Positions 1 to 64,000 of a DNA stretch of 64,000 bases are shown here, piece by piece. A model generated the notes under the pieces. It worked only from the letters and a program-made list of their open reading frames with translations. It made no database searches and was not told the DNA's origin. How positions within the stretch are numbered: position 1 is the stretch's first letter; every line of letters begins with the position of its first letter. The DNA is from an uncultured Acidimicrobiaceae bacterium. Lineage in GTDB: Bacteria > Actinomycetota > Acidimicrobiia > Spongiisociales > ZC4RG35. The stretch spans positions 3,070 through 67,069 of the forward strand of contig CAYVTP010000001.1 of NCBI GenBank assembly GCA_964454615.1, in the 5' to 3' direction. The position numbers were made by a program, and so were the translations under genes.

Positions 1-100
1 TCGAACCGTTTCGTAGCGTCGACAGCGGTGATCACCGGCGGCAACATTAGGGGCGAGCGAGCAGCTACGGATTGGGCGCCCGGGGACATACACTCGCCGG

Positions 101-1480
101 GTGTCCATGAGGCCAACGCGCCAGCCGAGTCCTTGGGTCGCGGCCTTTCTCTCCGCACTGATACCCGGGCTGGGTCAGTTGTACGCCGGCGAGCGGGGCC
201 GTGGGCGCAGGCTCCTCCTCATCGACCTCGCACTCCTGGCCTTCCTGGTGGTGGCTTTCCTCTTCTTCCAGTCCGATGTCCTCAAGGCATGGGCCTCACT
301 CTCGTCACTGGCCCTGATCATGGTGGCCAACATCACCCTCCTCTCCTACAGGGCATGGGCGGCCTACGACGCTTATCACTCCATCGGCGGAGGGGGGGCC
401 GCCGGGATGGTGGGCCTTGCTTCGGGGCTGGTGGTGTTCGCCGTGGTGATGATCCCCCACCTCGCCCTCGGCTACCTCAACGTGGTCCAGTACTCGCTGA
501 TCTCGGACGTGTTTGCTCCCAGCCCGACGACAACCATCCCCACGGCCGCTCCCGGCACCACCGAGCCGGGGCAGACCACCACCACCACGCCCGGCCCCAC
601 CCTGTGGGACGGTCTGGAGCGTCTGAACATCGTTCTGCTGGGCAGTGACCGCTCCGGAAGCCGGACCGATTCGGTCACCCTGATCGACACGGTGATCCTG
701 GTCTCGATCGACCCTGACTCGGGAGATGCGGCGATGATCTCCCTGCCCCGGAACATGACCCAGTTCCCCTTGCCCCCCGGCCACGGCTACTGGGACTGCG
801 ACTGCTTCCCGCAGCTCCTCAACGACCTGTACCAGAGGGCGGTGGAGCGGCCCGACGCATTCCCCGGCTCCGGGGACCCCGGGGCCAGGGCGATGAAGGC
901 CGCGGTCGGACATCTGCTCGGCGTCGAAGTCCACTACTACGCCATGATCAACATGGACGGGTTCGTGGGGTTGGTCGACGCCTTCGGGGGGGTCGACATC
1001 AACGTACCCCGGCGGATCGTCGACGAGGAGTATCCCCACGAGGACGGCTCGGTGGTCCACATGGTGATCGAGGCCGGGCCACAGAGGCTCGACGGGCACC
1101 ACGCCCTGGCCTATGCCCGCATCCGCAGACATGCCGATGACTTCGCCCGGATGAACCGGCAACGGTGCATCCTCGGGGCGCTGGTCGAGCAGTCGAGCCC
1201 GCTGGAGATCGTGGCCCGCTACGGATCGATCGCCGAGGTGCTCCGGAACAGTCTGGTCACGGACATCCCACGGGATCAGCTGCGCGACTTCATCGACCTG
1301 CTTCCCAAGTTGGGCATGGAGCGCATCGGGGTGCTGCTGGTGGACACCGCCTACTCCCTGGGCCAGCACGAAGTGCGGGGGACGCTCTACGACCTGGATC
1401 GGATCCACTCGGAAGCCCAGGCGATCATCGCCGACCCGACCACGGGAGCGTCAGCCAACCTGGAGCAGGCCTGCGACTGA
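101..1480 (+). CDS. LytR-CpsA-Psr (LCP) family cell-envelope-associated protein
   Basis: N-terminal TM segment, Pro/Thr-rich linker, LCP core motifs (LGSDRSGSRTDSVTLI..., HALAYARIRRH...). Start could be the ATG at 101 or 107. Confidence 0.8.
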   Translation: MSMRPTRQPSPWVAAFLSALIPGLGQLYAGERGRGRRLLLIDLALLAFLVVAFLFFQSDVLKAWASLSSLALIMVANITLLSYRAWAAYDAYHSIGGGGAAGMVGLASGLVVFAVVMIPHLALGYLNVVQYSLISDVFAPSPTTTIPTAAPGTTEPGQTTTTTPGPTLWDGLERLNIVLLGSDRSGSRTDSVTLIDTVILVSIDPDSGDAAMISLPRNMTQFPLPPGHGYWDCDCFPQLLNDLYQRAVERPDAFPGSGDPGARAMKAAVGHLLGVEVHYYAMINMDGFVGLVDAFGGVDINVPRRIVDEEYPHEDGSVVHMVIEAGPQRLDGHHALAYARIRRHADDFARMNRQRCILGALVEQSSPLEIVARYGSIAEVLRNSLVTDIPRDQLRDFIDLLPKLGMERIGVLLVDTAYSLGQHEVRGTLYDLDRIHSEAQAIIADPTTGASANLEQACD

Positions 1481-1516
1481 CGGATCAGGTCACGACGAAG
1501 TGACTATAATGGTCAT

Positions 1517-1795
1517 ATGGATTCTGCCTCGGTGTCGGAGCTGAAGGCCCGACTCTCCCACTACCTGCGCAAGGTCCGGGCAGGGGGAGAGGTCCAGGTG
1601 CTCGATCGCGGCGTCCCGGTGGCGCGTTTGGTGGCCGTCGAGAGCGTCGGCCCCGAGGCGCGCCGGATTCTGGCTTCCTCAGGGTCGGTGAGGGCGGCCG
1701 AGCGTGTATCAGGCGGAGGCCTCCGGCTCGATCCGGTGAAGGCCGACGTCGACCTGCTCGCTGCGCTGCACGAGGAGCGGGAAGACCGGATTTGA
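1517..1795 (+). CDS. Phd/YefM-type antitoxin
   Basis: 92 aa; N-terminus SVSELKARLSHYLRKVRAGGEVQVLDRGVPVARLVAVE matches the Phd/YefM antitoxin signature. 4-bp overlap with the downstream PIN gene. Confidence 0.75.
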   Translation: MDSASVSELKARLSHYLRKVRAGGEVQVLDRGVPVARLVAVESVGPEARRILASSGSVRAAERVSGGGLRLDPVKADVDLLAALHEEREDRI

Positions 1796-2223
1796 AGTAC
1801 TGGGACGCCTCCGCCCTGGTCCCTCTCCTGGTCGAACAACCCGACACCGGCCACCTGCGACCGGTAGCTGAGCAGGATCCACAGTTGATCACCTGGGCGT
1901 GGTCCAAAGTCGAGATCGCCGGGGCTGTGGAACGGCTGACTCGAGCCGGTGCGATCGGACGGTCCGAACGCCGCCAGATACTGGCGAGGCTCGAAGATCT
2001 CTCCCGGCGCTGGGACGAAGTGACCGATCTCACAGCCGTCAGGAAGAGGGCACTTTCGCTCCTGGCCCGGCATCCACTCAGGGCTGCCGACGCCGCACAA
2101 CTCGGTGCCGCTCTCCTCGTCTCGGACCTGGGACTTCCTCACCTCGAGTTCGTCTGCCTCGATCAGAGGCTGTCACTGGCAGCCGAGCGGGAGGGTCTCA
2201 TCGTGCACCCTTCCCCGGGATGA
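1792..2223 (+). CDS. vapC: VapC-family PIN-domain toxin
   Basis: 143 aa; conserved acidic residues (D6 in WDASAL, D in RAADAAQLG) typical of a PIN nuclease. Translationally coupled to the upstream antitoxin. Confidence 0.75.
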   Translation: MKYWDASALVPLLVEQPDTGHLRPVAEQDPQLITWAWSKVEIAGAVERLTRAGAIGRSERRQILARLEDLSRRWDEVTDLTAVRKRALSLLARHPLRAADAAQLGAALLVSDLGLPHLEFVCLDQRLSLAAEREGLIVHPSPG

Positions 2224-2226
2224 CCC

Positions 2227-3549
2227 TCAGAGCTGGCCGGAGTCGGCCTGGTTCATCGTCTGCTCCATGTATCCGGGACGCTGATACCGGTCGAGGAGGA
2301 AGTCGGGCCCGTACCAGGGGACCTCGCCACCTGTGATGTGGGCCGCGGCCAGGTCCCCGGCGCCCGCAGCCACCATCACCCCGAACCCCGACATGCCGGT
2401 CACCAGGTGCAGCCCCTCGGGCCCCGCCGGGCCGATCAGCGGCCGGTTCTCCGGGGTCTTGGTGTAATACCCGCCGTCGACTGTGGCCTCCGGCATGCGG
2501 TCGTGGTAGACCGACAGTCCGGGGACCATGGTGGTCAGGCCCCGCATCACGACCTCCGGATACAGGGCGTCATCGGGGATGGGCCAGACCGGCTCGACCA
2601 CCTGGCCGTGGTACTCCCACAGGGCGAGGAAGTAGGGGGACTTCCCGTGTCCTTCCGGCCTCCCGTGACAGAAGACCGGCATCTCGCCGAGGAGGTCGTG
2701 GCGTCCGAGTGCCTCCAACCCCTGGCGTTCCTCGGGTGACCAGTCGATCCTCTGGGTGTCGGACCAGATGATCATGGGAGCCTCCCTGGGGATCACCGCC
2801 AGGTGGTCCCGGAAGGCCACCTTCAGGTGCAGCTCGGAGAACAGGGGCAGATCCAACCCAGCCATGGCCGCCACCGGTTTGCTCAGCGGGCCGGCGGCCA
2901 CCACCACCTCCCCGGCCTCGATCTCCTCCCCGTTTCGCAGGCGCACCCCGGTCACCCCTTCGTCGCCTGCCGAGATTCCCGTCACCTCCGCCGGGATCAG
3001 CTCGGCCCCCACCGCCTTCGCCTGCTCCAGCATCCATGAGCCCAGCTGTTGGGCGCTGAACCAACCGGCCCTCCTCACATGGGCCGCCCCCACTGCCGAC
3101 GAGGTGATGTAGGGGAAGTGCTCGGCGAGCTCGGCTGGCGACAGGAGGTCGATGCCGTCGGAGGCCATGCCGTAGGGGACCGGCCCGGGGTGGGATCGGG
3201 CCTCCCCGGCGCCGTAGGAGGAAATGACCTGGGCTTGCGCCGTCATCGCATCCATGCGACCCCGGCTGGCGGTGACGAACAGATACCCGCGGTTGCTCAA
3301 GCCGAAGAAGTTGCCCGACTCCCCGGCGAGCGCCTCGAGCAGGTCGATCGAGCGGTTCATCAGCCCCACCATCGGAGAATTCGGCCACCAGTTCCGGTAG
3401 CACTCCGTCGACTTGTCCGAGGTGAGGGTCAATGGCGGCCTTGGATCGACGATGGCGATCCGGGACATGCCCCGCCGGGCTAGGTGGAAAGCGGTCGAGA
3501 CACCGGCGATGCCAGCCCCGATGACCACCGCGTCGGCGCGGCGCGTCAA
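2227..3549 (-). CDS. FAD-dependent oxidoreductase (DAO family)
   Basis: N-terminal Rossmann dinucleotide motif VVIGAGIAGVSTAFHLARRG; 440 aa. Confidence 0.8.
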   Translation of the reverse strand: MTRRADAVVIGAGIAGVSTAFHLARRGMSRIAIVDPRPPLTLTSDKSTECYRNWWPNSPMVGLMNRSIDLLEALAGESGNFFGLSNRGYLFVTASRGRMDAMTAQAQVISSYGAGEARSHPGPVPYGMASDGIDLLSPAELAEHFPYITSSAVGAAHVRRAGWFSAQQLGSWMLEQAKAVGAELIPAEVTGISAGDEGVTGVRLRNGEEIEAGEVVVAAGPLSKPVAAMAGLDLPLFSELHLKVAFRDHLAVIPREAPMIIWSDTQRIDWSPEERQGLEALGRHDLLGEMPVFCHGRPEGHGKSPYFLALWEYHGQVVEPVWPIPDDALYPEVVMRGLTTMVPGLSVYHDRMPEATVDGGYYTKTPENRPLIGPAGPEGLHLVTGMSGFGVMVAAGAGDLAAAHITGGEVPWYGPDFLLDRYQRPGYMEQTMNQADSGQL

Positions 3550-3552
3550 GGG

Positions 3553-5508
3553 TCAGGCCCCCAGGTGTTCCCGGATCCGGCTGGCGATCGCCTCCGGCGT
3601 GAAGCCGAGCTTCTCGGCGATCACGTGGTCCGGAGCCGACGCCCCGTAGTGGTCGATCCCGATCTTCAGGCCTTTTCCCACTATCCGCTCCCAGCCGAAA
3701 GTGGCGGCGGCTTCGATCGACACCAAAGGCGCCTCCCCGAGCACCTCTCTTCGATAGTCCTCGGGCTGTTCGAAGAACAGCTCCCAACAGGGAAGGGAGA
3801 CCACCCGCGCCTCGATGCCCGACTCGAAGAGGAGGTCCGCCGCGTCGAGAGCCAGCGCCACTTCCGAGCCGGTGGCGACCAGGGTGACATCCTGCCCATC
3901 CCTGACCACATAGCCGCCGCGAGCGACACCGCCGTCCACGGCCTCGAGGGTGCGCACCTTCTGGCGAGTCAGTACCAGGCCAACCGGTCCTTCGGTCCGA
4001 TTGAGGGCCACCTCCCATGCCTGCACCACTTCGTTGGCGTCGGCCGGTCGAATCGTCCACATCCCCGGCATCGCCCTCAACGACGCCAGGTGCTCGATCG
4101 GTTGGTGGGTGGGACCGTCCTCACCGAGAAACACCGAGTCGTGGGTCCACACCCATATCGAGGGCGCCTCCATGAGGGCGGCCAGCCGAACCGCCGGTCG
4201 CATGTAATCGCTGAAGAGGAAGAAGGTGGCCCCGTAAGGGCGCAACCCTCCGTGGATCGCCATGCCGTTGACCACCGTCCCCATCGCATGCTCACGGACG
4301 CCGAAGGGGATGTCGCGGGCCGCCCTGTCCTCCTTCGAGAACAGACGCCCGTCTTCTATGACCGTGGAGGTCGATCCGGCCAGGTCCGCCGCACCGCCGA
4401 TCAGCCCTGGCACCTTCTCGGCGAGCTCGGCGAAGAGCTTGCCCCCCGACGAGCGTGTGGCGATGTCCTCTCCCACTTCGAACCCGGGGCCCGACAGGCT
4501 GACCGGCTCGGGGTTGTGGAGGCGGTCCCACAGCTGGCGGACGTCGCCGTCGGCGGCGTCGAGTCGGCGACGCCACTCCATGTTGGCCGACCGGCCACGC
4601 TCCATTGCCTCGTCGAAGAACTCGCGCACCCCCTCGGGGACGTAGAACTCCTCATCGACGGGAAAGCCCATCCCTTCCTTGACCAGGGCTACCTCCTCCT
4701 CACCCAATGGCTTGCCATGGGCATCGGCGGTGTCCTGGAGGTTGGGGGAGCCGTGGGCGATGTGAGTCCGACAGATGATGAGTGTCGGCTGGTCTTCCTG
4801 GGCCAGAGCCTCTTCGATGGCCCGGTCGATCTCCTCTCTGTCGTGGCCGTCGACCTCGGAGGTGTGCCAGCCCATGGCGCCGAACCGTCGGGAAACATCC
4901 TCCGAGAAGGTGATGTCGGTGGAACCGTCGATGGTTATCCGGTTGGAGTCGTAGAGGTAGATCAGCCGTCCCAGGCCGAAATGGCCGGCCAGTGATGCGG
5001 CCTCGGAGCTGACGCCCTCCATCAGGTCCCCGTCCGAGACGAAGGCGTATGTCCGATGGTCGACCAACTCCTGGCCGAGGCGCGCCCTCAGGTGGGCTTC
5101 GGCGAGGGCCATCCCCACCGCCGTGCCGAACCCCTGGCCGAGGGGGCCGGTCGTCATCTCCACTCCGAGATCCTGGTGGATCTCCGGGTGGCCGTCGGTG
5201 TGGGACTCCCACTGCCGGAAGTTGCGTATGTCCTCGAGGGTGGTGCCGAAACCAGCGAGGTGGAGCAACGAGTAGAGGAGCATCGAGCCGTGGCCGTTGG
5301 ATAGGACGAACCGGTCGCGGTCCGGCCAGGTCGGATCCGTCGGGTCGACCTTCAAGTGACGTGTCCACAGGGTCACCGCAATATCGGCCATTCCCATGGG
5401 CATGCCAGGGTGTCCGGCGTTGGCCCTCTGGACCGCGTCCATGGACAGGCCTTTGATGGTGTTGACGGCTAGTTGCTCCAGGGCGGCGCGTTCTGTCCTG
5501 GCTGTCAT
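3553..5508 (-). CDS. tkt: transketolase
   Basis: Full-length similarity to Tkt (LEQLAVNTIKGLSMDAVQRANAGHPGMPMGMADIA..., TPP-binding and pyrimidine-binding regions). Start chosen at MTARTER (cat at 5506-5508); the upstream 5509..5730 extension is Pro/Arg-rich and unlikely to be coding. Confidence 0.9.
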   Translation of the reverse strand: MTARTERAALEQLAVNTIKGLSMDAVQRANAGHPGMPMGMADIAVTLWTRHLKVDPTDPTWPDRDRFVLSNGHGSMLLYSLLHLAGFGTTLEDIRNFRQWESHTDGHPEIHQDLGVEMTTGPLGQGFGTAVGMALAEAHLRARLGQELVDHRTYAFVSDGDLMEGVSSEAASLAGHFGLGRLIYLYDSNRITIDGSTDITFSEDVSRRFGAMGWHTSEVDGHDREEIDRAIEEALAQEDQPTLIICRTHIAHGSPNLQDTADAHGKPLGEEEVALVKEGMGFPVDEEFYVPEGVREFFDEAMERGRSANMEWRRRLDAADGDVRQLWDRLHNPEPVSLSGPGFEVGEDIATRSSGGKLFAELAEKVPGLIGGAADLAGSTSTVIEDGRLFSKEDRAARDIPFGVREHAMGTVVNGMAIHGGLRPYGATFFLFSDYMRPAVRLAALMEAPSIWVWTHDSVFLGEDGPTHQPIEHLASLRAMPGMWTIRPADANEVVQAWEVALNRTEGPVGLVLTRQKVRTLEAVDGGVARGGYVVRDGQDVTLVATGSEVALALDAADLLFESGIEARVVSLPCWELFFEQPEDYRREVLGEAPLVSIEAAATFGWERIVGKGLKIGIDHYGASAPDHVIAEKLGFTPEAIASRIREHLGA

Positions 5509-5527
5509 CGGGGGCGAGGGTAACCGC

Positions 5528-6280
5528 TCAGGCCGGGCGGCAAAGGAGACACGCCCGATAGCCGGCTTCCTCTGCCTCTCCGGGGGAGTGGAAGTCGACC
5601 ACATTGGAGCTCGATGAGCGTCTGATGGCCCGGCAGGTAGGGTGGCAGAACACCCTGGTGCTGGTGTTGCCCTGCACTCTGACCCCGGACCCGGCGAGTC
5701 GGGCCAATCTTTCCGGCTCGGCCCCCTCATGGTCGAGGAGTTTGGTCTTCACCTGGGGCCCTCCCATCGAGTACTCGCCGATCGTCCCGTCCGACCGCAC
5801 CACCCGGTGACAGGGGATCATCAGAGGGATCGGGTTGCGGGCCAGGGCGGTCCCCACTGCCCGGACCGCTCCCGGTTTGCCAAGCTCGCCGGCCACCCAT
5901 CCGTAAGGTCGGACTTCGCCCCTGGGTATCGACCATGTGGCTTGCAGCACCTCCCTGTGGAAGAGTGAGAGCCGCCTCAGATCGACCGGGACCTTGCCCG
6001 GTCTGCCTGCCTCGATCGCCTCGGGGATGTGGCGGCCCCAGGCGCGTGGTGCCTCCGCCCTGATCAGCGGTAGCCCGGTCTTTTCGCCGATGGCGGGTAG
6101 CTCGGTCCCCGCCGGCGAGAGGGAGATCACACCTTCGGTCCCGAAGGTGACGATGACGTCTCCTATCGGTGACGGGTACAGGTCGAACCCCTCCGCCAGC
6201 CCGGTGCCCAATGCCACACCCTCGGCCAGCCCGGGCGGTGCCGATGTCTCCAATGCGGCCAGCGCGGTCTCGATGCTCAT
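5528..6280 (-). CDS. ogt: methylated-DNA-protein-cysteine methyltransferase fused to a C-terminal Ada-type Zn-binding (methylphosphotriester repair) domain
   Basis: MGMT active site IPCHRVV. The C-terminus VFCHPTCRAIRR...GYRACLLCRP matches the Ada N-domain pattern FCRPSCRAR...GFRPCKRCQP. 4-bp overlap with the upstream ECF sigma gene. Confidence 0.8.
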   Translation of the reverse strand: MSIETALAALETSAPPGLAEGVALGTGLAEGFDLYPSPIGDVIVTFGTEGVISLSPAGTELPAIGEKTGLPLIRAEAPRAWGRHIPEAIEAGRPGKVPVDLRRLSLFHREVLQATWSIPRGEVRPYGWVAGELGKPGAVRAVGTALARNPIPLMIPCHRVVRSDGTIGEYSMGGPQVKTKLLDHEGAEPERLARLAGSGVRVQGNTSTRVFCHPTCRAIRRSSSSNVVDFHSPGEAEEAGYRACLLCRPA

Positions 6281-6807
6281 TGCTCTTCCTCCATGATGGC
6301 TCTGAGTCGGTCCAGTGCCCTGTGGATGTCCGCCTTGACGGTCCCCTCGGGCCTACCGGTGACTTCGGATATCTCTGCGATGGAGAGTCCCGCCACGTGC
6401 CGGAGCACCACTGCGGTGCGTTGTGCCCGGGGCAGGGCCCCGAGCCTCCGGTCCCAGGCGGCATGGTCGGCGGGCTCCTGATCGGACACCGCCCGATCGA
6501 GCTCGACCGCCGGGATCGGGCGCCTTGCCCGGTCCCGTAGGTGGTTTCGCCCCAGGTTGAGGGCGATGGTCCACATCCACGCCTCGAGCCGCAGGCTCTC
6601 GACGCGAGTCCGGTCGTACCCGCTCAAGGCGCGGTATGCCCTGATCATGGCCTCCTGGGCCAGATCCTCCGCCTCCTGGTGGTCGCCCGTCAGCCGGCGC
6701 AGACCGGAGTACAGCCTGCCTGCCATGGCCCCTACCAGTTCGGGGAAGGCGCCGTCGAGATCGCTGGCCAGCCGCCCATTGAGATCGTCCATCAGCATGT
6801 AGAACAC
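6277..6807 (-). CDS. ECF-family RNA polymerase sigma-70 factor
   Basis: Region 2 (DLAQEAMIRAYRAL) and region 4 HTH (GLSIAEISEVTGRPEGTVKADIHRAL). Confidence 0.8.
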   Translation of the reverse strand: MFYMLMDDLNGRLASDLDGAFPELVGAMAGRLYSGLRRLTGDHQEAEDLAQEAMIRAYRALSGYDRTRVESLRLEAWMWTIALNLGRNHLRDRARRPIPAVELDRAVSDQEPADHAAWDRRLGALPRAQRTAVVLRHVAGLSIAEISEVTGRPEGTVKADIHRALDRLRAIMEEEQ

Positions 6808-6857
6808 GAGATAGGGGCGTCCGGTTGCATGGAGAGCAAGGTACCTAGTCTGGTGTC

Positions 6858-7535
6858 GTGGAGATGCACGAGATCGAGGCTGCGCTCACCAGGGCGGAAG
6901 AGAGTGTGGCTGCCGGCAGGGGTCTCGCCGGCACCGGATTCTGGAAGGCGGTCGGCGCACTCAAGAAGGACCCCGGGATGGTGGACCGTTACGCCCTGAG
7001 GGTCGCCGCCATCGACGAAGCCGCCTTTCGGTCCTGGGCGCTCCTGATCATCCCGATCGGCCTGGGCACCTTCCTGGCCGTGGTCGCCACCCTGGTCGGT
7101 CTGGGGTTGGTGGCCGCCGCCTACTGGCTGGAGGGGTGGTGGGCCATCGTGGCGTTCTTCGCCGGGGTGGGAGCACTCCTCGGGTCGACCCATGGCCTCG
7201 GCCACCTCGCGGTGGGGAGGGCGATGGGGATCCGCTTCACCGCCTGGTTCGTCTCTGAGGTCAAAAAGCCCCAGCCCGGCGTCAAACTGGACTACGCCAC
7301 CTACCTGCGAACGCCGCCGAGAGCCAGAGCCTGGATGCATGCCTCGGGGGCGATCGTCACCAAGGTGATCCCCTTCGCAATGATCGGGGCTGCCGTCGCA
7401 GCGGGGCTTCCCGGCTGGACGGTCTGGGCACTGGTGGCGCTGGGTGTCGTATTGGCCCTCTCGGACATCTTGTGGGCCGATACCTCCGACTGGGCCAAGG
7501 TCAAGAGGGAGATGTCGTTCGCTCAGAGCGAGTGA
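6858..7535 (+). CDS. hypothetical polytopic membrane protein
   Basis: 225 aa with 4-5 predicted TM helices; no recognisable family. Confidence 0.5.
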   Translation: MEMHEIEAALTRAEESVAAGRGLAGTGFWKAVGALKKDPGMVDRYALRVAAIDEAAFRSWALLIIPIGLGTFLAVVATLVGLGLVAAAYWLEGWWAIVAFFAGVGALLGSTHGLGHLAVGRAMGIRFTAWFVSEVKKPQPGVKLDYATYLRTPPRARAWMHASGAIVTKVIPFAMIGAAVAAGLPGWTVWALVALGVVLALSDILWADTSDWAKVKREMSFAQSE

Positions 7536-9172
7536 TCCGGCAGGCTGATCGACCCGTCGGTTCGGTGCATCTCCTCGTGCTCGGCGACCATCCGCTCGAA
7601 CACGTCGTTGTCGGCCACGTCTATGGCGATGATGTGGCGGTTCACCGGGCCGTCGGCCCGGTCGAAGGATCGTGCCCTGGCGATCAGAGCCGCAGCGGCG
7701 TCGTCGATGCGGGTGTGCTGGGCCAGGTGCTCCTCCCAGCTGTGGATCTCGAACAGCTCGGTGATCCTGTTCGGGTCCGAGATGTTCCTCATCAGCCGCC
7801 AGCGGTATGCCCCGGTACTCAATCGGACCAGCCGGAGGCTGTTCATCACCTTGGCGAACTCGATGAACTCGTCGGGCTCGATCACCCAGGTGTTGAGGAC
7901 TATCACGGGTCCTCCCTCCACTGCCGACTCCGTGTGGGGCTGTCCCGGCTCGCCGGTGAAACCCGGTGACTCGATGTCGTCGATCCGCGGTATCTGGAAC
8001 CTGGGGGCGAACAGACCGAGGACTATCGAGCCCGACGAGAAGATGATGAAGGTGGCCGCGGTGTCGATCTGGTCGGCAACCACTCCGGCAATGATCGAGC
8101 CGAGGGGAATGGTCCCCGCCCAGGCCAGCATGTAGAGAGACATCGCCCTACCCCGGATCCACTCCGGTGCCATCAGCTGTGCGGTGGCGTTCAGCGTCGA
8201 CATGGTGAGCAGCCAGAAGATGCCGCCGATGAACATGCCGATGCCCGCAACCCAGACGTTCGGGGCGAGACCGATCACGATGCCCACCACCCCGAACAGT
8301 GCCATGGTGGAGGGGACGGTGTTCCGGGTCGCCGACCTGAACAGCCGGGGCCTGATCACCGCCCCTGCCAGTGCCCCCGCACCCATCGCCCCCAGCATGA
8401 CGCCGAAGGCGCCGGCCTCCCCACCGAGACGCACGGTGTGCACCGGCAGGATCGCCTGGACGACGGCCGAGGTCATGGCGAACAGCGCAACCAGGGCAAG
8501 GAGGTTCCGAAAGGCCGGTGTGAAACGGGCGAACCGGATACCGGTCGATGCCGCCGACATGAGAGAGGTGTCCAGCCTGGCCCGTATCTTGAGATTGGGA
8601 GCGATGTAGAAGAGGACGGCGATCACCGACAGGTAGGAGACGGCGTTGATCCCGAAGCCGATGGCAGCCCCATAGGCCGCCACCAGGGCCCCGCCCAGCG
8701 CCGGGCCGATGGCCCGGGCCGTGTTGAAGGCGGCTGCCTGGAGGGCCACCGCCGACGCCAGGTGGTCCCGGGGGACCAGCTCGGGGAGGAGCGACTGCCA
8801 GGCCGGGAGGTTGAGAGAGGCACCGGTCCCCAGGACAAATCCGAGGGTCACCAGGAGCCACGGGGTCATCAGCCCGAGCTGGGACAGCAGGGCCATGGCC
8901 AGGGCGGACGAGGCCATGATCGCCTGTGCCACCCTCATCAGGTTGGCCCGGTTGAACATGTCGGCCAGCACGCCCGAAATGATCGAGAAGAAGAGCAGCG
9001 GCAGGAAGGCGGAGGCCACCATGAGTCCAACCCAGGTGCTCGACCCGGTGAGCTCGTACATCAGCCACGAGCCGGCCACCTGCTGGATGAACCCGCCCGT
9101 GGCCGAGAAGATGGTGGCGGCCCACAACGAGCGGAAGTGGGGGAACCGGAGTGGTGCTACGGCCGAGGTCAT
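7523..9172 (-). CDS. MFS transporter with a C-terminal ABM (antibiotic biosynthesis monooxygenase)-like domain
   Basis: 12-TM MFS core (EntS-like). ~120-aa C-terminal ferredoxin-like domain (PNRITELFEIHSWEEHLAQH). Confidence 0.75.
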   Translation of the reverse strand: MTSAVAPLRFPHFRSLWAATIFSATGGFIQQVAGSWLMYELTGSSTWVGLMVASAFLPLLFFSIISGVLADMFNRANLMRVAQAIMASSALAMALLSQLGLMTPWLLVTLGFVLGTGASLNLPAWQSLLPELVPRDHLASAVALQAAAFNTARAIGPALGGALVAAYGAAIGFGINAVSYLSVIAVLFYIAPNLKIRARLDTSLMSAASTGIRFARFTPAFRNLLALVALFAMTSAVVQAILPVHTVRLGGEAGAFGVMLGAMGAGALAGAVIRPRLFRSATRNTVPSTMALFGVVGIVIGLAPNVWVAGIGMFIGGIFWLLTMSTLNATAQLMAPEWIRGRAMSLYMLAWAGTIPLGSIIAGVVADQIDTAATFIIFSSGSIVLGLFAPRFQIPRIDDIESPGFTGEPGQPHTESAVEGGPVIVLNTWVIEPDEFIEFAKVMNSLRLVRLSTGAYRWRLMRNISDPNRITELFEIHSWEEHLAQHTRIDDAAAALIARARSFDRADGPVNRHIIAIDVADNDVFERMVAEHEEMHRTDGSISLPDHSL

Positions 9173-9178
9173 CAGGGC

Positions 9179-9466
9179 CTACTCCCGGGCGGCAAGGACG
9201 CTCTTGCGCTCGGTCGTGAATGCCCACCAGGGTTGTTGGGGGCCGCCCTCCATGTATCTGACGGCGGCGATGAAGACATCGAGGAGGCACGGGTCGTGGC
9301 GCGAGCCGGTGCGTAGGTTGATCTCGTCGTACATCTCGAAGGGGTCGCGACCTACCAGATCTCGAGGTCGACTGAACCCGAGGTACCTGAGGTTGGCGGC
9401 GATGGAGGGGCCGACGTTGGGAATGTCCTCCAACCGCTCGACCGTGCGGGAAGGGGCGGCAGGCAT
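9179..9466 (-). CDS. helix-hairpin-helix domain protein
   Basis: 95 aa; LEDIPNVGPSIAANLRYLGF is an HhH motif. Confidence 0.55.
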   Translation of the reverse strand: MPAAPSRTVERLEDIPNVGPSIAANLRYLGFSRPRDLVGRDPFEMYDEINLRTGSRHDPCLLDVFIAAVRYMEGGPQQPWWAFTTERKSVLAARE

Positions 9467-9505
9467 GAGGTTCGCAGCATAGATGGCGCGGACAGGACCG
9501 AGCCC

Positions 9506-9934
9506 CTACGACCCGAGGGTCGACTCGACTGCGGCGAGGTCGGCGAAGGTGGTGTCGCCCAAGGTCGAGCGGAGAGCCTCCTGGGCGGATGCCCAGGTCT
9601 CGTGGATGGCACAGCGATCGGCCCAGGCGCACACTCCGCCGCGGAGGATGCACTGATCCGACCTGATCGGACCATCGATCGACTCGATCAGCTCGAGGAG
9701 GGTGATCTCCGACGGCGGGATGGCCAGTCGGTAACCCCCGTCAGGGCCGGGTTCGGATCGGACCCTTCCCGTTCGGACCAGGGCCGCCAGGACCTGCGGG
9801 ATGTACTTCTCGGGTATGCCCATGGCCCCGGCGATCTCCTTGGCCTTCTGGCGGCCCGGGGATTCCCAATGTCGGGCCAGGTGGAGGACGGCGCGGACCG
9901 AGTAGTCAGCTCGCCGACCCAACTCCAATCGCAT
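9506..9934 (-). CDS. Rrf2-family transcriptional regulator (probable [Fe-S] sensor, NsrR/IscR-like)
   Basis: Start at MRLELGRRADYSVRAVLHLAR (cat at 9932-9934). wHTH plus three Cys with C-x6-C-x5-C spacing (CILRGGVCAWADRC). Adjacent to the nos genes. Confidence 0.8.
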   Translation of the reverse strand: MRLELGRRADYSVRAVLHLARHWESPGRQKAKEIAGAMGIPEKYIPQVLAALVRTGRVRSEPGPDGGYRLAIPPSEITLLELIESIDGPIRSDQCILRGGVCAWADRCAIHETWASAQEALRSTLGDTTFADLAAVESTLGS

Positions 9935-9959
9935 CCTCGTTTCCCTCTCGTTACCGGCC

Positions 9960-10787
9960 TCAGACGTCCCGACTTCGGAAGACCGCTGCGGCCGCCGCCA
10001 GTGGGGCGGCCAGCCACGCTGTCGTGGCCACGGCCAGGACAGCGGCTGCCTGGGCGACTCCGAAGCGGCTCTCCAGGAAGAACATGAATGGACCGAGGGC
10101 ATGGCCGTCGGTGGCCAGCAGCCCGAGGGTCCGGATGGCGGCCAACGGGTTCAGCAGTGTCATCCACAACAGGCCTGCCGGCCCGAGGTTCACCGGGGCG
10201 AGAGCGATCAGGATGACGTCGACGCCGAGGGCGATCAGGAACCACACGGCGACGGCGATCGCCGTCGCCTGGCCCCGCCCGTCTGCGAGCACCGAGATCA
10301 GGAGTCCGATCGCAACCCCGGCGGTTGCCGCGGCGAGGGTGACCGCGGTGGCCATCGCCAGTCCGGCCAGGTCGGACATGGTCATTGCCGGGGCCGTGAC
10401 CACCGCCACCAGCCCCAGACCGATGCAGATCGAGGCCCATACGGTGGCGGTGACCCCGAGGAAGCCTCCCCAGAGAATGGAGGACCGGGGGATCGGCTGA
10501 GCGGCCACCATGGCCAGTGTGCCCTGATCCCGGGCGCCGGCGACCACTCCCGAGCCGAGGAGGATCCCAAAGAGCGGGGGCACGAGCACGCCGATGGTGA
10601 GCAGGCCGTCGACGACGGCGCTGACACCTCTCAGGCCGAGGACGCTCATCGAACGCAGGTTGACCAGGGCGATCCCGACCGCCATGAGGGCATAGAGGGC
10701 GGCTGCCGCCAGGACCCACCGGCTTCGGGCGGCACCCCTCATTTCCCATACGGCGATGGTGAGGATGGGGCTCCGTGTCTTGGTCAT
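9960..10787 (-). CDS. nosY: NosY-like ABC-2 permease
   Basis: 275 aa, 6 TM. Start ATG (cat at 10785-10787) overlaps the NosF stop (ATGA). Context nosD-nosF-nosY. Confidence 0.75.
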   Translation of the reverse strand: MTKTRSPILTIAVWEMRGAARSRWVLAAAALYALMAVGIALVNLRSMSVLGLRGVSAVVDGLLTIGVLVPPLFGILLGSGVVAGARDQGTLAMVAAQPIPRSSILWGGFLGVTATVWASICIGLGLVAVVTAPAMTMSDLAGLAMATAVTLAAATAGVAIGLLISVLADGRGQATAIAVAVWFLIALGVDVILIALAPVNLGPAGLLWMTLLNPLAAIRTLGLLATDGHALGPFMFFLESRFGVAQAAAVLAVATTAWLAAPLAAAAAVFRSRDV

Positions 10788-11440
10788 GGCTTTGCCACTT
10801 TCAGCTTGGTGACCGTCGAACCGGGTCTTTCGACCAGCTTTCCCTCGGCCAGGCCGACCACGCGGTCGAAGGCCCGGGTCAGGTCGTCTGCCCGGGGGGT
10901 GGCGACCAGCACCGAGGCACCCTCTGCGGTGGCAACTACCAATCCCTGCTCCAGGGTTGCCCGACCCTCGTCGTCCAGGCTGGCCGCCGGCTCGTCGAGC
11001 AGTATCAGTGGCGGGCCGCCGAGCATCGAAACCGCCAGAGCCACTCGCTGCCGTTGCCCACCGGAGAGGACCCTCGCCGGGAGGCTGGTGTCGGGGAGGA
11101 ACTCCGGATCGAAGGGATGGGCCCCGGGGTCGACACCACGCAGTCGGGCGAAGAAGTCGATCACCTCGGCCACCGTCGGCCAGCCGGGGAAGCTCACCGA
11201 CTGGGGCAAGTACCCGATGCGGGAGCGGCCGGAGAGGGAGTCGAGCCCGTCGACGAGGATGGTTCCCTCGAACTTCGCCAGGCCGGCCACACATCTGAGG
11301 AAGGTGCTCTTGCCGCTCCCGTTGTGACCGGTGATGGCGGTGACCGTACCGGGCTCGAGATCGAGGTCGAGGTCGACCAGTACCTGTCGCGGGCCGAAGC
11401 TCTTGGAGACCCCTTGGGCGTGGAGTCGTGGTGGGGTCAT
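10784..11440 (-). CDS. nosF: NosF-like ABC transporter ATP-binding protein
   Basis: Walker A GHNGSGKST, signature LSGGQRQR, Walker B LILLDEP. Start MTPPRLHAQGV (cat at 11438-11440); the upstream in-frame extension is non-coding-like. Confidence 0.8.
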   Translation of the reverse strand: MTPPRLHAQGVSKSFGPRQVLVDLDLDLEPGTVTAITGHNGSGKSTFLRCVAGLAKFEGTILVDGLDSLSGRSRIGYLPQSVSFPGWPTVAEVIDFFARLRGVDPGAHPFDPEFLPDTSLPARVLSGGQRQRVALAVSMLGGPPLILLDEPAASLDDEGRATLEQGLVVATAEGASVLVATPRADDLTRAFDRVVGLAEGKLVERPGSTVTKLKVAKP

Positions 11441-13542
11441 GTCCGGACTCCTGTTCTGGGACGCCGCGAGAGCCTGAAGAAACTTCCCGCCGAGGTGACC
11501 AGCACCGCGAACCCGGCGATGCCCGCAGCAGCGGCTGCTGTGGGGTCTTGGGGGGCTTCGGAGATCCTGGGCGACACCGGCTCGGTGAGAGGCCAGTCGT
11601 CGGTGGCGACCGGCGACAGTGTGAGCCACCGACTCTCCATCGCTCCGATGATTCGCATCGAGGGGGAGTTGGCGAGCGAAGAGAGGATTGGCGAGCGAAT
11701 CAAGAGGCGGTTCACCGAGCTCGCCTCCGAGTGGGGGACTAGGCCCCGCCCGTTCTCCCCATAGCCCCTGTAGCTGCTCCAGTAGTTACCCCAACCTCTA
11801 TCCGACCATACGATCTGGGTCGCCACGCTGCGTCCCTGCTGTGAGACCTGCACGAGATTGTCGACGAAGCTGTTGGCGGTGAACACCACGGCTGCCGAAG
11901 GGAACACCACCACCCCGAACTGGTTGTCGGCCACGGTGTTGGCCACGACCATCATGGGGAGTGCGCCACCGGCGGGGCCGTCGAGGTGGAGCCCCACCCG
12001 ATTGTCGGTCACTCGGTTCTCCACGACCGTCGCATCGGTGACGTCCTTGAGGAGGATCCCGAACCCGGTCGATGATGACACATTGCCGGAGAGGGAGTTG
12101 CGGACCACCTCCACCTCCCCGCCGTACATGAGAACAGCCCCGGACAGGTTCCCTTCGAACCGGTTCTCGATCAGCATGAGCTGTCGGCTGTACATGGTGT
12201 GGACTGCGTAGCGGCTGTTGGCCACTTCGACGTTGTCGATCAAGACGGAGGAGGCGAATGAGGCGTAGATCCCATCGCGCACATCCTGGATACGGGTCCC
12301 CCGGACCAGGACCCAGTCGGACTCCCACAGCGAGATCCCGTCTCCGCGGCCCCCGACGAGGTGTGCATCGTGAGATCCGTCGGCGGCATGGCTCTCACCT
12401 CCGAAGGCGGCCTCCTCGCGACCGAGTATCAGGCTGTTCAGGATACGGGTCCCCTCGACATCGCCCACCGCGATGCCCATGTAGCTGTCGGCGACGATTA
12501 CGCCATCGATCTCCACACCATCGGCCGCCACCCTGATCCCGGCCGGTTGCCCTCCGGGCCCGTGCCCGCTGCCGGTGACATGGATCCCCTTGAGGGTGGT
12601 GCCCGGTGCGGTCACCGTGATCACGGTGCCTGACCGGCTACCCACGATCAGTGGCATCCCATCCCCTTCGATGGTGATTGAGCGATCGATGACCAAGTCC
12701 CCGCGGTATGACCCAGAGGGCAGAGTCAGAGTCCCGCCATCGGGCACACCTGCGATCAGAGATGCCAGATCGAGCAGTTCGTCGTGATCGACCATCCCGC
12801 CCGACGGGCTCGGGTGAGTTGGAGTTGGTCTTGTAGCGTCGCCGGAAGGGGTGAGGCTGCCCTGTCCGGAGTGGTCATGTCCGGAGTGGTCATGTCCATC
12901 GTGAGCCACTGCGGGCAGGGCGGTGGTCATCGTCAGGATCACCAGGAGGGCGAGGGCCGTCGTCGTCGACCTCAGGAGTTTGTCGGCCAGCTTGGGGCCG
13001 AAGCTGATGAGCGCGGCCGTGGCCAGGAGGGCGAGAGTGCCGGTCCCTGGCAGGGACCACGCCGTGAAGTTCCAGACCCGGGTGGGCCCGACCGCCCATG
13101 GTGTGAACCCTTCCATGCGGAAGGCGGCGCCAGGGTCGAGGTCGTGGCCGAACTGGTGCAGTCGGAGCTGGATGACGGCGAGGATGGAGAGAGGGAACAG
13201 CCACAGATAGAGTCTGGCCAGCCTGCCGATTACTCCCCTGACCATCAACCCGAGGATGACCGCCACGCCAGCCACTGCCAGCCCGAGGGGCCAGAGGGCA
13301 ATCTCCGGGAAGTCCTCGATGCTGAAGGGTCGCATCCCGATGTAGTGGTTGAGGCTGTCGATCTCGGCCAGGTCGCCTTCGGCCCGGTCACCGAACACCA
13401 CCAACTCGAGACCGTCCGGGTACTGAGGTGCGGCGAGGGCGGACCTCCAGAGCGGCAAGGCCATTGCGGAAGCGATCAGGAGGATGGCGACCAGGGCGAT
13501 GACCACCCTTGGCCAACCGGGAGTCCTATTGGAAGATCCCAC
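11437..13542 (-). CDS. nosD: NosD-like right-handed beta-helix protein fused to an N-terminal polytopic membrane domain with a His-rich segment
   Basis: Central/C-terminal part has parallel beta-helix (CASH/NosD) repeats (IHVTGSGHGPGGQPAGIRVAADGVEIDGVIVADSYMGIAVG..., repeated NxxxxN/VxxN turns). N-terminal ~230 aa has 5-6 TM helices followed by HDGHDHSGHDHSGQG. Likely GTG start at ~13542 (AAGGAG 10 nt upstream); the ORF tool started at a TTG at 13590. Confidence 0.7.
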   Translation of the reverse strand: MGSSNRTPGWPRVVIALVAILLIASAMALPLWRSALAAPQYPDGLELVVFGDRAEGDLAEIDSLNHYIGMRPFSIEDFPEIALWPLGLAVAGVAVILGLMVRGVIGRLARLYLWLFPLSILAVIQLRLHQFGHDLDPGAAFRMEGFTPWAVGPTRVWNFTAWSLPGTGTLALLATAALISFGPKLADKLLRSTTTALALLVILTMTTALPAVAHDGHDHSGHDHSGQGSLTPSGDATRPTPTHPSPSGGMVDHDELLDLASLIAGVPDGGTLTLPSGSYRGDLVIDRSITIEGDGMPLIVGSRSGTVITVTAPGTTLKGIHVTGSGHGPGGQPAGIRVAADGVEIDGVIVADSYMGIAVGDVEGTRILNSLILGREEAAFGGESHAADGSHDAHLVGGRGDGISLWESDWVLVRGTRIQDVRDGIYASFASSVLIDNVEVANSRYAVHTMYSRQLMLIENRFEGNLSGAVLMYGGEVEVVRNSLSGNVSSSTGFGILLKDVTDATVVENRVTDNRVGLHLDGPAGGALPMMVVANTVADNQFGVVVFPSAAVVFTANSFVDNLVQVSQQGRSVATQIVWSDRGWGNYWSSYRGYGENGRGLVPHSEASSVNRLLIRSPILSSLANSPSMRIIGAMESRWLTLSPVATDDWPLTEPVSPRISEAPQDPTAAAAAGIAGFAVLVTSAGSFFRLSRRPRTGVRT

Positions 13543-13593
13543 GGTCGTCACGCTCCTTTCACTCAGTATCTGGAGGCCCAACGCCCTCAACCT

Positions 13594-13971
13594 CTATTCG
13601 GAGATCAACGTTCCGAACATTCCGGACTCGTAGTGGCCCGGGATGGTGCAGATGAACTCGTAGGTCCCCGGCTGGAAGGTCACCGTTTCCCTCACCGTCT
13701 GCCCTGGGTCGGCGTACATGTCCAGGCCCACGGCTTCGATGGTGAAGTCGTGCTCGACGACCCCATGGTTCATGAAGACGAAGGTCACCGGGACCCCGGC
13801 AGGGACCTCGATGGTGCTGGGATCGAACTCGAACTCCGTTGCGTGGATTTCGATTTCGATCCCGCTCGGGGCTGTCGTGGGTGCGGTGGTCCCACCGCCT
13901 CCCCCGTCCCCGCCGCAGGCGGCGAGGACGAGGATGAGGGCGGTGATGGAGGCTGTGTATCGGTGTCGCAT
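13594..13971 (-). CDS. type-1 copper cupredoxin lipoprotein (plastocyanin/azurin-like)
   Basis: Lipobox LVLAACGG. Type-1 Cu ligands in HDF...FICTIPGHYESGM (His, Cys, His, Met). Confidence 0.7.
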   Translation of the reverse strand: MRHRYTASITALILVLAACGGDGGGGGTTAPTTAPSGIEIEIHATEFEFDPSTIEVPAGVPVTFVFMNHGVVEHDFTIEAVGLDMYADPGQTVRETVTFQPGTYEFICTIPGHYESGMFGTLISE

Positions 13972-14014
13972 TTTGTTCACGCTCGCTTGTCTAGTCGTTC
14001 TCTCTCGTGTGTTC

Positions 14015-16006
14015 TCAGGGCTCCACCAGGAGCCAGCCCTGCATCTCCAGGTGGAGGGCGGAGCAGAACTCGGTGCAGTAGAAGGCGAAGGCGCCACTGC
14101 GATTGGCGGTGAACTCGAGCGAGACCACTTCGCCCGGGTCGAGGCTCGCCTGGAGGTTGTAGGCCGGTATGGCGAACCCGTGGGTGGCATCGCGGGCGGT
14201 CTCGATGTTGGTGATGTGCATCACCACCTTGTCGCCTGCCCGCACCCTGATCACGTCAGGGGTGAAAGTGCTGCGCCGTGCAGTCATGTAGATGTGGGTC
14301 TCGTCTCCTACCTGCTCGATTCGCTCTTCGCCGGCCGCAATGGCCACGGCGGAAGGGCCCATGGTCAGGGGGTCGGTGCCCACCGGATACACCACCCACG
14401 GATCGGCCAGCTTGTCCAGTGCGATCATCTGCACGTAGTGGGGCTCGCCGAAGCCGATCGGCATGTCCTTGAGGATCCGCAACTCCGGCCCGTCGATGTC
14501 GATGAGCTGGAAGTTCTGCGGATGAAGGGTGCCTATGGCCGGGAACCGATCGACCGACCACTTGTTGAGGGCGACCAGGTACTTGCCGTGCGGGTTGACG
14601 GTGTCGCCGTGGGCGGTCACCAGGTGCCCGATATTGTAGTGCACCGGCACCTTGTCGACCAGCTTGAAGGCGTCAGCCTCGGCCACGCCGGCCTCCGGCC
14701 CCAGAGTCCAGCGGGCGACCGCGCTCTCCACGAACAATGACGTGTAGGCGTTGCCCCTGTTGTCGAACTGGGTGTGTAGCGGGCCTGCGCCAAGCTCCAC
14801 CTGGGCCTCGACGACTGCCTCGAACCGGAGGATCGGGACGCCGAACTGGTCGGTCCCTTCGAAGTCCTGGTTGGCGATGGCCTCCTTGATCCGATCGATG
14901 GTGTAGACGGTGGCGATGGGGTCGAGCTTGCCTGACACCACGATGTAGTTGCCGTCGGGGGAGACGTCGACACCGTGGGGGTTCCTCGGCTCGGCGGCGA
15001 AGTGGAGGAGACCCTCGTCGATCGCCGTCTGGAGCCGGATCATCCGCGCCCCGTTGATCATCTCGTACTTGCCTTCGGCGACCACCTGCTCTGCCAGCTC
15101 CCAGTTGATGATGTGGAGGTAGTCGAAGCTATTGGCGATGGCCCCCGACTCCAGTGGCGGGTTTCCTTCCCAGATCCCCCCGGTAGCCATCTCGGTGTTG
15201 TACGAGTTGATGAACGCCCAGCCGTGGCTTGCCAGCTTGCCGGCGTCGGCCAGGTCCTGGTTGTACGGGGGAAGCTCGATCTGGAAGCTCCTGTCCAGGT
15301 CGGCATGCCCGGTCTCGGGGTCGATGGCCACGAACATCGAAGCGCCCCGGTAGTACTCGGCGTATTCATCGAGGTCGGCGTATCCCCCCGGCGCCAGGTA
15401 CGGCGAAGGGGTCTTGGCCGCCACGTGGACGTACTCGGTGTTCGGTGTGGCGAACACCCCACCATGTGAGGTCTGCATGTTGGGGAGGTCGATGATCTGC
15501 TTGGTCTTGAAGTCCCGCAGGTCGACCATCGCCAGTCGGCCGTTGGCCCTGTCGTTGATGTAGAGGAAGCGGCCGTCGTAGTCGCCGTCGGTCTCCGAAA
15601 TGGCAGGGTGGTGTGTGTCCCCCCATGCCAGCGGGTTGTTCTGCATCGGGTCGACGCCCTCGTCGAGCACCTCCATGCTCCAGTCGGCCCCGAACCCGAA
15701 TCCGGACCATGCATCGGGGGCGAAGACCGGAATCGTCTTCAGCAGCCGCATCGACGGCACCCCGATCACATGCATCTGCCCGGAGTGGCCCCCGGAGGCG
15801 AAGATCAGGTACTCGTCGTGGTCGCCCGGGGCGACGAAGGTCTGAAGCGCGGCGGTGGCCTCGGCTCCGGTGAGCCCGCGTTGTGATGCGATGTCGGCGA
15901 GCTGTCCTCCGGCCGCCGTGCCGAATCCGACCCGGCCGCCCACCACCCCGATCACCAGACCCAGCACCAGTGCCAGGGCCAGGAAGATCCTGTTCTTACC
16001 GTTCAT
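14015..16006 (-). CDS. nosZ: nitrous-oxide reductase NosZ, Sec-dependent clade-II type
   Basis: CuA motif YCTEFCSALHLEMQGW with upstream HGF. CuZ beta-propeller His motifs (GDTHHP etc.). Signal peptide MNGKNRIFLALALVLG lacks a twin-Arg. Strong SD GGAGGTG upstream of the ATG (cat at 16004-16006). Confidence 0.9.
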   Translation of the reverse strand: MNGKNRIFLALALVLGLVIGVVGGRVGFGTAAGGQLADIASQRGLTGAEATAALQTFVAPGDHDEYLIFASGGHSGQMHVIGVPSMRLLKTIPVFAPDAWSGFGFGADWSMEVLDEGVDPMQNNPLAWGDTHHPAISETDGDYDGRFLYINDRANGRLAMVDLRDFKTKQIIDLPNMQTSHGGVFATPNTEYVHVAAKTPSPYLAPGGYADLDEYAEYYRGASMFVAIDPETGHADLDRSFQIELPPYNQDLADAGKLASHGWAFINSYNTEMATGGIWEGNPPLESGAIANSFDYLHIINWELAEQVVAEGKYEMINGARMIRLQTAIDEGLLHFAAEPRNPHGVDVSPDGNYIVVSGKLDPIATVYTIDRIKEAIANQDFEGTDQFGVPILRFEAVVEAQVELGAGPLHTQFDNRGNAYTSLFVESAVARWTLGPEAGVAEADAFKLVDKVPVHYNIGHLVTAHGDTVNPHGKYLVALNKWSVDRFPAIGTLHPQNFQLIDIDGPELRILKDMPIGFGEPHYVQMIALDKLADPWVVYPVGTDPLTMGPSAVAIAAGEERIEQVGDETHIYMTARRSTFTPDVIRVRAGDKVVMHITNIETARDATHGFAIPAYNLQASLDPGEVVSLEFTANRSGAFAFYCTEFCSALHLEMQGWLLVEP

Positions 16007-16049
16007 GTCGCCACCTCCACGGAGTCGGGTTCCGGCTCCAGCCAGAACC

Positions 16050-16066
16050 ATTAGTCAAGTACTAAT
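16050..16066. promoter_or_regulatory. AT-rich 6-5-6 palindrome ATTAGT-caagt-ACTAAT upstream of nosZ (candidate operator)
   Basis: The only AT-rich patch in the nosZ/DLH divergent intergenic region; perfect inverted repeat ~45-60 bp upstream of the nosZ ATG. Confidence 0.4.
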
Positions 16067-16163
16067 AGATACGGTCCACGTTTCCGGCCCGAAGCGGTAG
16101 GGTCGAAAGTCCCTATCGGGCCGGGTGTGTCGCCCACGCCAGGACCTCGCCTAAGTTGAAGGG

Positions 16164-16805
16164 GTGGCACGAGACCTCGCATACTTCGTCCAGGAGGTAA
16201 CCGGCCGCGGGGTTCTCATCCTCCACTCACTGTGGGGCCTGACCCCGTCGGTGAAGCAGCGTGCCGATGAATTGGCAAGCCGGGGATACACCGTTCTGGC
16301 ACCGGATCTCGGATTCGGGGCCCTGCCGCAGACCGAGACCGAAGCGCTGGACCTGCTCGCCTCGGCCAGCCCCGACCGGCTCGCCCGACTCGTTCTGTCG
16401 TCGGCCGCCCTTCTTCAGGAGAGAACATCCGGCGATCGGGTGGCCGCGGTCGGTTTCGGGATGGGTGGTTCCCTGGGGCTCTGGGCATCGGTTCGCCTCC
16501 CCGACACCATCGAGGCGGTGGTCTCCTTCTACGGGAGCCAGCAGATCGACTTCGCCGGCTCCCGCTCCTCCTACCTGGTGCACCTGGCCGAGACGGACGA
16601 GTTCATCGACGACGACGAGGCGGCGTTCATGGAGGCGACCATGGGTCTGGAGGGGTTGCCCGTGGAGATGGTCCGCTACCCGGGGTCCCGACACGGCTTC
16701 GCCGAGCCCGAAGCAGCAGGGTACGACGCGGAGGTGTTCTCCCTCGCCTGGGCGAGGACCCTCGAGTACCTCGAGATGTCTCTCGGTCAGGCTTCGGACA
16801 TCTGA
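16164..16805 (+). CDS. dienelactone hydrolase family protein (alpha/beta hydrolase)
   Basis: DLH fold with nucleophile-elbow-like GFGMGGS (Gly in place of the usual Cys) and a C-terminal His (GSRHGF). Non-ATG start. Confidence 0.6.
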   Translation: MARDLAYFVQEVTGRGVLILHSLWGLTPSVKQRADELASRGYTVLAPDLGFGALPQTETEALDLLASASPDRLARLVLSSAALLQERTSGDRVAAVGFGMGGSLGLWASVRLPDTIEAVVSFYGSQQIDFAGSRSSYLVHLAETDEFIDDDEAAFMEATMGLEGLPVEMVRYPGSRHGFAEPEAAGYDAEVFSLAWARTLEYLEMSLGQASDI

Positions 16806-17266
16806 GCCAGGTCGGCCTCGAGAGTTGCCCGCTCCTCGGGGTCGGTGATCTCTGCCAGGAGAGCCCTTGCCAGCTCGAGGTGCTCGGCGAAGGTGGCCAC
16901 GTCGTCGACGACCGCCGCCGCCCGGGCGATCGCCTCATGGGCGAACCCGGTGATGAACGGGCCCAGATCGTTGGCCATTGCCCGCTCCAGCGACCGCTCG
17001 CCGAAGCGGAGGGCCAGCTCCTCGTAGCCGAGCACCGCAGCCACCCGCGACACCTGCCAGTCGGCGATCGCCCTGTTACGAGGCTCGCCGACTGCGTACC
17101 AGTGGTGTCGCTGGGCGAAGGCGGCTGCGATCATCGCCTCCTCCTCGTCCCTGGTCGGCTCCGGGAGATCGAGCAGAGACCATGCCGTGTTGAAGGCGTG
17201 GGGAGCCATGAGCCTATGACTCGCTTCGAGTTCGCCGGACGAGAGGTGCCCTGATGGCTCGGTCAC
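16787..17266 (-). CDS. hypothetical protein
   Basis: 159 aa, acidic and helical; no family recognised. GTG start. Confidence 0.45.
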   Translation of the reverse strand: MTEPSGHLSSGELEASHRLMAPHAFNTAWSLLDLPEPTRDEEEAMIAAAFAQRHHWYAVGEPRNRAIADWQVSRVAAVLGYEELALRFGERSLERAMANDLGPFITGFAHEAIARAAAVVDDVATFAEHLELARALLAEITDPEERATLEADLAQMSEA

Positions 17267-17285
17267 ATTGATACCTTAGGTCACG

Positions 17286-18287
17286 ATGGCAGACGAAGTC
17301 GTGGTGGAGGTGGGCGGCGAACAGGTGCGGATAACCAGCCCCGACCGGGTCATCTTCCCCGACCGGGGGTGGACCAAGATCGATGTCGTCAACCACTTCG
17401 CCCTGGTCGCCGAAGGCGCCCTCCGGGCGGTTCAAGGCCGGCCCACCATGCTCAAGCGCTACATGAAAGACGTCACCGTCGAGCCCATCTATCAGAAGAG
17501 GGCCTCACCCAAGTCACCGTTCGACTCGGTCCAGGTGAGGTTCCCCTCACAGCGCCCGGGGAGGATGGTGGTGCCCCGCACGGAGGCCGACCTGGTCCGG
17601 CTCGCCCAGCTCGGCTGTCTCGACCTCCATCCGTGGCCGGTGCGGGCGGAGGACACCGACCACCCCGATGAGCTCCGCTTCGACTTCGACCCCACCCCCG
17701 GCGTGGGATTTGAGGAGGTGCGGGCGGCGGTGGCCGGGGCCAGGGACCTGCTCGACGAGTTGGGGCTGATCGGGTGGCCCAAGACCTCTGGCAGCAGGGG
17801 AATCCACGTCTACGTCCGGATCGAGCCGATCTGGGACTTCTTCCAGACCAGGCGGGCGGTGCTCGCCTTCGCCAGGGAGCTGGAGCGGCGGATGGAGGGT
17901 CTGGTGACGACCAAGTGGTGGAAGGAGGAGCGGCACGGCGTCTTCATCGACTACAACCAGAATGCTCGGGACAAGAGTGTGTCGGCTGCCTACGGCGTCA
18001 GGCCCACAGGCTACGTCTCGACTCCTTTCGCATGGGAGGAGCTGTCGACGGTCGCCGTCGAGGACTTCCCTTTGGGCTCGTTCGCCGAGCGATGGCGATC
18101 GGTGGGCGACCTCACCGAAGGCATCGATGATGTGGCGGGGCGCATCGACACCCTCCTCGAGTGGGTGGCTCGGGACGAGGCGAACGGTCAGGGAGACGCG
18201 CCCTGGCCACCGCACTATCCCAAGATGCCGGGGGAGCCTCCCAGGGTGCAGCCATCGAAGCAGAGGCGGCCGGATGAGGACTACTAG
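17286..18287 (+). CDS. NHEJ DNA polymerase/primase (LigD polymerase domain, PolDom)
   Basis: Motifs KTSGSRGIHVYVRI and HGVFIDYNQN characteristic of LigD-Pol. Confidence 0.8.
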   Translation: MADEVVVEVGGEQVRITSPDRVIFPDRGWTKIDVVNHFALVAEGALRAVQGRPTMLKRYMKDVTVEPIYQKRASPKSPFDSVQVRFPSQRPGRMVVPRTEADLVRLAQLGCLDLHPWPVRAEDTDHPDELRFDFDPTPGVGFEEVRAAVAGARDLLDELGLIGWPKTSGSRGIHVYVRIEPIWDFFQTRRAVLAFARELERRMEGLVTTKWWKEERHGVFIDYNQNARDKSVSAAYGVRPTGYVSTPFAWEELSTVAVEDFPLGSFAERWRSVGDLTEGIDDVAGRIDTLLEWVARDEANGQGDAPWPPHYPKMPGEPPRVQPSKQRRPDEDY

Positions 18288-19009
18288 ACGGCGTCGCGCT
18301 TGCTCAGGGCCCAGGTGAGGACGCCCCACCCAACGAGGATCACCGCCCCGATCTTGGCCAAGCCACCCCAAACCCCGGGGACCAGAGGGTCGAGATAGTC
18401 GTTGAGCACCCAGGTAGGCAGGTCTCCGGCGACACCCGCATACACCGAGACCGCGATCCTCCAGATGGACACCTCGGCGACGCCTCCCACCTCCTGGGCC
18501 ACGATCGACTCGACGATCACGACATAGGTGATACCGATGAGCAGGGCTCTCGGGGCCAGGTAGCCGAGTGGCACGAAGACGGAGGCGTACCCGATGGCAG
18601 CGATCGAGAAGAGTGCCAGGGCCGGGACCATCTCCTCGAAGCCGAAACCAGCAGCCATTCCACCGAGGACGGACGCTCCCCAAGCTCCGATAGCCAGGGC
18701 AAGAGCTGCCAGCATCCCGGCTCCGATGGACGCCGCGGCGAATGCGGCCCTCTCGATGGGTCTCATGTAGATGTAGGGGAGCGTCCCGGAATCGCGCTCG
18801 TCACGGAGAACTGCCACCGTCAGGATCAGGACGGCCAGGGAGACGACCATGCCACCGGCCACCACGATGCCCGGGTAGGTCGCCCGCGTCGGCCCGTCGA
18901 TGCTGGTGAGCCAGAGGATCACCCCGAGGACCGAGACCAGTGCCAGCAGGGAGACGACACGTCCCCTCCTCATCACCTGGCGGTAGAGGTGGGCCGCAAG
19001 AGTGATCAA
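18284..19009 (-). CDS. ABC-2 type transporter permease
   Basis: 241 aa, 6 TM. Overlaps the upstream ATPase gene by 4 bp. Confidence 0.6.
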   Translation of the reverse strand: MITLAAHLYRQVMRRGRVVSLLALVSVLGVILWLTSIDGPTRATYPGIVVAGGMVVSLAVLILTVAVLRDERDSGTLPYIYMRPIERAAFAAASIGAGMLAALALAIGAWGASVLGGMAAGFGFEEMVPALALFSIAAIGYASVFVPLGYLAPRALLIGITYVVIVESIVAQEVGGVAEVSIWRIAVSVYAGVAGDLPTWVLNDYLDPLVPGVWGGLAKIGAVILVGWGVLTWALSKRDAV

Positions 19010-19923
19010 CGTTTGGCCACCAGGTAACGGAACACCGACTCCAGCGACTCGTCGGCAGGCTGGACACTGGTCACCGAGAACCCGTGGGCGACCGCCAGGC
19101 GGGGTATGGCCATTGCGACGGCAGCGGCGTCGGCGGCTTCGATCCGCAGGCTCTCCCCATCGAGGTGGACGCCGACAACACCCTCGCTCTCGAGCAGGGC
19201 ACTGCCCAGGCGGCGGGCGTCGGGGGACTCGACATAGATCAATCGCGGTCGGTCGGTCATCGCCGCCCTGATGGTGCCGACGTTGCCCACCGCGGCCAGT
19301 CTTCCATCGACCATGGCAACCACCCGGTCGGCCATCCGCTCCACTTCGGCCAGGATGTGCGAGGAGACGATGAGGGTCCTTCCCGATCTCCCCAAGTCCT
19401 GGAACAGGCGGATCAGCTCCGCCCTCTGCACGGGGTCGGTGCCATTCAGAGGCTCGTCGAGGAGGAGCACCTGCGGGTCGGTGACCAGCGCAGCGGCCAC
19501 TTTGGCCCTCTGTCGCATGCCCTTGCTGAATCCGCCCAACTCCCTGTCGGCGGCGTTGGAGAGGTTCACCATCTCCAGAGCAGTCCTCGCCGAAGCCACC
19601 GGGTCATCGACCCGGGAGAGTCTGGCCATGGTGCTCACGAAGCCGACGGCAGAGACCCGCTGGTACACCGACTCCTCTTCGGGCACCAGGGACATCTCGC
19701 GGTAGATGTCGGTGTCCGCCCTCGGGTCCCGGCCGAGCACTTCCACCGTTCCCTGCGAGGGCCTCTGCAGTCCGGCGATCACTCGCATCAGGGTGGTCTT
19801 CCCCGCACCGTTGGGCCCGAGGAGCCCGGTCACGCCAGGTCCGAACCCGACCGACACCTCGCTGACGGCCACCTTGAGGCCAAACCACTTGGACAGCTCG
19901 GCGACGACGACCGTGTCGCTCAT
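19006..19923 (-). CDS. ABC transporter ATP-binding protein
   Basis: Walker A GPNGAGKTT, signature FSKGMRQR, Walker B LLLDEP. Start MSDTVVV (cat at 19921-19923). Confidence 0.8.
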   Translation of the reverse strand: MSDTVVVAELSKWFGLKVAVSEVSVGFGPGVTGLLGPNGAGKTTLMRVIAGLQRPSQGTVEVLGRDPRADTDIYREMSLVPEEESVYQRVSAVGFVSTMARLSRVDDPVASARTALEMVNLSNAADRELGGFSKGMRQRAKVAAALVTDPQVLLLDEPLNGTDPVQRAELIRLFQDLGRSGRTLIVSSHILAEVERMADRVVAMVDGRLAAVGNVGTIRAAMTDRPRLIYVESPDARRLGSALLESEGVVGVHLDGESLRIEAADAAAVAMAIPRLAVAHGFSVTSVQPADESLESVFRYLVAKR

Positions 19924-20801
19924 GCCAGTCTCCGGTAGCGCCAACGTACGAACGACACCGACAGGAGGAACACCGCGGCTATCACGATCACCGAGGCCTC
20001 CACCCCGAACCCGGCGATCTGCGCCGGATGGTCGACGGTCGGGTTGAAGAGCTCATCACGGATGATGCGAGGGTGCTGGTCGAGGTTGAGCAGTGACAGC
20101 CACCGGGCACCCGGGAAGTCGGCCCGGGCCACCTGGGCTGCGATCGCGCCGCCGGCGGTGATGATGCCCAGGAAGGCGGCGGCAGCTATCCCGGGACGCT
20201 TGATCACCGATGAGAGCCCGAAGACCAGGCCTCCGTGGAGGAGGGCGAAGGCCAGCGTCACCGCCGGCACCTTCCACATCACATCTAGGTTGTCGCCCAG
20301 ATAGGGAAGGAACCCGTCGCGGGCGATGAGGGCCAGCCCGAGATGGAGGATGACCTGGGGAACGATGTAGATGGCACCCACGATCGTGGCGAAGGCCCCG
20401 AACTTGGCCCCCAGATAGCCGTCGACCGTCAGCGGGCGTGAGAAGTAGATCGACAGGACACCTTTCTCCCGGTCCGGGATGAGCAGGGTCGGCCCGGCGA
20501 AGGCGATGAAGATCACCGCTATCCAGGAGTAGAAATCGAAGAGCTCCCCATAGGTGGGGACCCCCTGGCCGATGGCCTCTGCGATCTCGCCGATGGCCCA
20601 GGCGATGCCCACGAAGACCAGGGCCTGGACCATTGCCACCGTCATGAGGGACCAGGGAAAGATCTTGGTCCTGGCCTTCCGGCCGAGTCCCAGAAGACGG
20701 CGAATCCCCTCCCGGTACACGGCGCGCCGGGCCCCGGCGGCGCCTCTCCGGGGCCCGTCGTAGGATCGATAGCCCCGGTCGTAGATGACCTGGTCGGTCA
20801 T
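19920..20801 (-). CDS. ABC-2 type transporter permease
   Basis: 293 aa, multi-TM. Coupled to the flanking ATPase genes. Confidence 0.65.
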   Translation of the reverse strand: MTDQVIYDRGYRSYDGPRRGAAGARRAVYREGIRRLLGLGRKARTKIFPWSLMTVAMVQALVFVGIAWAIGEIAEAIGQGVPTYGELFDFYSWIAVIFIAFAGPTLLIPDREKGVLSIYFSRPLTVDGYLGAKFGAFATIVGAIYIVPQVILHLGLALIARDGFLPYLGDNLDVMWKVPAVTLAFALLHGGLVFGLSSVIKRPGIAAAAFLGIITAGGAIAAQVARADFPGARWLSLLNLDQHPRIIRDELFNPTVDHPAQIAGFGVEASVIVIAAVFLLSVSFVRWRYRRLA

Positions 20802-21739
20802 GGCCCGGGCGCCTGGTTGAGGAACAGGTCCTCGAGGGATGCCGAGCCCCGGATCATCCGGACCAGGCCGGCGTCGGCAGCCGCAGCTGCCTGGAGGACC
20901 GCCCTCTCCAGTTCCTGACCCGGTCCCACCACCAGCCTGACCCCGTCGACGGTGGCAGTGATCCCCTGCGACCGGAGCAGGTCGGCGACAGCGGCGGCAT
21001 CTCCGACCACCTCGACCGCCAGGTTGGCGTCCTTGTCGAACCCCTTGAGGGGGGCCGATCGGAGCAGACGGCCGGCGTCGAGCATGACCACCCAGTCGCA
21101 GGTCAGCTCGATGTCGGGGAGGACGTGAGAGCTGATGATCACGTCGATGTCGAAGGTGGCAAGACGCTTGATCAGGTCGAGCATCTGTTCCCGGCCCTCC
21201 GGGTCGAGGCCCGAGGCCGGCTCGTCGAGGAGGACCAGGTCAGGGTCGTGGACGATCGCCTGGGCCAGTTTCACCCTCTGGCGCATCCCTGTCGAGAAGT
21301 CTCCCAGGTACCTGAATCTCTCCTCCTCCAGTCCCACCAGGAAGAGAGTCTCCGAGGAGCGTCTCCGGGCGTCCTTTGGAGGGAGCCCGGCGAGCTGGGC
21401 GGTGAAGGACACGAAGTCGGCAGCGGTCTGGTCGACGGGGAGGCAGTCGCCCTCGGGCATGTAGCCCACCCGGGTCCTCACCTCCAGCGGTTCTTCCGAA
21501 GGATCATGTCCCAGGACCCTGACACCACCCTCGGTCTGGTGTAGCAGCCCGAGGAGGATCCGGAGAAGGGTCGTCTTGCCAGCGCCGTTGGCCCCAACAA
21601 GGCCGGTGACCCCCGGCGGCACACTCAGGGTCAGGTCGGTGAGTGCCTTGACATCGCCGTAGTCATGGGTCAGCCCGGAGACTTCGACGATGTTGGCTCG
21701 GTCCACGAACGGCACAGTCTTACAGGTCGGGGGAGCCAC
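20798..21739 (-). CDS. ABC transporter ATP-binding protein
   Basis: Walker A GANGAGKTT, signature FSTGMRQR, Walker B VLLDEP. Confidence 0.8.
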   Translation of the reverse strand: MAPPTCKTVPFVDRANIVEVSGLTHDYGDVKALTDLTLSVPPGVTGLVGANGAGKTTLLRILLGLLHQTEGGVRVLGHDPSEEPLEVRTRVGYMPEGDCLPVDQTAADFVSFTAQLAGLPPKDARRRSSETLFLVGLEEERFRYLGDFSTGMRQRVKLAQAIVHDPDLVLLDEPASGLDPEGREQMLDLIKRLATFDIDVIISSHVLPDIELTCDWVVMLDAGRLLRSAPLKGFDKDANLAVEVVGDAAAVADLLRSQGITATVDGVRLVVGPGQELERAVLQAAAAADAGLVRMIRGSASLEDLFLNQAPGP

Positions 21740-22721
21740 CGATCACGTCGGCAAAGCCGGCGCCCTGGGGACGGTCGAGCTGATCCATGGTGCACTCCTC
21801 CGCCGGCTTGTCCGGTCTCCAGCGATGAAACCTGGTGGCATGTCTGAACCGGTCTCCCTCCAGCTGATCGTAGGAGACCTCCACCACCACCCCGGGTTGG
21901 ACGGGTGTCCACGCACCGTCCTTGCCCCCCGACCAACGGCTCTGGGCCCCGGGAGCGCGGGCCGCCTCGGAGAAGCTGTCTTCCACGACCAGTTGCTGGA
22001 ACTGCTCGAAGATCTCGACGCGATCTGACTCGCCGAATCCGGAGCAGTGGCCGATGAAGTGCAACTCCCCCCGGTCGTTGTAGAGGCCGAGAAGGAGAGA
22101 GCCGATCTTGCCGCCATCCTTGTGCTCCCTGAAGCCCCCCACCACCACGTCGATGGTCCTCCTGTGTTTGATCTTGATCATCGCCCTCTTGCCGGGCTGA
22201 TATGGGGAGTCGGGGTCCTTGGCGATGATGCCGTCGCACCCGGCCGACTCGAAACCGTCGAACCACAGCCGGGCCTCATCCTCCTCTGAGGTCTGTGGGG
22301 TGAGGTGCCACGGGGGAGTGAGGTCGGAGGCGAGCGCCACCAGCCGCTCCCGCCTCTCGGAGAACGGGGCCGACCTGAGGTCCTGCCCGTCGACTGCCAG
22401 GAGGTCGAAGGCAACCAGCTCGGCGGGGTGACTCTCCGAGAGCAGCTCGACCCGAGAGGCGGCCGGATGGATACGCTGCTGGAGCGCCCCGAAGTCGGTG
22501 ACCCCGTCGACTACGACCACGATCTCCCCGTCCACCACCGTGCCCTCCGGGAGTTGCTCGAGTGCCGGTCTCAGCTCCGGGAAGTAACGGAGCAGCGGTC
22601 GCTCGCTCCGCGAGTCGAGCCGTATCAGGGGCTGTGACCAGGAGAGCGATCGGAACCCGTCCCACTTGGGCTCGTAGAGGAATCTCCCCTTCGGCCAGCC
22701 TTCGTAGACGCGAGCCTCCAT
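21720..22721 (-). CDS. ATP-dependent DNA ligase (LigD ligase domain/LigC-like)
   Basis: Adenylation motif I EPKWDGFR (KxDG), OB-fold C-terminal region. Start set at MEARVYEGWPKG (cat at 22719-22721), which avoids overlap with the downstream gene. The ORF extends in frame to 22835. Confidence 0.75.
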   Translation of the reverse strand: MEARVYEGWPKGRFLYEPKWDGFRSLSWSQPLIRLDSRSERPLLRYFPELRPALEQLPEGTVVDGEIVVVVDGVTDFGALQQRIHPAASRVELLSESHPAELVAFDLLAVDGQDLRSAPFSERRERLVALASDLTPPWHLTPQTSEEDEARLWFDGFESAGCDGIIAKDPDSPYQPGKRAMIKIKHRRTIDVVVGGFREHKDGGKIGSLLLGLYNDRGELHFIGHCSGFGESDRVEIFEQFQQLVVEDSFSEAARAPGAQSRWSGGKDGAWTPVQPGVVVEVSYDQLEGDRFRHATRFHRWRPDKPAEECTMDQLDRPQGAGFADVIGGSPDL

Positions 22722-22788
22722 GGTGGGGATGGTCGGTGGGAAGGGGTGACTCACGAAGGGCGAGTCTACGACGGATACCCTGGGGCCC

Positions 22789-23658
22789 ATGATCGACCGT
22801 CTGATGCGCCTGCCCATGGTGGACCTGCTCGCCACCGCCGGACAGTCGTTCGTCCAGTCGCGGGGGAGCCGGATGGCCGCAGCGATCGCCTATCGGACCA
22901 TTTTCGCCCTCGCCCCCCTTCTCCTGATCGCGGTCGCGGTGTTCGGGTGGGTGGTCGGAAGCTCGGAGGAGGCCCGCCTGGCGATCCTGGGCGCCATCGA
23001 GGGCTTCGCCGGCCCCAACGTCACCGACGCCGTGGAGACCATGATGATCTCGGCAGCGGCAACCAGCGGGTTCACCGCGGTGATCGGCTTCCTGCTGTTC
23101 GTTTGGGCGGCGTCGACACTGTTCTTGGAACTGCAGAACACCCTCAACGACATCTTCGGTGTTCCCTTCGAGGAGACTGCCGGGTTCAAGGGCTTGGTGA
23201 GGAAACGGCTGATTGGGTCGCTGTGGGCGGTGGGTCTCGGCTTGCTCACGGTGGGTGTTTGGGTCCTCAACGTGGCATCAGGATGGTTGGGCTCGCTGCT
23301 CCCCGACACCCTGGCGGCGCTCAGGACCGTCATCGACTGGCTCTCACCACTCCTTTCCCTGGTGGTGTTCCCGCTGGTGTTCACCCTCATCTTCAGGACC
23401 CTGACCGCGATCCGGATCAACAGAATGGCCGTGCGGGTCGGGGGGTTGTTCACCGCGGTGGTTTTCCTGCTGACCGCCATGGGGACCAGGATCTACTTCG
23501 AATGGGGCAGCGCTTCCTCGGCCCCCCAGTTCGCCGCCGGGTTCTTCGTGCTCCTGCTGCTCACCTTCTTCCTGGCGTCGGCGTTCCTGCTCGGGGCCCA
23601 CGTCACCAGGGTCTACAACCAGCGATTGGAGGAGCCCGTCGGCTCCGCGAGCGGATAG
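22789..23658 (+). CDS. YihY/BrkB family membrane protein
   Basis: YihY signature (RMAAAIAYRTIFALAPLLL...), 6 TM. Confidence 0.75.
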   Translation: MIDRLMRLPMVDLLATAGQSFVQSRGSRMAAAIAYRTIFALAPLLLIAVAVFGWVVGSSEEARLAILGAIEGFAGPNVTDAVETMMISAAATSGFTAVIGFLLFVWAASTLFLELQNTLNDIFGVPFEETAGFKGLVRKRLIGSLWAVGLGLLTVGVWVLNVASGWLGSLLPDTLAALRTVIDWLSPLLSLVVFPLVFTLIFRTLTAIRINRMAVRVGGLFTAVVFLLTAMGTRIYFEWGSASSAPQFAAGFFVLLLLTFFLASAFLLGAHVTRVYNQRLEEPVGSASG

Positions 23659-23668
23659 TGTCGTCCCC

Positions 23669-24226
23669 ATGTCAGTCGACATCGCCGGCTTCGTCACCGA
23701 CCTCAAAGAACACGCCACCGAGCATGGCTTCCACGTCCACGACGAGAGGCACTTCGTCGAGACATACTCCCTCCGGCAGTCTTGGGAGGTCGACGTCCAT
23801 CCCGAGTCCGGATGCGGCGGCCCGATCGACCTCCACCTCGCGCTGGACGTCGACCCAAAGGTGATCCTGTCGCTGCGGGACAGGCTGGAGGAGTCCGACG
23901 ACGAGCCCGAGGACGTGTTCCATCTGGACCTCTATTTCAACTGGGCGGTGCCACCGCTCAGGCGACCTCCCGACCTGCTCGTGCTGGCCACCGACTTGGC
24001 CGGAATCGGAGGGACCCTCCTCCCCATCGAGGTCTCCGCCATCGACTCCTACGCCGCGGTGACCGAGGCGGCCGAGAGCAGGCTGATGGTCCAGGGCAAG
24101 ACCACGGTGAGCCTTGTCGGTGTCCTGGCCGGCCGGGATGACCTGTGCGAGGTCCTCGATTGCTCCCACGAGGTCTCCGAATACCTGGTGGAGCGGGTTG
24201 ATGGCTGGCTCGAGCTGCCCGGTTAG
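23669..24226 (+). CDS. hypothetical protein
   Basis: 185 aa, acidic; no recognisable family. Confidence 0.45.
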   Translation: MSVDIAGFVTDLKEHATEHGFHVHDERHFVETYSLRQSWEVDVHPESGCGGPIDLHLALDVDPKVILSLRDRLEESDDEPEDVFHLDLYFNWAVPPLRRPPDLLVLATDLAGIGGTLLPIEVSAIDSYAAVTEAAESRLMVQGKTTVSLVGVLAGRDDLCEVLDCSHEVSEYLVERVDGWLELPG

Positions 24227-24759
24227 AGGAGCATGTTGATCAGGGCCCACAGCCCTAGGGCAGCGGTCAGAGCGGCCAGAGCATAGAAGGCAACCATGGT
24301 GATGGCTTTGGGTGCTGCGGCATCGGACTGGGTGGCATCCACGTTCGGCTCTACGGCCCTGTACCGGGCGGTGTCCACTCGATCCGCTGTTGCAATTCGT
24401 GTTTCGTGGCGTCCAGGGCTTGCCGAGGTCGGGGCGGGTGATGTCCCCGGGTCTTCACCGAGACTGGCGGCGAAACGCTCCGGCTCCAAAGGGACGAAGA
24501 ACAGGGTCTCACTCTCTGCCTTTATGGCGAAGGTGCCGCCCTCGAGAGCGTCGATGGCAAACTCCCCGGACCCCCACTCACCTATCAACTCCCCGTTCGA
24601 GGAGAGGCGGAGGGTGTCGTCGGCCAAACCCACGATCACAGGCACTTCGTCGTCGGCAAGTGTCACCACGCCGTCAAAGATCGGCAAATAGACCCCCAGC
24701 TTCGGGTTCCCGGTGGACAACATAGGCGAAAACCGCAGGATGTGAAGCCAGAACCCCAT
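24223..24759 (-). CDS. hypothetical protein with C-terminal TM anchor
   Basis: 178 aa; good codon usage. Start uncertain (possibly MLSTGNPKLG). Confidence 0.4.
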   Translation of the reverse strand: MGFWLHILRFSPMLSTGNPKLGVYLPIFDGVVTLADDEVPVIVGLADDTLRLSSNGELIGEWGSGEFAIDALEGGTFAIKAESETLFFVPLEPERFAASLGEDPGTSPAPTSASPGRHETRIATADRVDTARYRAVEPNVDATQSDAAAPKAITMVAFYALAALTAALGLWALINMLL

Positions 24760-24857
24760 GTGCCCCCGCCGCCGGCCGTGGAACGCTCTATGCGATCTGG
24801 GCCCAACTACGATGCCCCGGCCATGAGAGAGCCGGCGAGATCCTGATCCCCAGCCTC

Positions 24858-25835
24858 TTGCTGGCGGTCGAGGAGTCCCGCCCCGGTTTTGCGACTTTCG
24901 ATGTTCCCCTATGGGTTTGGGTCGCCTTCGTCGCCTTCGTCGCTGCGCTGCTCTTGGCCGACCTGCTCATCGTCCACCGCAAGCCTCATGTCATTTCCCT
25001 GAGGGAGGCCGGGATCCAGTCGGCGGTGTGGATCGGGATCGGCCTCGGCTTCACCTTCGTGCTGTGGTGGTGGCAGGGAGGAGGGGCCGCCGGTGAGTAC
25101 CTGGCCGGCTATCTGATCGAGAAGAGCCTGTCGGTGGACAACGTCTTCGTGTGGGCCGTCATCCTCACCTACTTCGCCGTGCCACCGGAGTACCAGTACA
25201 GGGTGCTCTTCTGGGGGATCTTCGGCGCCCTCGTCTTCCGGGGCATGTTCATCTTCGCCGGCATCACACTGCTCGAGAATTTCGACTGGATCCTCTACGT
25301 GTTCGGGGCATTCCTCATCTTCACCGCCTACCGGATAGCCGCCCACAAGGGAGTCGAGGTCCACCCGGACCAGAACCCCGTCCTCAAGCTGGTCCGCAGG
25401 GTCCTGCCCTCCACGAGCGAGTACCACGGCCAGCACTTCTTCATCAAGATGGATGGGCGATTGCTGGCCACCCCGCGGTTCGCAGTTTTGGTGCTCATCG
25501 AGACCACCGACACCCTGTTCGCCGTGGACTCGATCCCCGCCATCCTGGCCGTCAGCCGGAACCCGTTCATCGTCTTCTCCTCGAACGCCTTCGCCATCCT
25601 CGGACTGCGCGCTCTCTACTTCCTGCTCGCCGGGATGGCGGGCAAGTTCCGCTATCTGAACCTCGGGCTGGGCGTCATCCTCGCCTTCGTCGGCGTGAAG
25701 ATGGTCATCCACGACTGGTACCACTTCCCCATCGAGTGGAGCCTGAGCATCATCGCCCTGATACTGACCGTGACCATCTTTGCCTCGGTGCGCACCGAGC
25801 GGAGGGAGTCTGCGCACTCCGGGCGGTATCCCTGA
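24858..25835 (+). CDS. TerC family integral membrane protein
   Basis: TerC/Alx signature (LSVDNVFVWAVIL..., DSIPAILAV...), ~7 TM. TTG start. Confidence 0.8.
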   Translation: MLAVEESRPGFATFDVPLWVWVAFVAFVAALLLADLLIVHRKPHVISLREAGIQSAVWIGIGLGFTFVLWWWQGGGAAGEYLAGYLIEKSLSVDNVFVWAVILTYFAVPPEYQYRVLFWGIFGALVFRGMFIFAGITLLENFDWILYVFGAFLIFTAYRIAAHKGVEVHPDQNPVLKLVRRVLPSTSEYHGQHFFIKMDGRLLATPRFAVLVLIETTDTLFAVDSIPAILAVSRNPFIVFSSNAFAILGLRALYFLLAGMAGKFRYLNLGLGVILAFVGVKMVIHDWYHFPIEWSLSIIALILTVTIFASVRTERRESAHSGRYP

Positions 25836-25849
25836 CCCGGTTCAGGGGG

Positions 25850-26998
25850 TCAGAGGACGCGTCGGCAGGACCATGCCTGCCAGTAGTAATGACCCAACTC
25901 CTCGTAACGGTTGGCCAACCACGCCGCTGAGCGGGTGTTGGCCACCGGGTCGAACACCTGGCCGGATTCGTAGGTGCCACCGCTCACCGAGAGAGGCAGG
26001 CTGTTCCAGGTGCTGCGGAGGAACTGGAACAGACCGGCGGCCCCCGAGTACGGGTTTATCGCGTTGGGGTCGCCGTTGCTCTCACAGCGCATGATCTTCA
26101 AGGCCTCCTCCACCCGGTGCTCGGGAAAGTAGGTCTGGACCAGGCTGCGCCAACGTTCGACGCTGGGGGGGAACACGGTTGGTGTGGTCGTGGTGGTCGT
26201 GGTGGTCGTGGTGGTGGTGGTGGTCGGTCCCGGGGTGGTCGTGGTGGTGGTCGAGGAAGTTGGCGGCGGCCTCTCCTCCTGGCGACGTCTCTCCTCCTCC
26301 CGGAGCCGCGCCAGATCGACCGCGGTCAGGGCGGCGAAATACTGCTCGTCGGCCGCAGCCGACTTGCGGACAGCATCGGCGACCGCTGCGTCCGCCTGGG
26401 CGTACAGGTCGGCCAGGTGCTGGAGCTCGGCATCGAGCTCCGCCTTGAGCTCGATGTAGTCCTCCTGCTGCCCCAGGTAGTAGAGCTTGAGCTCCTGGAG
26501 GCTTCTCCGTTTGACGAACAGTTCCCCGGCTCTCTGGCGCCCGCCGGCCATCACGTCTTCCACGACGATCGAAACCACCATGGCCTGCTCGACGGTGCCA
26601 TTGCTGACCAGGGTGATGGTCGGTGTCGCCAGCACCGACATGTAGGCGTCGACCGCCTGCAGCTCGATCTGCTCCTGTATTCCCGCCAGCTCGATGTCGG
26701 CGAATCCAAGCTGTGTCCCCAGTCGGTCGAGGCTGACACCGATCGACGAGAGGGCGGCGGCCAGGTCGTTGAGCCGGGAGATGCTGTCGGCTATCTGGTT
26801 CTCGATCTCGACACGGTTGGCCACGGCCTCGTCGACCAGGCCGCTGGCCATGTTGCGCCGCCATTCCGCCTCGGCTGCCTCACGCTCCGCCTGGGACACA
26901 CTCTGACCGGCGGCCACCATGGCACCGGGCACGAACAGGGAGGCAATCAAGGCGAAACCGAGGATTGTGGAAGTTATGCGGGACCGCATAGATCCCAT
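25850..26998 (-). CDS. secreted coiled-coil protein with C-terminal Rpf-like transglycosylase domain
   Basis: Signal peptide MGSMRSRITSTILGFALIASL, long coiled coil, poly-Thr/Pro linker, C-terminal CESNGDPNAINPYSGAAGLFQFLRSTW (Rpf/transglycosylase-like). Confidence 0.7.
   Translation of the reverse strand: MGSMRSRITSTILGFALIASLFVPGAMVAAGQSVSQAEREAAEAEWRRNMASGLVDEAVANRVEIENQIADSISRLNDLAAALSSIGVSLDRLGTQLGFADIELAGIQEQIELQAVDAYMSVLATPTITLVSNGTVEQAMVVSIVVEDVMAGGRQRAGELFVKRRSLQELKLYYLGQQEDYIELKAELDAELQHLADLYAQADAAVADAVRKSAAADEQYFAALTAVDLARLREEERRRQEERPPPTSSTTTTTTPGPTTTTTTTTTTTTTTPTVFPPSVERWRSLVQTYFPEHRVEEALKIMRCESNGDPNAINPYSGAAGLFQFLRSTWNSLPLSVSGGTYESGQVFDPVANTRSAAWLANRYEELGHYYWQAWSCRRVL
26170..26250. 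repeat. low-complexity GGT/GTC-rich tract encoding a poly-Thr/Pro linker
   Basis: The sequence gtggtcgtggtggtcgtggtggtcgtggtggtggtggtcgg on the plus strand encodes TTTTTTPGPTTTTTTTTTTTTTTP in the minus-strand Rpf-like protein. Confidence 0.8.
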
Positions 26999-27087
26999 GA
27001 GGGTATACGAATGAATCCGCCAGGGAGAACCGGCAACCCGATGAAACCCCTGCCCGGCTCTCCAGACAGTGCCGGCAGTGGGCCAGA

Positions 27088-27483
27088 ATGGCCGGTATGA
27101 GCGAACGAACCAGGGTGACTTCCGGCTCGCCATACGAGCCTCGCTACGGCTTCAGCAGGGCGATCAGAGTGGGGCCAAGGGTGGTGGTGGCGGGCACCGC
27201 TCCCATCTGGTCCGACGGCACCGTCGACCCCGATCCAGGAAACCAGGCACGCCGTTGCCTCGAGATCATGCTCCAAGCTCTGGCCGAAGCCGGAGGCCGC
27301 CCCGAGCATGTGGTCCGGACCCGGATGTACATCACCGACGCGGCCCACGCCGATGCTGTCGGCGAGGCTCACGGGGAGGTCTTCACAGAGATCAGGCCGG
27401 CTGCCACCATGGTGGTGGTCGGCGGCCTCCTCGACCTGGCGTGGGTGGTGGAGATGGAATTAGAAGCCGTTCTCGACGATTGA
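27088..27483 (+). CDS. RidA/YjgF family protein
   Basis: 131 aa; YjgF fold pattern (RVYITD..., VVVGGL...E). Confidence 0.7.
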   Translation: MAGMSERTRVTSGSPYEPRYGFSRAIRVGPRVVVAGTAPIWSDGTVDPDPGNQARRCLEIMLQALAEAGGRPEHVVRTRMYITDAAHADAVGEAHGEVFTEIRPAATMVVVGGLLDLAWVVEMELEAVLDD

Positions 27484-27492
27484 ACAGGTGAC

Positions 27493-28134
27493 ATGATGTT
27501 CGGATCCAAGAAGGCCAAGTTGCCCGGAGCCGGTGACACCCTGCCTGGCAGGGAACAGCCCCTGGTGGTCCCCGACGACCACTATGTGCACGGCAGGACG
27601 ATCAAGCCCCCGTTTCCAGCGGAGACAGAGGTGGCGGTGTTCGGTATGGGATGTTTCTGGGGCGCCGAGCGGCGGTTCTGGACGATCGACGGCGTCCACA
27701 CGACCTCCGTCGGGTACTCCGGTGGTCACACGCCCAACCCCAAATACGAGGAGGTCTGCACCGGGATGACCGGCCATGCCGAGGTGGTCATGGTGGTCTT
27801 CGATCCGGCCCTGGTCTCCTACGACGAGCTCCTCAGGGTGTTCTGGGAGACCCACGACCCGACACAGGGCTACCGCCAGGGAAACGACATCGGGACCCAG
27901 TACAGATCGGCCATCTACACCACCAACGAGTCCCAGCTAGACGAGGCGAAACGCTCCGCCGACATCTACCAGGAGATCCTCGCCGCCAATGGGTTTGGGG
28001 AGGTCACAACCGAGATCCAAACACTCGGCCCCTACTACTACGCCGAGGGATATCACCAGCAGTACCTGGCCAAGAACCCGAACGGATACGACTGTCACGC
28101 CAACACCGGGATGGCCTACCCCGGTCTCGGCTAG
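27493..28134 (+). CDS. msrA: peptide-methionine (S)-S-oxide reductase
   Basis: Active site GMGCFWGAE and full-length MsrA similarity. Confidence 0.9.
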
Positions 28135-29519
28135 GAGGCCGCCGCCCGGATGGCCGCGATCAGCTCTGCGGGCTCGAGGTCGGCGCCGAGGTCCATTGCG
28201 ATGTCCGGCGAGAGGCCGACGCCGCCGAAGTCGAGACCTCCCGGCGTCAGCCAGCGGGCCGTGGTCAGCCGGAGCGCCCCTCCATTCGCCAGGTTGAATC
28301 TCTGCTGCACGGTGTTCTTGCCGAAGGTGTTCTCGCCGAAGGCGGTCACCCGTTCCCGCTCCTGGAGGACCCCGACCACCACCTCCGACGCCGATGCACT
28401 CCCGCGGTTCACCACCACGTCGACCGGCATGTCGGCGGGGACTATGGACGCCCCCGACACCTGGAAGGTGAAGGTGCCCTCCGGGCCCTCGGTGGTCACC
28501 ACGTCGCCATCGGGAAGAAAGACCGAAGCCACGGCCACGGCCGTGTCCAGACGCCCGCCCGGGTTGCTACGGAAGTCGATCACCAGCCGCTCCACCCCCT
28601 CGGCGATGAGCTCGATGATCGCCGCCTGGAATCGCTCGTCGGCCAGCTCGGAGAAGGTGAGCAGCCGAACGTAGCCGGTGTCTCCCACCCGCTCCGAGGT
28701 GAGCGATGGGATCTCGATTCGCTCCCTCACGATCGGGATGCTCAGGATGGTTCCCTCCCGCTCCAAGGTCAGGGTGACCTGGGTGCCAGCCGGGCCCCGC
28801 ACCCGGGAGACGAGCTCGTCGATGGTCCAACCCATGATCGACTCGCCATCCACCGCAACCATGATGTCGTTGGCCATGACGCCGGCTGCCTGCGCCGGGC
28901 CACCGGCGATGGTGTCGACGATGATCAGGCGACACGTGTCCGAGATGGTCGAGCACTGCTTGTTGTCGCCGGGGATGGTCTCGTCCTCTGTGGTCACCTG
29001 CGCCCCGACCCCCTCCACCTGGCCACCCTCGGTCTGGAGGACCCGGATCAAGGTCTCCGGGTTGAGGTAGACGGAGTTCGGGTCCAGCGCATTGGCCACG
29101 AACCCGCCGACGATCAGCTCTGCGGTGTCGGCGCTGCCCAGGCCCAGTTCGGCGGCTGCCTCGCAGACGAGCACGAAGTCCTCCGAGGGGACGGCGCACA
29201 TGAGAGGCTCGGTGCTCTCACCCGGCTCGATCTCGGCGAAGGCATCCATGGCTGCTGCGGCGAGGACACCCGGCTCGATGTCGTCGACGTACCGGTCGAG
29301 GATCAACCCGAACGACTGGCAGACGATCACTATCTCGGCCGGAGGGTTGGTGCATCCGAAGGTCTCCACTTCGCGCCCGTTGTTGGAGGTGAAGCTGCTG
29401 GTAGTGGTGGTGGAGGGCGAAGTCGTGCTCGTCGTCGAGTCGGGCATGGCCGGAGAGCACGCCGCGACCAGCAGGATCAGGGCCAATCCGAACGCAGACC
29501 GTCGATTCACCGGACCCAT
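28131..29519 (-). CDS. S41 family C-terminal processing peptidase (lipoprotein, PDZ domain)
   Basis: Start [22 protein letters not shown] (cat at 29517-29519), Thr/Ser-rich linker, PDZ, S41 catalytic region [13 protein letters not shown]. The upstream in-frame extension is Pro/Arg-rich junk. Confidence 0.8.
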
Positions 29520-29548
29520 TATGTAGGGGCATCCGCCGTTACCGTGGG

Positions 29549-30616
29549 GTGATGGCGACAGCCGTGACCCTCCGGAGCCCCGACGGCACTGTGGTCTCCA
29601 GGGGCATCGACCGTGGCCTGTGGGTCGGTCCGGGCCGGGCTGCGGCGACAACGGTCGGAGAGGACCTGTGGGCCCTGCCCGGGCTGGTAGACGCCCATTC
29701 GCACATAGGGGCCGCCGAGTTGAACTACCGACCCGGCGAGCTGGAAGGCGCCATGGCCAGGGCACGGGAGGCCCTTGCGGCGGGGGTCACCCTGCTTCTC
29801 GACAAGGGATGGTTGGACGACACCGCGATCCAGGTCGCCGACCTGGTTCCCGAGGGCGAGCGCCCCGACATCGAGGCGGCACGTCATCTTCTCTCAACGC
29901 CCGACGGCTACTTCCCCGGGGCCGCCCGGGAGATAGAGGCGGGAGAGCTGCTGGCCGTCGCAGAGGAGGAGGCCGCCGCGGGGCTCGGGTGGGTCAAGCT
30001 GATCGGCGACTGGCCGCGAAAGGGTATGGGGCCGGTCGCCAACTTCACCGAGGACCAGATGCGGGCCGTCGTTGGGATGGCTGACGGTGTCGGCGCCCGC
30101 GTTGCCATCCACACCATGGCGAGGGACGCGCCGTCGATGGCGGTCGCCGCCGGTGTCCACTCGATCGAGCACGGTCTGTTCCTCGACGACGACGACATCG
30201 AGGCCCTGGGAGAGAGGGAAGGGATGTGGGTGCCCACCTTCCTCCGGGTCGAGGCGCTGGTGGCCCAGCTGGGGAGCGAGTCCAGCGGGGGTCGCCTCAT
30301 GGCAGAAGGCCTGGCTAACGCCTCCCGGCTTCTCCCCAGAGCGGTCGACGCGGGGGTGCTGGTGCTGGCCGGCACGGATCTGATCGGCACTCCAGCCAAT
30401 GTGGCCGCCGAGGCCTTGAAGATGGGCGAGTACGGGCTCACTGCCGAGCAGCTGGTCGAGGCCGTATCTGTCTCGGGTCTGCGGGCCACCGGCCGCCCGG
30501 TGGCATTCGAGATCGGTACCCCTGCCGATGCGGTGCTCTTCCCGGCCAACCCGGTCGTCGAGCCAAGCGTCATGGCCCATCCCCGGATGGTGATCCGGAA
30601 AGGCCGGGTGCTGTGA
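29549..30616 (+). CDS. amidohydrolase family metal-dependent hydrolase
   Basis: LVDAHSHIG (H-x-H metal site) and TIM-barrel hydrolase pattern. Confidence 0.75.
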   Translation: MMATAVTLRSPDGTVVSRGIDRGLWVGPGRAAATTVGEDLWALPGLVDAHSHIGAAELNYRPGELEGAMARAREALAAGVTLLLDKGWLDDTAIQVADLVPEGERPDIEAARHLLSTPDGYFPGAAREIEAGELLAVAEEEAAAGLGWVKLIGDWPRKGMGPVANFTEDQMRAVVGMADGVGARVAIHTMARDAPSMAVAAGVHSIEHGLFLDDDDIEALGEREGMWVPTFLRVEALVAQLGSESSGGRLMAEGLANASRLLPRAVDAGVLVLAGTDLIGTPANVAAEALKMGEYGLTAEQLVEAVSVSGLRATGRPVAFEIGTPADAVLFPANPVVEPSVMAHPRMVIRKGRVL

Positions 30617-30672
30617 ACCCACCCTCGAGCACACGGTCCGATCTCCTGGCGAGTTCCGGCCTGCTCTCCCTG

Positions 30673-30705
30673 CGTTCCTTAGGATTGGACGGCCATATCT
30701 GGCCG
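30673..30705 (+). repeat. REP/MITE-like palindromic repeat copy A (CGTTCCTTAGGATTGGACGGCCATATCTGGCCG)
   Basis: Identical over 33 nt to copy C in inverted orientation. Contains a 6-bp stem hairpin CGGCCA-tatc-TGGCCG. Confidence 0.85.
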
Positions 30706-30740
30706 ACTACGCGTTTCGTTCGAGTGGCAATCGGGGTGAT

Positions 30741-31331
30741 ATGAGGCTGGTGCTGGCTTCTGGCTCGCCGAGGCGTTCTGACCTACTGGCGAATTTGGGG
30801 GTGGTGTTCTCGGTGTCGGTGCCCGAGGTGGATGAGACCCGTCGGCCCGGCGAGGACCCCCATGGGTATGTCGAGAGGCTCGCCCGGGAGAAGGGCCTCG
30901 CCGCAGCCGCTCCTGGAGCGGTGACCGTGGGAGCGGACACCGTGGTGGTGATGGATGGCGTCATATTGGGCAAGCCGGGCCATCCCGCGGAGGCGCGTCG
31001 GATGCTCGACAGCCTCCAGGGCACCCGTCACGAAGTGGTGACCGGGATAGCAGTGGTCGACGGAGAGAGGATCGTCTCGTCGGTGGATTCGACGGAGGTG
31101 GTGATGCTCCCGATGACCGAATCCGAGATCAGCGACTACATCGATACCGGCGAGCCCATGGACAAGGCCGGCGCCTATGCCTTACAGGGTCGAGCTGGCC
31201 GCTTCATCGAATCTGTTCACGGCAGCCCCTTCACCGTAGTCGGCCTCCCAATCCACCTACTCGACAGACTGTTGGCTGCACTTGGGCACGATCTGCGCCA
31301 CTTCACATCCGCCACACCCCCCGTTCCTTAG
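30741..31331 (+). CDS. maf: Maf-like nucleoside triphosphate pyrophosphatase
   Basis: LASGSPRR N-terminal signature and full Maf similarity. Confidence 0.85.
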   Translation: MRLVLASGSPRRSDLLANLGVVFSVSVPEVDETRRPGEDPHGYVERLAREKGLAAAAPGAVTVGADTVVVMDGVILGKPGHPAEARRMLDSLQGTRHEVVTGIAVVDGERIVSSVDSTEVVMLPMTESEISDYIDTGEPMDKAGAYALQGRAGRFIESVHGSPFTVVGLPIHLLDRLLAALGHDLRHFTSATPPVP

Positions 31332-31356
31332 GATTGGCCGGCCAGATGTGGCCGGG
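31322..31356 (+). repeat. REP/MITE-like repeat copy B
   Basis: CGTTCCTTAGGATTGGCCGGCCAGATGTGGCCGGG. Forms an inverted pair with copy C 75 bp away (a composite ~145-bp hairpin). Confidence 0.85.
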
Positions 31357-31430
31357 AGCGCATCCGGTTCGCAAGGCCAACGTCCGGGCCTCCGCACCAC
31401 TCGGAGTGCCCTTCGAACCAAACCTGTATT

Positions 31431-31463
31431 CGGCCAGATATGGCCGTCCAATCCTAAGGAACG
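31431..31463 (-). repeat. REP/MITE-like repeat copy C
   Basis: The reverse complement equals copy A exactly. Confidence 0.85.
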
Positions 31464-31502
31464 CTGAGACAGCAGCCCCGCGCCAGCCACTATGTTGGCC
31501 CG

Positions 31503-31913
31503 ATGGAGAATCCGTTCGCCGACAGAACCACCTTCGTCCAGCACACCGGGATCGAAGTGACCGAGGTCACAGTCGACATGGCGCGCGGTCGCCTCGAGAT
31601 CAACGAGAACCACCATCAGCCCTACGGGGTGGTACACGGAGGCGTCTACTGCACCCTCGCCGAGACGATCGCCTCGTTCGGAGCCGCCACCTGGGCCACC
31701 TCCGAGGGGTTCCTCGGCGCTGTGGGGGTCTCCAACACGACCGACTTCCTGCGGGCGACCACGGAGGGGGTCCTGGTCGCCGAAGCCACCCCCATCCATC
31801 GCGGCAGGACTCAGCAACTCTGGGAGGTGGTCACCACCCGGGAGGACGATGGCAAGATGGTGGCCCACAGCCAGGTCCGCCTCCACAACGTCTCCGACAT
31901 GTCCGCGTTCTGA
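31503..31913 (+). CDS. PaaI-family hotdog-fold thioesterase
   Basis: 136 aa; HGGVYCTLAET motif typical of PaaI/YbgC-like thioesterases. Confidence 0.75.
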   Translation: MENPFADRTTFVQHTGIEVTEVTVDMARGRLEINENHHQPYGVVHGGVYCTLAETIASFGAATWATSEGFLGAVGVSNTTDFLRATTEGVLVAEATPIHRGRTQQLWEVVTTREDDGKMVAHSQVRLHNVSDMSAF

Positions 31914-31943
31914 GGGCGCCGACCCTCACCTCGACCTGAACAG

Positions 31944-32459
31944 CTACCAGGTCTCCCGGTGGACGATCTCCCCCAGCGGTCGCCGGCTCGGGTTCTCGAT
32001 CACACCGAGAGGTCGGTCCGCCGGGTAGCCGAGAGACATCAGGTAGGCGCAGAAGTAGCCCTCCGGGAAGCCGAGCAGCGTGCGGGCAAGCGCCTCGTCG
32101 GAGACCGAGGCGTGGCAGCTCCCTATACCCAGGTCGGCTGCGGTGAGCATCATCGACATGACGGCATGCCCCAGGTCGAACTGGGCGAGGTCGATCCATC
32201 GACCCTCCAGGGTGTCGGGCACGATGAACGCCACCGTGGCCTGAGACCCGGCCACGTGCCAGGCACCCCGCCAGACACCGGTCAGTTCCCGGAGCCGGTT
32301 CCTGTCGGTGACCACGACGAAATCCCACGGCTGAGTGTTCTTGGCCGACGGAGCTCGCCGTCCTGCTTCGAGGATCCTGTCGAGATCATCGGCGGCCAGC
32401 GGTCGGTCGCTGAACTCGCGGACGTTACGTCTCGACCTGACTGCGTCCCATGTCTCCAA
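31944..32459 (-). CDS. nitroreductase family protein
   Basis: 171 aa; nitroreductase fold signature (RRSVREF..., SAKNTQPW). TTG start. Confidence 0.7.
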   Translation of the reverse strand: METWDAVRSRRNVREFSDRPLAADDLDRILEAGRRAPSAKNTQPWDFVVVTDRNRLRELTGVWRGAWHVAGSQATVAFIVPDTLEGRWIDLAQFDLGHAVMSMMLTAADLGIGSCHASVSDEALARTLLGFPEGYFCAYLMSLGYPADRPLGVIENPSRRPLGEIVHRETW

Positions 32460-32523
32460 ATGCCGCTCCCTGATTGCTGTACCCGGGTGAATCTAGACCT
32501 CCAGTGACGTAGTCTCCCCAGGG

Positions 32524-34191
32524 ATGATCGATCTCACCTTCCCACTCAAGGCCCCACATGGCCCCGGCCTGAACACCAAAGGATGGCTCCAGGAGGGCGC
32601 CCTGCGCTGCTTGCTCAACAACCTCGACCCTGAGGTGGCCGAGGATCCCGACAATCTGATCGTCTATGGCGGCAGGGGGAAGGCCGCTCGCGATCATGCC
32701 TCACTGCGGGCGATCGTGGCCACACTCGAGCGTCTGGAGAACGACGAGACCCTTCTGGTCCAGTCGGGGAAACCGGTGGGCGTTTTCCGGACACACGACA
32801 TGGCGCCGAGGGTGCTGATCGCAAACAGCCTGCTGGTTCCGAAGTGGGCCACCCTGGAGCACTTCTGGGAGCTGGAGGCGGCCGGTCTCACCATGTACGG
32901 GCAGATGACGGCCGGGTCGTGGATCTACATCGGCACCCAGGGCATCCTCCAGGGGACTTTCCAGACTTTCGCCGCCATCGCCGAGAAGCTGTTTGGCGGC
33001 TCACTCGCCGGGACCGTCACTCTCACCGGGGGACTGGGAGGCATGGGCGGGGCCCAGCCGTTGGCCATCACCATGAACGGTGGGGTGGCCATCTGCGTGG
33101 AGGTGGACCCGCACCGGATCGAGCGCCGCCTCGAGACCCGCTATCTCGATGTCTCCGCCGACACGGTGGAAGAGGCGGTCGAGATGGCCATGGCCGCAAA
33201 GAGGGAGCGACGGGCCCTCTCCATCGGGGTGCTCGGGAATGCCGCCGAGCTGTTCCCCCAGATCCAGGAGATGGGGGTCGATATGGACATCGTCACCGAC
33301 CAGACCTCGGCTCACGATCCCCTCTACGGGTATGTGCCGGCCGGATACGACCTGGAGGAGGCCCAGCGGCTTCGCCATGACGATCCCGACACCTATATCA
33401 AGGCCGCCAGGGAGTCGATGGCGACCCAGTGCGAGGCGATGGTGGCCTTCCAGGCTGCCGGCTCGGAAGTCTTCGACTACGGCAACAACCTGCGTGGGGA
33501 AGCTCTCACTGCGGGGTTCGCCGACGCCTTCTCCTATCCCGGCTTCGTCCCCGCCTACATCCGGGATCTGTTCTGTGAGGGATCGGGGCCCTTCCGTTGG
33601 GTGGCCCTCAGCGGTGACCGTGCCGACATCGCCGAGACCGATCGGGCCCTCCTCGATCTCTTCCCCGATAACGCCTCGCTGGCGCGCTGGATCGAGATGG
33701 CCAGGGAGAGAGTCCAGTTCCAGGGGCTGCCCGCCAGGATCTGTTGGCTCTCATACGGGGAGAGGCATCTGGCAGGGCTTCGCTTCAACGACCTGGTCGC
33801 CAAAGGCAAGGTCTCGACGCCGATCGTGATCGGGCGGGACCATCTCGACTCTGGCTCGGTTGCCTCCCCGTTCCGGGAGACCGAGTCCATGGCCGACGGA
33901 TCCGATGCGATCGCAGACTGGCCGATCCTCAACGCGATGCTCAACGTGTCCTCTGGGGCGGCCTGGGTGGCGGTCCATCACGGCGGGGGAGTGGGCATCG
34001 GGAACTCGATCCACTCTGGCGCCCAGGTGGTTGCCGACGGGACCGCTCAGGGTGCCTTCCGGGTGGAGCGAGTCCTCACCAATGACCCTGGCACCGGGGT
34101 GATGCGCCACGCCGATGCCGGATACGAGACCGCACGACGCGTTGCCCGGGAACGCGGCGTCGACATCCCGATGCTCGATGGCGTTAGTTGA
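32524..34191 (+). CDS. hutU: urocanate hydratase
   Basis: Full-length HutU similarity ([13 protein letters not shown]..., [12 protein letters not shown]..., [18 protein letters not shown]). Confidence 0.9.
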
Positions 34192-35077
34192 CCCCCACTG
34201 GCCCCGGGCCGACGCCTGGCTGGCGTCCGACCACCCCGATGCCAGGTTGCTGGTTGTCGGTGTGCCGTCGTCGAAGGCCTCGTTGTCGCCTTCCAGGGCA
34301 GACCTGACACCCGGCGCGGTTCGGGATCGGCTGTCGCGGTTCTCCACCTATCACGGCGAGATGGATGTCGACCTGGGTGCTCTGAGTGTTCGTGACCTCG
34401 GGAACTGGCCTGTCTCGGAGCTCGACATGCATGAGATGCCCGGCGAGGTCCGGTCACGGGCGGCGGCTCTGCCGTCCTTGGATCTGGTGGCCTTCCTCGG
34501 CGGCGACAACGCGATAACCCGTCCACTGGTTGCCTCCCGTGGCCCCGACCTGTCGAAGGTGGGGGTGATCACTTTCGATGCCCACCATGACGTCCGTTCG
34601 CTGGGGAACGGGCCGACCAATGGGACGCCGATCAGGGGGCTCATCGAGGAGGAGGGGCTCCCCGGCGAAAGTGTGGCGCAGATCGGGATCCACTCCTTCG
34701 CCAACTCGGCTGCCTACAGGTCTTACTGTGACGAGAAGGGCATCGGGATCTTCACCGTCGCCGATGTCGAGCGTCTCGGAGTCGATGTGGTGGTCGAATC
34801 GGCCCTGAACCGGCTGCGTCATTGCGACTGGATCCACGTCGACGTCGACGTGGACGTGCTGGACAGGTCCTTTGCTCCCGGTTGCCCGGGGGCCCGTCCA
34901 GGCGGTCTGACGGTGCGGCAGCTGGCAACCGGAGTGGCGCGCTGCACTGCCGACCCGAGGGTCAGGGCGATCGACTTCGTCGAGGTGGACGCGGCCGCCG
35001 ACGTCGGCCACCAGACCCTCGACATCCTCGCCCACCTGTTTCTCACCGCGGCCGCCGGTTTGGCGCGCCGTCTCTGA
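34178..35077 (+). CDS. hutG: arginase-family ureohydrolase, probable formimidoylglutamase
   Basis: Mn-binding motifs FDAHHD and DVDVLD; adjacent to hutU. ATG at 34178 overlaps the hutU stop. Confidence 0.75.
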
Positions 35078-35091
35078 TCCCACCTTTCCCG

Positions 35092-35124
35092 CTTCCTTAG
35101 GATTGGTCGGCCAGATCTGGCTGG
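35092..35124 (+). repeat. REP/MITE-like repeat copy D
   Basis: CTTCCTTAGGATTGGTCGGCCAGATCTGGCTGG. Lies between the convergent hutG and DUF559 genes. Confidence 0.8.
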
Positions 35125-35149
35125 ATCAGCCCGCGGAATGGGCATCAGT

Positions 35150-36094
35150 TCAGGATCCGAGGACCACCGCGCCCGAGAGAGTGGACGGCTCATTGTCGAG
35201 GGCTGCGGTGATGGCCCGGACCACATAGATCGGCCTGGTCTCGATGTCCTCCCAGGTGAAACGGAGGATTCGCCAGCCGGCGATCTGAGCGAGGTTGTCC
35301 CGTACGCGGTCCTTCTGGAAGTGCTCGGGGGTTCCGTGGTACTTCATGCTGTCGCCTTCGATCACAAGTCGGTGCTCGGGGTAGGCGAGATCCACCCGCC
35401 CGCTGACATGGCTAAGCCACTCGGGGCGGTACTGCATCCTTGGAAGTGGGAGGCCTTCCGTTCGGATCAACTCGATGAGCCGGGTTTCGAGGACACTCTC
35501 CGAGACGAAAGCACTCGAGCGCTGGTCGAGGATCGAGCGGAGTTTCACCACGCCAGGCTTTCCTCTCCGCGCAAGGGAGGCGAGGAGCTGGGAGATCTCG
35601 TCGTAGGTGGTGAGCTTGCGGTGTACCCCTTGGTCGACGACATCGGCCAGCTTCTTAGGCGGGAGAACGGCTGCCAGGTCGACGATGGTGCGTGCCGTGG
35701 TTGTGACGGGAAGCTCCTGCAGCTCGACCACGTGCTCGGGTTGGAGGTCTGTGGACTGGTGAACGGTCACACCGTTGAGGCGGTTGCTTCGTCGTACCGG
35801 GACCGACACAGTGACCAGCTCAGGGTTCAGCCCGGTCATGCCGAGGAGGCGGGTCGCCGAGTGATGCGACACGACAGCTCCCAGGGTCGCGCATGCGGCT
35901 CTGAGCATCGGCAATTCGCCGAGCAGGACCCCCGGCAGCCCGAGCACGCGCCGGTTGATTGCGACCAATCGGCCTTCATCGATCCGCCTCCCAATGGTCC
36001 TTGGCGACATGCCCATCGCCATGGCCTTCTCACGTGAGATCACCCCGGCGTTGCGATACATGAAGTCGTAGACCCGCCGTTCCGCCTCTCCCAT
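35150..36094 (-). CDS. DUF559 endonuclease-like protein with N-terminal AbiEi-like wHTH domain
   Basis: N-terminal AbiEi_4-like region, C-terminal DUF559 (Vsr-like REase fold) pattern. Flanked by inverted copies of the 33-bp repeat. Confidence 0.7.
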   Translation of the reverse strand: MGEAERRVYDFMYRNAGVISREKAMAMGMSPRTIGRRIDEGRLVAINRRVLGLPGVLLGELPMLRAACATLGAVVSHHSATRLLGMTGLNPELVTVSVPVRRSNRLNGVTVHQSTDLQPEHVVELQELPVTTTARTIVDLAAVLPPKKLADVVDQGVHRKLTTYDEISQLLASLARRGKPGVVKLRSILDQRSSAFVSESVLETRLIELIRTEGLPLPRMQYRPEWLSHVSGRVDLAYPEHRLVIEGDSMKYHGTPEHFQKDRVRDNLAQIAGWRILRFTWEDIETRPIYVVRAITAALDNEPSTLSGAVVLGS

Positions 36095-36153
36095 CCCGAC
36101 GATCGTGGCGGATCTGAGTCGACTTCGGAAGACCCACGTGAACCAAACGCGTT

Positions 36154-36188
36154 CCCGGCCAGATATGGCCGCCCGATCCTAAGGTTCG
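36154..36188 (-). repeat. REP/MITE-like repeat copy E
   Basis: Reverse complement CGAACCTTAGGATCGGGCGGCCATATCTGGCCGGG. Inverted relative to copy D; together they flank the DUF559 gene. Confidence 0.8.
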
Positions 36189-36193
36189 GGGAG

Positions 36194-37306
36194 TTAACCC
36201 CCGCTGACGGCCTCCTCGGCCTCCCGTGGCGGGATGGCGGTGCTGGTTCGGGAGGTGAGGTAGCCGTCGGGGAGCCGGACCGGGCGGGGACCTTGGGAGT
36301 GGCCGCGGACCATGCGGGCGGCCTCGAGCGGGTAGGGGATGTCGGGGTCGAGGCCCGATACGAGGTCCTCGACCTGGGACAGGGACGAAGCGTTGGAGAG
36401 GGCCTCACGGACTGCGGGCCCGACCGGGAACCCTTTCAGGTACCAGGAAGGGTGTCTCCGGAACAGGATGATCCCGTAGTCGCCGAAGTGGTCGACCAGC
36501 AGCGAGGCATGGCGCACCATGATCGCCGCCACCTCCCCCAGACTGGGGGGCGGGGCCGGCTCCCGGCCCGCCATCAAGTCGGCCAGGTCGCGGAACAGCC
36601 ACGGACGTCCCAAACACCCCCTGCCGACCACGACACCGTCGCAGCCGGTCCGGGCCATCATCTCCATGGCGTCCTCTGCCACCCATATGTCGCCGTTGCC
36701 GAGGACCGGGATCGTGGTCACGGTCTCCTTGAGTCGGGCGATCGCCGGCCAGTCGGCAGCGCCGCTGTAGAGCTGGCGGGCGGTCCGGGCGTGGAGCGCC
36801 ACCGCGGACACCCCCTCATCCTCAGCGATGAGCCCCGCATCCAGGTAGGTGGGGTGGTCGTCGTCGATCCCCATGCGAAACTTGACGGTCACCGGAACCG
36901 GCCCCGCGTTCGACACCGCAGCCCTTACGATCGCCCGGAACAGGTCGGTCTTCCAGGGGAGCGCCGCCCCTCCGCCATGCCGCGTGACCTTGCCCATGGG
37001 GCATCCAAAGTTCATGTCGATGTGGTCGACACCGTGCTCGGCCACCAGGACTGCCACTGCCCCTCCGAGACTGGCCGGATCGGTCCCGTACAACTGGATC
37101 GAGCGGGGCCGCTCGTCGTGGGCGAAGCGGGCCATGTCCAGAGTCTTGACGTTGCCTTCGGCCAGTCCTCTGGCCCCGATCATCTCCGACACGTAGAGCC
37201 CGGCCCCGAACTCCCGGCACAGCCGGCGGAACGGAGAGTTCGTGACCCCTGCCATGGGGGCGAGAACTACGGGCGGGTCGACTGCGAGCGGGCCGATCCT
37301 GAGCAC
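36194..37306 (-). CDS. dus: tRNA-dihydrouridine synthase
   Basis: Dus signature (LAPMAGVTNSPFR..., DMNFGCP..., GNGDI). GTG start. Confidence 0.85.
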   Translation of the reverse strand: MLRIGPLAVDPPVVLAPMAGVTNSPFRRLCREFGAGLYVSEMIGARGLAEGNVKTLDMARFAHDERPRSIQLYGTDPASLGGAVAVLVAEHGVDHIDMNFGCPMGKVTRHGGGAALPWKTDLFRAIVRAAVSNAGPVPVTVKFRMGIDDDHPTYLDAGLIAEDEGVSAVALHARTARQLYSGAADWPAIARLKETVTTIPVLGNGDIWVAEDAMEMMARTGCDGVVVGRGCLGRPWLFRDLADLMAGREPAPPPSLGEVAAIMVRHASLLVDHFGDYGIILFRRHPSWYLKGFPVGPAVREALSNASSLSQVEDLVSGLDPDIPYPLEAARMVRGHSQGPRPVRLPDGYLTSRTSTAIPPREAEEAVSGG

Positions 37307-37309
37307 GGC

Positions 37310-38077
37310 CTACTTTCTCAGCAGGCCGTCGAATCGCCGGGCGGCGATGGTCGCCCCGGTCAACCCGAGGGCGAGCAGGTAGGCGGCGTGCCCGAGGATG
37401 CTCCAGTCGATGATGCCGAGCGACAGCGACCTGAGAAGCTCGTTGCCGTGGTAGAGGGGCGAGAGGCGCACGAGGACCTGGAGGGCCGGCGGGTAGACGT
37501 CGATGGGGAAGAAGGTCGCCGAGAACAGGAACAGGGGCATGGTGGCCAGTGTCACTAGGTCGAAGTCCTGCCACGAACGCATCCAGGTGCAGGCGGCGAG
37601 CCCCATGCCACCGAAGGCAAAGCCCACCAGGAAGGCACCGGGGACGGTGAGGACCGACCACCAGGTCTCGGTCAGGCCCATGACCACCAGCATCACCAGG
37701 AAGACGATGGAGTACAGGACCCCACGGAACAGGGCCCAGCCGATCTCGCCGACGGCGATGTCCCTGGTGCTCATCGGGGTGGTGAGGATGCCCTCGTACA
37801 CCTTGCCGAACTTGAGTTTGAAGAAGATGTTGAAGGTGGTCTCCATCACAGCCCCGTTCATGGCCGAGGTGGCCATCAGCGCCGGGGCCACGAACGCGGT
37901 GTAGGCCACCACCTGGCCGCCGGGCAGCTCCAGGTCGCCGATCAGGGCCCCGATGCCGACGCCGATGGCGAGGAGGTAGAAGACGGGCTCGAAGAACCCG
38001 GTGACGATCACCTTCCAATACCTCTTTGCTGCGAGCAGGTTGCGTTCCCAGAGGCGCTGTGCACGAAGGTCTGTCAT
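37310..38077 (-). CDS. ABC-2 type transporter permease
   Basis: 255 aa, 6 TM. Start MTDLRAQRLW (cat at 38075-38077); the 38078..38638 in-frame extension is not coding. Confidence 0.7.
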   Translation of the reverse strand: MTDLRAQRLWERNLLAAKRYWKVIVTGFFEPVFYLLAIGVGIGALIGDLELPGGQVVAYTAFVAPALMATSAMNGAVMETTFNIFFKLKFGKVYEGILTTPMSTRDIAVGEIGWALFRGVLYSIVFLVMLVVMGLTETWWSVLTVPGAFLVGFAFGGMGLAACTWMRSWQDFDLVTLATMPLFLFSATFFPIDVYPPALQVLVRLSPLYHGNELLRSLSLGIIDWSILGHAAYLLALGLTGATIAARRFDGLLRK

Positions 38078-38115
38078 GCGGCCGGTGGGGGTGATGCGGG
38101 TCGGTGCCGAGACGC

Positions 38116-38904
38116 TCACGGGCGGAGCTTTCTGTCGAGGAGGCGTCGGGCGAAGAGGACTCCAACAGTGGTCATGGTCAACAGGTAGGCGAAGTGGACC
38201 CAGATGGGGAGGCTGGTGATCATCTCGGGGGCGATGTCGGGAAGGGCGATCTTCCTCACCAGTTCGACGCCGTGGAACAGTGGCGTGATGTATGCCACAC
38301 CCTGGAAGAACGCCGGCAGGTTGCTTATCGGGAAGAAGGTCCCTGAGAAGAGGAACAGCGGCATGATGCCGAAGCGGAACACGTTGGTGAGGCCCATCTC
38401 GCTCTTGATGGTGATGGTGTAGGCGGTCATGGAGACGGTGAAGGCCAGTCCGGTGAGAACGGCCGGGGGGATGGCGAGCAACGCAGTGCGGAGCTCTAGG
38501 GCGCCGAGCAGGCTGGCGATGACGGTGAACACCGAGAGGATGAAGGTGAGCCTGATGACGGCCCACACCGCCCGGCCCTGGACGATGTCCGCTGCCGACA
38601 TGGGGGTGGTGATGGTGGCGTGGAACTCCTTGCGCCACTTGATGCCGGCCATCACCGGGAAGGCACCGTCACTGGCCCCCGCCTGCATGGCGTTGGCGGC
38701 CATCAGCCCGGTGGCCACGAAGGTGAGGTAGGGCACACCGAGGCCGGCATCGCCGCGGTCGACCAGCGACCCGATCCCCATGCCCATGGCCGACAGGAAG
38801 AACACCGGGTTGACGAAGCTGGAGATGACCGTGCCCCGCCAGGTACGGCGGTAGGCGATCAGCTCGGCTTCCACCACCCTGAGTGAGCGGGTGAGGGCGG
38901 TCAT
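38116..38904 (-). CDS. ABC-2 type transporter permease
   Basis: 262 aa, 6 TM. ATGA overlap with the upstream ATPase gene. Confidence 0.7.
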   Translation of the reverse strand: MTALTRSLRVVEAELIAYRRTWRGTVISSFVNPVFFLSAMGMGIGSLVDRGDAGLGVPYLTFVATGLMAANAMQAGASDGAFPVMAGIKWRKEFHATITTPMSAADIVQGRAVWAVIRLTFILSVFTVIASLLGALELRTALLAIPPAVLTGLAFTVSMTAYTITIKSEMGLTNVFRFGIMPLFLFSGTFFPISNLPAFFQGVAYITPLFHGVELVRKIALPDIAPEMITSLPIWVHFAYLLTMTTVGVLFARRLLDRKLRP

Positions 38905-39824
38905 CAGTCGATCAGCCTTCGCCCGGTGAGGCGGAGGAACACGTCCTCCAGGGTCGATCGTCGGACCATCACCTGCTCGGGGTGGATGTTCCGCTCGTGG
39001 AGGTGCCTTTGGGTGGCGTCGGAGTCGTCGGTGTAGAGGAGCACCCGGTCGGCGAGTCTCTCGGTCTGTGCCGCCACCCCGTCCAGGTCGAGTCGGTCGT
39101 GGTCTCCCTCCCGGAAACGGAGCTCGACGACCTCTCTCGGGGCATGCTCCCGGATGAGCGCCGACGGGGAGCCTTCGGCCACGATCTTTCCGTTGTCCAT
39201 GATCACCAGCCGGTCACAAAGCTGTTCCGCCTCGTCCATGTAGTGGGTGGTGATGATCAGGGTCGCCCCGCGCCGCTTGAGGCGATACAGCCGTTCCCAG
39301 AGAAGGTGGCGTGCCTGGGGGTCGAGGCCGGTCGTCGGCTCGTCGAGTATCACCAGCTCGGGGTCGTTGATCAGAGCCCGAGCTATGGTGAGTCGCCGTT
39401 TCATGCCTCCGGACAGGGGCTCGACCCGGGAGTCCTTGCGTTCGGTGAGCTGGGCGAAGTCGAGTAGCTCGGTGACCCTGGGGGCTATCTCGGACCGGGT
39501 CATGTCGTGGTAGCGGCCGTATATGTAGAGGTTCTCGCCGACGGTCATCTCCAGGTCGAGGTTGTCCTCCTGGGGGACCACGCCGATCCGCGACCTGATC
39601 TGCCGACCGTCGGTGGCCGGGTCGAGGCCGAAGACCGAGAGTTTGCCCTCGGTGATCGGGCTCACCGTGGTGATCATCTTCATGGTGGACGTCTTGCCGG
39701 CCCCGTTTGGCCCGAGGAACCCGAAGGCCTCCCCCTTGCGGATGTCGAAGTCGATGGCGTCCACCGCGGTGAAGTCGTCGAATCGCTTGGTAAGGCCGCG
39801 GGCCTCTACGAGGTTCTCGGTCAT
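38904..39824 (-). CDS. ABC transporter ATP-binding protein (DrrA/NodI-like)
   Basis: Walker A GPNGAGKTST, signature LSGGMKRR, Walker B VILDEP. Start MTENLVEARG (cat at 39822-39824). Confidence 0.8.
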   Translation of the reverse strand: MTENLVEARGLTKRFDDFTAVDAIDFDIRKGEAFGFLGPNGAGKTSTMKMITTVSPITEGKLSVFGLDPATDGRQIRSRIGVVPQEDNLDLEMTVGENLYIYGRYHDMTRSEIAPRVTELLDFAQLTERKDSRVEPLSGGMKRRLTIARALINDPELVILDEPTTGLDPQARHLLWERLYRLKRRGATLIITTHYMDEAEQLCDRLVIMDNGKIVAEGSPSALIREHAPREVVELRFREGDHDRLDLDGVAAQTERLADRVLLYTDDSDATQRHLHERNIHPEQVMVRRSTLEDVFLRLTGRRLID

Positions 39825-39926
39825 TGCTCCTGGCAAGGTAGTCGGGGTGTGTGACAAGGTCCCAAGGGTTTTCGGACCGCGCCGGGATCTATGGACCCGG
39901 CCTCGGACTTCGCGCCGGGAGGAGTC

Positions 39927-40424
39927 TCAGTTCACTCCGTCGATCCGCACCAGTGCCTCCCGGTCCTTGCGCCCTCCGAACTTGCGGGGCTTGGCGTCCG
40001 CGGCGGGATAGCCCAGGGCAACCGCGTACATCGCCACCTGGTCTTTCCCGAGGCCGAGGAAGGACCCTGCGTCATCGTTGCGATGCAGGGTGATCGGACA
40101 GCTCGCGACTCCGACTGCCCGTGCCGCCAGCATGATGTTCTGCGCCACCCGGCCTATGTCGAACATGTTTCCACCGGCCTCCTTGACCAGGACGATGGTT
40201 GCAGCAGAGTCGCGGACGGGTTGGGTGAAGTCCCCGTGCTCGGCGAGTCCCTGGAGCCGGTCCGGGTCGTTGACCACCACGAAGGACCAATCCTGGCGGT
40301 TCTTCGAGCTCCCGGTCCACCTGGCAGCCTCGAGAATGGCATCGAGGTCGTCGGGGTCGAGGGGACCGTCCTTGTAGTCACGGATGGCGCGCTGGCCGAG
40401 GATGAACTGGTAGATGTCGGACAT
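39927..40424 (-). CDS. nitroreductase family protein
   Basis: 165 aa; paralogue of 31944..32459. Confidence 0.75.
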   Translation of the reverse strand: MSDIYQFILGQRAIRDYKDGPLDPDDLDAILEAARWTGSSKNRQDWSFVVVNDPDRLQGLAEHGDFTQPVRDSAATIVLVKEAGGNMFDIGRVAQNIMLAARAVGVASCPITLHRNDDAGSFLGLGKDQVAMYAVALGYPAADAKPRKFGGRKDREALVRIDGVN

Positions 40425-40433
40425 TCGGTCAGG

Positions 40434-40874
40434 TTAGGTGCGCGGGTAGAGGATGTACTGGGTGCAGCGGAAGAGGGCTATCACCTTCCCGCTCGCATCC
40501 GCGGTCACCTCGGTGTCCCACACCTGGGTCGTCTTCCCGCCATGTACCAGGGTTGCGTCGGCGATCAGGGCGCCTTCGAGTGCTGTTCCCAGGAAGTTGA
40601 TCTTCATCTCGATGGTGGTGAACCCGGTTGCACCGTCGGGGAGGCTGGCGATGCACCCGTAACCGGCTGATGTATCGGCCAGGGTGACGACCGTACCGGC
40701 GTGGAGATATCCGTTGGGCGCCTTGTGGAACTCCTGTATGTCGCATCTCATCCGTACCCGTCCGTGCCCGATTTCGATGACCTCCAAGCCCATGTGCCCG
40801 GGGAGGAGACTGTCACCGGCAGAGGCGAGGGTCTCCGCGAGTTTGTGTCGCGAGTTGTCGTTACCATCGGTCAT
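40434..40874 (-). CDS. PaaI-family hotdog-fold thioesterase
   Basis: 146 aa; YLHAGTVVTLADT motif; paralogue of 31503..31913. Confidence 0.75.
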   Translation of the reverse strand: MTDGNDNSRHKLAETLASAGDSLLPGHMGLEVIEIGHGRVRMRCDIQEFHKAPNGYLHAGTVVTLADTSAGYGCIASLPDGATGFTTIEMKINFLGTALEGALIADATLVHGGKTTQVWDTEVTADASGKVIALFRCTQYILYPRT

Positions 40875-40935
40875 CTCGCGAAGATAACCAGTCGAGTTCG
40901 CGCCACCGACCCTTCAGCATGAGGAGTATCAACCA

Positions 40936-41661
40936 ATGCCAACACCCACGCCGCACATCTCGGCCGAGAAGGGGGACTTCGCCCCTTCGATCCTGCTCCC
41001 CGGCGATCCGCTCCGGGCCAAGTACATCGCAGAGAATTTCCTCGACGAGGTCCGTCAGGTGAATGCGGTCCGCAACATGTTCGGTTACACCGGGAGCTAC
41101 GAAGGTGTCCCCATCTCGGTGATGGGGACCGGCATGGGGATCCCCTCCGCCTCCATCTACGCAACCGAGCTGATCGTCGAATACGACGTGGAGAGGCTGA
41201 TCCGGGTCGGCTCCTGCGGCGGAATCCAGCCCGATGTCGAGGTCCGCGATGTGGTCCTGGCCGTCGGCGCCTGCACCGACTCGCCGGTCAATCGGATGCG
41301 CTACGGGGGATACGACTTCGCCGCCACCGCTGACTTCGCCCTCCTCGTTGGGGCTGCCGAGACCGCCGCCGAGAAAGGGGTGGAGGTGAAGGTGGGCAAC
41401 ATCCACTCCGCCGACCTGTTCTACAACCCCGACCCGCGAGCCTTCGACCTGATGGAGGCGATGGGTGTCCTGGCGGTGGAGATGGAGGCCGCCGGGCTGT
41501 ACGGCGTCGCCGCCGAGAAGGGTGCCCGTGCACTGGTCATCTGCACCGTCTCCGACCATGTCCGCACCGGCGAGTCGCTCAGCTCAGACGACCGTGAACG
41601 GTCATTCGCCGAGATGGTGGAGATAGCCCTGGACACGGTCCGGAAGGACTCCGACGCTTGA
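40936..41661 (+). CDS. deoD: purine-nucleoside phosphorylase, DeoD-type
   Basis: Full-length DeoD similarity ([15 protein letters not shown]..., [10 protein letters not shown]..., RVGSCGG). Confidence 0.85.
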
Positions 41662-41676
41662 AGCGTTGAGCCGTCA

Positions 41677-42357
41677 GTGACCCTCAACCGAAGCATGGTC
41701 CGCAAGGGGGTGGGCGACGCCCTCCCCCTGTTCCTCACGGTGATCCCGTTCGCCCTGATCATCGGGTTGGCCGTGGTCGAGTCCGGTCTTGCGCCCCTGG
41801 TCGGGTGGTCCACCTCACCCCTCATCTTCGGGGGCGCGGCCCAGCTGGTGGTGTTGACCCTCCTCGGGACGGGGGGAGCAGTCTTTGCGGTCATTTCGGC
41901 TGCGCTGGTCATACAGGCACGGCACCTCCTCTATTCGGCGGCGCTGGCGCCGGTGTTCCAGAGACAGCCGCGTTGGTTCCGTTGGATCGCCCCGTACGCC
42001 CTCATCGACCAGATGTTCGCCCTCACCGTTGTCCGTGTCGGCGACGACCCGGTCGACTTCCGCAGCTACTACATAGGCACTGCCTCGGTCTACATGATCG
42101 GCTGGAACACCATGACCGCCGCAGGGCTCCTCATCGGCCCACAGGTGCCCACCAGCTGGGAGTTGGGGTTCGCGGTTCCCCTGATGTTCGTGGTCCTGCT
42201 GGTCATCGGCATCGATCGTTGGCCGAAGCTGGCGGCGGCCGTCGCCGCGGCCGGGGCCACCTATCTCTCGGCCGGATTGCCCAACAAGACGAGCCTCCTT
42301 GTGGGTGGTGGTGCCGGGGTGTTGGTGGGTCTCATCGTCTCGAGGTTGCGACGATGA
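41677..42357 (+). CDS. azlC: AzlC family branched-chain amino acid transport protein
   Basis: AzlC pattern, 5-6 TM. GTG start. Confidence 0.8.
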   Translation: MTLNRSMVRKGVGDALPLFLTVIPFALIIGLAVVESGLAPLVGWSTSPLIFGGAAQLVVLTLLGTGGAVFAVISAALVIQARHLLYSAALAPVFQRQPRWFRWIAPYALIDQMFALTVVRVGDDPVDFRSYYIGTASVYMIGWNTMTAAGLLIGPQVPTSWELGFAVPLMFVVLLVIGIDRWPKLAAAVAAAGATYLSAGLPNKTSLLVGGGAGVLVGLIVSRLRR

Positions 42358-42662
42358 CCGCGATGTTGGTGATTCTCGCCGTGGGTGTGGGCACCTACCT
42401 GACCCGGTCGGTGTTCATCGTGGCCCTGGCCAACCGCCGCATTCCACCCCTGGTCCTCACCGCCCTGGAGTTCGTAGCACCAGCGGTGCTGGCGGCCCTG
42501 GTGGTCTCGTTGGTGGTCGACGTCAACGGCGGTCTCGACGTGGCGGCACCGGAGATAGCCGGTTTGCTCGTCGGAGGCACCACGGTCTATCTCCGGCGCA
42601 ACTTCCTGCTGGCGGCCGCCCTGGGGATGACCGCTTTCTGGGTTGTCCGGGCGCTTGTCTAG
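42354..42662 (+). CDS. azlD: AzlD family protein
   Basis: 102 aa, 3 TM. ATGA overlap with the azlC stop. Confidence 0.75.
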   Translation: MTAMLVILAVGVGTYLTRSVFIVALANRRIPPLVLTALEFVAPAVLAALVVSLVVDVNGGLDVAAPEIAGLLVGGTTVYLRRNFLLAAALGMTAFWVVRALV

Positions 42663-44035
42663 CCGAACAGGTCGGTGATCAACCCGGTCTCGAGCGCAAT
42701 GATCAACACGGAGAGGACCCACATCATGGGATGGACCTCCTTCACCTTGCCGCTGATCGCCATGAGAACGGTGTGGCCAACGATCCCGAGAGCGATGCCG
42801 AATGTGATCGAGAAGGTGAATGGCATCCCGAGGATCGCGAGGAGGGCGGGAATCGCCATCCGGTAGTTGGTCCAGTCGACCTTGACCGCACCGGTCATCA
42901 TCATCGCCCCGATCACGATCAAGGCGGCCGAGGTAGCCACCTGGGGTATCGCTGCGGCTAGAGGCGAGAACATCATCCCGAGGAGGAAGAGTCCCGCAAC
43001 GACCAGGCCGGTCAGCCCGGTCCGGCCGCCCTCCTCCACGCCAGCCGCCGACTCGATGTAGGTGGTGGTGGTCGAAGTGCCGAGCAAGGCCCCCACGCTG
43101 GTGGCCGCACCATCGGCCGAGAAGGCGGCCCGGGGAGCGGCGATGTTGCCCTGCTCGTCGAGCATCCCGGCCTTGTCGGTCAGCCCAATGAGTGTGCCGG
43201 CGCTGTCGAAGAAGTCGACGAAGAGGAAGGTGAACACCACGGCCACCACTCCCAGTCCGAGCGCAGCACCAATGTCCAGCTGGCCGATCAGGTCGCCGGG
43301 CCAGGTGAACCCGAAGATCTGGCCGAATCCTCCAAACGCCTCTCCCTGGTAGACCGGGAGCCGGCTCACGATGGCGATCGCCGTGACGCCCAGGATCCCG
43401 ATGAGGATCGCCCCCTTGACCCGGAGGGCGAGCAGGGCGGCGGTCCCGAGGAGCCCGGCCAAGGCAAGCCACGGTGTCCAGGTGGTGAAGTCACCGAACG
43501 TCACGAGTGTGGCCTCGCTGGCCTGGACCAAGCCGCTCCCTTGGAACCCGATGAAGGCCAGAAATGCCCCGATGCCGGCGGTGATGGCGTGCTTCAGGTA
43601 GAGCGGGATGGCGTCGAGCACCCACTTCCGGACGCCGGTGAGGGCGATGATCAGGAAGAGGATGCCGGACACGAACACCGCTCCCAGGGCGGTCTGCCAG
43701 GGGATACCCAGCCCGAGCACCACGGTGAAGGTGAAATAGGCGTTGAGCCCCATACCCGGAGCCAGGGCGAAAGGCAGCTTCGCCCATAGCGCCATCACCA
43801 GGGTGCCGATTGCGGCCGCCAGAGCGGTCACCGTCAGCAGCTGTGGGAACACGTTGTCGACGTCGCTGATCGCTATCGACAGAATCGACGGGTTGACGAA
43901 GAGGATGTAGGCCATGGCCAGGAAGGTGGTCACCCCTGCCCGCACCTCGGTCCCGACCGTGGACCCTCGTGCCGTTATGTCGAAGTAACGATCGAGCCCA
44001 CTGGTGTTCGTGGCGGGCGTTTCTGTCATGGCCAT
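42659..44035 (-). CDS. NCS2 family nucleobase permease (AzgA/PbuG-like)
   Basis: Full-length NCS2 similarity. Start MAMTETPATN (cat at 44033-44035) with a GGAGGAGAG SD. The 44036..44425 extension is non-coding. Confidence 0.8.
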   Translation of the reverse strand: MAMTETPATNTSGLDRYFDITARGSTVGTEVRAGVTTFLAMAYILFVNPSILSIAISDVDNVFPQLLTVTALAAAIGTLVMALWAKLPFALAPGMGLNAYFTFTVVLGLGIPWQTALGAVFVSGILFLIIALTGVRKWVLDAIPLYLKHAITAGIGAFLAFIGFQGSGLVQASEATLVTFGDFTTWTPWLALAGLLGTAALLALRVKGAILIGILGVTAIAIVSRLPVYQGEAFGGFGQIFGFTWPGDLIGQLDIGAALGLGVVAVVFTFLFVDFFDSAGTLIGLTDKAGMLDEQGNIAAPRAAFSADGAATSVGALLGTSTTTTYIESAAGVEEGGRTGLTGLVVAGLFLLGMMFSPLAAAIPQVATSAALIVIGAMMMTGAVKVDWTNYRMAIPALLAILGMPFTFSITFGIALGIVGHTVLMAISGKVKEVHPMMWVLSVLIIALETGLITDLFG

Positions 44036-44148
44036 CTCGGCTCTCCTCCAGACTCTCGACTGTGGGGCGAACCTAGTACCGGGCGCAGGGCGCGTGTCGC
44101 CCGAATCGGGTGTCAGTTCCGGGGAATTTGGGCGGTGCCTCGCCAGGT

Positions 44149-44436
44149 TCAGTCGTCGGTCTCGACTATCACCACACTCCGGTTGCTGCAGGCCTGTGCC
44201 TGGCCGGTGATGGCCTGGTACTCGGGAGACCGGTAACAGGCTATGGCCTGCTCGAAGGTCTCGAAGCGGATGACCACATTTCGGGCGTGGTCCTTCCCCT
44301 CCATCTGCTGGTACCGGCCCCCCCGGGCGATGAACACGCCGCCTTTCGACGGAAGAACCTGGGCCGCTTTGGCCGCATACTCGGCGTAGCCGTCGGCATC
44401 GGTGACTTCGACATGCCCGATCCAAAGCGCCGGCAA
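44149..44436 (-). CDS. DUF1330 domain protein
   Basis: 96 aa; LWIGHVEVTDADGYAEYAAK pattern of DUF1330. TTG start preceded by AAGGGAG. Confidence 0.55.
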   Translation of the reverse strand: MPALWIGHVEVTDADGYAEYAAKAAQVLPSKGGVFIARGGRYQQMEGKDHARNVVIRFETFEQAIACYRSPEYQAITGQAQACSNRSVVIVETDD

Positions 44437-44528
44437 TTGATCTCCCTTCGTAGAGAGTACGATCCTATGTCTTCCGAGTACCCAGTACCCGGTACCCGGA
44501 TCGGCACAGGGACGAGGCCCGGGCGGGT

Positions 44529-45161
44529 TTATGTGCCCTGGGGCTTTCCGAGCAGTGGGGCGACACCGTCCGGGACGCGGATCAGGATCTCGTCGGCCAG
44601 GCCGTAGGAGACGGCCTCCTCGGCGGTCATCCAACGGTCTCGTTCGGTGTCGTCCTTGACCTGCTCCTCGCTACGACCGGTGTGCCGGGCGAGCACCTGG
44701 TGCATCTCCTGCTTCTGGCGGAGTAGCTCCCGGGCGTGGATCTCGATGTCTGTGACCTGGCCGGTGAGCCCTCCGTGGAGGCTCGGCTGATGGATGAGCA
44801 CCCTGGCGTGGGGCAGCACACGTCTCCTGCCCGGTTCCCCCGAGGCGAGGATCACAGCACCAGCGGAGGCTGCCATTCCGACGCAGGTGGTGGAGACCGG
44901 CGGCCGGACATACTGGATGGCGTCGTAGATGGCCATCATGGCCGAACCGTCGCCGCCGGGGGAGTTGATGTACAGGGAGATCTCCTTCTCCGGGTCTTCG
45001 CTCTCCAGGTGGAGCAACTGGGCGACGATGAGGTTGGCCAGGGTGGGGTCGAACTCGCGACCGAGAAAGATGATCCGGTGGGCCAGGAGACGTGAATAGA
45101 TGTCGTAGGCGCGTTCGCCCCGCGCCGACTGTTCGATCACGGTGGGTATGAGGGTCGACAC
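44529..45161 (-). CDS. clpP: ATP-dependent Clp protease proteolytic subunit
   Basis: Catalytic triad context ([15 protein letters not shown]). GTG start with an AAGGAGG SD. Confidence 0.9.
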
Positions 45162-45183
45162 GGTTCTCCTCCTTGCCGGGTAA

Positions 45184-45240
45184 GGTGCAACTGTTGGGTT
45201 GCGTTACCCTAACATATGCGCAACCACTAGGTTGCGTAAA
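45184..45240. promoter_or_regulatory. array of GTTGCG/CGCAAC hexamer repeats in the divergent clpP / SRPBCC-arsR promoter region
   Basis: TGCAAC(45187-91), GGTTGCG(45198-204), CGCAACC(45219-25), GGTTGCG(45230-36) give inverted and direct copies. Candidate ArsR-family or ClgR-type operator. Confidence 0.35.
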
Positions 45241-45249
45241 GGAGCGAAC

Positions 45250-45666
45250 ATGAGTGATGCAGGCGAGGCCGGCTGGGCCGACATCTCGGTGGAACGATCG
45301 ATGGAGTTGGAGGCCGAGATCGAAAGTGTGTGGGAGAACGTGGTCGAGGGGCCACTGGTCTCCGAGTGGATCGGTTCGCCGATGTCCATCGAGCCGCGGG
45401 TGGGGGGAGCAGTGGACTTCGCTCCCGACGGCGAGCCATTCATCGGAACGGTGGAGGAGGTTGTGCCTGGCCGCTCCATCACCTGGTCGTGGAGGCATCC
45501 CGATCGCGATCCGTCACAGGTGACCATCACACTCGAACCGGCAGGAAGGGGGACAACGATCACGGTGGTCGAACGTCTGCTGCCCTATCGGATCATCGAC
45601 ATCAGGACTTGGCCCGGCGCCATCGAGATGCGCCAGAGCACGATGGCAGTTCGCCTCGCCGCATGA
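45250..45666 (+). CDS. SRPBCC/AHSA1-family protein
   Basis: 139 aa; Aha1-like/START-like fold pattern. AAGGAG SD. ATGA overlap with the downstream arsR. Confidence 0.7.
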   Translation: MSDAGEAGWADISVERSMELEAEIESVWENVVEGPLVSEWIGSPMSIEPRVGGAVDFAPDGEPFIGTVEEVVPGRSITWSWRHPDRDPSQVTITLEPAGRGTTITVVERLLPYRIIDIRTWPGAIEMRQSTMAVRLAA

Positions 45667-45971
45667 CGGATGTCCAGGCGCTCTTCGCCGCCCTGGCCGA
45701 CCCAACCAGGCGCAACGTCCTCTACCGGCTGGTGAGCGACGGCCCTACGACGGCAACCTCGTTGGCCTCCGGGCTCCCGATGTCGAGGCAGGCTGTGTCA
45801 AAGCACCTGGGGATCCTCCATGACGCCGGCCTGGTGGAGCGGGAGGTGGTGGGACGGGAGGCGCACTTCCGGGCTGCCCCGGCGGCCCTGGACGAGGTGC
45901 GCGACTGGATCGACAGAGTCGGAGGCCAATGGGACAGGCGATTGGAGAGGCTCAGGGACACCTTCGGGTAG
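45663..45971 (+). CDS. ArsR/SmtB family transcriptional regulator
   Basis: LADPTRRNVLYRL...SRQAVSKHLGILHDAGLV is an ArsR HTH. Confidence 0.8.
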   Translation: MTDVQALFAALADPTRRNVLYRLVSDGPTTATSLASGLPMSRQAVSKHLGILHDAGLVEREVVGREAHFRAAPAALDEVRDWIDRVGGQWDRRLERLRDTFG

Positions 45972-45991
45972 GGGCCGGATACGATCCCGGG

Positions 45992-46624
45992 ATGCCCACC
46001 GACCGGCCCTCGCGCCACACCGGGTCGACATTGGCCGACTCCGACCGGCTGAAGGGTCGCGCCCGACGCGCCAAGAATGCGCTGAGGCTGGCCGGCGGAG
46101 TCCTCTTCATCCACGCCATGGTGAGCCTTGCCCTGGTCTTCACTGCCGAGACGGCCGCGGTGCTGTGGACCGCATACGACCTGTTGGGGTACTGGTACCT
46201 GCTGGTCCTGGTCGCCACCGCCGGGTTGTTCATCAGCTGGCACCACTCGGCGCACCGGAACCTCCGGACATATGGGAGGGAGCCGCGATTCGCCGATGCC
46301 GCAACCGTCTACTGGTGGTTCATACCGGTGGCCAACCTGATCATGCCCTACCTGGTGGTCAAGGAGACTGTCGATGAGACGAAGGAACTGTTCCCCGGAT
46401 TTGTCGAGTCGGATCCAACCCGCCTGTGGTGGGGGCTCTTCGCCGGTGGTTACGTGTTGAGCCTGGCCACCGCGCTGACCGCGGGCGGCGACCTCGCTCA
46501 GGTGGAGTTACTCCTCGGCCTGGAGAGTGCCGCAGGGATGATGATGGCGATTGCCACTCGTCATGCAGTCAAGCTGGTCCGGTTGGTGACCGCGATCCAG
46601 ACCGGGGAGACGGCCTCGCTCTGA
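45992..46624 (+). CDS. DUF4328-like membrane protein
   Basis: 4 TM; WWFIPVANLIMPY motif. Confidence 0.5.
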   Translation: MPTDRPSRHTGSTLADSDRLKGRARRAKNALRLAGGVLFIHAMVSLALVFTAETAAVLWTAYDLLGYWYLLVLVATAGLFISWHHSAHRNLRTYGREPRFADAATVYWWFIPVANLIMPYLVVKETVDETKELFPGFVESDPTRLWWGLFAGGYVLSLATALTAGGDLAQVELLLGLESAAGMMMAIATRHAVKLVRLVTAIQTGETASL

Positions 46625-46658
46625 GCAGTTGTCGCTTGGATTTCGGGACAATGCGGGT

Positions 46659-47990
46659 TCAGGCGACGACGAAGACAAAGGCCACGACGCCCAGCACCGC
46701 GCACACACCGATGGTGCGGAGCAGGGGCCATCGCCACCTGAACAGCGCCAGGAACGCCAGCACGGCGATCAGTGCGGCGACAGGATCCAAAGTCGACAGG
46801 TCCGGCAGATGGAGGCGGATGCCCCAGCGGGATGTCTCGGTCACCTGTCCGAAAAGGGTGTGCAGGGAGAACCAGATCGCGAGGTTGAGGATCACCCCGA
46901 CGACCGCAGCCGTGATCGAGGAGAGGGTGGCAGTGAGGCGCTGGTTTCCTCGAAGTGACTCGACGTAGGGGCCACCGGCGAGGATCCAGATGAAGCATGG
47001 GACGAAGGTCACCCATGTGACTAGGACGGCGGCGAGCACCCCGGCGAACATCGGGTCGATCCCGAGATCCGCCCGGTAGGCGCCCATGAACCCGACGAAC
47101 TGGACCACCTGGATGAGGGGCCCCGGTGTCGTCTCCGCCATCCCCAGACCGTCGAGCATCTCCCCGGGGAGGAGCCAGCCGAAGTTGTCGACGGCCTGTT
47201 GCGCCACATAGGCCAGGACCGCGTACGCGCCACCGAAGGTGACAACGGCTGCGGTGGAGAAGAACACGCCCTGTTCCACCCAGATGCTGTTGCGTCCGAA
47301 GAGGACTGCGAGGACGGCGATCGGGGACAGCCAAATGGTGAGGCCGATGGCGAGCACCCTGAGCGACCGCCTCGCCGAAGGTGCTGCCGGTTGAACGTGG
47401 TCGGGCAGTAGCGCCGGCCGGTTCGGTACTCCGGTCGGCTTGGGCTCGTCGATGACCTCGAACGACTCAGGCCGGTATCGGCCTCCGAGGTAGCCGATGA
47501 TGCCGGCGCCGGCGATGATCAGGGGAAAGGGGATGTCCAGGAAGAAGATGGCGACGAACGCACCAGTTGCGATGCCGTACATGGCGTGGTTCTTGAGGAC
47601 GCGTGCTCCGAGTCGGACCACGGCGGCGGCGACGATGGCCATGACTGCGGGCTTGATCCCATAGAAGATCCCCTCCACCAGCGTGACGTCGGCGTATCCG
47701 GCATAGAGGACGCTGAGGATCAGGATGGCCACGAACCCGGGCAGGATGAACAGGCCGCCGGCGATCAGCCCTCCCCGAACCCCGTGCAGGAGCCAGCCGA
47801 GATAGGTGGCCAGTTGCTGGGCCTCGGGGCCGGGGAGAAGCATCGAGTAGTTGAGGCCGTGGAGGAACCTCCGCTCGGAGAACCAGTTGCGCTCCTCCAC
47901 CAGGAGGCGATGCATCACGCCTATCTGGCCTGCCGGGCCACCGAAGCTGTTGAGGGCTACCTGACCCCAGACGCGGGTGGCATCGCGCAT
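46659..47990 (-). CDS. chrA: chromate transporter ChrA (CHR family)
   Basis: Duplicated CHR domains (ALNSFGGPAGQIGVMH..., LPGPEAQQLATYLG...). Start MRDATRVWG (cat at 47988-47990). Confidence 0.8.
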   Translation of the reverse strand: MRDATRVWGQVALNSFGGPAGQIGVMHRLLVEERNWFSERRFLHGLNYSMLLPGPEAQQLATYLGWLLHGVRGGLIAGGLFILPGFVAILILSVLYAGYADVTLVEGIFYGIKPAVMAIVAAAVVRLGARVLKNHAMYGIATGAFVAIFFLDIPFPLIIAGAGIIGYLGGRYRPESFEVIDEPKPTGVPNRPALLPDHVQPAAPSARRSLRVLAIGLTIWLSPIAVLAVLFGRNSIWVEQGVFFSTAAVVTFGGAYAVLAYVAQQAVDNFGWLLPGEMLDGLGMAETTPGPLIQVVQFVGFMGAYRADLGIDPMFAGVLAAVLVTWVTFVPCFIWILAGGPYVESLRGNQRLTATLSSITAAVVGVILNLAIWFSLHTLFGQVTETSRWGIRLHLPDLSTLDPVAALIAVLAFLALFRWRWPLLRTIGVCAVLGVVAFVFVVA

Positions 47991-48161
47991 GCTGATTCCA
48001 TGGTCGGGCCCGCCCTGGGCTCTCTCGGACTCGCCGCCGGCCCTGCTCTCCTGTTCACTCACCTGTCCGGCATTCTCGCGCGCCTCCCGCCGGGGTGCGG
48101 CTACGCCAGCAGTGTCTGGACGTCGGCGACGCACCTGAGACGACGGGGATACACTCCAGGC

Positions 48162-50738
48162 GTGGTCAGCAGCGCGCCCCTTGTGGAGCGTGACGAGCAG
48201 CTCCTCCGACTCCAGGCTGCTGCTTCGTCCAAGACCGGAAGCGTGGTCCTGTTGTCAGGTGAGGCAGGGTCGGGCAAGACGTCCATCTTGTCACTTCTGA
48301 TGGATGGGCTCGACCATCGCTACAGGGTCCTGTCCGCCGCCTGCGAACCTGTTGGGGTCCCTGCCGGCTTTGCTCCCCTCTTCGAGATCTTGGACGAACT
48401 TCCGCAATCGGTTCGATCGGATGTCAGAGGAGGATCCGGCCGTACCGCGGTGCAGGCGGGTGTTCTGGAGATGCTCAGGTCCGATCGGTTGGTCCTGATC
48501 CTGGAGGACATCCATTGGGCTGATGAGGCAACCTTGGGGCTGGTTCGGTATCTGGGCCGCAGAATCGCCTCGACGATGAGCTGTCTGATCGTCACTTATC
48601 GAACAGAGGAACTTTCGCAAAGGCCTCTACTGGCCCTGGTGGTGGCCGACCTCGGGCCTTCAGCCGAGCGGATCGAACTCCTTCCCTTGACGCTCGCTGC
48701 AGTCGAGCAGTTGGCTCAAGGGGTCGATGTCGACCCGGTCAGGGTGCATGCCGTGACTCTTGGAAACCCGTTCTTCGTGAGTGAGGTCATCGCCAACCCG
48801 GAATCTGTCGTTCCGCCGTCGGTCGGGAGCGCAGTTCAGGCCCGAGTGAATCTCCTGTCCGACCTGGCCAAGGACCTGCTCTATATGGCAGCCATCAACC
48901 GCGATGCGGTCCCGATCGATCTTGCCGAAGAGTTGGGCCCGGGGGCTCTGGAACAGCTAGACACCGCGGTCCAAAGGGGTCTGCTGGTGGCCACGGCAAC
49001 TCACTTCTCCTGCCGGCACGACCTGATCCGGGAGAGTCTTCACGAGATCGCGCCACCGACCCTGAAGAGGACCATCCATCGCCGGCTCTTGGGCTTCTAT
49101 GAGGGGCGGGAAGACCACACGTCGGACATCGCACGCCTTGCCTATCACGCCAGAGGCGCGGGAGAAGAGTCGGCGGCGTTGCGCTATTCGCTACGTGCCG
49201 CAGAGGATGCGTCGGCGAGCGGAGCCCACCGCCAGTCAGCCTTCCATTTTGCCAACGCTCTGGAATACCGGGAGCTTCTGGACCCGGAGTCTCTCGGCCG
49301 GGTCCTCCTGGAAGCCGCGAAGGAACATTGCTTGGTGAATGCGTTCGATCAGGCTACGGAGTGGGCATCCCAACGTTTGGAACTCGCCAACGGGCCAGAT
49401 GAGATGGCGGCGGCACGGGCCTGGTTGGCCTACTTCATATCCCGGGAGAACGATCTAGCCCCCGCACGACGGGAGGCCGAGGCGGCCTTGGAGACTCTCC
49501 GTCAGTCGACTCATTCGGAGGAGCTGGCTTTGGCGGCCTATGTTCTGTCCTGGATCGAACTTCATGAAGGACGCTTCGGGGAGGCGATCACTTTGGGGGA
49601 CTGGTCCGCGGAAGTGGCGTCTGAGATAGGGTCCGTCGGAGTAGAGGTCCATGCTCTAGCGGTCGCAGGGCGCGCACGAGTGCAGGCGGGGGACATCGGT
49701 GGGCTCCAGCTTCTAGACAGGGCGGTGCGGATTGGGCTCGATCACGAGTCGGTTGAGGCCGCCTCATTCGCCCTCATCTACAGGGCTTCTGCCCATTGGG
49801 AGCTGGGTCGGCTCGACGAGGCGCGGCGTCTCATCGAGGAGGCCGTCGACTACACGATGGAACGTGAGCTCGATGCCTGGTATGTGGCTGCGATTGCGAT
49901 GTTGGCCGACCTCGATGTCGCAACCGGTCGATGGGCGGGAGCTGATGTCGGATTGGAGCGTGTCCTCGGACAGAGGACCTGCAGACAGACCGAGATCCAA
50001 ATAATGAGGGCATCGGCGACGTTGAGACTGCGGCGCGGGGACCCCGGTGCGGCAGAGTTGGTGGGCCAGGCTCTCACCATGGCCGATGTATACGGCGGCT
50101 ACGACGAGCTCGTCCCTGCCTGCCTCCTGGCGGCGGAGGCAGCCTGGGTCGGCCTTGTCGATACTAAGAGAGCCGCTGCTCGTTACCAGACTCTGTCTGC
50201 TCATCCGGCCCTTGCCGGCGACCGTCGGGGCCGGAGTCGTCTCTCCTTCTGGGCGAGACGATTGGGGTTGGATCAGCTAGCACCAGCGACCGCCACCAAC
50301 TCCCAGTTAGAAGCGGCGAGGGAAGTCAGCCGATTCGAGAGTCTTGGGTTGCCCGTCGAAGAAGCCATCTCTCGGGCGATGGTGACAGATCCGAACCTCG
50401 ACCGGATCTTCTCGTCGCTATCCGAGATGAATGCCGACGGAGTCGCCCGGGGTCTGCGAAGGGAGCTTCAACGGCGCGGGATCAAGCATGTTCCCCGGGG
50501 TGAACGGCCGACGACCAGAGAGCATCCCGCAGGATTGACCGGGCGTCAGGTCGAGGTCCTAGGCCTCATATCGGCCGGTTTTTCGAACGCCGAGATCGCG
50601 GACCGCTTGTTCATCAGCGAGAAGACTGTCAGCCATCATGTGTCGGCCATCCTGGCCAAGCTCAACGTCGGCACCCGGCTCCAGGCGGCAGCAGTCGCCC
50701 ACGAGAAGGGCTGGTATCCGGCGGTGGCAGCAAACTAG
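48162..50738 (+). CDS. large ATP-binding LuxR-family transcriptional regulator (AAA + TPR-like + LuxR HTH)
   Basis: Walker A GEAGSGKTS near the N-terminus; C-terminal LuxR HTH (LTGRQVEVLGLISAGFSNAEIADRLFISEKTVSHHVSAIL). GTG start chosen at 48162; the ORF upstream overlaps chrA on the other strand. Confidence 0.75.
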   Translation: MVSSAPLVERDEQLLRLQAAASSKTGSVVLLSGEAGSGKTSILSLLMDGLDHRYRVLSAACEPVGVPAGFAPLFEILDELPQSVRSDVRGGSGRTAVQAGVLEMLRSDRLVLILEDIHWADEATLGLVRYLGRRIASTMSCLIVTYRTEELSQRPLLALVVADLGPSAERIELLPLTLAAVEQLAQGVDVDPVRVHAVTLGNPFFVSEVIANPESVVPPSVGSAVQARVNLLSDLAKDLLYMAAINRDAVPIDLAEELGPGALEQLDTAVQRGLLVATATHFSCRHDLIRESLHEIAPPTLKRTIHRRLLGFYEGREDHTSDIARLAYHARGAGEESAALRYSLRAAEDASASGAHRQSAFHFANALEYRELLDPESLGRVLLEAAKEHCLVNAFDQATEWASQRLELANGPDEMAAARAWLAYFISRENDLAPARREAEAALETLRQSTHSEELALAAYVLSWIELHEGRFGEAITLGDWSAEVASEIGSVGVEVHALAVAGRARVQAGDIGGLQLLDRAVRIGLDHESVEAASFALIYRASAHWELGRLDEARRLIEEAVDYTMERELDAWYVAAIAMLADLDVATGRWAGADVGLERVLGQRTCRQTEIQIMRASATLRLRRGDPGAAELVGQALTMADVYGGYDELVPACLLAAEAAWVGLVDTKRAAARYQTLSAHPALAGDRRGRSRLSFWARRLGLDQLAPATATNSQLEAAREVSRFESLGLPVEEAISRAMVTDPNLDRIFSSLSEMNADGVARGLRRELQRRGIKHVPRGERPTTREHPAGLTGRQVEVLGLISAGFSNAEIADRLFISEKTVSHHVSAILAKLNVGTRLQAAAVAHEKGWYPAVAAN

Positions 50739-50805
50739 GCAGTCTGTCCGATGCCATCAGCTGCCCCTTGCCCGTAGTTTCCTCGGTGTGAAGGATGGTC
50801 GATAG

Positions 50806-51099
50806 GTGCCCCGCTATATGGTCGAGCGAGCTTTCCTCGAAGACGCCGATGTTCCCTACGGCTCCTGGCCCCGCCAGCGATTCGTCGAGGTGATCGCATG
50901 CAACTTGGATCGGCGGGTCACTTGGCTCCACTCCTACATCTCGACCGACCCACCGACCGTTTTCGACCTCGTCGAAGCACCGAGTCCTGAAGCGGTCAGG
51001 CTGACGGCGCGTATGAATGGGTTACCCGTCGACCGAATCATCGAGGTGACCACGTTCGACCCTTATGCGTATCGGATGTTGACCGAGCCGGGGTCATGA
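50806..51099 (+). CDS. DUF4242 family protein
   Basis: 97 aa; MPRYMVER..., WLHSYIS, GLPVDRIIEV match DUF4242. Confidence 0.6.
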   Translation: MPRYMVERAFLEDADVPYGSWPRQRFVEVIACNLDRRVTWLHSYISTDPPTVFDLVEAPSPEAVRLTARMNGLPVDRIIEVTTFDPYAYRMLTEPGS

Positions 51100-51449
51100 C
51101 CCTCGGTGGTGAAGGCGAAGCCGAAGGCCCCATGTGTCGCGGCCCGGCCGACTCCCGTCCAACGGGGCATGCCAATCCCTAGCGCAATTGTGTGCGGCCT
51201 CCAGGTCAGTTCTGGTCACACTCCGTCTGTACGGTCGATGAAATGGACTTGGCCAGCTTCACTTTGGGTATAGCGGTCGGTGTGGTCGGCACCGCGATCA
51301 GTGACTTCCTCCGACCCTGGATCTCAAGAGCGAACCGACGTCTCGCCTCCTGGCTGGATGCGAAGGGCGATGAGCGGGCCGGCAGGAGGGCCGAGAGAGA
51401 GGCGAAGCGGAAGAAGCCCTGATCTCGCTACCGCCGGCTCCGCTGCTCA

Positions 51450-52313
51450 TTAGGGCCAGTTGAGTCCTTCAACCAACTCGCCAGTGCAGGTCCCGTCGCC
51501 GTGGAATGTGATCACGGCGGTGAAGTCCTCCCACTTGCGTAGAACAAGGTCAACGGCGCACACCAACATCCCCTTCTCGAGCCACTGGCCTTGGGCACAG
51601 CTGCGTCCCGAAGGGCATGTGGCGGAGAACACCTCGAGTCGTGAGGGGTGCGATCTATCGAAGAGCATCGCCGCCCGGCCGGGGCGGAACCATCCGCCGT
51701 CGGGTGAGATGTAGAGGAGAGGGTCGCCCGTCTCTGTCGGGGGCGCCGTCTCGATGAGGAAATGGTACCCAGAGGGATCTCCATCTAGCACCAGCGCCAA
51801 CTGCGGTTCTGCCCACCACGGTTCTGGCATGTTGGGGTCGGTAAGATCAACCTCGATGGCCTCCTCAGGGCAGCTCCAACAGGTCTTCTCCTCCGCCAGC
51901 GACAGGGTGAATCGCTCCGGTAGGGCGGATCGGTCGACTGCCAACCAGAACATGGCCGGGTTGGCGTCAGCGGTGCACCCGCCACTGAATATCCCCGTGT
52001 CGAAACGGTATCTCCCGTAGACATGGTCCTCTTCGATCACCAGTCCCCGGAAGGAGATTTCAGGGCAGGATCCGGAGACTGCATGTCCGAGCCCGATGAG
52101 GACCTGCTCTTCGAAGTTGATCGTGGGCTTGTCCAGGGCGAGGTGAAATCTCTCCCAGATACGATCGACGTCGTCCTGGGACTGGGCCAAGACCACCGAG
52201 TACGTAGGGCCATTCCGGTCGAAAGCAACCAGCTGCCATCCCCTCCCTGAACTGACGTCTCCGCATGCCGCCAGCACGGCAACCGCCAGCACAGCAACGA
52301 CGACGCGTTTCAT
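51450..52313 (-). CDS. Cys-rich secreted lipoprotein, hypothetical
   Basis: Lipobox VLAACGD after MKRVVVAVLAVA (cat at 52311-52313); several CxxC-like pairs (CWSCPEE, CPSGRSC). Confidence 0.55.
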   Translation of the reverse strand: MKRVVVAVLAVAVLAACGDVSSGRGWQLVAFDRNGPTYSVVLAQSQDDVDRIWERFHLALDKPTINFEEQVLIGLGHAVSGSCPEISFRGLVIEEDHVYGRYRFDTGIFSGGCTADANPAMFWLAVDRSALPERFTLSLAEEKTCWSCPEEAIEVDLTDPNMPEPWWAEPQLALVLDGDPSGYHFLIETAPPTETGDPLLYISPDGGWFRPGRAAMLFDRSHPSRLEVFSATCPSGRSCAQGQWLEKGMLVCAVDLVLRKWEDFTAVITFHGDGTCTGELVEGLNWP

Positions 52314-52465
52314 TGCTCTTTGGACGATGCTGGCCTTGACCCGGTTCCTGGGCGGATCAGGTCCCAGACAGCGGCTCCCGTCCTGACCCCTTCCTGCTTC
52401 ATGAGGCGAGTGCTGAAAGCGCCTGACTAGAGGACGAACGTCCGCAATCGGGGAAGCGGCTCGTT

Positions 52466-52846
52466 CTAGTCGCCATCGGGTGTGGGCCACCCGGATGTGA
52501 TCCCGTCGGAGCGAATCACGGAAACGGCGGCTTGGTCGAGAAGTCGGGGCGCGACCTCGGCGACCGCCCGAGTGGCCCGGGCGTGCAGATCGGCTAGGAC
52601 CGAGTCGACATCGTCCTCGCTGATGTCGTCGGAGAGCTCCACGAAGGCGACGATGCTGTTTGTGGAGTGGTCGAAGTCTGTGGCCGCGTTGCGAACCTCT
52701 GGGCTATCGAACATTGCGTAGTGAACAGCTGGTACTGCTTTGTCGATCAGCTCGGTGATGATTGGCTCAGGTGACGGCGAGCAGGCCACAGCCAAGAGGG
52801 AAGCCAAAGTGGTGGCGGCCAATAGCTGTGGTCGTCTCATGTTCAT
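52466..52846 (-). CDS. small lipoprotein, hypothetical
   Basis: Lipobox LLAVACS; GAGAGGA SD before MNMRRPQ. Confidence 0.5.
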   Translation of the reverse strand: MNMRRPQLLAATTLASLLAVACSPSPEPIITELIDKAVPAVHYAMFDSPEVRNAATDFDHSTNSIVAFVELSDDISEDDVDSVLADLHARATRAVAEVAPRLLDQAAVSVIRSDGITSGWPTPDGD

Positions 52847-53031
52847 TAGATGTCCTCTCATCCACAAGTAGTTCCAGGAGGCCTATGCCAAATCTACAAG
52901 GCAGACGAATCGCGGATGCGCGGGGCGCCCCGGCTGCTCCAACGAGGTGAAGTTCCTCCGGACACGCCGCCGACCCTCGGGGCGGCAACGGGCGGACGGG
53001 GTACCTTTCCTGGCGTGAGACCTGGACGGCG

Positions 53032-53844
53032 GTGGTGAGCCGCAAGGGGTTGATCGGTTCTGCTGGCGGGGTGGCCCTAGCCGTGCTGGTTGTCATGAGT
53101 GTCTCGGAACTGGGACGGCTCTCTGAATACCTTGGACACCCGTTCCCCTGGGTCCTGGCGACGGTGCCCTGGTTGGTAGGACTCGGGGCTGTCCTTGGCG
53201 TTGCTCTTCGCCTCAGCCCAAGGTATCCAGCCCTGGCCGGGGTGGCTGCCGGACTGTTGATCCTTGCTTACATCACAAGACGTCCGATCGGTTCTCTGAC
53301 CACTTCCTTCGTTCAACTGAAGGGTTACGCACCGGTCAGCGTTTTCATCATCGGAGTGCTGCTGACGGCGACTGCCTTCGCTCTTCGCGGTCGGCCCGGG
53401 TCAGCGGATGACGGATTTGGCTTGAGGCGATCCGGTCTCGCAGCAGTGCTCGGGTTCCTGCTGGCGCTGGTCTCCGCCTATGTGCTCCTCCCTCTACTGG
53501 GCCTCCACAACAGGTCAATGTCCGGCCTGGACTGGTCGGGGATGCCGTGGTTGGTACTCGGCCTGACTCTGTTTGGCGGCGCATTCGGTGTGCTCGTCTG
53601 GGCGGCACTGAGAACGACAGCTCTCGGCCTTGGCGCACTGGCCGGTCTCACAATGCTGATAGTCACCACTCCTTGGCTTTGGACCGGTGGGTTGCGGCTG
53701 GGCCCCTCATCGTACGGGCTCGCAGTGGGTTCGCCGGTGGGCTTGATCATGGTCGGAATGCTCCTGGTCACAGTGTTCCCCAGCCGTCGAGCATCCGAGC
53801 GGCCACCGGTCACAATCCCGACTGATTCGGTTTCCGCCAGGTGA
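53032..53844 (+). CDS. hypothetical polytopic membrane protein
   Basis: 270 aa, ~7 TM. GTG start. Confidence 0.5.
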   Translation: MVSRKGLIGSAGGVALAVLVVMSVSELGRLSEYLGHPFPWVLATVPWLVGLGAVLGVALRLSPRYPALAGVAAGLLILAYITRRPIGSLTTSFVQLKGYAPVSVFIIGVLLTATAFALRGRPGSADDGFGLRRSGLAAVLGFLLALVSAYVLLPLLGLHNRSMSGLDWSGMPWLVLGLTLFGGAFGVLVWAALRTTALGLGALAGLTMLIVTTPWLWTGGLRLGPSSYGLAVGSPVGLIMVGMLLVTVFPSRRASERPPVTIPTDSVSAR

Positions 53845-53958
53845 GCGGGTTGCCGAGCTTCCTGGTGGGTGCTGCGAGGGGATGACGACACCTGGCGGCG
53901 TGGTTCTTCGGGCCTTTTGTCAGTTGAGGTCTCGCCTCCCTCACGTTGCCCTCACTAC

Positions 53959-54190
53959 GAAGAAAGGCGACTTACCGGCGCCGCCCTTCTCCGCTTCTCT
54001 CAGTTGTCTCCCGGGCCCTTTCGGCCCGAACCGCTAACTCCGGCTCAAGTGCGAGTGCTGAAAACGCCACTCTCATTCCGAGAAAACGACACTCTCATTC
54101 CATTGACAACGCCCAGGATCCGAGTGTGTAGACGCTCATCAGCTGTGAAGTGACAGGTAAATGCGACGGGAAGTGACACTGTCGCACTTG
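53959..54190. repeat. structured intergenic element R1
   Basis: GC-rich block with GGGCC-cuuuc-GGCCC hairpin. Tandem 22-bp units at 54068..54112 (CACTCTCATTCC core). CTCATCAGCTG at 54135..54145. Terminal hairpin TGCGAC-gggaaGTGACActg-GTCGCA. Confidence 0.8.
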
Positions 54191-54219
54191 CCGCTTGAAG
54201 GTTCGTGGGCCTTCGTGCT

Positions 54220-54657
54220 TCAGTCCTTCTCAGGCCTGTCGTCGGGGTTGAACACCGCTACCTGCTGTGTCCCCCCGAGGCACCGAGTAGGGATGTCGAC
54301 CTCGAGGGTCTCCCTGCGGGTGTAGCCGCCTGCTCCGCGAACCTTCTCGCCGACAGCCAGCCGCTCGCCTGAAGGGAGGCGAACGACGAAGGGGTCGGTC
54401 GATGCGATCCGGGTTCCACTCGGCCAGATCACCGGATACCAATGGGACACGTCGGGCCACTCGAGCACCACACATCCATCACGAACAGCGAGGAGTCCGC
54501 CAACGATGGCGTCAGTCCCTCCTCGTGGTAGTAGCGAGCCCGAATGCACGTAGATGGTGTACTCGCCGGACTCGACCGCACGCTGGGCAGGCCCTGAGCA
54601 GGCCAGCAGAGCCAGGAGGGACGCTGCGACAAGCACGACTCTGACCGTTCTCACCAC
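54220..54657 (-). CDS. secreted lipoprotein, hypothetical
   Basis: Signal/lipobox LLALLACSG. GTG start. Preceded and followed by R-elements. Confidence 0.5.
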   Translation of the reverse strand: MVRTVRVVLVAASLLALLACSGPAQRAVESGEYTIYVHSGSLLPRGGTDAIVGGLLAVRDGCVVLEWPDVSHWYPVIWPSGTRIASTDPFVVRLPSGERLAVGEKVRGAGGYTRRETLEVDIPTRCLGGTQQVAVFNPDDRPEKD

Positions 54658-54699
54658 TTCTTGGACGACGTCTCGCCGTCGGCCGGTTCCGGCCCCCGT

Positions 54700-54910
54700 T
54701 TCGGCCGGCTCCCTCCGCCTTCTCCGGGTGTTCTCCCGGGCTTGCTCGGCCCGAGTCTTGAGTCCTACTCAGAATGCGACCGCTGTCAGTTCCACTCGCA
54801 TTTCGTGTCAGAACCACTCGCATTCGGTGTCAAGACCCGTCGCACTGCCTTTCAGTTCTCATCAGCTGTGAACTGACAGGGAAACAAGAGCGAAATTGAC
54901 ACGCTCTCAA
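54700..54910. repeat. structured intergenic element R2
   Basis: GC-rich hairpins. Tandem 22-bp units at 54792..54835 (CCACTCGCATT core). CTCATCAGCTG at 54858..54868. Hairpin AGAGCG-aaaTTGACA-CGCTCT. Confidence 0.8.
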
Positions 54911-54959
54911 CTTGGTACTTCTTCCAGGGACGTAAGGGCCCGCTGCTCCAAATGGAGGC

Positions 54960-55883
54960 TCACCTGGTGCACGCCGCGTGATCGGCGATCACCTCATCGA
55001 TCACCGAGAGGGCGTTCTTCCGCCACCCAAAGCTCATTCCCGCAACTCGCGCCGCAGACTGGCTCGCCTCCGTTGCCTCAACGTGAGTAATCAGGGCCTT
55101 CCACAACGCCCATCCACGGGCGCGTGCCCACGTCCCGGAGTCGAACCCGACGGCGTCGCGAAACATGCGGCGACTCAAGTCGTCGAAAAAGGTCCAGGCC
55201 ATGGTCAGATCGCAGGCAGGATCCCCGACGGCCATGGTCCCGAAATCAATCACCGCGCTGAGCCGCCCATCAGTGACGAGCAGGTTGGACGGGGTGACGT
55301 CGCCGTGTAACCAGACCGGTTGCCCTTGCCAAGACGATGACAGGCTCGTCTCCCACACCGACATGACAGCGCTGGCGTCAAGGTCGTCCTCGAGTACGTC
55401 GACAGCCTGCCGCGTCTGGTCGTCGTAGATCTCCGGCGACGCGCCGCGAAAGAAGTTGTGCTGGCCGGGGGGTGGCCCGGCGGCCGAGGGAATGGCATAC
55501 AAGTCGTTCAAGAATTCTCCGAGGCAGCGAGCGAACTCAACCGGATCTGTCACGTTGTCGACTGTTGCGCCGACCCCGGGCAACCATCGGTAGATGGACC
55601 ACGCCCGCGGAAATCCGCAGGCCGCGCTGCCTTTTGCCAGCGGCTGTGGAATCGGGAGTGGGAGATGCTCGGCGAGGTAGGGCAGCCACCGGTGTTCCTT
55701 GTCAACCTGTGCGCTATACGCATCCGCAGACGGCAGGCGTACCAACATCTCGGTCCCGAGCCTGTAGGTGGTGTTGTCCCACCCGTCTTGGTCGACGGGT
55801 GTGATGGGCATCTCAGCCCACAGGGGAAACTGCGACTTGATCAAGCATGCAACAACGGATGGGGTGATGTCAGACTTTTTCAC
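54960..55883 (-). CDS. aminoglycoside/choline-kinase-like phosphotransferase (APH family)
   Basis: HGDVTPSNLL and IDFG motifs (Brenner and DFG-like). GTG start with AGGAA upstream. Confidence 0.75.
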   Translation of the reverse strand: MKKSDITPSVVACLIKSQFPLWAEMPITPVDQDGWDNTTYRLGTEMLVRLPSADAYSAQVDKEHRWLPYLAEHLPLPIPQPLAKGSAACGFPRAWSIYRWLPGVGATVDNVTDPVEFARCLGEFLNDLYAIPSAAGPPPGQHNFFRGASPEIYDDQTRQAVDVLEDDLDASAVMSVWETSLSSSWQGQPVWLHGDVTPSNLLVTDGRLSAVIDFGTMAVGDPACDLTMAWTFFDDLSRRMFRDAVGFDSGTWARARGWALWKALITHVEATEASQSAARVAGMSFGWRKNALSVIDEVIADHAACTR

Positions 55884-55956
55884 ACGCGTTCCTGGCTCGA
55901 AGTTGTCTCTTCACCTCTTCTGTCGTACGCATCGTTCCTGACAGTGCCTCCAGTAT

Positions 55957-56119
55957 GAAGAGAGGCGACCTACCCCGGCCGCCTCTCCGCTCCTTTTGGT
56001 TTGTTTATTGAGCGCCGCTCAAAATGAGAGTCCTGTCAAACCCACTCTCATTCCTTGGCAAACCCACTCTCATTCCGTGGCAAAACCCAGGATGAGAGTA
56101 TGTCAATACTCATCAGCTG
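55957..56119. repeat. structured intergenic element R3 (overlaps the last codons and stop of nrdJ)
   Basis: 5' GC-rich block GAAGAGAGGCGACCTACCCCGGCCGCC nearly identical to R1. Tandem 22-bp units at 56041..56085. CTCATCAGCTG at 56109..56119. Hairpin GAGTA-tgtcaa-TACTC. Confidence 0.8.
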
Positions 56120-59100
56120 CACCCGGTCGTGTCTCCGCAGGTGAGGCAGACGTAGCAGTTTCCGTTGCGGATGGTCATGTGGCCGCAGTTTGAGCATGCG
56201 GGCGCATCACCCATGTTCTCTCTCAGGGCCAGATCAGCCGCATTGGTCTTGGTGACCGTCATCGAGGCGGTGGCAACAGTCGCGGAGTAGGTGAGAGACG
56301 AGCTCGCTTCGCTCGCACCCCCCTCGCCCGGACTCCGTCCGTGCGGTCCCCCCACGAGTGGGGGGACACTGCCCGCTTCACTCGCACCCCCCTCGCCCGG
56401 ACTGCGTCCAGAAGGAACACCAACCGACTCGACCCCGCCGTTGGGGGAGTCGACGAAATCGGCCGCACTCTGCAGGGCGTCGATGTCGATCTCGGCGACA
56501 GCCTCCTCGAGGGTGGCTTGCACCCCGGCCTCCACAGCCAGACCCTTGGGCGGCTCGGGGAGCTCCCGGTCGGGTGGCACCTGGGCTAGCTCATCACGCT
56601 CCAGGTACTCCACACCCAGGGCCCGGAACACGTAGTCGATGATCGAGTTGGCCATCTTGATGTTGGGGTGGCCTTCGACCATGCCCCTCGGCTCGAAGGT
56701 CTGGAAGGTGAAGGTGTCGACGAACTCGTCGAGCGGCACCCCGTACTGGAGACCCTTCGACACCGCGATGGCGAAACAGGAGAGAATCCCCTTCAGGGTC
56801 GCACCCTCCTTGGCGAGGTCGATGAAGATCTCGCCAAGAGTCCCGTCGTCGTACTCGCCCGTGCGGAGGTATACCTTGTGGCCACCTACACGTGCCTCCT
56901 GGTTGAAGCCGTGTCGCTTGGCGGGGAGCAGGAACCTCGGGGGCTGCAGACCCTGTGCGTATGCCTGGGTCGGGGAGAGCCCCTTGGGCAGGTTGCCCCA
57001 GTGGATCGCCTTCTCGGCCTCGACCGCGGTGGTCACCGCAGCGTCCTCCTCCTCACTGTCCTCGCCCTCGTCGGCAGTGGAGTTGAGCGGCTGAGCCGCC
57101 TTCGACCCGTCCCGGTAGATGGCCATCGCCTTCAACCCCAGCTCCCATGAGGTGTGATACGCCTCTGCAATCTCCTCGACGGTGATCTCGTTGGGCATGT
57201 TGATCGTCTTCGATATCGCACCCGAGATGAACGGTTGTGCCGCAGCCATCATCTGGATGTGGCCGTTGTGGTGGATGAACCGCTTCCCGTACTTGCCGTT
57301 CTTGTTGGCGGTGTCGAACACGGGCAGGTGCTCGTCCTTGATGTGTGGTGCGCCTTCGATGGTCTGGCGGCCACAGATGTGGTCGTTGGCCTCGTTGATC
57401 TGAGCCGAGGTGAACCCCAACTCCTTGAGGAGGTTGAAGTCCCATGCCGTGTATGCGTCGGGTGTCAGACCGATCCTCTGCAGGGTGTCCTCGCCGAAGG
57501 TGAACACGTTGAAGGCGTGCTTCAGTTCGAACACCGATGGCAGGACCTTCTCCAGCTTCTCCAGGTCGGACTCGTCGAAGCCCTTCGCCAGCAACGACTC
57601 CCGGTTGATGTGGGGTGCCCCGTCGACCGAGCTGGTTCCGACTATGTACCGGACCACTTCCATGATCTGGTCGTTGGAATATCCAAGGTTTCGCAGCGCC
57701 GGGGTGACTGACTGGTTGACGATCTTGAAGTAGCCGCCACCGGCCAGCTTCTTGAATTTGACCAGGGCGAAGTCGGGCTCCACCCCGGTGGTGTCGCAGT
57801 CCATCAGGAGCCCGATGGTGTTGTGCGACACGAACCCGTTGGCCACGTAGGTCACGTTGTCCGGCACCGACAGGTCAAAGGTCAGTTCCTCTTCACCCAG
57901 CTCGGCCGTGGTGACCCGGTCATAGAAGAAGCCGAGCAGGTGCCCGAGTTCGGTGTCCCCGGTCCGGTCCAACAACTCCTGAGCCGACCGACGGGAGACC
58001 ATGCCTGTGCGGCTCAATGCCATCAGCATCGTCTTTCTGAGGGCATCGTTCTCGGGGGCCAGACGGTCGACCAAATGCCTGGTCACCGGCACCCAGTCCA
58101 TCTTCGACGCCTGACGGGTGGTGATGGCCTGGACCGCTGCGTTCTTGCGGTCGCTCATGAAGCCGACCGAGTCGGTCCACAGCTGCCCGTATGACAGGTT
58201 GAGCACACGGAGTACTGCCAGCGGCGACCCGCCCCAACCAGTTGTGTCGAGCTTTCTGGTCGTGGGGATACCCATCGCAAGCAGGAGCGTCTGCACGTCG
58301 TGGGAGAACTCGATCGAGGTCGTTGACCATGTCGGGTAACCACCGTGATGGACAGAGCCGTCCGCTTCGAACAGTCCCCGAAGGAACGCCGAGTAGACCT
58401 CGGGATCGTTGCTGTGGAGCACCGCATCGGGAATGTGGGGGTGCCATCCCTTGCCGGTGTGTCCTTCTCGTGGAGCGACCTTGGCGAACCCGGAAGCTTC
58501 CCACCACAGGGTGAGGGGGACCGAGTGGAACGCCACTTCGTTGTATCCCGTCTGCTCGGTGACGTGGGCTTCCAGGCCGAACAGTTCTTTACCCAGGAAC
58601 GACAGCCGCTCGACGACGTCGAGGTCTTCGGCTGCGACGGCCATCCGGATGCCCTTGGCATGCAGAGAGCCATCGCCCATGAAGTAGCCGACGAACTCGG
58701 CCAACTCGGGGGTAACAGTCTTCGGGACTCGCGTCGAGAAGTCGCCGGTCCAGTGCATCTCACCAAGTGGCGGGAGTTGCACCACCTGTGGCTCGCCAAT
58801 CAACTGGTTCAGCTGGAGTGGCACGAGATCGTCGGCCGTGATCTGGGCAAAGCGCTTCCACTCCCAGGTGCCATCGCGCTGGACCACCCTGATCCGGTGA
58901 GTAGGGGTCCCCTTGATCCGGTAGCCACGGCTGGTCTCAACCGTGACCACTGGTTCGACACCATTGATGTAGAACTGCGAGGCGTTCCGAGGTCCTTCAT
59001 CGGTGGCGACGTCAATACCGAGGTCCTGCCATTCTTCGCCGTTGGCATCACCCAGCGAATTGAGCCGGACAAGACCACGCTCGGTCGGGATCAGAGAACC

Positions 59101-60900
59101 TCCAGCGAGGCACCCGGTGGGAGCGATAACGCTCTCCTGACCGTTCCGGTAGCCGTACTTCTCGCCGAGTTCCAACGCGAGGTCCCACGACTGTCTTGCT
59201 GCGTCGAGCATGTCAGACGGGCAGTAGTCAGGGTCCAACCCCACCACTGTGTGGCTAACGCCCTCGTAGGTTTCGTCGTTGTATGCAGCCCGACGGTGGT
59301 TACGCATAACGCGGAGCATCGCGTCTCGGTTCTCCTCATACTTCGGGAAAGGGCCGACCACGCTTGCGATCTCGGCCGACGTGGCGTACCCAAACCCAGT
59401 CAGGACGGCGGAGAGTGCACCGGCGATCGTCCTTCCCTCGTTGGAGTCGTAGGCGATGCCCTGACGCATAAGCAGAGATCCCAGGTTGGCGTAGCCGAGG
59501 CCGAGTGGTCGATAGTCGTATGACCCTTGTGCGATCTCCGCCGACGGGAAATGAGCCATGGCGACCGAGATCTCTAGAACGATGGTCCACAGTCTTACTG
59601 CATGCTTGTAGGCCTCGATGTCGAAGACACCCGATGTGTCATCGTAGAAACGGACCAGATTGATCGATGCCAGGTTGCAGGCAGTGTCGTTGAGGTAGAC
59701 GAATTCTGAACACGGGTTGGACGCGTAGATCTTTCCTCCAGCCGGGCTCGTGTGCCACTCATTGATGGTGGTGTCGAACTGGATGCCAGGATCGGCGCAG
59801 GCCCATGCGGCATCGGCGATCTTCTGCCACAAGTCACGTGCCTTGATGGTCTTTCGGACTGCACCGTCGGTTCGGTTGGTCAATGCCCAGTCGCCGTCGT
59901 CGAGGACGGCCTGAACAAACTCGTTGGTGACCCTCACCGAGTTGTTCGAGTTCTGACCCGAGACCGTGGCGTAGGCCTCGCCGTTGAAGTCTGCCGGGTA
60001 CCCACCATGCTGAATGAGGATTCGGGCCTTCTCCTCCTCGACCTTCTTCCACTCGATGAACTTCTCGATGTCCGGGTGATCGACGTCGAGGATGACCATC
60101 TTGGCGGCACGGCGTGTGGTGCCACCCGACTTGATCGCACCCGCAGCACGGTCCCCGATCTTGAGGAAAGACATGACTCCGGAGGACTTGCCACCACCAG
60201 AGAGACGCTCGTTCTCGCCCCGGATCTCGGAGAAGTTGGAGCCGGCACCGGAGCCGAACTTGAAGATCCGCGCCTCACGCAGCCAAAGGTCCATGATCCC
60301 ACCGGGGTTCACCAGATCGTCCTTGGCCGAGAGTATGAAACAGGCATGCGGGGCAGGGCGGCTGTAGGAGTCGGGTGAGGAGGTCAGTTCCTCGGTCTCG
60401 CTGTCCACGTACCAGAAGCCCTGGGCGGGCCCTTCGAGTCCGTAGGCGAAGTTGAGACCGGTGTTGAACCACTGAGGGGAGTTGGGCGACGCCATCTGGT
60501 TGGCGAGCATGAACTTGAGCTCGTCCTCGAACGCCTGGGCGTCCTCGGTCGAGGCGAAGTAGCCCTCGCGCTCGCCCCAGTGGCGCCAGGTCCCGGCGAG
60601 ACGATCGAACACCTGCTTGGCGGACTGCTCGGGGCCGAGCACCGGGTTGCCTTTGGCGTCGATTAGCGGGCTGCCTTCGGCGTCGACCTGGGGGACACCG
60701 GCCTTGCGGAAGTACTTGGAGACCATGATGTCGGAGGCCACCTGGCTCCACCCGGCGGGGATCTCGGCCCCGGTCATCTCGAACACCACCGAGCCGTCGG
60801 GATTGGAGATCTTCGAGTCGCGGTAGGACCACTCGAAACTGTCGTAGGGGTCGGCCCCTGCCTGGGTGAAGCGGCGGTTGATCCGCAGGCCTTCGCTCAT
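56113..60900 (-). CDS. nrdJ: adenosylcobalamin-dependent (class II) ribonucleotide reductase NrdJ, intein-containing, with C-terminal Zn-ribbon
   Basis: Class II RNR catalytic core (active-site Cys regions NPCSEF..., thiyl loop). C-terminal CSNCGH...CYVCLTCG zinc finger. GGAGGAGG SD. The 1595 aa include a 431-aa intein. Confidence 0.9.
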   Translation of the reverse strand: MSEGLRINRRFTQAGADPYDSFEWSYRDSKISNPDGSVVFEMTGAEIPAGWSQVASDIMVSKYFRKAGVPQVDAEGSPLIDAKGNPVLGPEQSAKQVFDRLAGTWRHWGEREGYFASTEDAQAFEDELKFMLANQMASPNSPQWFNTGLNFAYGLEGPAQGFWYVDSETEELTSSPDSYSRPAPHACFILSAKDDLVNPGGIMDLWLREARIFKFGSGAGSNFSEIRGENERLSGGGKSSGVMSFLKIGDRAAGAIKSGGTTRRAAKMVILDVDHPDIEKFIEWKKVEEEKARILIQHGGYPADFNGEAYATVSGQNSNNSVRVTNEFVQAVLDDGDWALTNRTDGAVRKTIKARDLWQKIADAAWACADPGIQFDTTINEWHTSPAGGKIYASNPCSEFVYLNDTACNLASINLVRFYDDTSGVFDIEAYKHAVRLWTIVLEISVAMAHFPSAEIAQGSYDYRPLGLGYANLGSLLMRQGIAYDSNEGRTIAGALSAVLTGFGYATSAEIASVVGPFPKYEENRDAMLRVMRNHRRAAYNDETYEGVSHTVVGLDPDYCPSDMLDAARQSWDLALELGEKYGYRNGQESVIAPTGCLAGGSLIPTERGLVRLNSLGDANGEEWQDLGIDVATDEGPRNASQFYINGVEPVVTVETSRGYRIKGTPTHRIRVVQRDGTWEWKRFAQITADDLVPLQLNQLIGEPQVVQLPPLGEMHWTGDFSTRVPKTVTPELAEFVGYFMGDGSLHAKGIRMAVAAEDLDVVERLSFLGKELFGLEAHVTEQTGYNEVAFHSVPLTLWWEASGFAKVAPREGHTGKGWHPHIPDAVLHSNDPEVYSAFLRGLFEADGSVHHGGYPTWSTTSIEFSHDVQTLLLAMGIPTTRKLDTTGWGGSPLAVLRVLNLSYGQLWTDSVGFMSDRKNAAVQAITTRQASKMDWVPVTRHLVDRLAPENDALRKTMLMALSRTGMVSRRSAQELLDRTGDTELGHLLGFFYDRVTTAELGEEELTFDLSVPDNVTYVANGFVSHNTIGLLMDCDTTGVEPDFALVKFKKLAGGGYFKIVNQSVTPALRNLGYSNDQIMEVVRYIVGTSSVDGAPHINRESLLAKGFDESDLEKLEKVLPSVFELKHAFNVFTFGEDTLQRIGLTPDAYTAWDFNLLKELGFTSAQINEANDHICGRQTIEGAPHIKDEHLPVFDTANKNGKYGKRFIHHNGHIQMMAAAQPFISGAISKTINMPNEITVEEIAEAYHTSWELGLKAMAIYRDGSKAAQPLNSTADEGEDSEEEDAAVTTAVEAEKAIHWGNLPKGLSPTQAYAQGLQPPRFLLPAKRHGFNQEARVGGHKVYLRTGEYDDGTLGEIFIDLAKEGATLKGILSCFAIAVSKGLQYGVPLDEFVDTFTFQTFEPRGMVEGHPNIKMANSIIDYVFRALGVEYLERDELAQVPPDRELPEPPKGLAVEAGVQATLEEAVAEIDIDALQSAADFVDSPNGGVESVGVPSGRSPGEGGASEAGSVPPLVGGPHGRSPGEGGASEASSSLTYSATVATASMTVTKTNAADLALRENMGDAPACSNCGHMTIRNGNCYVCLTCGDTTGCS
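56290..56410. repeat. near-perfect ~36-bp direct repeat inside the nrdJ C-terminal linker
   Basis: GCTTCGCTCGCACCCCCCTCGCCCGGACTCCGTCC and GCTTCACTCGCACCCCCCTCGCCCGGACTGCGTCC encode the duplicated peptide GRSPGEGGASEA. Confidence 0.75.
57820..59112 (-). mobile_element. intein with LAGLIDADG homing-endonuclease domain inserted in NrdJ (residues 597-1027)
   Basis: Begins Cys (APTG|CLAGGSLIPT) and ends ...GFVSHN followed by +1 Thr (TIGLLMD). Two LAGLIDADG motifs (FVGYFMGDGSLH, LRGLFEADGSVH). The flanking extein residues rejoin into a contiguous RNR sequence. Confidence 0.8.
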
Positions 60901-60983
60901 CTGTAGTGCCTCCTCCGCACTCGACCCCGGGGAGATTGATCCGGGGAAAGTCTCGATTTCAAAAGCCGCCTAAACGACTCCAA

Positions 60984-60999
60984 CCACAAGATGTTGTGG
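60984..60999. promoter_or_regulatory. candidate NrdR box 1 upstream of nrdJ
   Basis: CCACAAGATGTTGTGG is a palindrome matching the NrdR consensus acaCwAtATaTwGtgt at ~11/16 positions, ~90 bp upstream of the nrdJ ATG. Confidence 0.5.
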
Positions 61000-61014
61000 T
61001 CTGCGGGGAAGTGT

Positions 61015-61030
61015 CCACTACATCTGGTAT
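61015..61030. promoter_or_regulatory. candidate NrdR box 2 (tandem, 31 bp centre-to-centre from box 1)
   Basis: CCACTACATCTGGTAT is a weaker match. The spacing is typical of tandem NrdR boxes. Confidence 0.35.
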
Positions 61031-61309
61031 GGACTTCAGCAATGTAATTACACGTTTGTCAGGAGTCAAGTACCAGTTGCCGCAGGCCCGAAGACGCACC
61101 CGCGACAGACGTCTGCCGCTCTGTGGGGAAGCGAGCGCTCCTGGCACTCGGGGAAGCGGAGAGGACTCTAACTGCCATGTCTCCCGACCGTACCGGGGCA
61201 CGCCGACAGATTTTCGCGACCGGTCGACTCACCGTCGTAGCGGGCCACCCGGTGCGCCAGCCGAACTGGATCGCCGCGGCCCCCTCCCCCATGAGATACT
61301 CAATCCCCC

Positions 61310-62287
61310 ATGCCAGGAAAGAAGCCTCCGGTCAAAGAGGAGCCAAAACGCATCTTCGTCAAAATGGTCTTCCTGGCCAGCCTGGTCACCGCCGCCGGCC
61401 TGTTGATATGGAACGCCAGCATCGGGCAGCGGATCGATCTCACTGAGACCGCCAGCGCGGGCAATCTGGGGCTCGACCCGGATGTCTTCGTGGACGTAGA
61501 CGGCCTCCAGGTCTACGTGGTCGGAAGGACCGGGGGGGAAGTCCCGGTGGTGCTGTTGCATGACCTCGATGTGTCCGGGAGCGTCACCATGGACGGGCTG
61601 GTCGAGTCGGCGCCGCCCGCAGCCCGGGTCCTGACCGTCGACCTGCCCGGTTTCGGCCTCACCACCCGGACTCCCGAGGCGGGCCCTGCCCACACTGTCG
61701 CAGCAATGGGAAGGACGATCGCCAGCGTCATAGAGCAGAGGCTCCAGCCACCGGTGGTGATCGCGGGAGTGGGGCTGGGTGGCGAGGTGGCGGCCGAGGT
61801 AGCAGCCACCAGACCCGACCTGGTCAGGGGGGTGCTGCTCGTCGACGTCGACTTCTGGAGCCAGGACACATGGCGGGAACGATCCCAGCGGCTGCCCGTG
61901 CTGGGCACCGCGATGACCTTCCTGTATGAGACATCCGGCTACATGTCCCTCCGGACGTGGGCCCCACACTGCGGCGATGGAGGATGGTGCCCGACCCCGG
62001 ACCAGCAGGCACGGAGGCAGGTGACTGTCACGATCGCCAACTCGACCCGCTCGATCAATGCCTTCCGGCATACGCCGAGGTCATCGTTCGTCCCCGACGA
62101 TCTGGATCGGATCGAGGCCCCGGTGATCTACGTCTGGAGCGCAAATGGGGCTGTTCCGGACGGCTCGGTAGCTCTGATCGCCAACCGGATCGAGGGGATG
62201 GAGTTGGTGGAGGTCGACGCCTTCCAGGCCCACCTCGAACAACCAGCCGTGCTGGCGCAGGCAATCGCCAGGTTGGTCGATCGCTAG
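61310..62287 (+). CDS. alpha/beta-fold hydrolase
   Basis: N-terminal TM anchor, HGxxxS-like nucleophile region (GVGLGGEVA), C-terminal His. Confidence 0.65.
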   Translation: MPGKKPPVKEEPKRIFVKMVFLASLVTAAGLLIWNASIGQRIDLTETASAGNLGLDPDVFVDVDGLQVYVVGRTGGEVPVVLLHDLDVSGSVTMDGLVESAPPAARVLTVDLPGFGLTTRTPEAGPAHTVAAMGRTIASVIEQRLQPPVVIAGVGLGGEVAAEVAATRPDLVRGVLLVDVDFWSQDTWRERSQRLPVLGTAMTFLYETSGYMSLRTWAPHCGDGGWCPTPDQQARRQVTVTIANSTRSINAFRHTPRSSFVPDDLDRIEAPVIYVWSANGAVPDGSVALIANRIEGMELVEVDAFQAHLEQPAVLAQAIARLVDR

Positions 62288-62787
62288 GCGGGCTCCACCT
62301 TCCATCCGCGTGACCGGAGCTCGTCGGCGAGGATCCCATCGGGAAGGTGGGAGAGATCGATAGCGGTGTCCGATCCGAGGCAGCGTTCGATCGGGTCCCG
62401 AAGCGTCCGGGCCCATGCCCGACCTCGGGCTTCGGCCTCGAGGGTTAGGGTCGAGTCGGCGTTGACCGTGTAGACCCGGGCCATGATCTGGGGGTTGGCC
62501 CGCGAGCCCCGCTCGCCGTAGACCAGGAGGACCCCTCCAGCGGGTAGGTCCTGTATTCCACCAACATCGACGAACGAGCCCTCGAATGCCCAGCCGGAGC
62601 TCCTTGCGGTGTCGACCGACTCGACCAGCTTTGCCCAGTTCTTGTGGCGCTCATCGCCGGCGAGGGGGACGTCGACAGGCACCAGTACCTTCTCACCCAT
62701 ACGAAGAGGGTAAGGCATTTCGGACGCGCCGGGGACTCGGCCACGTAGGCTCTGGTCTATGGTCAAGCCTGCATGCCGCGCAGACAC
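62284..62787 (-). CDS. hypothetical protein
   Basis: 167 aa; coding-like composition; no family recognised. Start uncertain. Confidence 0.4.
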   Translation of the reverse strand: MSARHAGLTIDQSLRGRVPGASEMPYPLRMGEKVLVPVDVPLAGDERHKNWAKLVESVDTARSSGWAFEGSFVDVGGIQDLPAGGVLLVYGERGSRANPQIMARVYTVNADSTLTLEAEARGRAWARTLRDPIERCLGSDTAIDLSHLPDGILADELRSRGWKVEPA

Positions 62788-62849
62788 AACCGCCCCTGGC
62801 TGGAGGGCCTTCTGTGACCGGGCGTAGCCAACCCGTGGCTGCGGCCACC

Positions 62850-63587
62850 ATGAACCCCATGAGCCTGGTTCCCCTGGCCCTGCTCGTCGTGGCGGTGTTT
62901 GCCAACCTGCAGTCGGCCGAGCTGTGGGCAGCCTTCCTGGTGGCCGCCGCCGGGCTCTGGTCCGTCGACCTTCGCTCCTCCCTCGAATCCAGAGGGAAGA
63001 TCTTCGCCCCGCTAGCCGTCACCACAGCCGCAGCGGCAGGGACCCTGGCGGCTCACAGCCTCGGGGGAACCGGATACGGGCTGGCCGTTGCCCTCGCCGT
63101 GGCGGTCTGTCTGGGATGGGCCGTCGCCTTCCGGGAGTACCGCAAGGTCGATGTCTTCGCTCCCACGATGCTCGTCGGCCTTCTCGCCGCGGTCGGGGCT
63201 GCCTCCCTGATGCTGACGAGGTCTGCTGCCAGCCCCGACCCCCAGGCCGTCGACGTCTTCCTGGTGGCCGTCGTCGCCGGCGTGGTAGCCGGCTCCGTGG
63301 TCTCACGGATGCCAGCGGTGCCGTTCCTCGACCCGTTCTCCGCAACCGCACTGGTGGCAGTTTTCTCTGCCCTGGTGGCGGCAATGGTCTGGGACCTGGA
63401 CGTGGTCGGCTACCTACTCGTAGGCATCGGAGTGGCAGTGGCCCTCATCGCCGGGACCGGTCTGTCCAGCATGATTCGCACCGGGCGGGTGCGTCTCACG
63501 GTGCGGCCTCTGGGGCTGGTGCCTTCGCTCGACGGGATCGTCCTGGCCGCTGCCATCTACTACCCGCTGATCCGGGTCATCCTCTAG
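62850..63587 (+). CDS. hypothetical polytopic membrane protein
   Basis: Start MNPMSLVPLALLVVAV (ATG 62850); 6-7 TM. Confidence 0.5.
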   Translation: MNPMSLVPLALLVVAVFANLQSAELWAAFLVAAAGLWSVDLRSSLESRGKIFAPLAVTTAAAAGTLAAHSLGGTGYGLAVALAVAVCLGWAVAFREYRKVDVFAPTMLVGLLAAVGAASLMLTRSAASPDPQAVDVFLVAVVAGVVAGSVVSRMPAVPFLDPFSATALVAVFSALVAAMVWDLDVVGYLLVGIGVAVALIAGTGLSSMIRTGRVRLTVRPLGLVPSLDGIVLAAAIYYPLIRVIL

Positions 63588-63641
63588 CCGGAGCGCGGCT
63601 GGCTTCTCCAAAGGCCCGACGGTGGTTAGTCTCTGGGGCGC

Positions 63642-64000
63642 ATGGCTGCCCATAAGGTGATACGCCGCGCCGCTCCTCCACTGGCACTGATGATGATGTT
63701 CGCCCTGCTACCGGCGACGGGCTCGGCGCAGACCACCCGTGCCCAGGTGGATGCCGCCTGTGAAGACTCTCGGGAGCAGCTCGCCGCCTACCGGGCCGCC
63801 CGGACCGAATTCGAAGATGCCGCCATGGCCTACGAGCGTGTCCTTGTTGAAATCGACCGGTTGGAGCGCCAGCAGGCGAGGGTGTCGAACTCGGTGGAGA
63901 TGCACTCCCAGACCTACGAGAGCGTGCAGCGTCAGATCGAACAGCACGCCGTCGAGCTCTACATGCGAGGGGGGTTCACCTCACCAGGGATCATTCTCAG
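63642..64000 (+). CDS. partial: secreted coiled-coil protein (N-terminus resembles cell-wall hydrolase coiled-coil domains)
   Basis: Not in the ORF track because there is no stop within the window. Signal peptide MMMFALLPATGSAQ then a heptad-rich segment similar to the N-terminus of 25850..26998. Runs off the window end. Confidence 0.4.
   Translation, partial: MAAHKVIRRAAPPLALMMMFALLPATGSAQTTRAQVDAACEDSREQLAAYRAARTEFEDAAMAYERVLVEIDRLERQQARVSNSVEMHSQTYESVQRQIEQHAVELYMRGGFTSPGIIL

Follow-up and report, generated by a model that had tools for sequence, protein, structure and literature searches.

A conserved, translationally coupled pair of an ECF sigma factor and an MGMT-Ada Zn protein, a candidate alkylation-sensing anti-sigma system, in an uncultured Acidimicrobiaceae bacterium

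The textbook adaptive response to alkylation is that of Ada, a single protein that serves as both sensor and activator and whose architecture is missing from many phyla; ECF sigma factors, for their part, are known to respond mainly to envelope, redox and metal stress. The locus described here raises the question whether a protein with the two alkyl-acceptor domains of Ada regulates an ECF sigma factor or is merely encoded beside it as a repair enzyme. The locus lies in a stretch of 64,000 nucleotides, called the window (64 kb) below. An earlier, sequence-only reading had described an ECF sigma factor gene coupled to a gene for a fusion of an O6-alkylguanine methyltransferase (MGMT) with the Ada zinc domain (AdaZn), had noted that no AraC-type helix-turn-helix (HTH) is present and that the second gene, here called the partner, occupies the place of an anti-sigma gene, and had proposed the partner as a candidate anti-sigma factor sensing alkylation. 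The features of the locus are summarized in Table 1.

Table 1. Features of the sigma/partner locus (positions in the window)
Feature	Position	Strand	Evidence or remark
Partner gene, 250 aa: anti-sigma-domain remnant (by homology), MGMT and Ada Zn domain	5528..6280	minus	domain search, alignment, model
Partner residues 1-31, extension at the N-terminus, not part of the MGMT fold	6188..6280	minus	hhalign to ZAS N-termini; conservation
Partner residues 32-100, MGMT N-terminal domain	5981..6187	minus	Foldseek match 1sfe, TM 0.80
Partner residues 101-190, MGMT catalytic and DNA-binding domain	5711..5980	minus	PF01035 E 2e-29
Partner residues 202-250, Ada-type Zn(Cys)4 methylphosphotriester domain	5531..5677	minus	PF02805 E 8e-13
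ATGA overlap of sigma stop codon and partner start codon	6277..6280	minus	sequence; translational coupling
ECF sigma factor gene	6277..6792	minus	171 aa from ATG 6792; Pfam Sigma70_r2 and Sigma70_r4_2, NCBIfam sigma70-ECF
ECF-type promoter TGCAACC-N15-CGTGTTC (core GCAAC-N16-GTGTT)	6802..6829	minus	9 nt upstream of sigma ATG

The longest form of the sigma ORF (6807..6277, minus strand) begins with a GTG at 6807 and contained, in a Pfam scan, Sigma70_r2 (E 6e-16), Sigma70_r4_2 (E 9e-16) and no further domain. Because GTG 6807 falls within the conserved -10 element CGTGTTC (6808..6802), the true start is most likely the ATG at 6792; the resulting 171 aa is the commonest sigma length among the homologues. 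Identity to the MGMT-AdaZn-paired sigma factors of Nonomuraea, Streptomyces and Rubrobacter was 40-44%. The partner ORF is on the same strand, and the coupling of the two genes that the sequence-only reading had described was confirmed by the ATGA overlap.

The domain calls for the partner likewise held. PF01035 covers residues 107-187 (TIGR00589 was matched too) and PF02805 residues 202-249, the gap between MGMT and AdaZn is 11 residues, and no match to HTH_AraC or HTH_18 was obtained at E<=0.01. The C-terminal cysteine motif is that of the Ada Zn domain: C212 (encoded at 5645-5647), C216, C244 and C247 align to Ada Cys38/42/69/72 (alignment offset to N-Ada 28-74). All four are invariant among 124 homologues, as are the MGMT residues Y126, R140, N149, P156-C157-H158-R159 (the PCHR motif with acceptor Cys157, encoded at 5812..5810) and E185. 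Judged by these residues, both alkyl-acceptor sites of the partner are intact. Intact catalytic sites are equally to be expected of a plain repair enzyme and speak to that extent against an anti-sigma reading.

An AF2 model of the partner built on 124 sequences reached a pLDDT of 94 and a pTM of 0.85 (an earlier run on 17 sequences gave a pLDDT of 67). Regarding its best structural matches, which were both parts of E. coli Ada, Foldseek gave a TM of 0.80 to Ada-C (1sfe) and an rmsd of 1.7 A over 51 columns to methylated, DNA-bound N-Ada (1u8b). With phmmer, the AdaZn domain matched N-Ada 1adn, 1zgw and 1u8b, and the alignment to Ada-C (1sfe) began at residue 28.

The segment ahead of the MGMT fold links the partner to anti-sigma factors. 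Homologues from Acidobacteriota, Gemmatimonadota and other phyla carry a zf-HC2 (ZAS) class I anti-sigma domain fused before MGMT-AdaZn: an HxxxCxxC motif stands ahead of MGMT in 14 of the 150 cluster representatives, 13 of which have both MGMT and AdaZn, Pfam zf-HC2 was matched in relatives, and a ZAS-type domain is present in P0252, P0256, P0270, P0285 and others. C3, H29, C33 and C36 are invariant in the ZAS-form relatives; the second ZAS cysteine is missing in one relative, L021. A profile of the ZAS N-termini matched the solved anti-sigma factors RsiW (E 9e-6), DdvA, ChrR, RslA and RsrA, with its helix-4 motif aligned to 'APADFTANVMAKL' of RsiW. The gene overlap in these forms is 11 nt, as against the ATGA of the window.

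The partner in the window has no helices 1-3 with the H-x3-C-x2-C zinc motif and begins with the last part of helix 3. Its residues 1-31 align to the helix-3 end and helix 4 of class I anti-sigma domains, the helix-4 motif of these domains and of the relatives being AP-x2-L-x3-V, and hhalign of the non-ZAS against the ZAS N-termini gave 95% probability and E 2e-8 (residues 3-39, template columns 46-80). Conservation of residues 1-31 is 0.74, equal to that of the enzyme domains, and the AF2 model predicts helices at residues 3-9 and 18-26. By these sequence comparisons, class I (ZAS) anti-sigma domains are either the source of the MGMT-AdaZn family or fused to it.

In solved sigma/anti-sigma complexes the helix-4 segment binds sigma regions 2.1/2.2, the docking surface for the beta' clamp helices of RNA polymerase. 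Of the 14 top predicted sigma contacts, 12 fell in helix 4 of class I domains; this helix was proposed to block core binding, and zinc is structural in many of these domains (PMC7406223). By homology, helix 4 is therefore a candidate sigma2-binding element in the window's partner. With helices 1-3 and the zinc finger gone, occlusion of sigma4 in the manner of canonical class I anti-sigma factors is impossible for this protein, and since it keeps only the helix-3 end and helix 4, inhibition of the sigma factor is something that we infer. The earlier proposal of an anti-sigma candidate is thus strengthened by zf-HC2 in the relatives and by the helix-4 homology, and weakened by the truncation of the protein on which it was based. 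We know of no characterised precedent for a helix-4-only inhibitor, and a literature search found no experimentally characterised anti-sigma factor of the MGMT type.

RsrA is an example of a ZAS domain that responds to thiol-reactive compounds. By analogy with RsrA-SigR, the zinc-thiolates of the family (the AdaZn Cys4 site, the MGMT cysteine and, in relatives, the ZAS site) might be modified directly by soluble electrophiles or oxidants, and the full ZAS motif of the relatives and the conservation of several activated cysteines would suit such a thiol-stress sensor. We consider it improbable. The invariance of Y126, R140 and N149, which serve DNA binding and base flipping in MGMT, argues for DNA-lesion chemistry, and both the lost ZAS cysteine of L021 and the structural role of zinc in many class I domains (PMC7406223) count against it.

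The pairing itself is conserved far beyond chance. A related sigma gene lies directly upstream of the partner homologue in 7/7 assessable Acidimicrobiia loci, in 9/9 loci of other lineages and phyla, in all four cultured Actinomycetota (4/4) and in 32/32 assessable MGMT-AdaZn metagenome loci, versus 0/7 loci of generic MGMT genes. The partner thus keeps the gene position of an anti-sigma factor in every assessable relative; ZAS-form homologues, too, are always preceded by a related ECF sigma gene. In the metagenome set, AdaZn was also missing from 22 loci of sigma-linked relatives, and nine AdaZn-negative loci of the generic MGMT kind had no sigma gene. Genes around the pair otherwise differ between lineages, and the module spans Actinomycetota, Acidobacteriota and Gemmatimonadota, reaching beyond Actinobacteria.

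A neighbourhood of sigma, MGMT and Ada_Zn_binding is already catalogued as ECF203, and its MGMT-only version as ECF122. ECF203 is actinobacterial, with O6-methylguanine methyltransferase at +1 and, per ECF, 1.22 Ada_Zn_binding, 0.78 MFS and 0.88 TetR in the neighbourhood; no anti-sigma factor and no conserved promoter were recognised, and a TetR regulator was proposed (Casas-Pastor et al. 2021, NAR). ECF122 is likewise actinobacterial with MGMT at +1, no anti-sigma factor was recognised, and the predicted target promoter is CTCAC-Xn-CGTCTAC (Casas-Pastor et al. 2021). Both groups are described in the supplement of the bioRxiv version and are absent from the main text; ECF122 was filed under 'unknown mechanism' in a later review (PMC8999054). 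That the published classification found no anti-sigma factor for either group speaks against an anti-sigma reading. New here are the zf-HC2 fusion in relatives, the helix-4 remnant in the window's partner and the ECF promoter shared across phyla.

Regarding other regulators in the window, no further anti-sigma candidate was found within about 5 kb of the pair, and the 64-kb window contains no second sigma gene and no second MGMT gene. The TetR regulator suggested for ECF203 has no counterpart here, no TetR ORF being present within about 5 kb. A divergently encoded membrane protein of 225 aa (6858-7535) was considered as an anti-sigma factor; it had no Pfam match, tblastn located it in no loci but L001-L006 and L008, all from Acidimicrobiia, and it was rejected because it is unlinked to the pair elsewhere. 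An MFS_3 gene (7523-9172) lies near the pair and an Rrf2 regulator gene at 9506-10102. Neither a sigma70-type promoter nor an intrinsic terminator was found between the partner gene and tkt, so tkt may be co-transcribed with the pair.

The promoter motif upstream of the sigma gene occurs once in the whole window (0.1 matches expected). Other near-matches in the window have a spacing of 15 or 17 nt and are at chance level; a second copy with the correct 16-nt spacing was found neither in the window nor in any fetched locus, which counts against the self-activating module discussed below. The motif stands at the equivalent place upstream of sigma in L001-L006, L008, L018-L023, L025-L026 and L028, with variants in L027 (GAAAC) and in L016 (CGAAC-N16-GTGTC, judged by eye). 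Among 80 metagenome loci, the motif was matched 26 times in gene orientation, in no fewer than 24 cases immediately before sigma, and four times on the opposite strand. TGCAAC-N16-GTGTT is thus kept across phyla with the spacing fixed at 16 nt, and sigma and MGMT-AdaZn are a conserved pair, coupled in translation and preceded by an ECF promoter that is likewise conserved. This promoter is likely autoregulatory, and the transcript from it would be a leaderless or very-short-leader mRNA.

The position of the promoter, immediately adjoining the operon, bears on a further possibility. E. coli Ada is switched on by methylation of Cys38 and makes contact with region 4 of sigma70. By analogy, methylation of the partner's Zn-Cys site might confer DNA affinity, and the protein, bound to the ECF sigma holoenzyme, might then stimulate the TGCAAC-N16-GTGTT promoter, the sigma factor replacing the AraC HTH; the match of the AdaZn domain to methylated, DNA-bound N-Ada (1u8b) fits such a positive co-activator. 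Little likelihood is attached to it, however. The domain fused to the family in relatives belongs to a family of inhibitors (zf-HC2/ASDI), a conserved element resembling an Ada box was not noticed ahead of the -35 in the promoter alignment, and AdaZn is missing from the 22 sigma-linked loci and from the ECF122 group, so that it cannot be the essential coupling device.

The remaining alternative is a plain inducible repair operon, in which the sigma factor would be a dedicated activator and the partner, a bifunctional alkyltransferase, its target and not its regulator. The sigma factor would then be set by its transcription, by another regulator or by turnover; in lineages that retain helix 4 alone, the ancestral anti-sigma role would be gone, and the N-terminal helix would do no more than cap the MGMT N-domain structurally. 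The loss of helices 1-3 and the zinc finger from the window's partner and the intactness of all its catalytic residues agree with this, as does the view of Casas-Pastor et al., who saw no anti-sigma factor and proposed TetR for ECF203; in the compact model (pTM 0.85) the N-terminal helices, with a pLDDT of about 80, may pack on the enzyme. Yet the N-terminal 31 residues are conserved like the catalytic domains and are homologous to a sigma2-binding helix, coupling and strict adjacency persist in truncated forms despite differing neighbours, the window's pair has no TetR gene near it, and a positively autoregulated sigma factor without a regulator would lock on. We regard the plain operon as rather unlikely.

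The idea of an alkylation-sensing anti-sigma factor is plausible from the comparisons made here and better supported than before, less so for the truncated form in the window. It is the identity of the two acceptor domains that suggests alkylation as the signal. In our judgement the chances are evenly balanced that the two genes constitute a self-activating ECF sigma module, the second gene encoding a cytoplasmic, anti-sigma-derived protein with two suicide alkyl-acceptor domains. In an undamaged cell, the unalkylated partner would hold the sigma factor through its N-terminal helix; in ZAS forms, helices 1-3 would additionally engage sigma4. Once Cys157 had irreversibly accepted an alkyl group from O6-alkylguanine, or Cys212 one from a methylphosphotriester, or both, the partner would be changed or destabilised and the sigma factor freed; the free sigma would transcribe its own operon, adding to the sigma pool and replenishing the repair/anti-sigma protein. 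The response would stop once unalkylated partner again exceeded sigma, and alkylation damage would thus be met by an adaptive response driven by consumption, with no need for an AraC-type activator. A general form of this proposal is held more tentatively, at somewhat less than even chances: as a suicide sensor, each anti-sigma molecule would be inactivated by one alkyl transfer and would free one ECF sigma, so that transcription would keep pace with the using-up of repair protein, independently of Ada, across Actinomycetota, Acidobacteriota and Gemmatimonadota, and in forms like that of the window helix 4 on an MGMT fold would suffice.

If this mechanism is true, DNA alkylation damage would become a signal for the ECF sigma family, and the extent to which repair is induced would follow the amount of damage without the textbook Ada route. 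The sensor of the anti-sigma factor would be a stoichiometric, irreversible enzyme; a helix-4-only inhibitor would be a minimal, sigma2-directed anti-sigma factor, and ECF122 (about 1,200 proteins) and ECF203, both listed without an anti-sigma factor and with their mechanism unknown, would be accounted for. The proposal lends itself to direct experiment, since there are cultured carriers (Nonomuraea gerenzanensis, Rubrobacter radiotolerans RSPS-4 and Streptomyces sp. NBC_01022) and TGCAAC-N16-GTGTT is a defined promoter that can be used as a reporter.

Compared by group description, the window resembles ECF203 in having an ECF sigma factor of sigma2 and sigma4 only, MGMT at +1, AdaZn and an MFS gene nearby; it differs in lacking a TetR gene close to the pair, in having a conserved promoter, in the homology of the +1 protein to class I anti-sigma domains and in the spread of the module beyond Actinobacteria. 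MGMT at +1 is also shared with ECF122, whereas the promoter TGCAACC-N15-CGTGTTC does not fit that predicted for the group. With E. coli Ada the partner has both suicide acceptor domains in common (Zn(Cys)4 methylphosphotriester and PCHR O6-alkylguanine transferase), and expression under autoregulation is probably common to both systems. The two domains stand in the opposite order, however, MGMT (107-187) preceding AdaZn (202-249), promoter recognition is left to a separate ECF sigma factor in place of an AraC-type HTH, and control is likely exerted by release from inhibition and not by direct activation.

The cytoplasmic class I/ZAS systems RsrA-SigR, ChrR-SigE and RsiW-SigW are matched by the C-x25-H-x3-C-x2-C and helix-4 motif of the relatives, by the translationally coupled partner gene directly after sigma and by a probably autoregulated sigma factor; the order of an anti-sigma domain followed by a soluble sensor domain is that of ChrR. 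In contrast to these systems, the sensor would be an irreversible, stoichiometric pair of DNA-repair enzymes, and in the window's partner helices 1-3 are gone together with the zinc finger, the predicted sigma2-binding helix alone being left. With stand-alone Ogt/MGMT proteins the partner shares the full two-domain fold and the catalytic residues, to which it adds a conserved N-terminal helix segment, a C-terminal AdaZn domain and strict linkage to an ECF sigma factor.

The 250-aa partner protein encoded beside the ECF sigma gene consists of an MGMT domain (PF01035, residues 107-187, E 2e-29) followed by an Ada_Zn_binding domain (PF02805, residues 202-249, E 8e-13), and the Pfam scan of the ORF gives no AraC HTH. 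The sequence-only reading of a fusion of these two domains, lacking the HTH and translationally coupled to an ECF sigma factor, is thus borne out; sigma stop and partner start share an ATGA overlap. The acceptor cysteine of the PCHR motif (Cys157) is intact, as are the zinc cysteines C212, C216, C244 and C247, which align to Cys38, Cys42, Cys69 and Cys72 of Ada (N-Ada residues 28-74) and identify the C-terminal motif as the Ada zinc domain. All four zinc cysteines, like Y126, R140, N149, C157, H158 and E185, are invariant across 124 aligned homologues; beside this, a role as direct electrophile or thiol sensor is unlikely. The AF2 model built from that alignment is confident (pLDDT 94, pTM 0.85) and matches E. 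coli Ada-C (1sfe, TM 0.80) as well as the methylated, DNA-bound form of N-Ada (1u8b, rmsd 1.7 A). A role as an Ada-like co-activator is improbable.

Features at and around the sigma/partner pair in the window
Feature	Position	Strand	Remarks
Transketolase (tkt)	3553-5508	-	directly 3' of partner, 19-nt gap
Partner ORF, 250 aa	6280..5528	-	PF01035 + PF02805 (Pfam); NCBIfam agrees
ECF-type sigma ORF (maximal)	6807..6277	-	Sigma70_r2 + Sigma70_r4_2 (Pfam)
Putative ECF promoter, TGCAACC-N15-CGTGTTC	6829..6802	-	sole match in 64-kb window, 0.1 expected
Multi-pass membrane protein, 225 aa	6858-7535	+	divergent from sigma
MFS_3 transporter	7523-9172
Cdd1-family (PF11731) small protein + Rrf2-family regulator	9179-10102	-	just past MFS_3 gene
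NosD-like + cupredoxin genes	11437-14190		farther out than Rrf2-family regulator

No other Pfam domain was found in the sigma ORF, in agreement with NCBIfam. Alignment of the DNA upstream of sigma genes gave a conserved promoter motif (core GCAAC-N16-GTGTT) that stops 9 nt short of the ATG. As GTG 6807 lies within the conserved -10 element, translation most likely starts at ATG 6792, yielding 171 aa, the commonest homologue length; the short distance from promoter to start codon points to an mRNA with no leader or almost none. The core occurs once per Acidimicrobiia locus, and the same architecture and 16-nt spacing precede sigma in Nonomuraea, Streptomyces and the lineage of comparison locus L025. 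Rubrobacter has a GAAAC variant with identical 16-nt spacing. Of the seven loci of Acidobacteriota/Gemmatimonadota type, six have a CGAAC variant ahead of sigma, and in the seventh (L016) CGAAC-N16-GTGTC is visible. In the set of 80 metagenome loci the motif matched 26 on the strand of the genes, at least 24 of these just upstream of sigma, versus 4 matches on the opposite strand. Judged by sequence, a promoter of this kind marks an ECF group under positive autoregulation. The DNA examined (64-kb window and comparison loci) yielded no second copy, and the operon itself is therefore the only target shown.

Acidimicrobiia metagenome-assembled genomes contain many close relatives (57-69% identity), and these keep the full local order of MFS transporter, membrane protein, sigma, partner and tkt. 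Taken alone, this could reflect shared descent, and more distant loci were therefore examined. Searching 1.84 billion cluster representatives with a profile (E <= 1e-30) yielded 338 in three forms: an N-terminal helix with MGMT and AdaZn (approximately 250-276 aa), the helix with MGMT only (approximately 190-215 aa), and an extra N-terminal domain with MGMT and AdaZn (about 295-320 aa). A related sigma gene lies directly upstream in 7/7 loci of the long (about 295-aa) form from several phyla, each with an 11-nt overlap and with every other neighbour different, in 2/2 loci of shorter forms from other lineages, in all four from cultured Actinomycetota (Nonomuraea gerenzanensis, Rubrobacter radiotolerans plasmid 2, Streptomyces sp. 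NBC_01022 and the more distant Arthrobacter) and in 32/32 metagenome loci that have AdaZn and sufficient upstream DNA, whereas generic MGMT loci gave 0/7. Metagenome loci without AdaZn were divided (22 with upstream sigma, 9 without). The conserved unit is the sigma/partner pair, which is a genuine and conserved regulatory module, so far uncharacterised.

The surroundings vary. The divergent membrane protein has no Pfam match; its motifs THGL[GA]H, which resembles metalloprotease HExxH minus the glutamate, and RAWMHA[AS]GA are conserved in Acidimicrobiia loci only. No terminator was found in the gap between partner and transketolase, and on the Rubrobacter radiotolerans plasmid (L027 4304-4978) a ribulose-phosphate 3-epimerase gene directly follows the pair; these pentose-phosphate genes could reflect coincidence or co-transcription. 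On the Streptomyces plasmid (L028 3462-4894) partner WP_326740982.1 retains PCHR and AdaZn but has a degenerate MGMT DNA-binding helix region (ETVVGF in place of AVRAVG), and a second, canonical MGMT gene lies 3' of it; this partner may be specialising as a sensor. The replicon of Arthrobacter sp. StoSoilB13 (L029 2309-4777) carries, in this order, ogt, a gene for a distant ECF sigma (29% identity), an MGMT of the helix-4 type that lacks AdaZn, and an ORF resembling an AlkB-type dioxygenase by eye, which looks like an alkylation-repair cluster around sigma. In L024 (3387-3997) the sigma upstream of a 269-aa MGMT-AdaZn protein is split into two ORFs (r2, r4), which reflects a frameshift/pseudogene or else a misassembly.

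The extra domain of the long forms is zf-HC2 (ZAS) by Pfam, with Cys3, His29, Cys33 and Cys36 invariant. A profile of these N-termini matches the solved anti-sigmas RsiW (5wuq_C, E 9e-6), DdvA, ChrR, RslA and RsrA, the RsiW alignment extending across the helix-4 motif 'APADFTANVMAKL'. L021 (4001-4891) reads HLERCAEL, without the second cysteine of H-x3-C-x2-C, and is a non-zinc variant of the fusion. In two unrelated loci (L020 4894-5631, L023 4946-5650) the gene immediately 3' of ZAS-MGMT encodes a SpoIIE/PP2C phosphatase. Sigmas with ZAS-form partners (L016, L018-L023) share a sigma2 cysteine (YDEARC); at that position the window sigma carries valine, and its whole sequence is free of cysteine; 'C in sigma2' is noted also for ECF122 (Casas-Pastor et al. 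2021 supplement).

The ZAS domain is absent from the window partner, because the start codon of this gene and the stop codon of sigma overlap. Its residues 1-31 (MSIETALAALETSAPPGLAEGVALGTGLAEG) show a conservation of 0.74, versus 0.72-0.80 in the enzyme domains, and align to the ZAS forms at the end of helix 3 and helix 4 (AP-x2-L-x3-V); profile-profile comparison of the two N-termini gave 95% probability (E 2e-8). Class I anti-sigma domains contact sigma4 through helices 1-3 and sigma regions 2.1/2.2 through helix 4, which carries most predicted sigma contacts; regions 2.1/2.2 are the surface docking on the beta' clamp helices (PMC7406223). From this homology and these helix roles, the window partner is predicted to combine a remnant of the anti-sigma domain (helix 4) with MGMT and AdaZn.

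The data show that sigma and partner are coupled behind a probably autoregulatory promoter, that both suicide acceptor sites are intact, and that the partner has an anti-sigma ancestry in which the helix-4 segment is kept. The unalkylated partner would sequester sigma; alkyl transfer to Cys157 and/or Cys212 would alter or destabilise it and release sigma, and the operon would be induced until fresh unalkylated partner restored inhibition. The chances that this cycle operates as a whole appear evenly balanced. The alkylation-sensing anti-sigma first proposed from sequence is plausible and gains comparative support from the ZAS homology, but the case for direct inhibition of sigma is weakest for the truncated window form, which lacks helices 1-3. 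On that truncation turns the main rival, in which the partner is merely a target gene of sigma and truncated forms have lost anti-sigma function; set beside the conserved helix 4, it is the less likely account.

Regarding known systems, the partner lies outside the strict Ada family because the HTH is absent and the domain order reversed, and it falls short of the full class I anti-sigma definition because helices 1-3 are absent. ECF122 (Actinobacteria) has MGMT at +1, no anti-sigma and a predicted promoter CTCAC-Xn-CGTCTAC (Casas-Pastor et al. 2021 supplement); a 2022 review places it under 'unknown mechanism' and names MGMT as possible regulator. ECF203 (104 actinobacterial proteins) also has MGMT at +1, with Ada_Zn_binding (1.22), MFS (0.78) and TetR (0.88) neighbours per ECF; neither anti-sigma nor conserved promoter was found, and TetR was suggested as regulator (Casas-Pastor et al. 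2021 supplement). The window matches the description of ECF203 in having MGMT-AdaZn at +1 and an MFS gene nearby, but the surrounding region, out to about 5 kb from the pair, contains no TetR gene. The literature search found no experimental study of this sigma/MGMT-AdaZn system. The genomic association of sigma with MGMT and AdaZn is already catalogued; what is added to the catalogue here is that the +1 protein is homologous to class I anti-sigma domains, that other phyla contain complete ZAS-MGMT-AdaZn fusions, that the promoter is conserved and that the module reaches beyond Actinobacteria.

Follow-up and report, generated by a model that had tools for sequence, protein, structure and literature searches.

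Whether a nitrous oxide reductase (nos) cluster that lacks canonical helper genes can encode a working enzyme, and how copper and electrons would then reach it, is the question raised by six co-directional genes on the minus strand (9506-16006) of the 64-kb stretch of DNA analysed here (the window). A 2014 survey found nosZ in none of 102 actinobacterial genomes carrying denitrification genes (PMC4250227). The locus is probably a functional clade II N2O reductase operon of an Acidimicrobiia-type actinobacterium, with the order nosZ-cupredoxin-nosBD-nosF-nosY-rrf2 and belonging to a haem-free, NosL-less subtype, a reading drawn from sequence comparison and structure prediction. An initial annotation made from the DNA letters alone (the first-pass annotation) had counted eight genes, including an HhH gene (Cdd1; 9179-9466) and an MFS_3 gene (7523-9172). 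The co-directional nos genes stand, but the count falls to six, as these two lie outside the coordinates given for the cluster and were not found adjoining the nos module in relatives, which were viewed at ±7-10 kb around the locus.

NosZ and the Integrity of the Cluster

The first gene, nosZ (14015-16006, minus strand), is preceded by the ribosome-binding site GGAGGTGG and encodes a 663-aa Sec-type (clade II) nitrous-oxide reductase. The curated model for Sec-dependent NosZ, TIGR04246, scores it at 763.9 bits (cut-off, 625), versus 431.6 bits for the Tat-type model and 209 bits for the clade III model. Its domains (PF18764, COX2, Cupredoxin_1) form an N-terminal hydrophobic signal or anchor, a seven-bladed propeller bearing the CuZ histidines and a C-terminal CuA cupredoxin domain. 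The N-terminal hydrophobic segment (residues 6-24) carries no twin-arginine (RR) motif, which together with the model scores upholds the earlier description of a Sec-type signal without a Tat motif; the sequence indicates that apo-NosZ is exported unfolded through Sec and retained on the outer side of the single membrane. Careful alignment to the solved NosZ structures 9f8x and 1qni, on which the claim of intact metal sites might have foundered, shows every ligand: all seven CuZ histidines (H132, H133, H181, H344, H411, H461, and H523) and all five CuA ligands (H609, C644, C648, H652, and M655). With the TIGR04246 match and an Acidimicrobiia-like host, the locus looks complete, in line with the original view of a clade II-like nos cluster in an actinobacterial-type genome.

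These data bear on whether the cluster is a decaying or nonfunctional remnant, unable to mature NosZ without NosL and NosR. Canonical helpers are missing, and the searchable literature yielded no actinobacterial culture in which NosZ activity had been demonstrated. However, all ORFs are intact, the metal ligands are complete, and nosBD, nosF, and nosY are translationally coupled, judging by ATGA overlaps at both the nosBD/nosF and nosF/nosY junctions. Furthermore, purifying selection acts on all six genes (dN/dS 0.10-0.43, and 0.10-0.14 for nosZ, against three relatives with dS near saturation), and two phyla share the architecture with NosZ identities of 65-87%, making a remnant highly improbable.

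A Fused NosB-NosD Protein

The ORF initially called nosD, in a cluster said to have no separate nosB-like gene, contains both: nosBD (11437-13590, minus strand) is a single 717-aa ORF in which NosB is fused in frame to the N-terminus of NosD, with no stop codon between the two parts. Its start codon is TTG, uncertain by about 15 codons. The NosB part matches a reference NosB at 99.6% by hhalign, including an exact LNHYIGM motif. The protein runs from NosB (four TM helices, ~25-205) through TM5, a His-rich linker and the NosD beta-helix to a C-terminal TM helix, and an AF2 model (mean pLDDT 87) is confident for both domains, with disorder at residues 223-249 (pLDDT < 50) and 399-409.

Within the NosB domain (12976-13518, minus strand), four TM helices are accompanied by two outward-facing loops bearing PQYPDGL, LNHYIGM (residues 80-86), FGHD (147-150), and FTP, and the invariant residues P46, Q56-P58, N81-Y83, M86, G148, and G168 lie in these loops, outside the membrane. 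The fold is confidently predicted as a bundle of four helices with a beta sheet facing outward; its structure matches are claudin, TARP or DUOXA1-like only, with no cofactor fold among them. Of 85 loci, 24 carry a NosB-NosD fusion, seven a fusion of NosB with NosD-F, and three one with NosD-F-Y; NosB-NosL fusions occur in P0066, P0085, and P0089. Because NosB is recurrently fused to maturation proteins, these fusions constitute a Rosetta-stone link of NosB to maturation. Published work has assumed that NosB takes part in electron transport and names copper management as the alternative: deletion of nosB abolishes N2O respiration in Wolinella succinogenes, and NosB is fused to a cytochrome c (NosC2) in Campylobacterota (PMC9697520, PMC11409646). 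NosB is nevertheless very unlikely to act here in electron transfer, as a quinol-linked donor to NosZ instead of a maturation part, given the position of its invariant residues, its claudin-like tetraspan fold, its fusions, and a sequence in which no haem, Fe-S or flavin motif was found. NosB would instead be a cofactor-less tetraspan scaffold and a physical part of the maturation machine.

Following NosB, hydropathy places TM5 (residues 209-229, ending in ALPAVA) and the His-rich linker HDGHDHSGHDHS (230-241) at 12862-12966 (minus strand). TM5 resembles a signal peptide, the AVA-H junction may represent a signal-peptidase-like site, and a hydrophobic segment is kept at this position by every fused homologue. 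The His-rich linker is present in the window and in L003, L004, L019, and L084, and absent in L001 and Chloroflexota.

The NosD beta-helix domain (11596-12765, minus strand; residues ~276-665) matches PF05048 at 107.5 bits and scores 267 bits with TIGR04247, under its cut-off of 300. By sequence, NosD 7o0y_A is the one solved protein related to it (E 3e-23), and the NosD part of the AF2 model aligns with Pseudomonas stutzeri NosD (7o0y/7osf) at target-normalised TM-scores of 0.75-0.79. The adjoining genes encode NosF (10784-11440, minus strand; 218 aa), an ABC ATPase (PF00005) that matches P. stutzeri NosF (7o0y_B, E 8e-22) as well as many generic ABC proteins and whose position is kept in all related loci, and NosY (9960-10787, minus strand; 275 aa), an ABC-2 type permease (PF12679) with six hydrophobic segments whose single significant solved relative, over its full length, is NosY 7o0y_D (E 1.1e-20). 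By homology, the NosB-NosD/NosF/NosY machine would build CuZ and CuA.

A Conserved NosL-less Subtype

The earlier observation that nosR, nosL, and cytochrome c are lacking is borne out locally, throughout the window: an iterated HMM search of its 64 kb did not find NosL, and its 66 likely coding ORFs contain neither CXXCH nor the NosR/NosG/NosH-type Fe-S motifs CxxCxxCxxxC or CX3CP. Pfam scans of the remaining ORFs in the window gave no match to nir, nor or nar. The accessory set is therefore reduced, as first described, but this is not peculiar to one genome: in a simple NJ tree, the NosL-less clusters among 88 related loci (80 of the comparison loci having been chosen through similarity to the fused query) form one NosZ subclade, comprising Acidimicrobiia, Nitriliruptoria (including the genome of the isolate Egicoccus sp. 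AB-alg6-2), and Chloroflexota. In these three groups the module recurs in differing genomic contexts, and it is found in dozens of public MAGs besides the Egicoccus isolate, where automatic annotation names only NosZ and NosD. By these comparisons, a haem-free, NosL-less nos subtype is conserved in one clade that spans Actinomycetota and Chloroflexota. Its gene set is reduced not through loss alone, as its sequences read, but through replacement too, the cupredoxin taking the place of cytochrome c genes and a His-bearing NosD loop occurring where NosL is absent. The clade may be an overlooked sink for the greenhouse gas N2O.

Copper Delivery

The His-bearing loop GGESHAADGSHDAH (12361-12402, minus strand; residues 397-410) lies directly before the conserved RGDGISLW turn of NosD, at a position corresponding approximately to residues 143-166 of P. 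stutzeri NosD, and is predicted to be disordered. Across the NosL-less clade (all 19 loci), the segment spans 39-85 aa and contains 1-14 histidines, whereas in the 67 other loci it is 25-26 aa with a mean of 0.42 histidines. The His-bearing insertion thus accompanies NosL absence in 19/19 clade loci and occurs in 0/67 others, and H401 shows at least 90% conservation across 76 fused NosBD proteins. A histidine of a partner protein has been proposed as the Cu(I) acceptor from NosL (PMC8457098). Without NosL, the flexible His-bearing segments of NosBD (loop 397-410 and linker 230-241) may capture Cu(I).

Alternatively, the cluster may not be truly minimal: other parts of the genome could encode NosL, perhaps along with cytochromes or further helpers, and the NosD loop could be unrelated to copper supply. 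The visible part of the genome is 64 kb, NosL need not in principle be linked to nosZ, and some clade loops (L009, L016, L086, and L001) have only one or two histidines. However, nosL is in the cluster in 65 of the 67 loci outside the clade and in none of the 19 clade loci within ±7-10 kb, and the insertion follows NosL absence without exception, both nosL-bearing sister loci included. This possibility is accordingly considered unlikely, and copper capture by NosBD is preferred.

Electron Supply

Between nosZ and nosBD lies the gene for a 125-aa lipoprotein type-1 (blue) copper protein (13594-13971, minus strand) with matches to PF13473 and PF00127. Across related loci (17/17), neither its LAAC lipobox nor its His/Cys/His/Met ligand set (EHD ... 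C-x4-H-x4-M) varies. In most NosL-less loci such a cupredoxin takes the place of cytochrome c genes linked to the cluster; CXXCH ORFs within 3 kb of the cluster were found in none of 14 cupredoxin-type loci versus 55 of 69 others. The protein is proposed from its sequence to be a membrane-tethered electron donor to CuA, filling the role that c-type cytochromes have in other clade II clusters. Electrons would pass from the quinol pool, via a quinol:cytochrome c/cupredoxin oxidoreductase encoded elsewhere, to the cupredoxin and on to CuA.

The cupredoxin could instead be a copper chaperone replacing NosL; a membrane cytochrome, the actinobacterial QcrC for example, would then supply the electrons directly. 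Sister loci L013 and L074 have nosL in the slot between nosZ and nosBD that the cupredoxin holds in the NosL-less clade, and the N-terminal part of the cupredoxin weakly resembles CopI copper-resistance cupredoxins, with a score under the cut-off. Clade members L009 and L086 lack an adjacent cupredoxin and work, if at all, without one; consequently, the donor can be encoded elsewhere or differ. A chaperone role is distinctly unlikely, however, because the invariant ligands make up a classical type-1 site, which binds copper tightly for electron transfer and is not a labile chaperone site, the closest solved relatives (cupredoxin 4hcf, auracyanin A, and rusticyanin) include known electron carriers, and the gene is present where cytochrome c genes linked to the cluster have been lost. 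A donor role for the cupredoxin fits these observations better.

Promoter Region and Regulation

Approximately 107 nt upstream of the nosZ ATG is a DosR/DevR-like box, GGGACTTTCGACCC (16100-16113, minus strand), a candidate site for a hypoxia/NO-responsive response regulator. It shares the GGGACTTT half-site and the second-half ...CCC with the mycobacterial DosR consensus TTSGGGACTWWAGTCCCSAA (PMC2275270), matching at 14/20 positions, although the second of its half-sites is degenerate; the window contains neither a DosR-type regulator gene nor one for a DosS-type kinase. The sequence GGGACYTTNGNCCC has a single exact match in the window, this box, and seven in the window plus 88 loci, six of them within ~130 nt upstream of nosZ. 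With up to two mismatches, the box occurs nine times in 25 kb of nosZ-upstream DNA versus 17 times in 1.47 Mb elsewhere (~31-fold denser upstream), and it is often found upstream of nosZ in the NosL-less clade.

Nearer the gene, at -60 to -44 from the ATG, is an AT-rich palindrome, ATTAGT-N5-ACTAAT (16050-16066, minus strand), with a perfect 6-bp inverted repeat. Palindromes of the form T(A/T)AGT-N5-ACT(A/T)A occupy the equivalent position in L004, L019, and L088, and ACTAATGGTT is conserved in this region in L001 and L003. A scan for consensus promoters gave nothing and no terminator was found; transcription would start ~40-50 nt upstream of nosZ. The palindrome is a candidate operator overlapping the probable core promoter. 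We assign it tentatively to the product of the last gene, rrf2 (9506-9934, minus strand), a 142-aa Rrf2-family regulator (PF02082, 107 bits; TIGR00738) with a putative Fe-S ligand set, C95-x6-C102-x5-C108-x2-H111, whose closest solved relatives are 4cic, RsrR (6hsd), and IscR. Of 86 nos loci, 31 include an Rrf2 gene in the sequence retrieved, and in L001, L019, L084, and L088 one adjoins the module. The operon may thus be activated through the DosR-like box by hypoxia/NO two-component signalling and gated by its own Fe-S Rrf2 at the palindrome; hypoxia/NO control of nosZ would fit physiologically.

Comparison with Known Systems

The clade II cluster of W. succinogenes and other Campylobacterota (nosZ-B-D-G-C1-C2-H-F-Y-L) likewise has a Sec-type NosZ, nosDFY genes, no NosR or NosX, and a NosB directly 3' of nosZ with LNHYIGM and YGH motifs. 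In contrast, the present cluster is without the NosG/NosH Fe-S module, NosC1/C2, the NosZ cytochrome c domain, and NosL; it includes a type-1 cupredoxin, and the fusion partner of NosB is NosD rather than NosC2. Clade II clusters with NosB or NosB-NosL in Bacteroidota and Gemmatimonadota, such as those of Dyadobacter fermentans and Flavobacterium azooxidireducens (PMC9697520), share the compact nosZ-B-(L)-D-F-Y layout and a NosB fused to a maturation component. In those diderm phyla the partner is NosL and most comparable loci examined have cytochrome c genes nearby, whereas here NosL is absent and NosD bears the inserted His loop.

Clade I nosRZDFYL systems (P. stutzeri, Paracoccus denitrificans), for which a NosDFY(L) complex has been solved (7o0y, 7osf), have in common with this cluster the NosZ metal sites, the NosD beta-helix, NosY, and NosF. 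They differ in exporting NosZ through Tat, in having a NosR/NosX electron and maintenance module and NosL as a separate chaperone, in using soluble cytochrome c or pseudoazurin as donors, in lacking NosB, and in a NosD without the loop insertion. For the proposed electron route, the auracyanins of Chloroflexus offer a parallel as lipid-anchored type-1 cupredoxins that replace soluble cytochrome c as the respiratory shuttle. The halocyanin-type donors of haloarchaeal denitrification are lipid-anchored type-1 cupredoxin shuttles too. Unlike the auracyanins, the cupredoxin described here is encoded inside the nos operon.

Organization and Genomic Setting of the nos Operon

Six close-packed nos genes occupy 9506-16006 on the minus strand: nosZ (14015-16006), the ATG of which is preceded by a GGAGGTGG ribosome-binding site; a cupredoxin gene (13594-13971; 125 aa); nosBD (11437-13590), an ORF of 717 aa that includes a NosD domain; nosF (10784-11440), for an ABC ATPase; nosY (9960-10787), for an ABC-2 permease; and rrf2 (9506-9934), for an Rrf2 regulator. 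ATGA overlaps at the nosBD/nosF and nosF/nosY junctions imply translational coupling. Because the window is high in GC (about 0.62-0.68), ORF lists are noisy, and true genes were selected by codon-position GC. The limits of the operon are based on gene spacing and conservation; a consensus promoter and terminator scan of 7300-16300 gave no match. The first-pass annotation had described an eight-gene module, which included a co-directional Cdd1/HhH protein gene (9179-9466; PF11731) and a co-directional MFS_3 transporter gene (7523-9172). In relatives neither of these adjoins the module, and with both excluded the module comprises six genes. An Rfam scan of the entire window at the gathering threshold returned 0 matches and, thus, no riboswitch or other RNA element is involved.

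The operon is under selection and is not confined to one assembly. Estimates of dN/dS against three Acidimicrobiia loci (L019, L004, and L001) were 0.10-0.43 for all six genes, rough values given that dS is near saturation, and were lowest for NosZ, the most constrained of the six. A contig from JGI metagenome 3300075517 (L085) is 99% identical to the window and syntenic with it, and the closest named NosZ relatives, at 80-87% identity, belong to Acidimicrobiia or Acidimicrobiaceae MAGs. A dienelactone-hydrolase family gene (16164-16805, plus strand) diverges from nosZ, which places the regulatory DNA of nosZ in a shared 157-bp intergenic region. On the same side of nosZ lies a 159-aa ORF (16787-17266, minus strand) that has no Pfam or NCBIfam match; both neighbors are kept in the JGI contig.

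According to Pfam scans, the remaining ORFs of the window are housekeeping only, and no nir, nor, or nar genes were found among them. They include genes for transketolase, an Ada/MGMT protein, an ECF sigma factor, a LigD primase-polymerase, DNA ligase, ABC-2 transporters, TerC, urocanase, ClpP, a chromate transporter, and class II ribonucleotide reductase. The LigD primase-polymerase is a stand-alone protein (17286-18287, plus strand), and two ABC ATPase/ABC-2 permease pairs lie between its gene and that of the ATP-dependent DNA ligase (21720-22835, minus strand), an arrangement also seen in the JGI contig. The class II (B12-dependent) ribonucleotide reductase (56113-60900, minus strand; 1,595 aa) is split by an intein that bears a LAGLIDADG homing-endonuclease domain, and Rfam detected no cobalamin riboswitch for it. 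A LAL-type regulator of 1,050 aa (AAA, MalT-like TPR, LuxR/GerE; 47586-50738, plus strand) is followed by a region, 50806-54900, in which the codon-position GC signal is weaker and which holds an SCO4226-like nickel-responsive protein and two ORFs (51450-52490 and 53032-53844) without a Pfam match.

NosZ Is a Predicted Sec-Exported Clade II Enzyme

The window NosZ scored 763.9 bits against TIGR04246, the model for Sec-dependent NosZ (cut-off 625), and remained under the respective cut-offs of the Tat-type model TIGR04244 (431.6) and the clade III L-NosZ model (209.3). In a neighbor-joining tree rooted on the clade I enzyme 1qni it lies inside the clade II ingroup. Alignment to the solved enzymes 9f8x and 1qni revealed all seven CuZ ligands (H132, H133, H181, H344, H411, H461, and H523) as well as the CuA ligands H609, C644, C648, H652, and M655. 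The N-terminus, MNGKNRIFLALALVLGLVIGVVGG, consists of one hydrophobic stretch (residues 6-24) and has no twin-arginine (RR) motif, nor does one appear when translation is started at the alternative upstream ATG. These results bear out three claims of the first-pass annotation, namely that NosZ is clade-II-like, that its CuA and CuZ ligands are intact, and that a Tat motif is absent. By its scores, tree position, N-terminus, and ligands, the protein is predicted to be a Sec-exported clade II enzyme with intact metal sites.

NosB Is Fused to NosD

The cluster had also been described as lacking a separate nosB-like gene, nosL, nosR, and cytochrome c. For nosB this proved incorrect in substance, as NosB is the N-terminal part of the ORF that had been labeled nosD, encoded after nosZ and the cupredoxin gene and in-frame with NosD. 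When compared with reference NosB sequences (PMC11409646, supplement), this domain matched Sulfurimonas denitrificans NosB (hhalign probability 99.6%, E 1.5e-23; BLASTP E 2e-17), and of the two published NosB signature motifs, LNHYIGM and YGHN (PMC9697520), it has the first exactly (residues 80-86) and a variant of the second, FGHD (residues 147-150). Residues 1 to about 205 have 247 homologues, which are mostly separate four-helix membrane proteins of about 200 aa, a few being joined to a NosL domain; four transmembrane helices are likewise present in the AF2 model of the window domain.

Past helix 4 follow a fifth hydrophobic segment (...ALPAVA), HDGHDHSGHDHS, the NosD beta-helix, and a C-terminal helix. 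If the N-terminus of NosB is inside the cell, five helices would place NosD outside, where it is required to act. The sequence at AVA|HD looks like a target of signal peptidase, and cleavage after insertion may separate NosB from NosD. Mean pLDDT of the whole NosBD model was 87, with low values at the N-terminus, in the linker (223-249), and in a loop (399-409). The NosD part matched PF05048 (107.5 bits; cut-off 23.6) and P. stutzeri NosD (7o0y_A, E 3e-23), with Foldseek target TM-scores of 0.75-0.79 to 7o0y_A and 7osf_A. Its score against the NCBI curated model TIGR04247 was 267.1 bits, short of the cut-off of 300, likely as a result of a loop insertion and sequence divergence. The genes nosF and nosY lie directly 3' of nosD, a gene order that is conserved across loci. 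The sole significant solved match of NosY was 7o0y_D (E 1.1e-20), while NosF matched PF00005 and 7o0y_B (E 8e-22), although by sequence alone it is inseparable from generic ABC ATPases. On the strength of these matches, NosD, NosF, and NosY are homologous to the solved P. stutzeri complex and are predicted to form a maturation module, to which a NosB domain is covalently attached.

The Actinomycetota and Chloroflexota lineages concerned are generally regarded as single-membrane bacteria, and the C-terminal transmembrane helix of NosD was considered as a possible single-membrane adaptation. This idea was rejected, as the helix is present in many NosL-containing diderm loci. A His-rich linker following the fifth helix was similarly rejected as a clade-wide trait, being absent from L001 and from the Chloroflexota loci; the trait found universally is instead a loop in NosD, described below.

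The Module Lacks NosL and Cytochromes

With respect to nosL, nosR, and cytochrome c, the earlier description stands. An HMM seeded with three NosL domains and iterated on the fetched loci detected NosL, a copper chaperone lipoprotein of the PF05573 type, in 65 loci, and found none in the window or in the loci of the NosZ subclade to which it belongs. Searches of the likely coding ORFs of the 64-kb window, 66 in number, yielded no CXXCH motif, no ferredoxin-type CxxCxxCxxxC motif, and no CX3CP motif, and no FMN-bind or other NosR/NosG/NosH Pfam match was obtained in the scanned ORFs. NosL, cytochromes, or nir/nor could nevertheless be encoded beyond the DNA examined, which is the main uncertainty at the level of the genome.

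A comparison of 88 loci placed these absences in context. Eighty were from species-representative genomes, fetched with the fused protein as the query, and eight more were obtained through NosZ homologues; similarity to the fused protein thus governed the choice of loci, and the NosZ tree built from them is distance-based (neighbor joining) with a clade I root. In one group of loci, nosL is absent and a cupredoxin gene lies between nosZ and nosB. This group includes loci from Acidimicrobiia (L001, L004, L019, L085, and L087), Nitriliruptoria-type bacteria (L003, L084, which is Egicoccus sp. AB-alg6-2, and L088), and Chloroflexota of CSP1-4, Limnocylindrales, and others (L005-L007 and L010-L012), with L008 and L016 as further members, and NosB and NosD are fused throughout except in L016. 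Together with L009 and L086, which have neither nosL nor an adjacent cupredoxin gene, these loci form a single NosZ subclade. In the sister loci L013 and L074, the gene between nosZ and nosBD is nosL (ORFs 1322-2515 and 8625-9257, respectively). Because this is the exact slot occupied by the cupredoxin gene in the NosL-less clade, the arrangement suggests gene replacement at one position. Of 69 other loci, 55 had an ORF with a CXXCH motif no more than 3 kb from the cluster; none of 14 cupredoxin-type loci had one, a 59-aa ORF in L016 excepted.

Fusion of NosB is recurrent. Among 85 loci, NosB and NosD are separate proteins in 51 (49 with the order B|D|F|Y; L021 and L047 are the other two). In 24 loci NosB is joined with NosD only, in seven with NosD-NosF, and in three with NosD-NosF-NosY. 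In a collection of 5.8 billion proteins, fused NosBD forms about 80 clusters, labeled only NosD or 'nitrous oxidase accessory protein'. In three Armatimonadota-type loci (L053, 1728-5636; L058, 9818-13822; and L068, 9968-13873), NosB, NosD, NosF, and NosY are encoded without an intervening stop in a single ORF of about 1,300 aa, which would specify a single-polypeptide NosBDFY machine. Two Actinomycetota contigs depart from the window in other ways. The L088 module (1857-6827) is preceded by genes for Rrf2, cupredoxin, and a second Rrf2, and adjoins genes for haem-copper oxidase subunit I (COX1) and a UbiA-family protein on the opposite strand. In the L086 module (9130-12757), nosF and nosY are fused (515 aa) and accompany nosZ and nosBD; the genes that follow encode CBS-domain proteins and a GAF-GAF-HisKA_3 (DosS-like) kinase.

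Copper Delivery and the Role of NosB

The absence of NosL coincides with a difference in NosD. Outside the subclade, the segment preceding the RGDGIxxW turn of NosD is 25-26 residues long with a mean of 0.42 His (67/67 loci), as compared with 39-85 residues, a conserved [DE]xxH[AV] motif, and up to 14 His inside it (19/19 loci). In this segment, H401 of the window NosBD is conserved in at least 90% of 76 fused NosBD proteins. In P. denitrificans, N2OR activity at copper limitation requires NosL (PMC6530538). The NosD His loop, together with the His-rich linker where one is present, might take over the capture of Cu(I) from NosL, and the one-to-one trade between NosL and the loop points to chaperone-independent copper entry, with a bearing on copper-limited N2O reduction.

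The literature is split on whether NosB serves in electron transport or copper handling (PMC9697520; PMC11409646). Its invariant residues lie in outward-facing loops, no cofactor motif is present, and fusions to NosD, NosDF, NosDFY, or NosL have arisen repeatedly. On these grounds NosB would seem to belong to the maturation machine, as a scaffold subunit, and not to be a redox enzyme; the recurrent fusions in particular argue for a place in copper maturation.

A Blue Copper Protein as the Candidate Electron Donor

The window cupredoxin has PF13473 and PF00127 domains, and auracyanin A and rusticyanin are among the solved structures nearest to it. The lipobox and the type-1 ligands (His and Cys-x4-His-x4-Met) are kept in 17 of 17 cupredoxins, which marks the product as a predicted lipoprotein blue copper protein. 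Electrons might pass from a quinol-oxidizing complex encoded elsewhere to the cupredoxin and from there to CuA of NosZ. The protein could alternatively be a copper chaperone, as its gene sits in the slot that nosL holds in the sister loci, but its classical type-1 site speaks against this role. If the cupredoxin is the electron donor, the donor is not always linked, since L009 and L086 lack an adjacent gene for it.

Candidate Regulatory Elements

Relatives at only 67-87% NosZ identity have in common a GGGACTTTCG(G/A)CCC element at about -105 to -155 upstream of nosZ. The window has a single copy of GGGACYTTNGNCCC (16100-16113), and the window plus the 88 loci have seven, six of these just upstream of nosZ; with up to two mismatches allowed, the box is about 31-fold denser upstream of nosZ than elsewhere. 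It agrees at 14 of 20 positions with the 20-bp palindromic mycobacterial DosR box, consensus TTSGGGACTWWAGTCCCSAA (PMC2275270). GAF-GAF histidine kinases are encoded near the module in L003 and L086; neither such a kinase nor a DosR-type regulator was found in the window. Closer to nosZ than this box is a perfect palindrome, ATTAGT-N5-ACTAAT (16050-16066), and related palindromes are present in L004, L019, and L088. The Rrf2 protein matched PF02082 (107 bits), is nearest to 4cic, RsrR, and IscR, and has putative cluster ligands, C95-x6-C102-x5-C108-x2-H111, with spacing typical for Fe-S Rrf2 regulators. The palindrome may be the target of Rrf2 and the upstream box that of a DosR-type regulator, such that expression of the operon would respond to hypoxia or NO.

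The nitroreductase family of mycobacteria includes members of the DosR regulon. Two nitroreductase-family genes are present in the window (31944-32459 and 39927-40424, minus strand). No DosR-like box precedes either, and the only near-match in the region, 38330-38343, is within an ABC-2 permease gene.

Significance and Comparison with Known nos Systems

NosZ is the sole known biological N2O sink, and inventories of N2O consumers, including their copper and oxygen regimes, hinge on recognizing functional clusters. Pipelines that need nosL or a separate nosB would call this operon incomplete, and the fused protein is annotated just as NosD. The operon occurs in phyla seldom counted as N2O reducers, and a 2014 survey found nosZ in 0 of 102 Actinomycetota genomes with denitrification genes (PMC4250227). 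The lineages with this conserved, selected operon, Acidimicrobiia, Nitriliruptoria, and Limnocylindria-type Chloroflexota, are abundant in soil and sediment. No published N2O phenotype for any carrier of the module was found in the searchable literature, nor was a description of such a cluster type (searched as Acidimicrobiia/Actinobacteriota nosZ/nosD, NosB fusions, and the genera). Experiments are feasible, because the isolate genome of Egicoccus sp. AB-alg6-2 has the same module.

The evidence can be combined, tentatively and at somewhat less than even odds, into a model in which a clade of Actinomycetota and Chloroflexota has an all-copper module that requires neither NosL nor a haem protein of its own, flexible His loops acquired by NosD capture Cu(I) directly, NosB is a subunit of the maturation machine, a lipid-anchored blue copper protein is the donor, and a DosR-type switch responds to hypoxia or NO. 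Were it true, NosB would be a structural subunit of a NosB-D-F-Y machine, settling its long-debated role.

The nos operon is real and conserved, and it is probably functional. It is not categorically new, because each of its proteins falls in a known nos family. It represents, instead, a distinct and apparently undescribed variant of clade II that combines four features: NosB joined to NosD, a NosD that has a His loop where NosL is lacking, a cupredoxin in place of cytochromes, and a DosR-like box.

Follow-up and report, generated by a model that had tools for sequence, protein, structure and literature searches.

Structured repeat modules downstream of nrdJ in an uncultured lineage of Acidimicrobiia as probable ends and junctions of mobile cassettes

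Repeat copies in the nrdJ region

The window, i.e. the entire 64-kb stretch of DNA analysed here, contains on its minus strand an nrdJ gene that encodes a class II ribonucleotide reductase with a LAGLIDADG intein. The C-terminus of NrdJ reads ..CGDTTGCS*. A gene for an APH-family phosphotransferase and a lipoprotein gene follow on the same strand. As described in an earlier sequence-only reading, there are three repeat copies (termed R1, R2 and R3), one each 3′ of nrdJ, the APH kinase gene and the lipoprotein gene. Table 1 displays the features of the region.

Table 1. Features of the array downstream of nrdJ in the window (LE and RE are end modules; E1 and E2 are proposed units)
Feature	Position	Strand	Evidence
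nrdJ, class II ribonucleotide reductase with LAGLIDADG intein	56113..60900	-	Pfam Ribonuc_red_lgC, Ribonuc_red_2_N, TSCPD, Intein_splicing, LAGLIDADG_3
GCTGA copy 1, junction of nrdJ and LE1, includes nrdJ stop TGA	56113..56117	-	sequence; identical 5 bp at every junction
LE1 (R1)	55955..56112	-	terminal inverted repeat TGAGTATTGACA; two 22-bp units (cores 56065-56074 and 56043-56052); inverted core 56023-56032; small hairpin and GC-rich terminator-like hairpin at ~55960-55988
APH-family phosphotransferase gene, putative cargo of E1	54960..55883	-	Pfam APH, 2.1e-43
RE1 (5′ part of R2)	54867..54914	-	hairpin GAGAGCG..CGCTCTT, then CCTGTCAGTTCACA, CA end
GCTGA copy 2, junction of RE1 and LE2	54862..54866	-	sequence
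LE2 (3′ part of R2)	54663..54861	-	TGAGAACTGAAAGG..; two cores (54815-54824 and 54793-54802); inverted GTCGCATTC; three GC-rich hairpins
Lipoprotein gene, putative cargo of E2	54220..54657	-	lipobox LLAC
RE2 (5′ part of R3)	54144..54190	-	hairpin AGTGCGAC..GTCGCATT, then ACCTGTCACTTCACA
GCTGA copy 3, junction of RE2 and LE3	54139..54143	-	sequence
LE3 (3′ part of R3)	53955..54138	-	TGAGCGTCTACACA..; two cores (54090-54099 and 54068-54077); inverted copy 54048-54057; hairpins, incl. nrdJ-type terminator-like hairpin at ~53959-53991
Rest of variable low-GC3 island, LE3 to syntenic chromate-transporter gene	48140..53954	.	

An 11-mer, CAGCTGATGAG, is invariant across the three copies. It occurs exactly three times in the 64 kb and on the minus strand only (positions 56119–56109, 54868–54858 and 54145–54135); when one mismatch is allowed, ~1.6 matches are expected in the window by chance. 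The 11-mer had been placed at the stop codon of each gene. This is the case in R1 (nrdJ ...TGC AGC TGA TGA) but not in R2 and R3, where it is found 91 nt beyond the APH stop and 74 nt beyond the lipoprotein stop, respectively. The unit layout is largely as it had been described: two direct AATG(A/C)GAGTG cores lie at a distance of 22 nt in each copy (unit form GAATG(A/C)GAGTG), accompanied by one imperfect inverted core. A GC-rich terminal hairpin block common to R1 and R3 is also present in the sequence. A hairpin with a TTGACA loop, on the other hand, had been attributed to all copies; it is present in R1 and missing from R2. Mean column identity in an alignment of R1–R3 is 69%.

The 5′ side of R2 and R3 is longer than that of R1 by ~46 nt, which comprise a hairpin and CCTGTCAnTTCA. 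The two extensions are homologous to each other and not to the nrdJ 3′ end; an origin of the upstream part of R2 and R3 as a remnant of the nrdJ 3′ end was rejected for this lack of homology. At the DNA level R1 consists of an LE adjoining nrdJ, and R2 and R3 each consist of a 48-nt RE, then GCTGA, then an LE.

End modules and their occurrence in related loci

The LE is ~160–200 bp long, starts with TGAG.. and ends in a terminator-like hairpin. It contains three or four repeat units of ~22 bp with the form (c)TGACAnnGAATGnGAGTGG, of which the last is inverted; the putative binding repeats comprise two strong units in direct orientation together with partial units, terminal and inverted, at 22-bp phasing. 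The RE is ~48 bp in length and displays a hairpin and CCTGTCAnTTCACA. Its repeats, recognized by eye, are a terminal unit and one L+A′ unit, both below the PWM threshold. RE1 and RE2 show homology (score 25 vs a shuffle mean of 13, 0/500 shuffles).

Alignment of LE with the reverse complement of RE shows imperfect terminal inverted repeats of ~38 bp with 5′-TG...CA-3′ termini, in register across a 5-bp spacer. TGTGAA(n)TGACA is the start of the RE reverse complement, and TGAGAA(n)TGACA that of LE. The RE2 reverse complement and the LE2 of a related locus (L067) agree at 27/38 positions in register, and the RE1 reverse complement and LE1 at 19/38 (0/2000 shuffles in both cases). Two other in-register comparisons each gave 16/38 (33/2000 and 40/2000 shuffles). 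GCTGA flanks every unit in the window, L039 and L067; with the same target sequence reused, GCTGA could also be a recombination core. A variant junction is found at another locus, L041, where the termini ..TTCACA and TGAAAAG.. are kept and the 5-bp spacer between RE and LE is CATAG.

In 10 loci, 8 of them distinct (the window, L001, L010, L039, L047, L053, L066 and L067–69), an LE in one and the same orientation immediately follows the nrdJ stop. As additional copies exist in relatives, the alternative given in the sequence-only reading, a simple local duplication remnant, is not borne out. With a covariance model, neither the window nor 20 related loci (~195 kb) yielded a further copy. Seven close NrdJ relatives lack the element after nrdJ and show only a plain hairpin there. 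At two “empty” sites LE-like bases are found right after GCTGA, TGTGAAG in L061 and TGAAGCCTGAC in L064.

Three related loci show the arrangement of the modules. In L039, from a metagenome relative, an LE at ~268–440 adjoins nrdJ (nrdJ-TAGCTGA followed by TGAG..) and a lone RE (hairpin, CCTGTCATTTCACA, GCTGA) lies 3.1 kb downstream at 3385–3450. Both are flanked by GCTGA, with a junction identity of AGCTGA, and between them are a methyltransferase gene and an HD/LuxR gene on the opposite strand. The L067–69 sequences share 95%–96% identity with the window; what they lack is a segment of exactly 1,251 bp (LE1-APH-RE1) that is bounded by the 11-bp repeat CAGCTGATGAG, such that LE2 adjoins nrdJ directly. 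This polymorphism could represent a deletion between direct repeats rather than an insertion. L066 has one LE...RE unit with two genes, then a decayed LE; here, as in L039, ends flank opposite-strand genes. No RE was found downstream of the LE in L053 (6.3 kb), L047 (3.7 kb) or L010 (1.5 kb).

The island beyond LE3 encodes a membrane protein, two lipoproteins, an SCO4226-like protein and an AAA/LuxR regulator. Its GC3 is 0.69–0.74, vs 0.82–0.90 in core genes, and core genes are found directly beyond it by synteny with L066, L062 and L064. No RE was found in the island, and no third RE in the window; a match at 46229 was rejected because it sits in coding sequence. Possibly the island is an older unit (E3) that has lost its right end.

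Genes located between the ends vary with the locus: APH, lipoprotein, membrane protein, methyltransferase with regulator, and CBASS (L047 and L053). The APH gene has a GC3 of 0.77, also below the core-gene range. Homologues of the E2 lipoprotein are found in the same kind of LE/RE frame in L067–69 (97%) and L066 (79%). More distant homologues (APH, ~70% identity; lipoprotein, 63%) have no ends around them and lie in unrelated contexts; therefore no cassette has been seen at a second genomic site. Searches of phage and plasmid collections were without a match, and scans of viral contigs showed nothing related.

Interpretation as mobile cassettes and the alternatives

The repeat copies have a modular anatomy with inverted repeats and a 5-bp spacer, and they display presence/absence polymorphism, a fixed orientation and varied cargo. 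Mobile cassettes were probably inserted at the nrdJ stop, and R1–R3 would be their ends and junctions. R1 would then be the junction of nrdJ with LE1, and R2 and R3 would likely be the junctions RE1-GCTGA-LE2 and RE2-GCTGA-LE3. The units are best read as small, non-autonomous and cargo-carrying, stacked in a site- and orientation-specific manner, with ends that resemble those of the Tn7/Mu type. The insertion target is most likely the last codons of nrdJ with its stop (..TGC AGC TGA).

This interpretation is favored because the LE and RE halves are split 3.1 kb apart in L039, because an exact 1,251-bp unit is absent in L067–69, and because the terminal inverted repeats are in register with a 5-bp spacer. 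The L041 junction, which keeps the termini with a different spacer, also speaks for it, as do the recurrence of LE at the nrdJ stop in 10 loci with seven relatives devoid of the element, the low-GC3 cargo that varies between loci, and the single unit followed by a decayed LE in L066. Several observations count against it. Pfam and PADLOC searches gave no transposase, TnsC-like ATPase, TniQ or integrase inside any unit (E1, E2 and the island of the window; L039, L047, L053 and L066) or in the 64-kb window. The LE terminus is TGAG and not the TGT typical of Tn7-like ends, and abutting units conflict with Tn7-like target immunity. In addition, the RE is seen in only three independent contexts, and there is the lack of a cassette at a second genomic site.

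Because no transposase or integrase was found, we infer the enzyme. This would be a Mu/Tn7/Tn402-type DDE transposase that is provided in trans and binds the 22-bp units; an autonomous copy may be present elsewhere. Each unit would have the order LE, cargo, RE with a flanking 5-bp direct repeat, GCTGA. A target selector would recognize the conserved nrdJ 3′ coding end, insertion would duplicate GCTGA and so preserve the nrdJ stop codon, and each new insertion would land between nrdJ and the previous unit. Taken alone, this specific DDE/Tn7-like mechanism is a tentative proposal, with odds somewhat below even. A further probable role of the LE hairpins is the termination of nrdJ transcription.

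The alternative that survives best, although we consider it unlikely, is site-specific recombination by a tyrosine integrase or integron-like enzyme, with the repeat copies as its att-type sites. In this case (A)GCTGA would be the crossover core, RE-core-LE an attP/attC-like site on circular cassettes, nrdJ-core-LE an attL, and the 22-bp units arm-type binding sites. In line with this, the two junctions of each unit carry the same core (AGCTGA in L039; 11 identical bp in the window), and the sequences that flank the core are inverted repeats, like core-type sites. The arms of lambda-type attP carry direct repeats, and the direct-repeat arms seen here resemble them. The LE-like bases after GCTGA in the “empty” L061 and L064 have the look of a B′ arm, and abutting tandem arrays are normal in integrative elements and integrons. 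On the other hand, the CATAG spacer in L041, with termini kept, is more easily reconciled with a target duplication than with a fixed overlap region, and a 5-bp spacer is below the usual 6–8-bp overlap. An integrase is absent from all units and from the window, and the sites have neither a GTTRRRY core nor attC architecture.

Other candidates were rejected. Single-strand ends of the IS200/IS605 or IS91 type do not agree with RE and LE hairpin loops that are mutually inverted and not direct; for an IS110 bridge RNA there is no complementarity between LE and the nrdJ target (by eye only). The sequences do not fit NrdR boxes, CsrA GGA sites or dif/Xer sites. TTGACA does not fit a sigma-70 promoter, and a scan gave no promoter-like site.

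The sequence-only reading had proposed a family of cis-regulatory or processing RNA elements or sRNAs. In this form the copies would be a 3′-UTR element (a switch, a processing/stability element or a 3′-UTR-derived sRNA) that is transcribed with the upstream gene and whose inverted core pairs alternately with either direct core. All three window copies are indeed 3′ of co-oriented genes with terminator-like hairpins at the end, the minus-strand fold of R1 is −72.3 kcal/mol (z = −5.2) vs −58.8 for the other strand, 86%–88% of cells are paired, and one stem position covaries. The proposal is nevertheless poorly supported and we regard it as improbable. A scan with the Rfam 15 covariance models gave no gathering-score matches in the window, and only two unrelated sub-threshold matches in 53700–56400. 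The compensatory changes come to one of 11 stem positions (A-U in four sequences, C-G in three, unpaired in three), with scores not above shuffles and an A.G or G.G mismatch in R3 and L067 at that position. Stem sequences are conserved and “loops” variable, the reverse of the usual RNA pattern. The halves are apart in L039, ends flank opposite-strand genes in L039 and L066, the element is missing from seven close nrdJ orthologues, and the RE/LE inverted-repeat symmetry has no RNA rationale. The “mutually exclusive stems” are a trivial outcome of a binding-site motif with two direct copies and one inverted copy. The other suggestion, iteron-like protein-binding arrays with 22-bp phasing, comes close to the favored interpretation, except that the arrays resemble transposon or recombination ends more than replication iterons.

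Further RNA and coding candidates were also set aside. A hammerhead ribozyme (CUGAUGA) has neither GAAA nor stem III after this motif and gave no Rfam match. Selenocysteine insertion or recoding at UGA-UGA with a SECIS-like hairpin does not agree with R2, where the 11-mer is out of frame with the APH stop (98 nt offset); in R3 it is in frame with the lipoprotein stop (81 nt), which has a 1-in-3 chance by accident. For small open reading frames that use the ATG within the units as start, the 22-nt period does not maintain the frame, and their peptides show no conservation.

Slightly less probable still are passive local-duplication remnants, among which ordinary homologous recombination, also with DNA of relatives, would shuffle genes downstream of nrdJ in the absence of dedicated mobility: the first 100 bp of LE2 have 87% identity between window and L067 vs ~97% beyond, a hint at recombination or conversion inside the repeats, E2 and E3 of the window look like a permuted L066 single unit, and a second indel of 1,095 bp has boundaries that are not end-like, but the in-register terminal inverted repeats with a constant 5-bp spacer, the TG..CA termini, the recurrent boundary at the nrdJ stop in divergent lineages with unrelated cargo, and the L041 junction at another locus are left unexplained.

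Relation to known systems and significance

Elements of the Tn7 family, which bring along defence cargo, have repeatedly come to use ribonucleotide reductase genes (nrdB, nrdD) for attachment (bioRxiv 10.1101/2025.07.27.667033; PMC11014353; PMC8649781). Their sites lie downstream of glmS, at nrdB in Acinetobacter and at nrdD in some bacteria and archaea, whereas the target here is nrdJ, with insertion at the stop codon itself. The nrdJ units share with this family an orientation-specific insertion just past a conserved essential gene that is left intact, a 5-bp direct repeat, terminal TG..CA inverted repeats (although LE has A in place of T at its third base), a gene-proximal end rich in ~22-bp units with apparently fewer at the distal end, variable cargo that includes CBASS and a resistance-type kinase, and older units that are displaced and decaying. 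Unlike Tn7-family elements, the units are 0.7–3 kb with one or two genes, and tnsA/B/C and tniQ are absent from them as from the window. Target immunity is known for Tn7-like elements (PMC11014353), but RE and the next LE are only 5 bp apart at R2, R3 and L041.

There is also a resemblance to integron cassettes and attC sites, i.e. single-gene, non-autonomous arrays in one orientation with structured, imperfect-palindrome sites and a short common core; an aminoglycoside-phosphotransferase-family gene is among the cargo. Unlike integrons, the window when searched showed neither intI nor attI, and the core is (CA)GCTGA and not GTTRRRY. The sites differ from attC in that they are 250 bp with terminal inverted repeats and 22-bp direct units, and some nrdJ units have opposite-strand genes. 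To our knowledge, integrons are not expected in this actinobacterial lineage. Tandem tyrosine-integrase elements at gene 3′ ends (attL/attP-like/attR arrays; tRNA-targeting islands, tycheposon-type cargo arrays) likewise have a short identical segment at each junction, a regenerated target gene end, tandem accretion and decayed distal units. In contrast to these, no integrase is seen here, the 5-bp spacer differs at L041 and there is terminal-inverted-repeat symmetry.

Like MITEs and non-autonomous transposon derivatives with passenger genes, the units have inverted-repeat ends without a transposase and are presumably mobilized in trans. Unlike MITE/REP repeats they are not dispersed; no other copy was found in the rest of the 64-kb window or in related loci that total ~195 kb. 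They also differ from MITEs in site-specific insertion and in long asymmetric ends with internal repeats. A bolder and rather doubtful proposal is a platform for gene capture that resembles an integron but uses ends of the transposon type: non-autonomous single-gene cassettes with Tn7/Mu-like inverted repeats would be mobilized in trans and, in the absence of target immunity, would stack at the nrdJ stop in Acidimicrobiia as an array through which resistance, envelope and anti-phage (CBASS) genes are exchanged.

As a general caution, intergenic modules that are repeated and rich in hairpins can turn out to be DNA ends and not RNA elements. The LE and RE ends provide a concrete search model for the missing enzyme. 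If the interpretation as mobile cassettes is correct, a class II ribonucleotide reductase gene would join the ribonucleotide reductase genes used as attachment sites, and the units would be natural miniature cargo units with Tn7/Mu-like ends stacked head to tail, which is unexpected under target immunity. The nrdJ 3′ end would be an insertion hotspot in an uncultured actinobacterial lineage, where tiny one- or two-gene cassettes accumulate that carry a resistance-type kinase, surface proteins and CBASS defence.

Repeat modules and the separation of their halves

The window displays the character of an ordinary high-GC bacterial chromosome segment, with Acidimicrobiia/Acidimicrobiaceae MAGs as its nearest named relatives. 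On the minus strand at 53.9–56.2 kb are three related intergenic modules (R1–R3), which follow the nrdJ, APH-family kinase and lipoprotein genes as the sequence-only reading had described. Each contains two direct AATG(A/C)GAGTG cores at a spacing of 22 nt and one imperfect inverted copy, so that the paired cores, inversion and spacing noticed at first are present in every module. Each module carries one copy of the 11-mer CAGCTGATGAG, and the rest of the window has none. Its overlap with a stop codon, initially assigned to all three as a position at or overlapping the stop, holds for R1 and fails for R2 and R3. R2 and R3 have an additional 46-nt 5′ block, consisting of a hairpin and CCTGTCAnTTCA; the two versions are homologous to each other and show no homology to the nrdJ 3′ end.

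The two halves are found apart in the metagenome locus L039. The nrdJ-proximal half (termed LE) is at the nrdJ stop and consists of TGAG.., units, hairpins and a terminator-like hairpin. The other half (termed RE), known from the 5′ part of R2 and R3, stands alone 3.1 kb downstream, in the order hairpin ATGCGAC..GTCGCAT, CCTGTCATTTCACA, GCTGA, with unrelated sequence after it. Between them are methyltransferase and HD/LuxR regulator genes on the opposite strand. With these terms, R1 is read as nrdJ joined to LE1, and R2 and R3 as RE–GCTGA–LE junctions of consecutive units. Besides the window, only three independent RE contexts were found (L039, L066 and L041), and none of the units recurred at a second genomic site among the loci compared.

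Positions of genes, units and other features in the window
Feature	Position	Strand	Description
nrdJ	56113–60900	minus	Pfam RNR class II domains and intein; followed by R1
APH-family kinase gene	54960–55883	minus	followed by R2
Lipoprotein gene	54220–54657	minus	followed by R3
E1	56112–54867		LE1-APH-RE1
E2	54861–54144		LE2-lipoprotein-RE2
Low-GC3 island	48140–56112		between nrdJ and chromate-transporter gene
nrdJ intein	57820–59112	minus	LAGLIDADG, 1,293 bp (Pfam Intein_splicing, LAGLIDADG_3)
nrdJ tandem repeat	56290–56410		~57 nt, in 3′ part of gene; also L067:1–130
Second indel	52880–53974		1,095 bp
Membrane-protein gene	53032–53844	plus	within second indel
Nitrous-oxide reductase cluster; LigD primase-polymerase and ATP-dependent ligase genes	11437–16051 and 17286–22835		cluster: nos propeller/cupredoxin protein, NosD, ABC components

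The nrdJ gene has features of its own. L066, a related locus, lacks exactly the intein segment, the blast alignment skipping from window position 59113 to 57819. The tandem repeat (..ccgggcgaggggggtgcgagcgaagcg..) codes for a repeated GRSPGEGGASEA linker just ahead of the C-terminal zinc-finger tail of NrdJ; a weak Rfam match to ‘whalefall-1’ (E = 0.13) coincides with it and looks spurious. The nitrous-oxide reductase cluster and LigD/ligase genes have no relation to R1–R3.

Presence, absence and cargo

Three loci found via lipoprotein homologues (L067–L069) are 95%–96% identical to the window. In these, nrdJ...CAGCTGATGAG runs straight into LE2, with the lipoprotein gene and then RE2-GCTGA-LE3 beyond it. 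The window thus has exactly 1,251 extra bp (LE1-APH-RE1) with the 11-bp direct repeat at the bounds, a polymorphism that may represent insertion or deletion. The second indel relative to L067–L069 has one breakpoint within the LE3 terminator hairpin, and its boundaries are not end-like; the L066 homologue of its membrane-protein gene is between LE and the lipoprotein gene.

L066 is ~80% identical, with full synteny over the stretch that runs from an abhydrolase gene past nrdJ as far as the chromate transporter, DUF4328 and ClpP. A single LE...RE unit is present here, containing a membrane-protein gene and the lipoprotein gene, and after it comes a decayed LE, GGATGCGATTGGTCTGCACGGA (L067 counterpart, GAATGCGATTGGTTCTGCCACGGA). 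E2 and E3 of the window resemble a permutation of this single unit. The first 100 bp of LE2, its repeat-unit part (window 54761–54861 vs L067:315–405), show only 87% identity, compared with ~97% over the remainder of the 900 bp in common, which points to recombination or conversion within the ends. Judging by these alignments, homologous recombination between ends clearly appears to act here too.

One scan of species-representative genomes with one pattern gave a single true homologue, in an uncultured Acidimicrobiaceae MAG (L001), directly 3′ of the nrdJ stop. One metagenome scan with a double-unit pattern gave L010, L039, L047 and L053, each immediately 3′ of nrdJ, a match truncated at its 5′ end (L035), and L041, a different locus with a variant junction. 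Seven close NrdJ homologues from protein look-ups (L059–L065) have no element after nrdJ, and display a plain GC-rich hairpin after the stop instead. The element is thus patchy among close relatives, as expected of an insertion. At two ‘empty’ nrdJ sites, end-like bases are immediately 3′ of GCTGA (TGTGAAGGACCACTGACC at L061:7269–7290; TGAAGCCTGACGAGG at L064:928–945); these could be decayed-end remnants or a B′-type half-site. An IMG/VR contig (L078:600–720, GC 0.60) has four units with core (G)CAATG(C/A)GAGTGA at 22-nt spacing. They adjoin a gene that weakly matches a sigma-70 region-4 HTH; the genes around it are uninformative, and the likeness to the A core may be due to chance.

All genes from nrdJ to the chromate-transporter gene (48.1–56.1 kb) have a GC3 of 0.69–0.77, compared with 0.82–0.90 elsewhere. 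The gene sets of L062, L064 and L066 differ at this position; the syntenic core genes next to them are shared (Xan_ur_permease, AzlC, PNP_UDP_1, ClpP). CBASS genes are directly downstream of the nrdJ-adjacent LE in L047:279–2788 (SAVED-HNH effector and CD-NTase) and L053:316–2363 (cyclase and E2-like protein). DUF222-HNH endonuclease genes, belonging to the family of mycobacterial 13E12 repeats, are near the nrdJ 3′ end on the minus strand in one locus with the element (L053:2900–4189) and one without it (L061:7591–8724). No integrase or transposase was found in any unit examined or in the whole window.

Terminal repeats and alternative readings

LE, from the first base past GCTGA, was aligned with rc(RE), from the last base ahead of it. 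The alignment is gapless, with termini 5′-TG...CA-3′. LE of L067 (TGAGAGATGACAGAGGAATGCGACGGATTTTGACAC) and rc(RE2) (TGTGAAGTGACAGGTAAATGCGACGGGAAGTGACAC) match at 27 of 38 positions (0/2000 shuffles), and the ends of E1 at 19 of 38 (0/2000). The values for L039 and L041 are both 16 of 38 (33/2000 and 40/2000, respectively).

A serious rival to transposon-type ends is a system of the tyrosine-recombinase or integron-like kind, in which (A)GCTGA would be the core. The L041 junction has the same termini around a different 5-bp spacer, CATAG (..TTCACA-CATAG-TGAAAAG..); the spacer thus behaves more like a duplicated target than a fixed crossover core.

A regulatory or processing RNA, as favoured by the sequence-only reading, fares less well. 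Rfam searches gave no match in the whole window at gathering thresholds, and only two irrelevant sub-threshold matches in the R1–R3 region. The predicted R1 fold is −72.3 kcal/mol on the minus strand (z = −5.2) and −58.8 on the plus strand (z = −4.8); R1 is stable on both strands, as any inverted-repeat-rich sequence would be. In an alignment of 10 sequences, the alternative helices A1:A′ and A2:A′ (direct cores with the inverted core) are each 86%–88% paired. The compensatory changes looked for amount to one of 11 positions (A-U in four sequences, C-G in three, unpaired in three), and covariation scores are no better than those of column shuffles. The ‘stem’ sequences are conserved and the ‘loops’ vary by subtype (TTGCCA, CTGACA, GGTCAC), which would be the reverse of the pattern under a selected RNA fold. 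The terminator-like hairpins at the inner LE edge probably end nrdJ transcription, and this may be the sole RNA-level role of LE.

Scanned with a covariance model built on the unit region, the window and ~195 kb of related loci yielded no additional copies, which speaks against a dispersed REP/MITE-type repeat.

Possible relationship to Tn7-type elements

As far as sequence comparison goes, the modules and units appear to be built like the ends of DDE transposons of the Mu/Tn7/Tn402 type. The features concerned are inverted repeats at the termini (TG..CA), a constant 5-bp repeat on the flanks that leaves the stop codon intact, repeated units of ~22 bp gathered mainly in the end nearest the gene, a fixed orientation beside an essential, conserved gene, low-GC3 cargo that varies and includes defence systems, and decay of the distal units. 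The termini are presumably similar to published Tn7 and ShCAST end sequences. Unlike in Tn7-family elements, no transposition genes were found in the units or the window, LE begins with TGAG, and the units abut, contradicting target immunity. In published work, ribonucleotide reductase genes (nrdB, nrdD) have repeatedly become attachment sites for the Tn7 family; one of its clades is mostly actinobacterial, and defence genes are plentiful in its cargo (bioRxiv 10.1101/2025.07.27.667033; PMC11014353; PMC8649781). Site and orientation specificity make this family the closest pointer, and the units beside nrdJ are candidate members of it.
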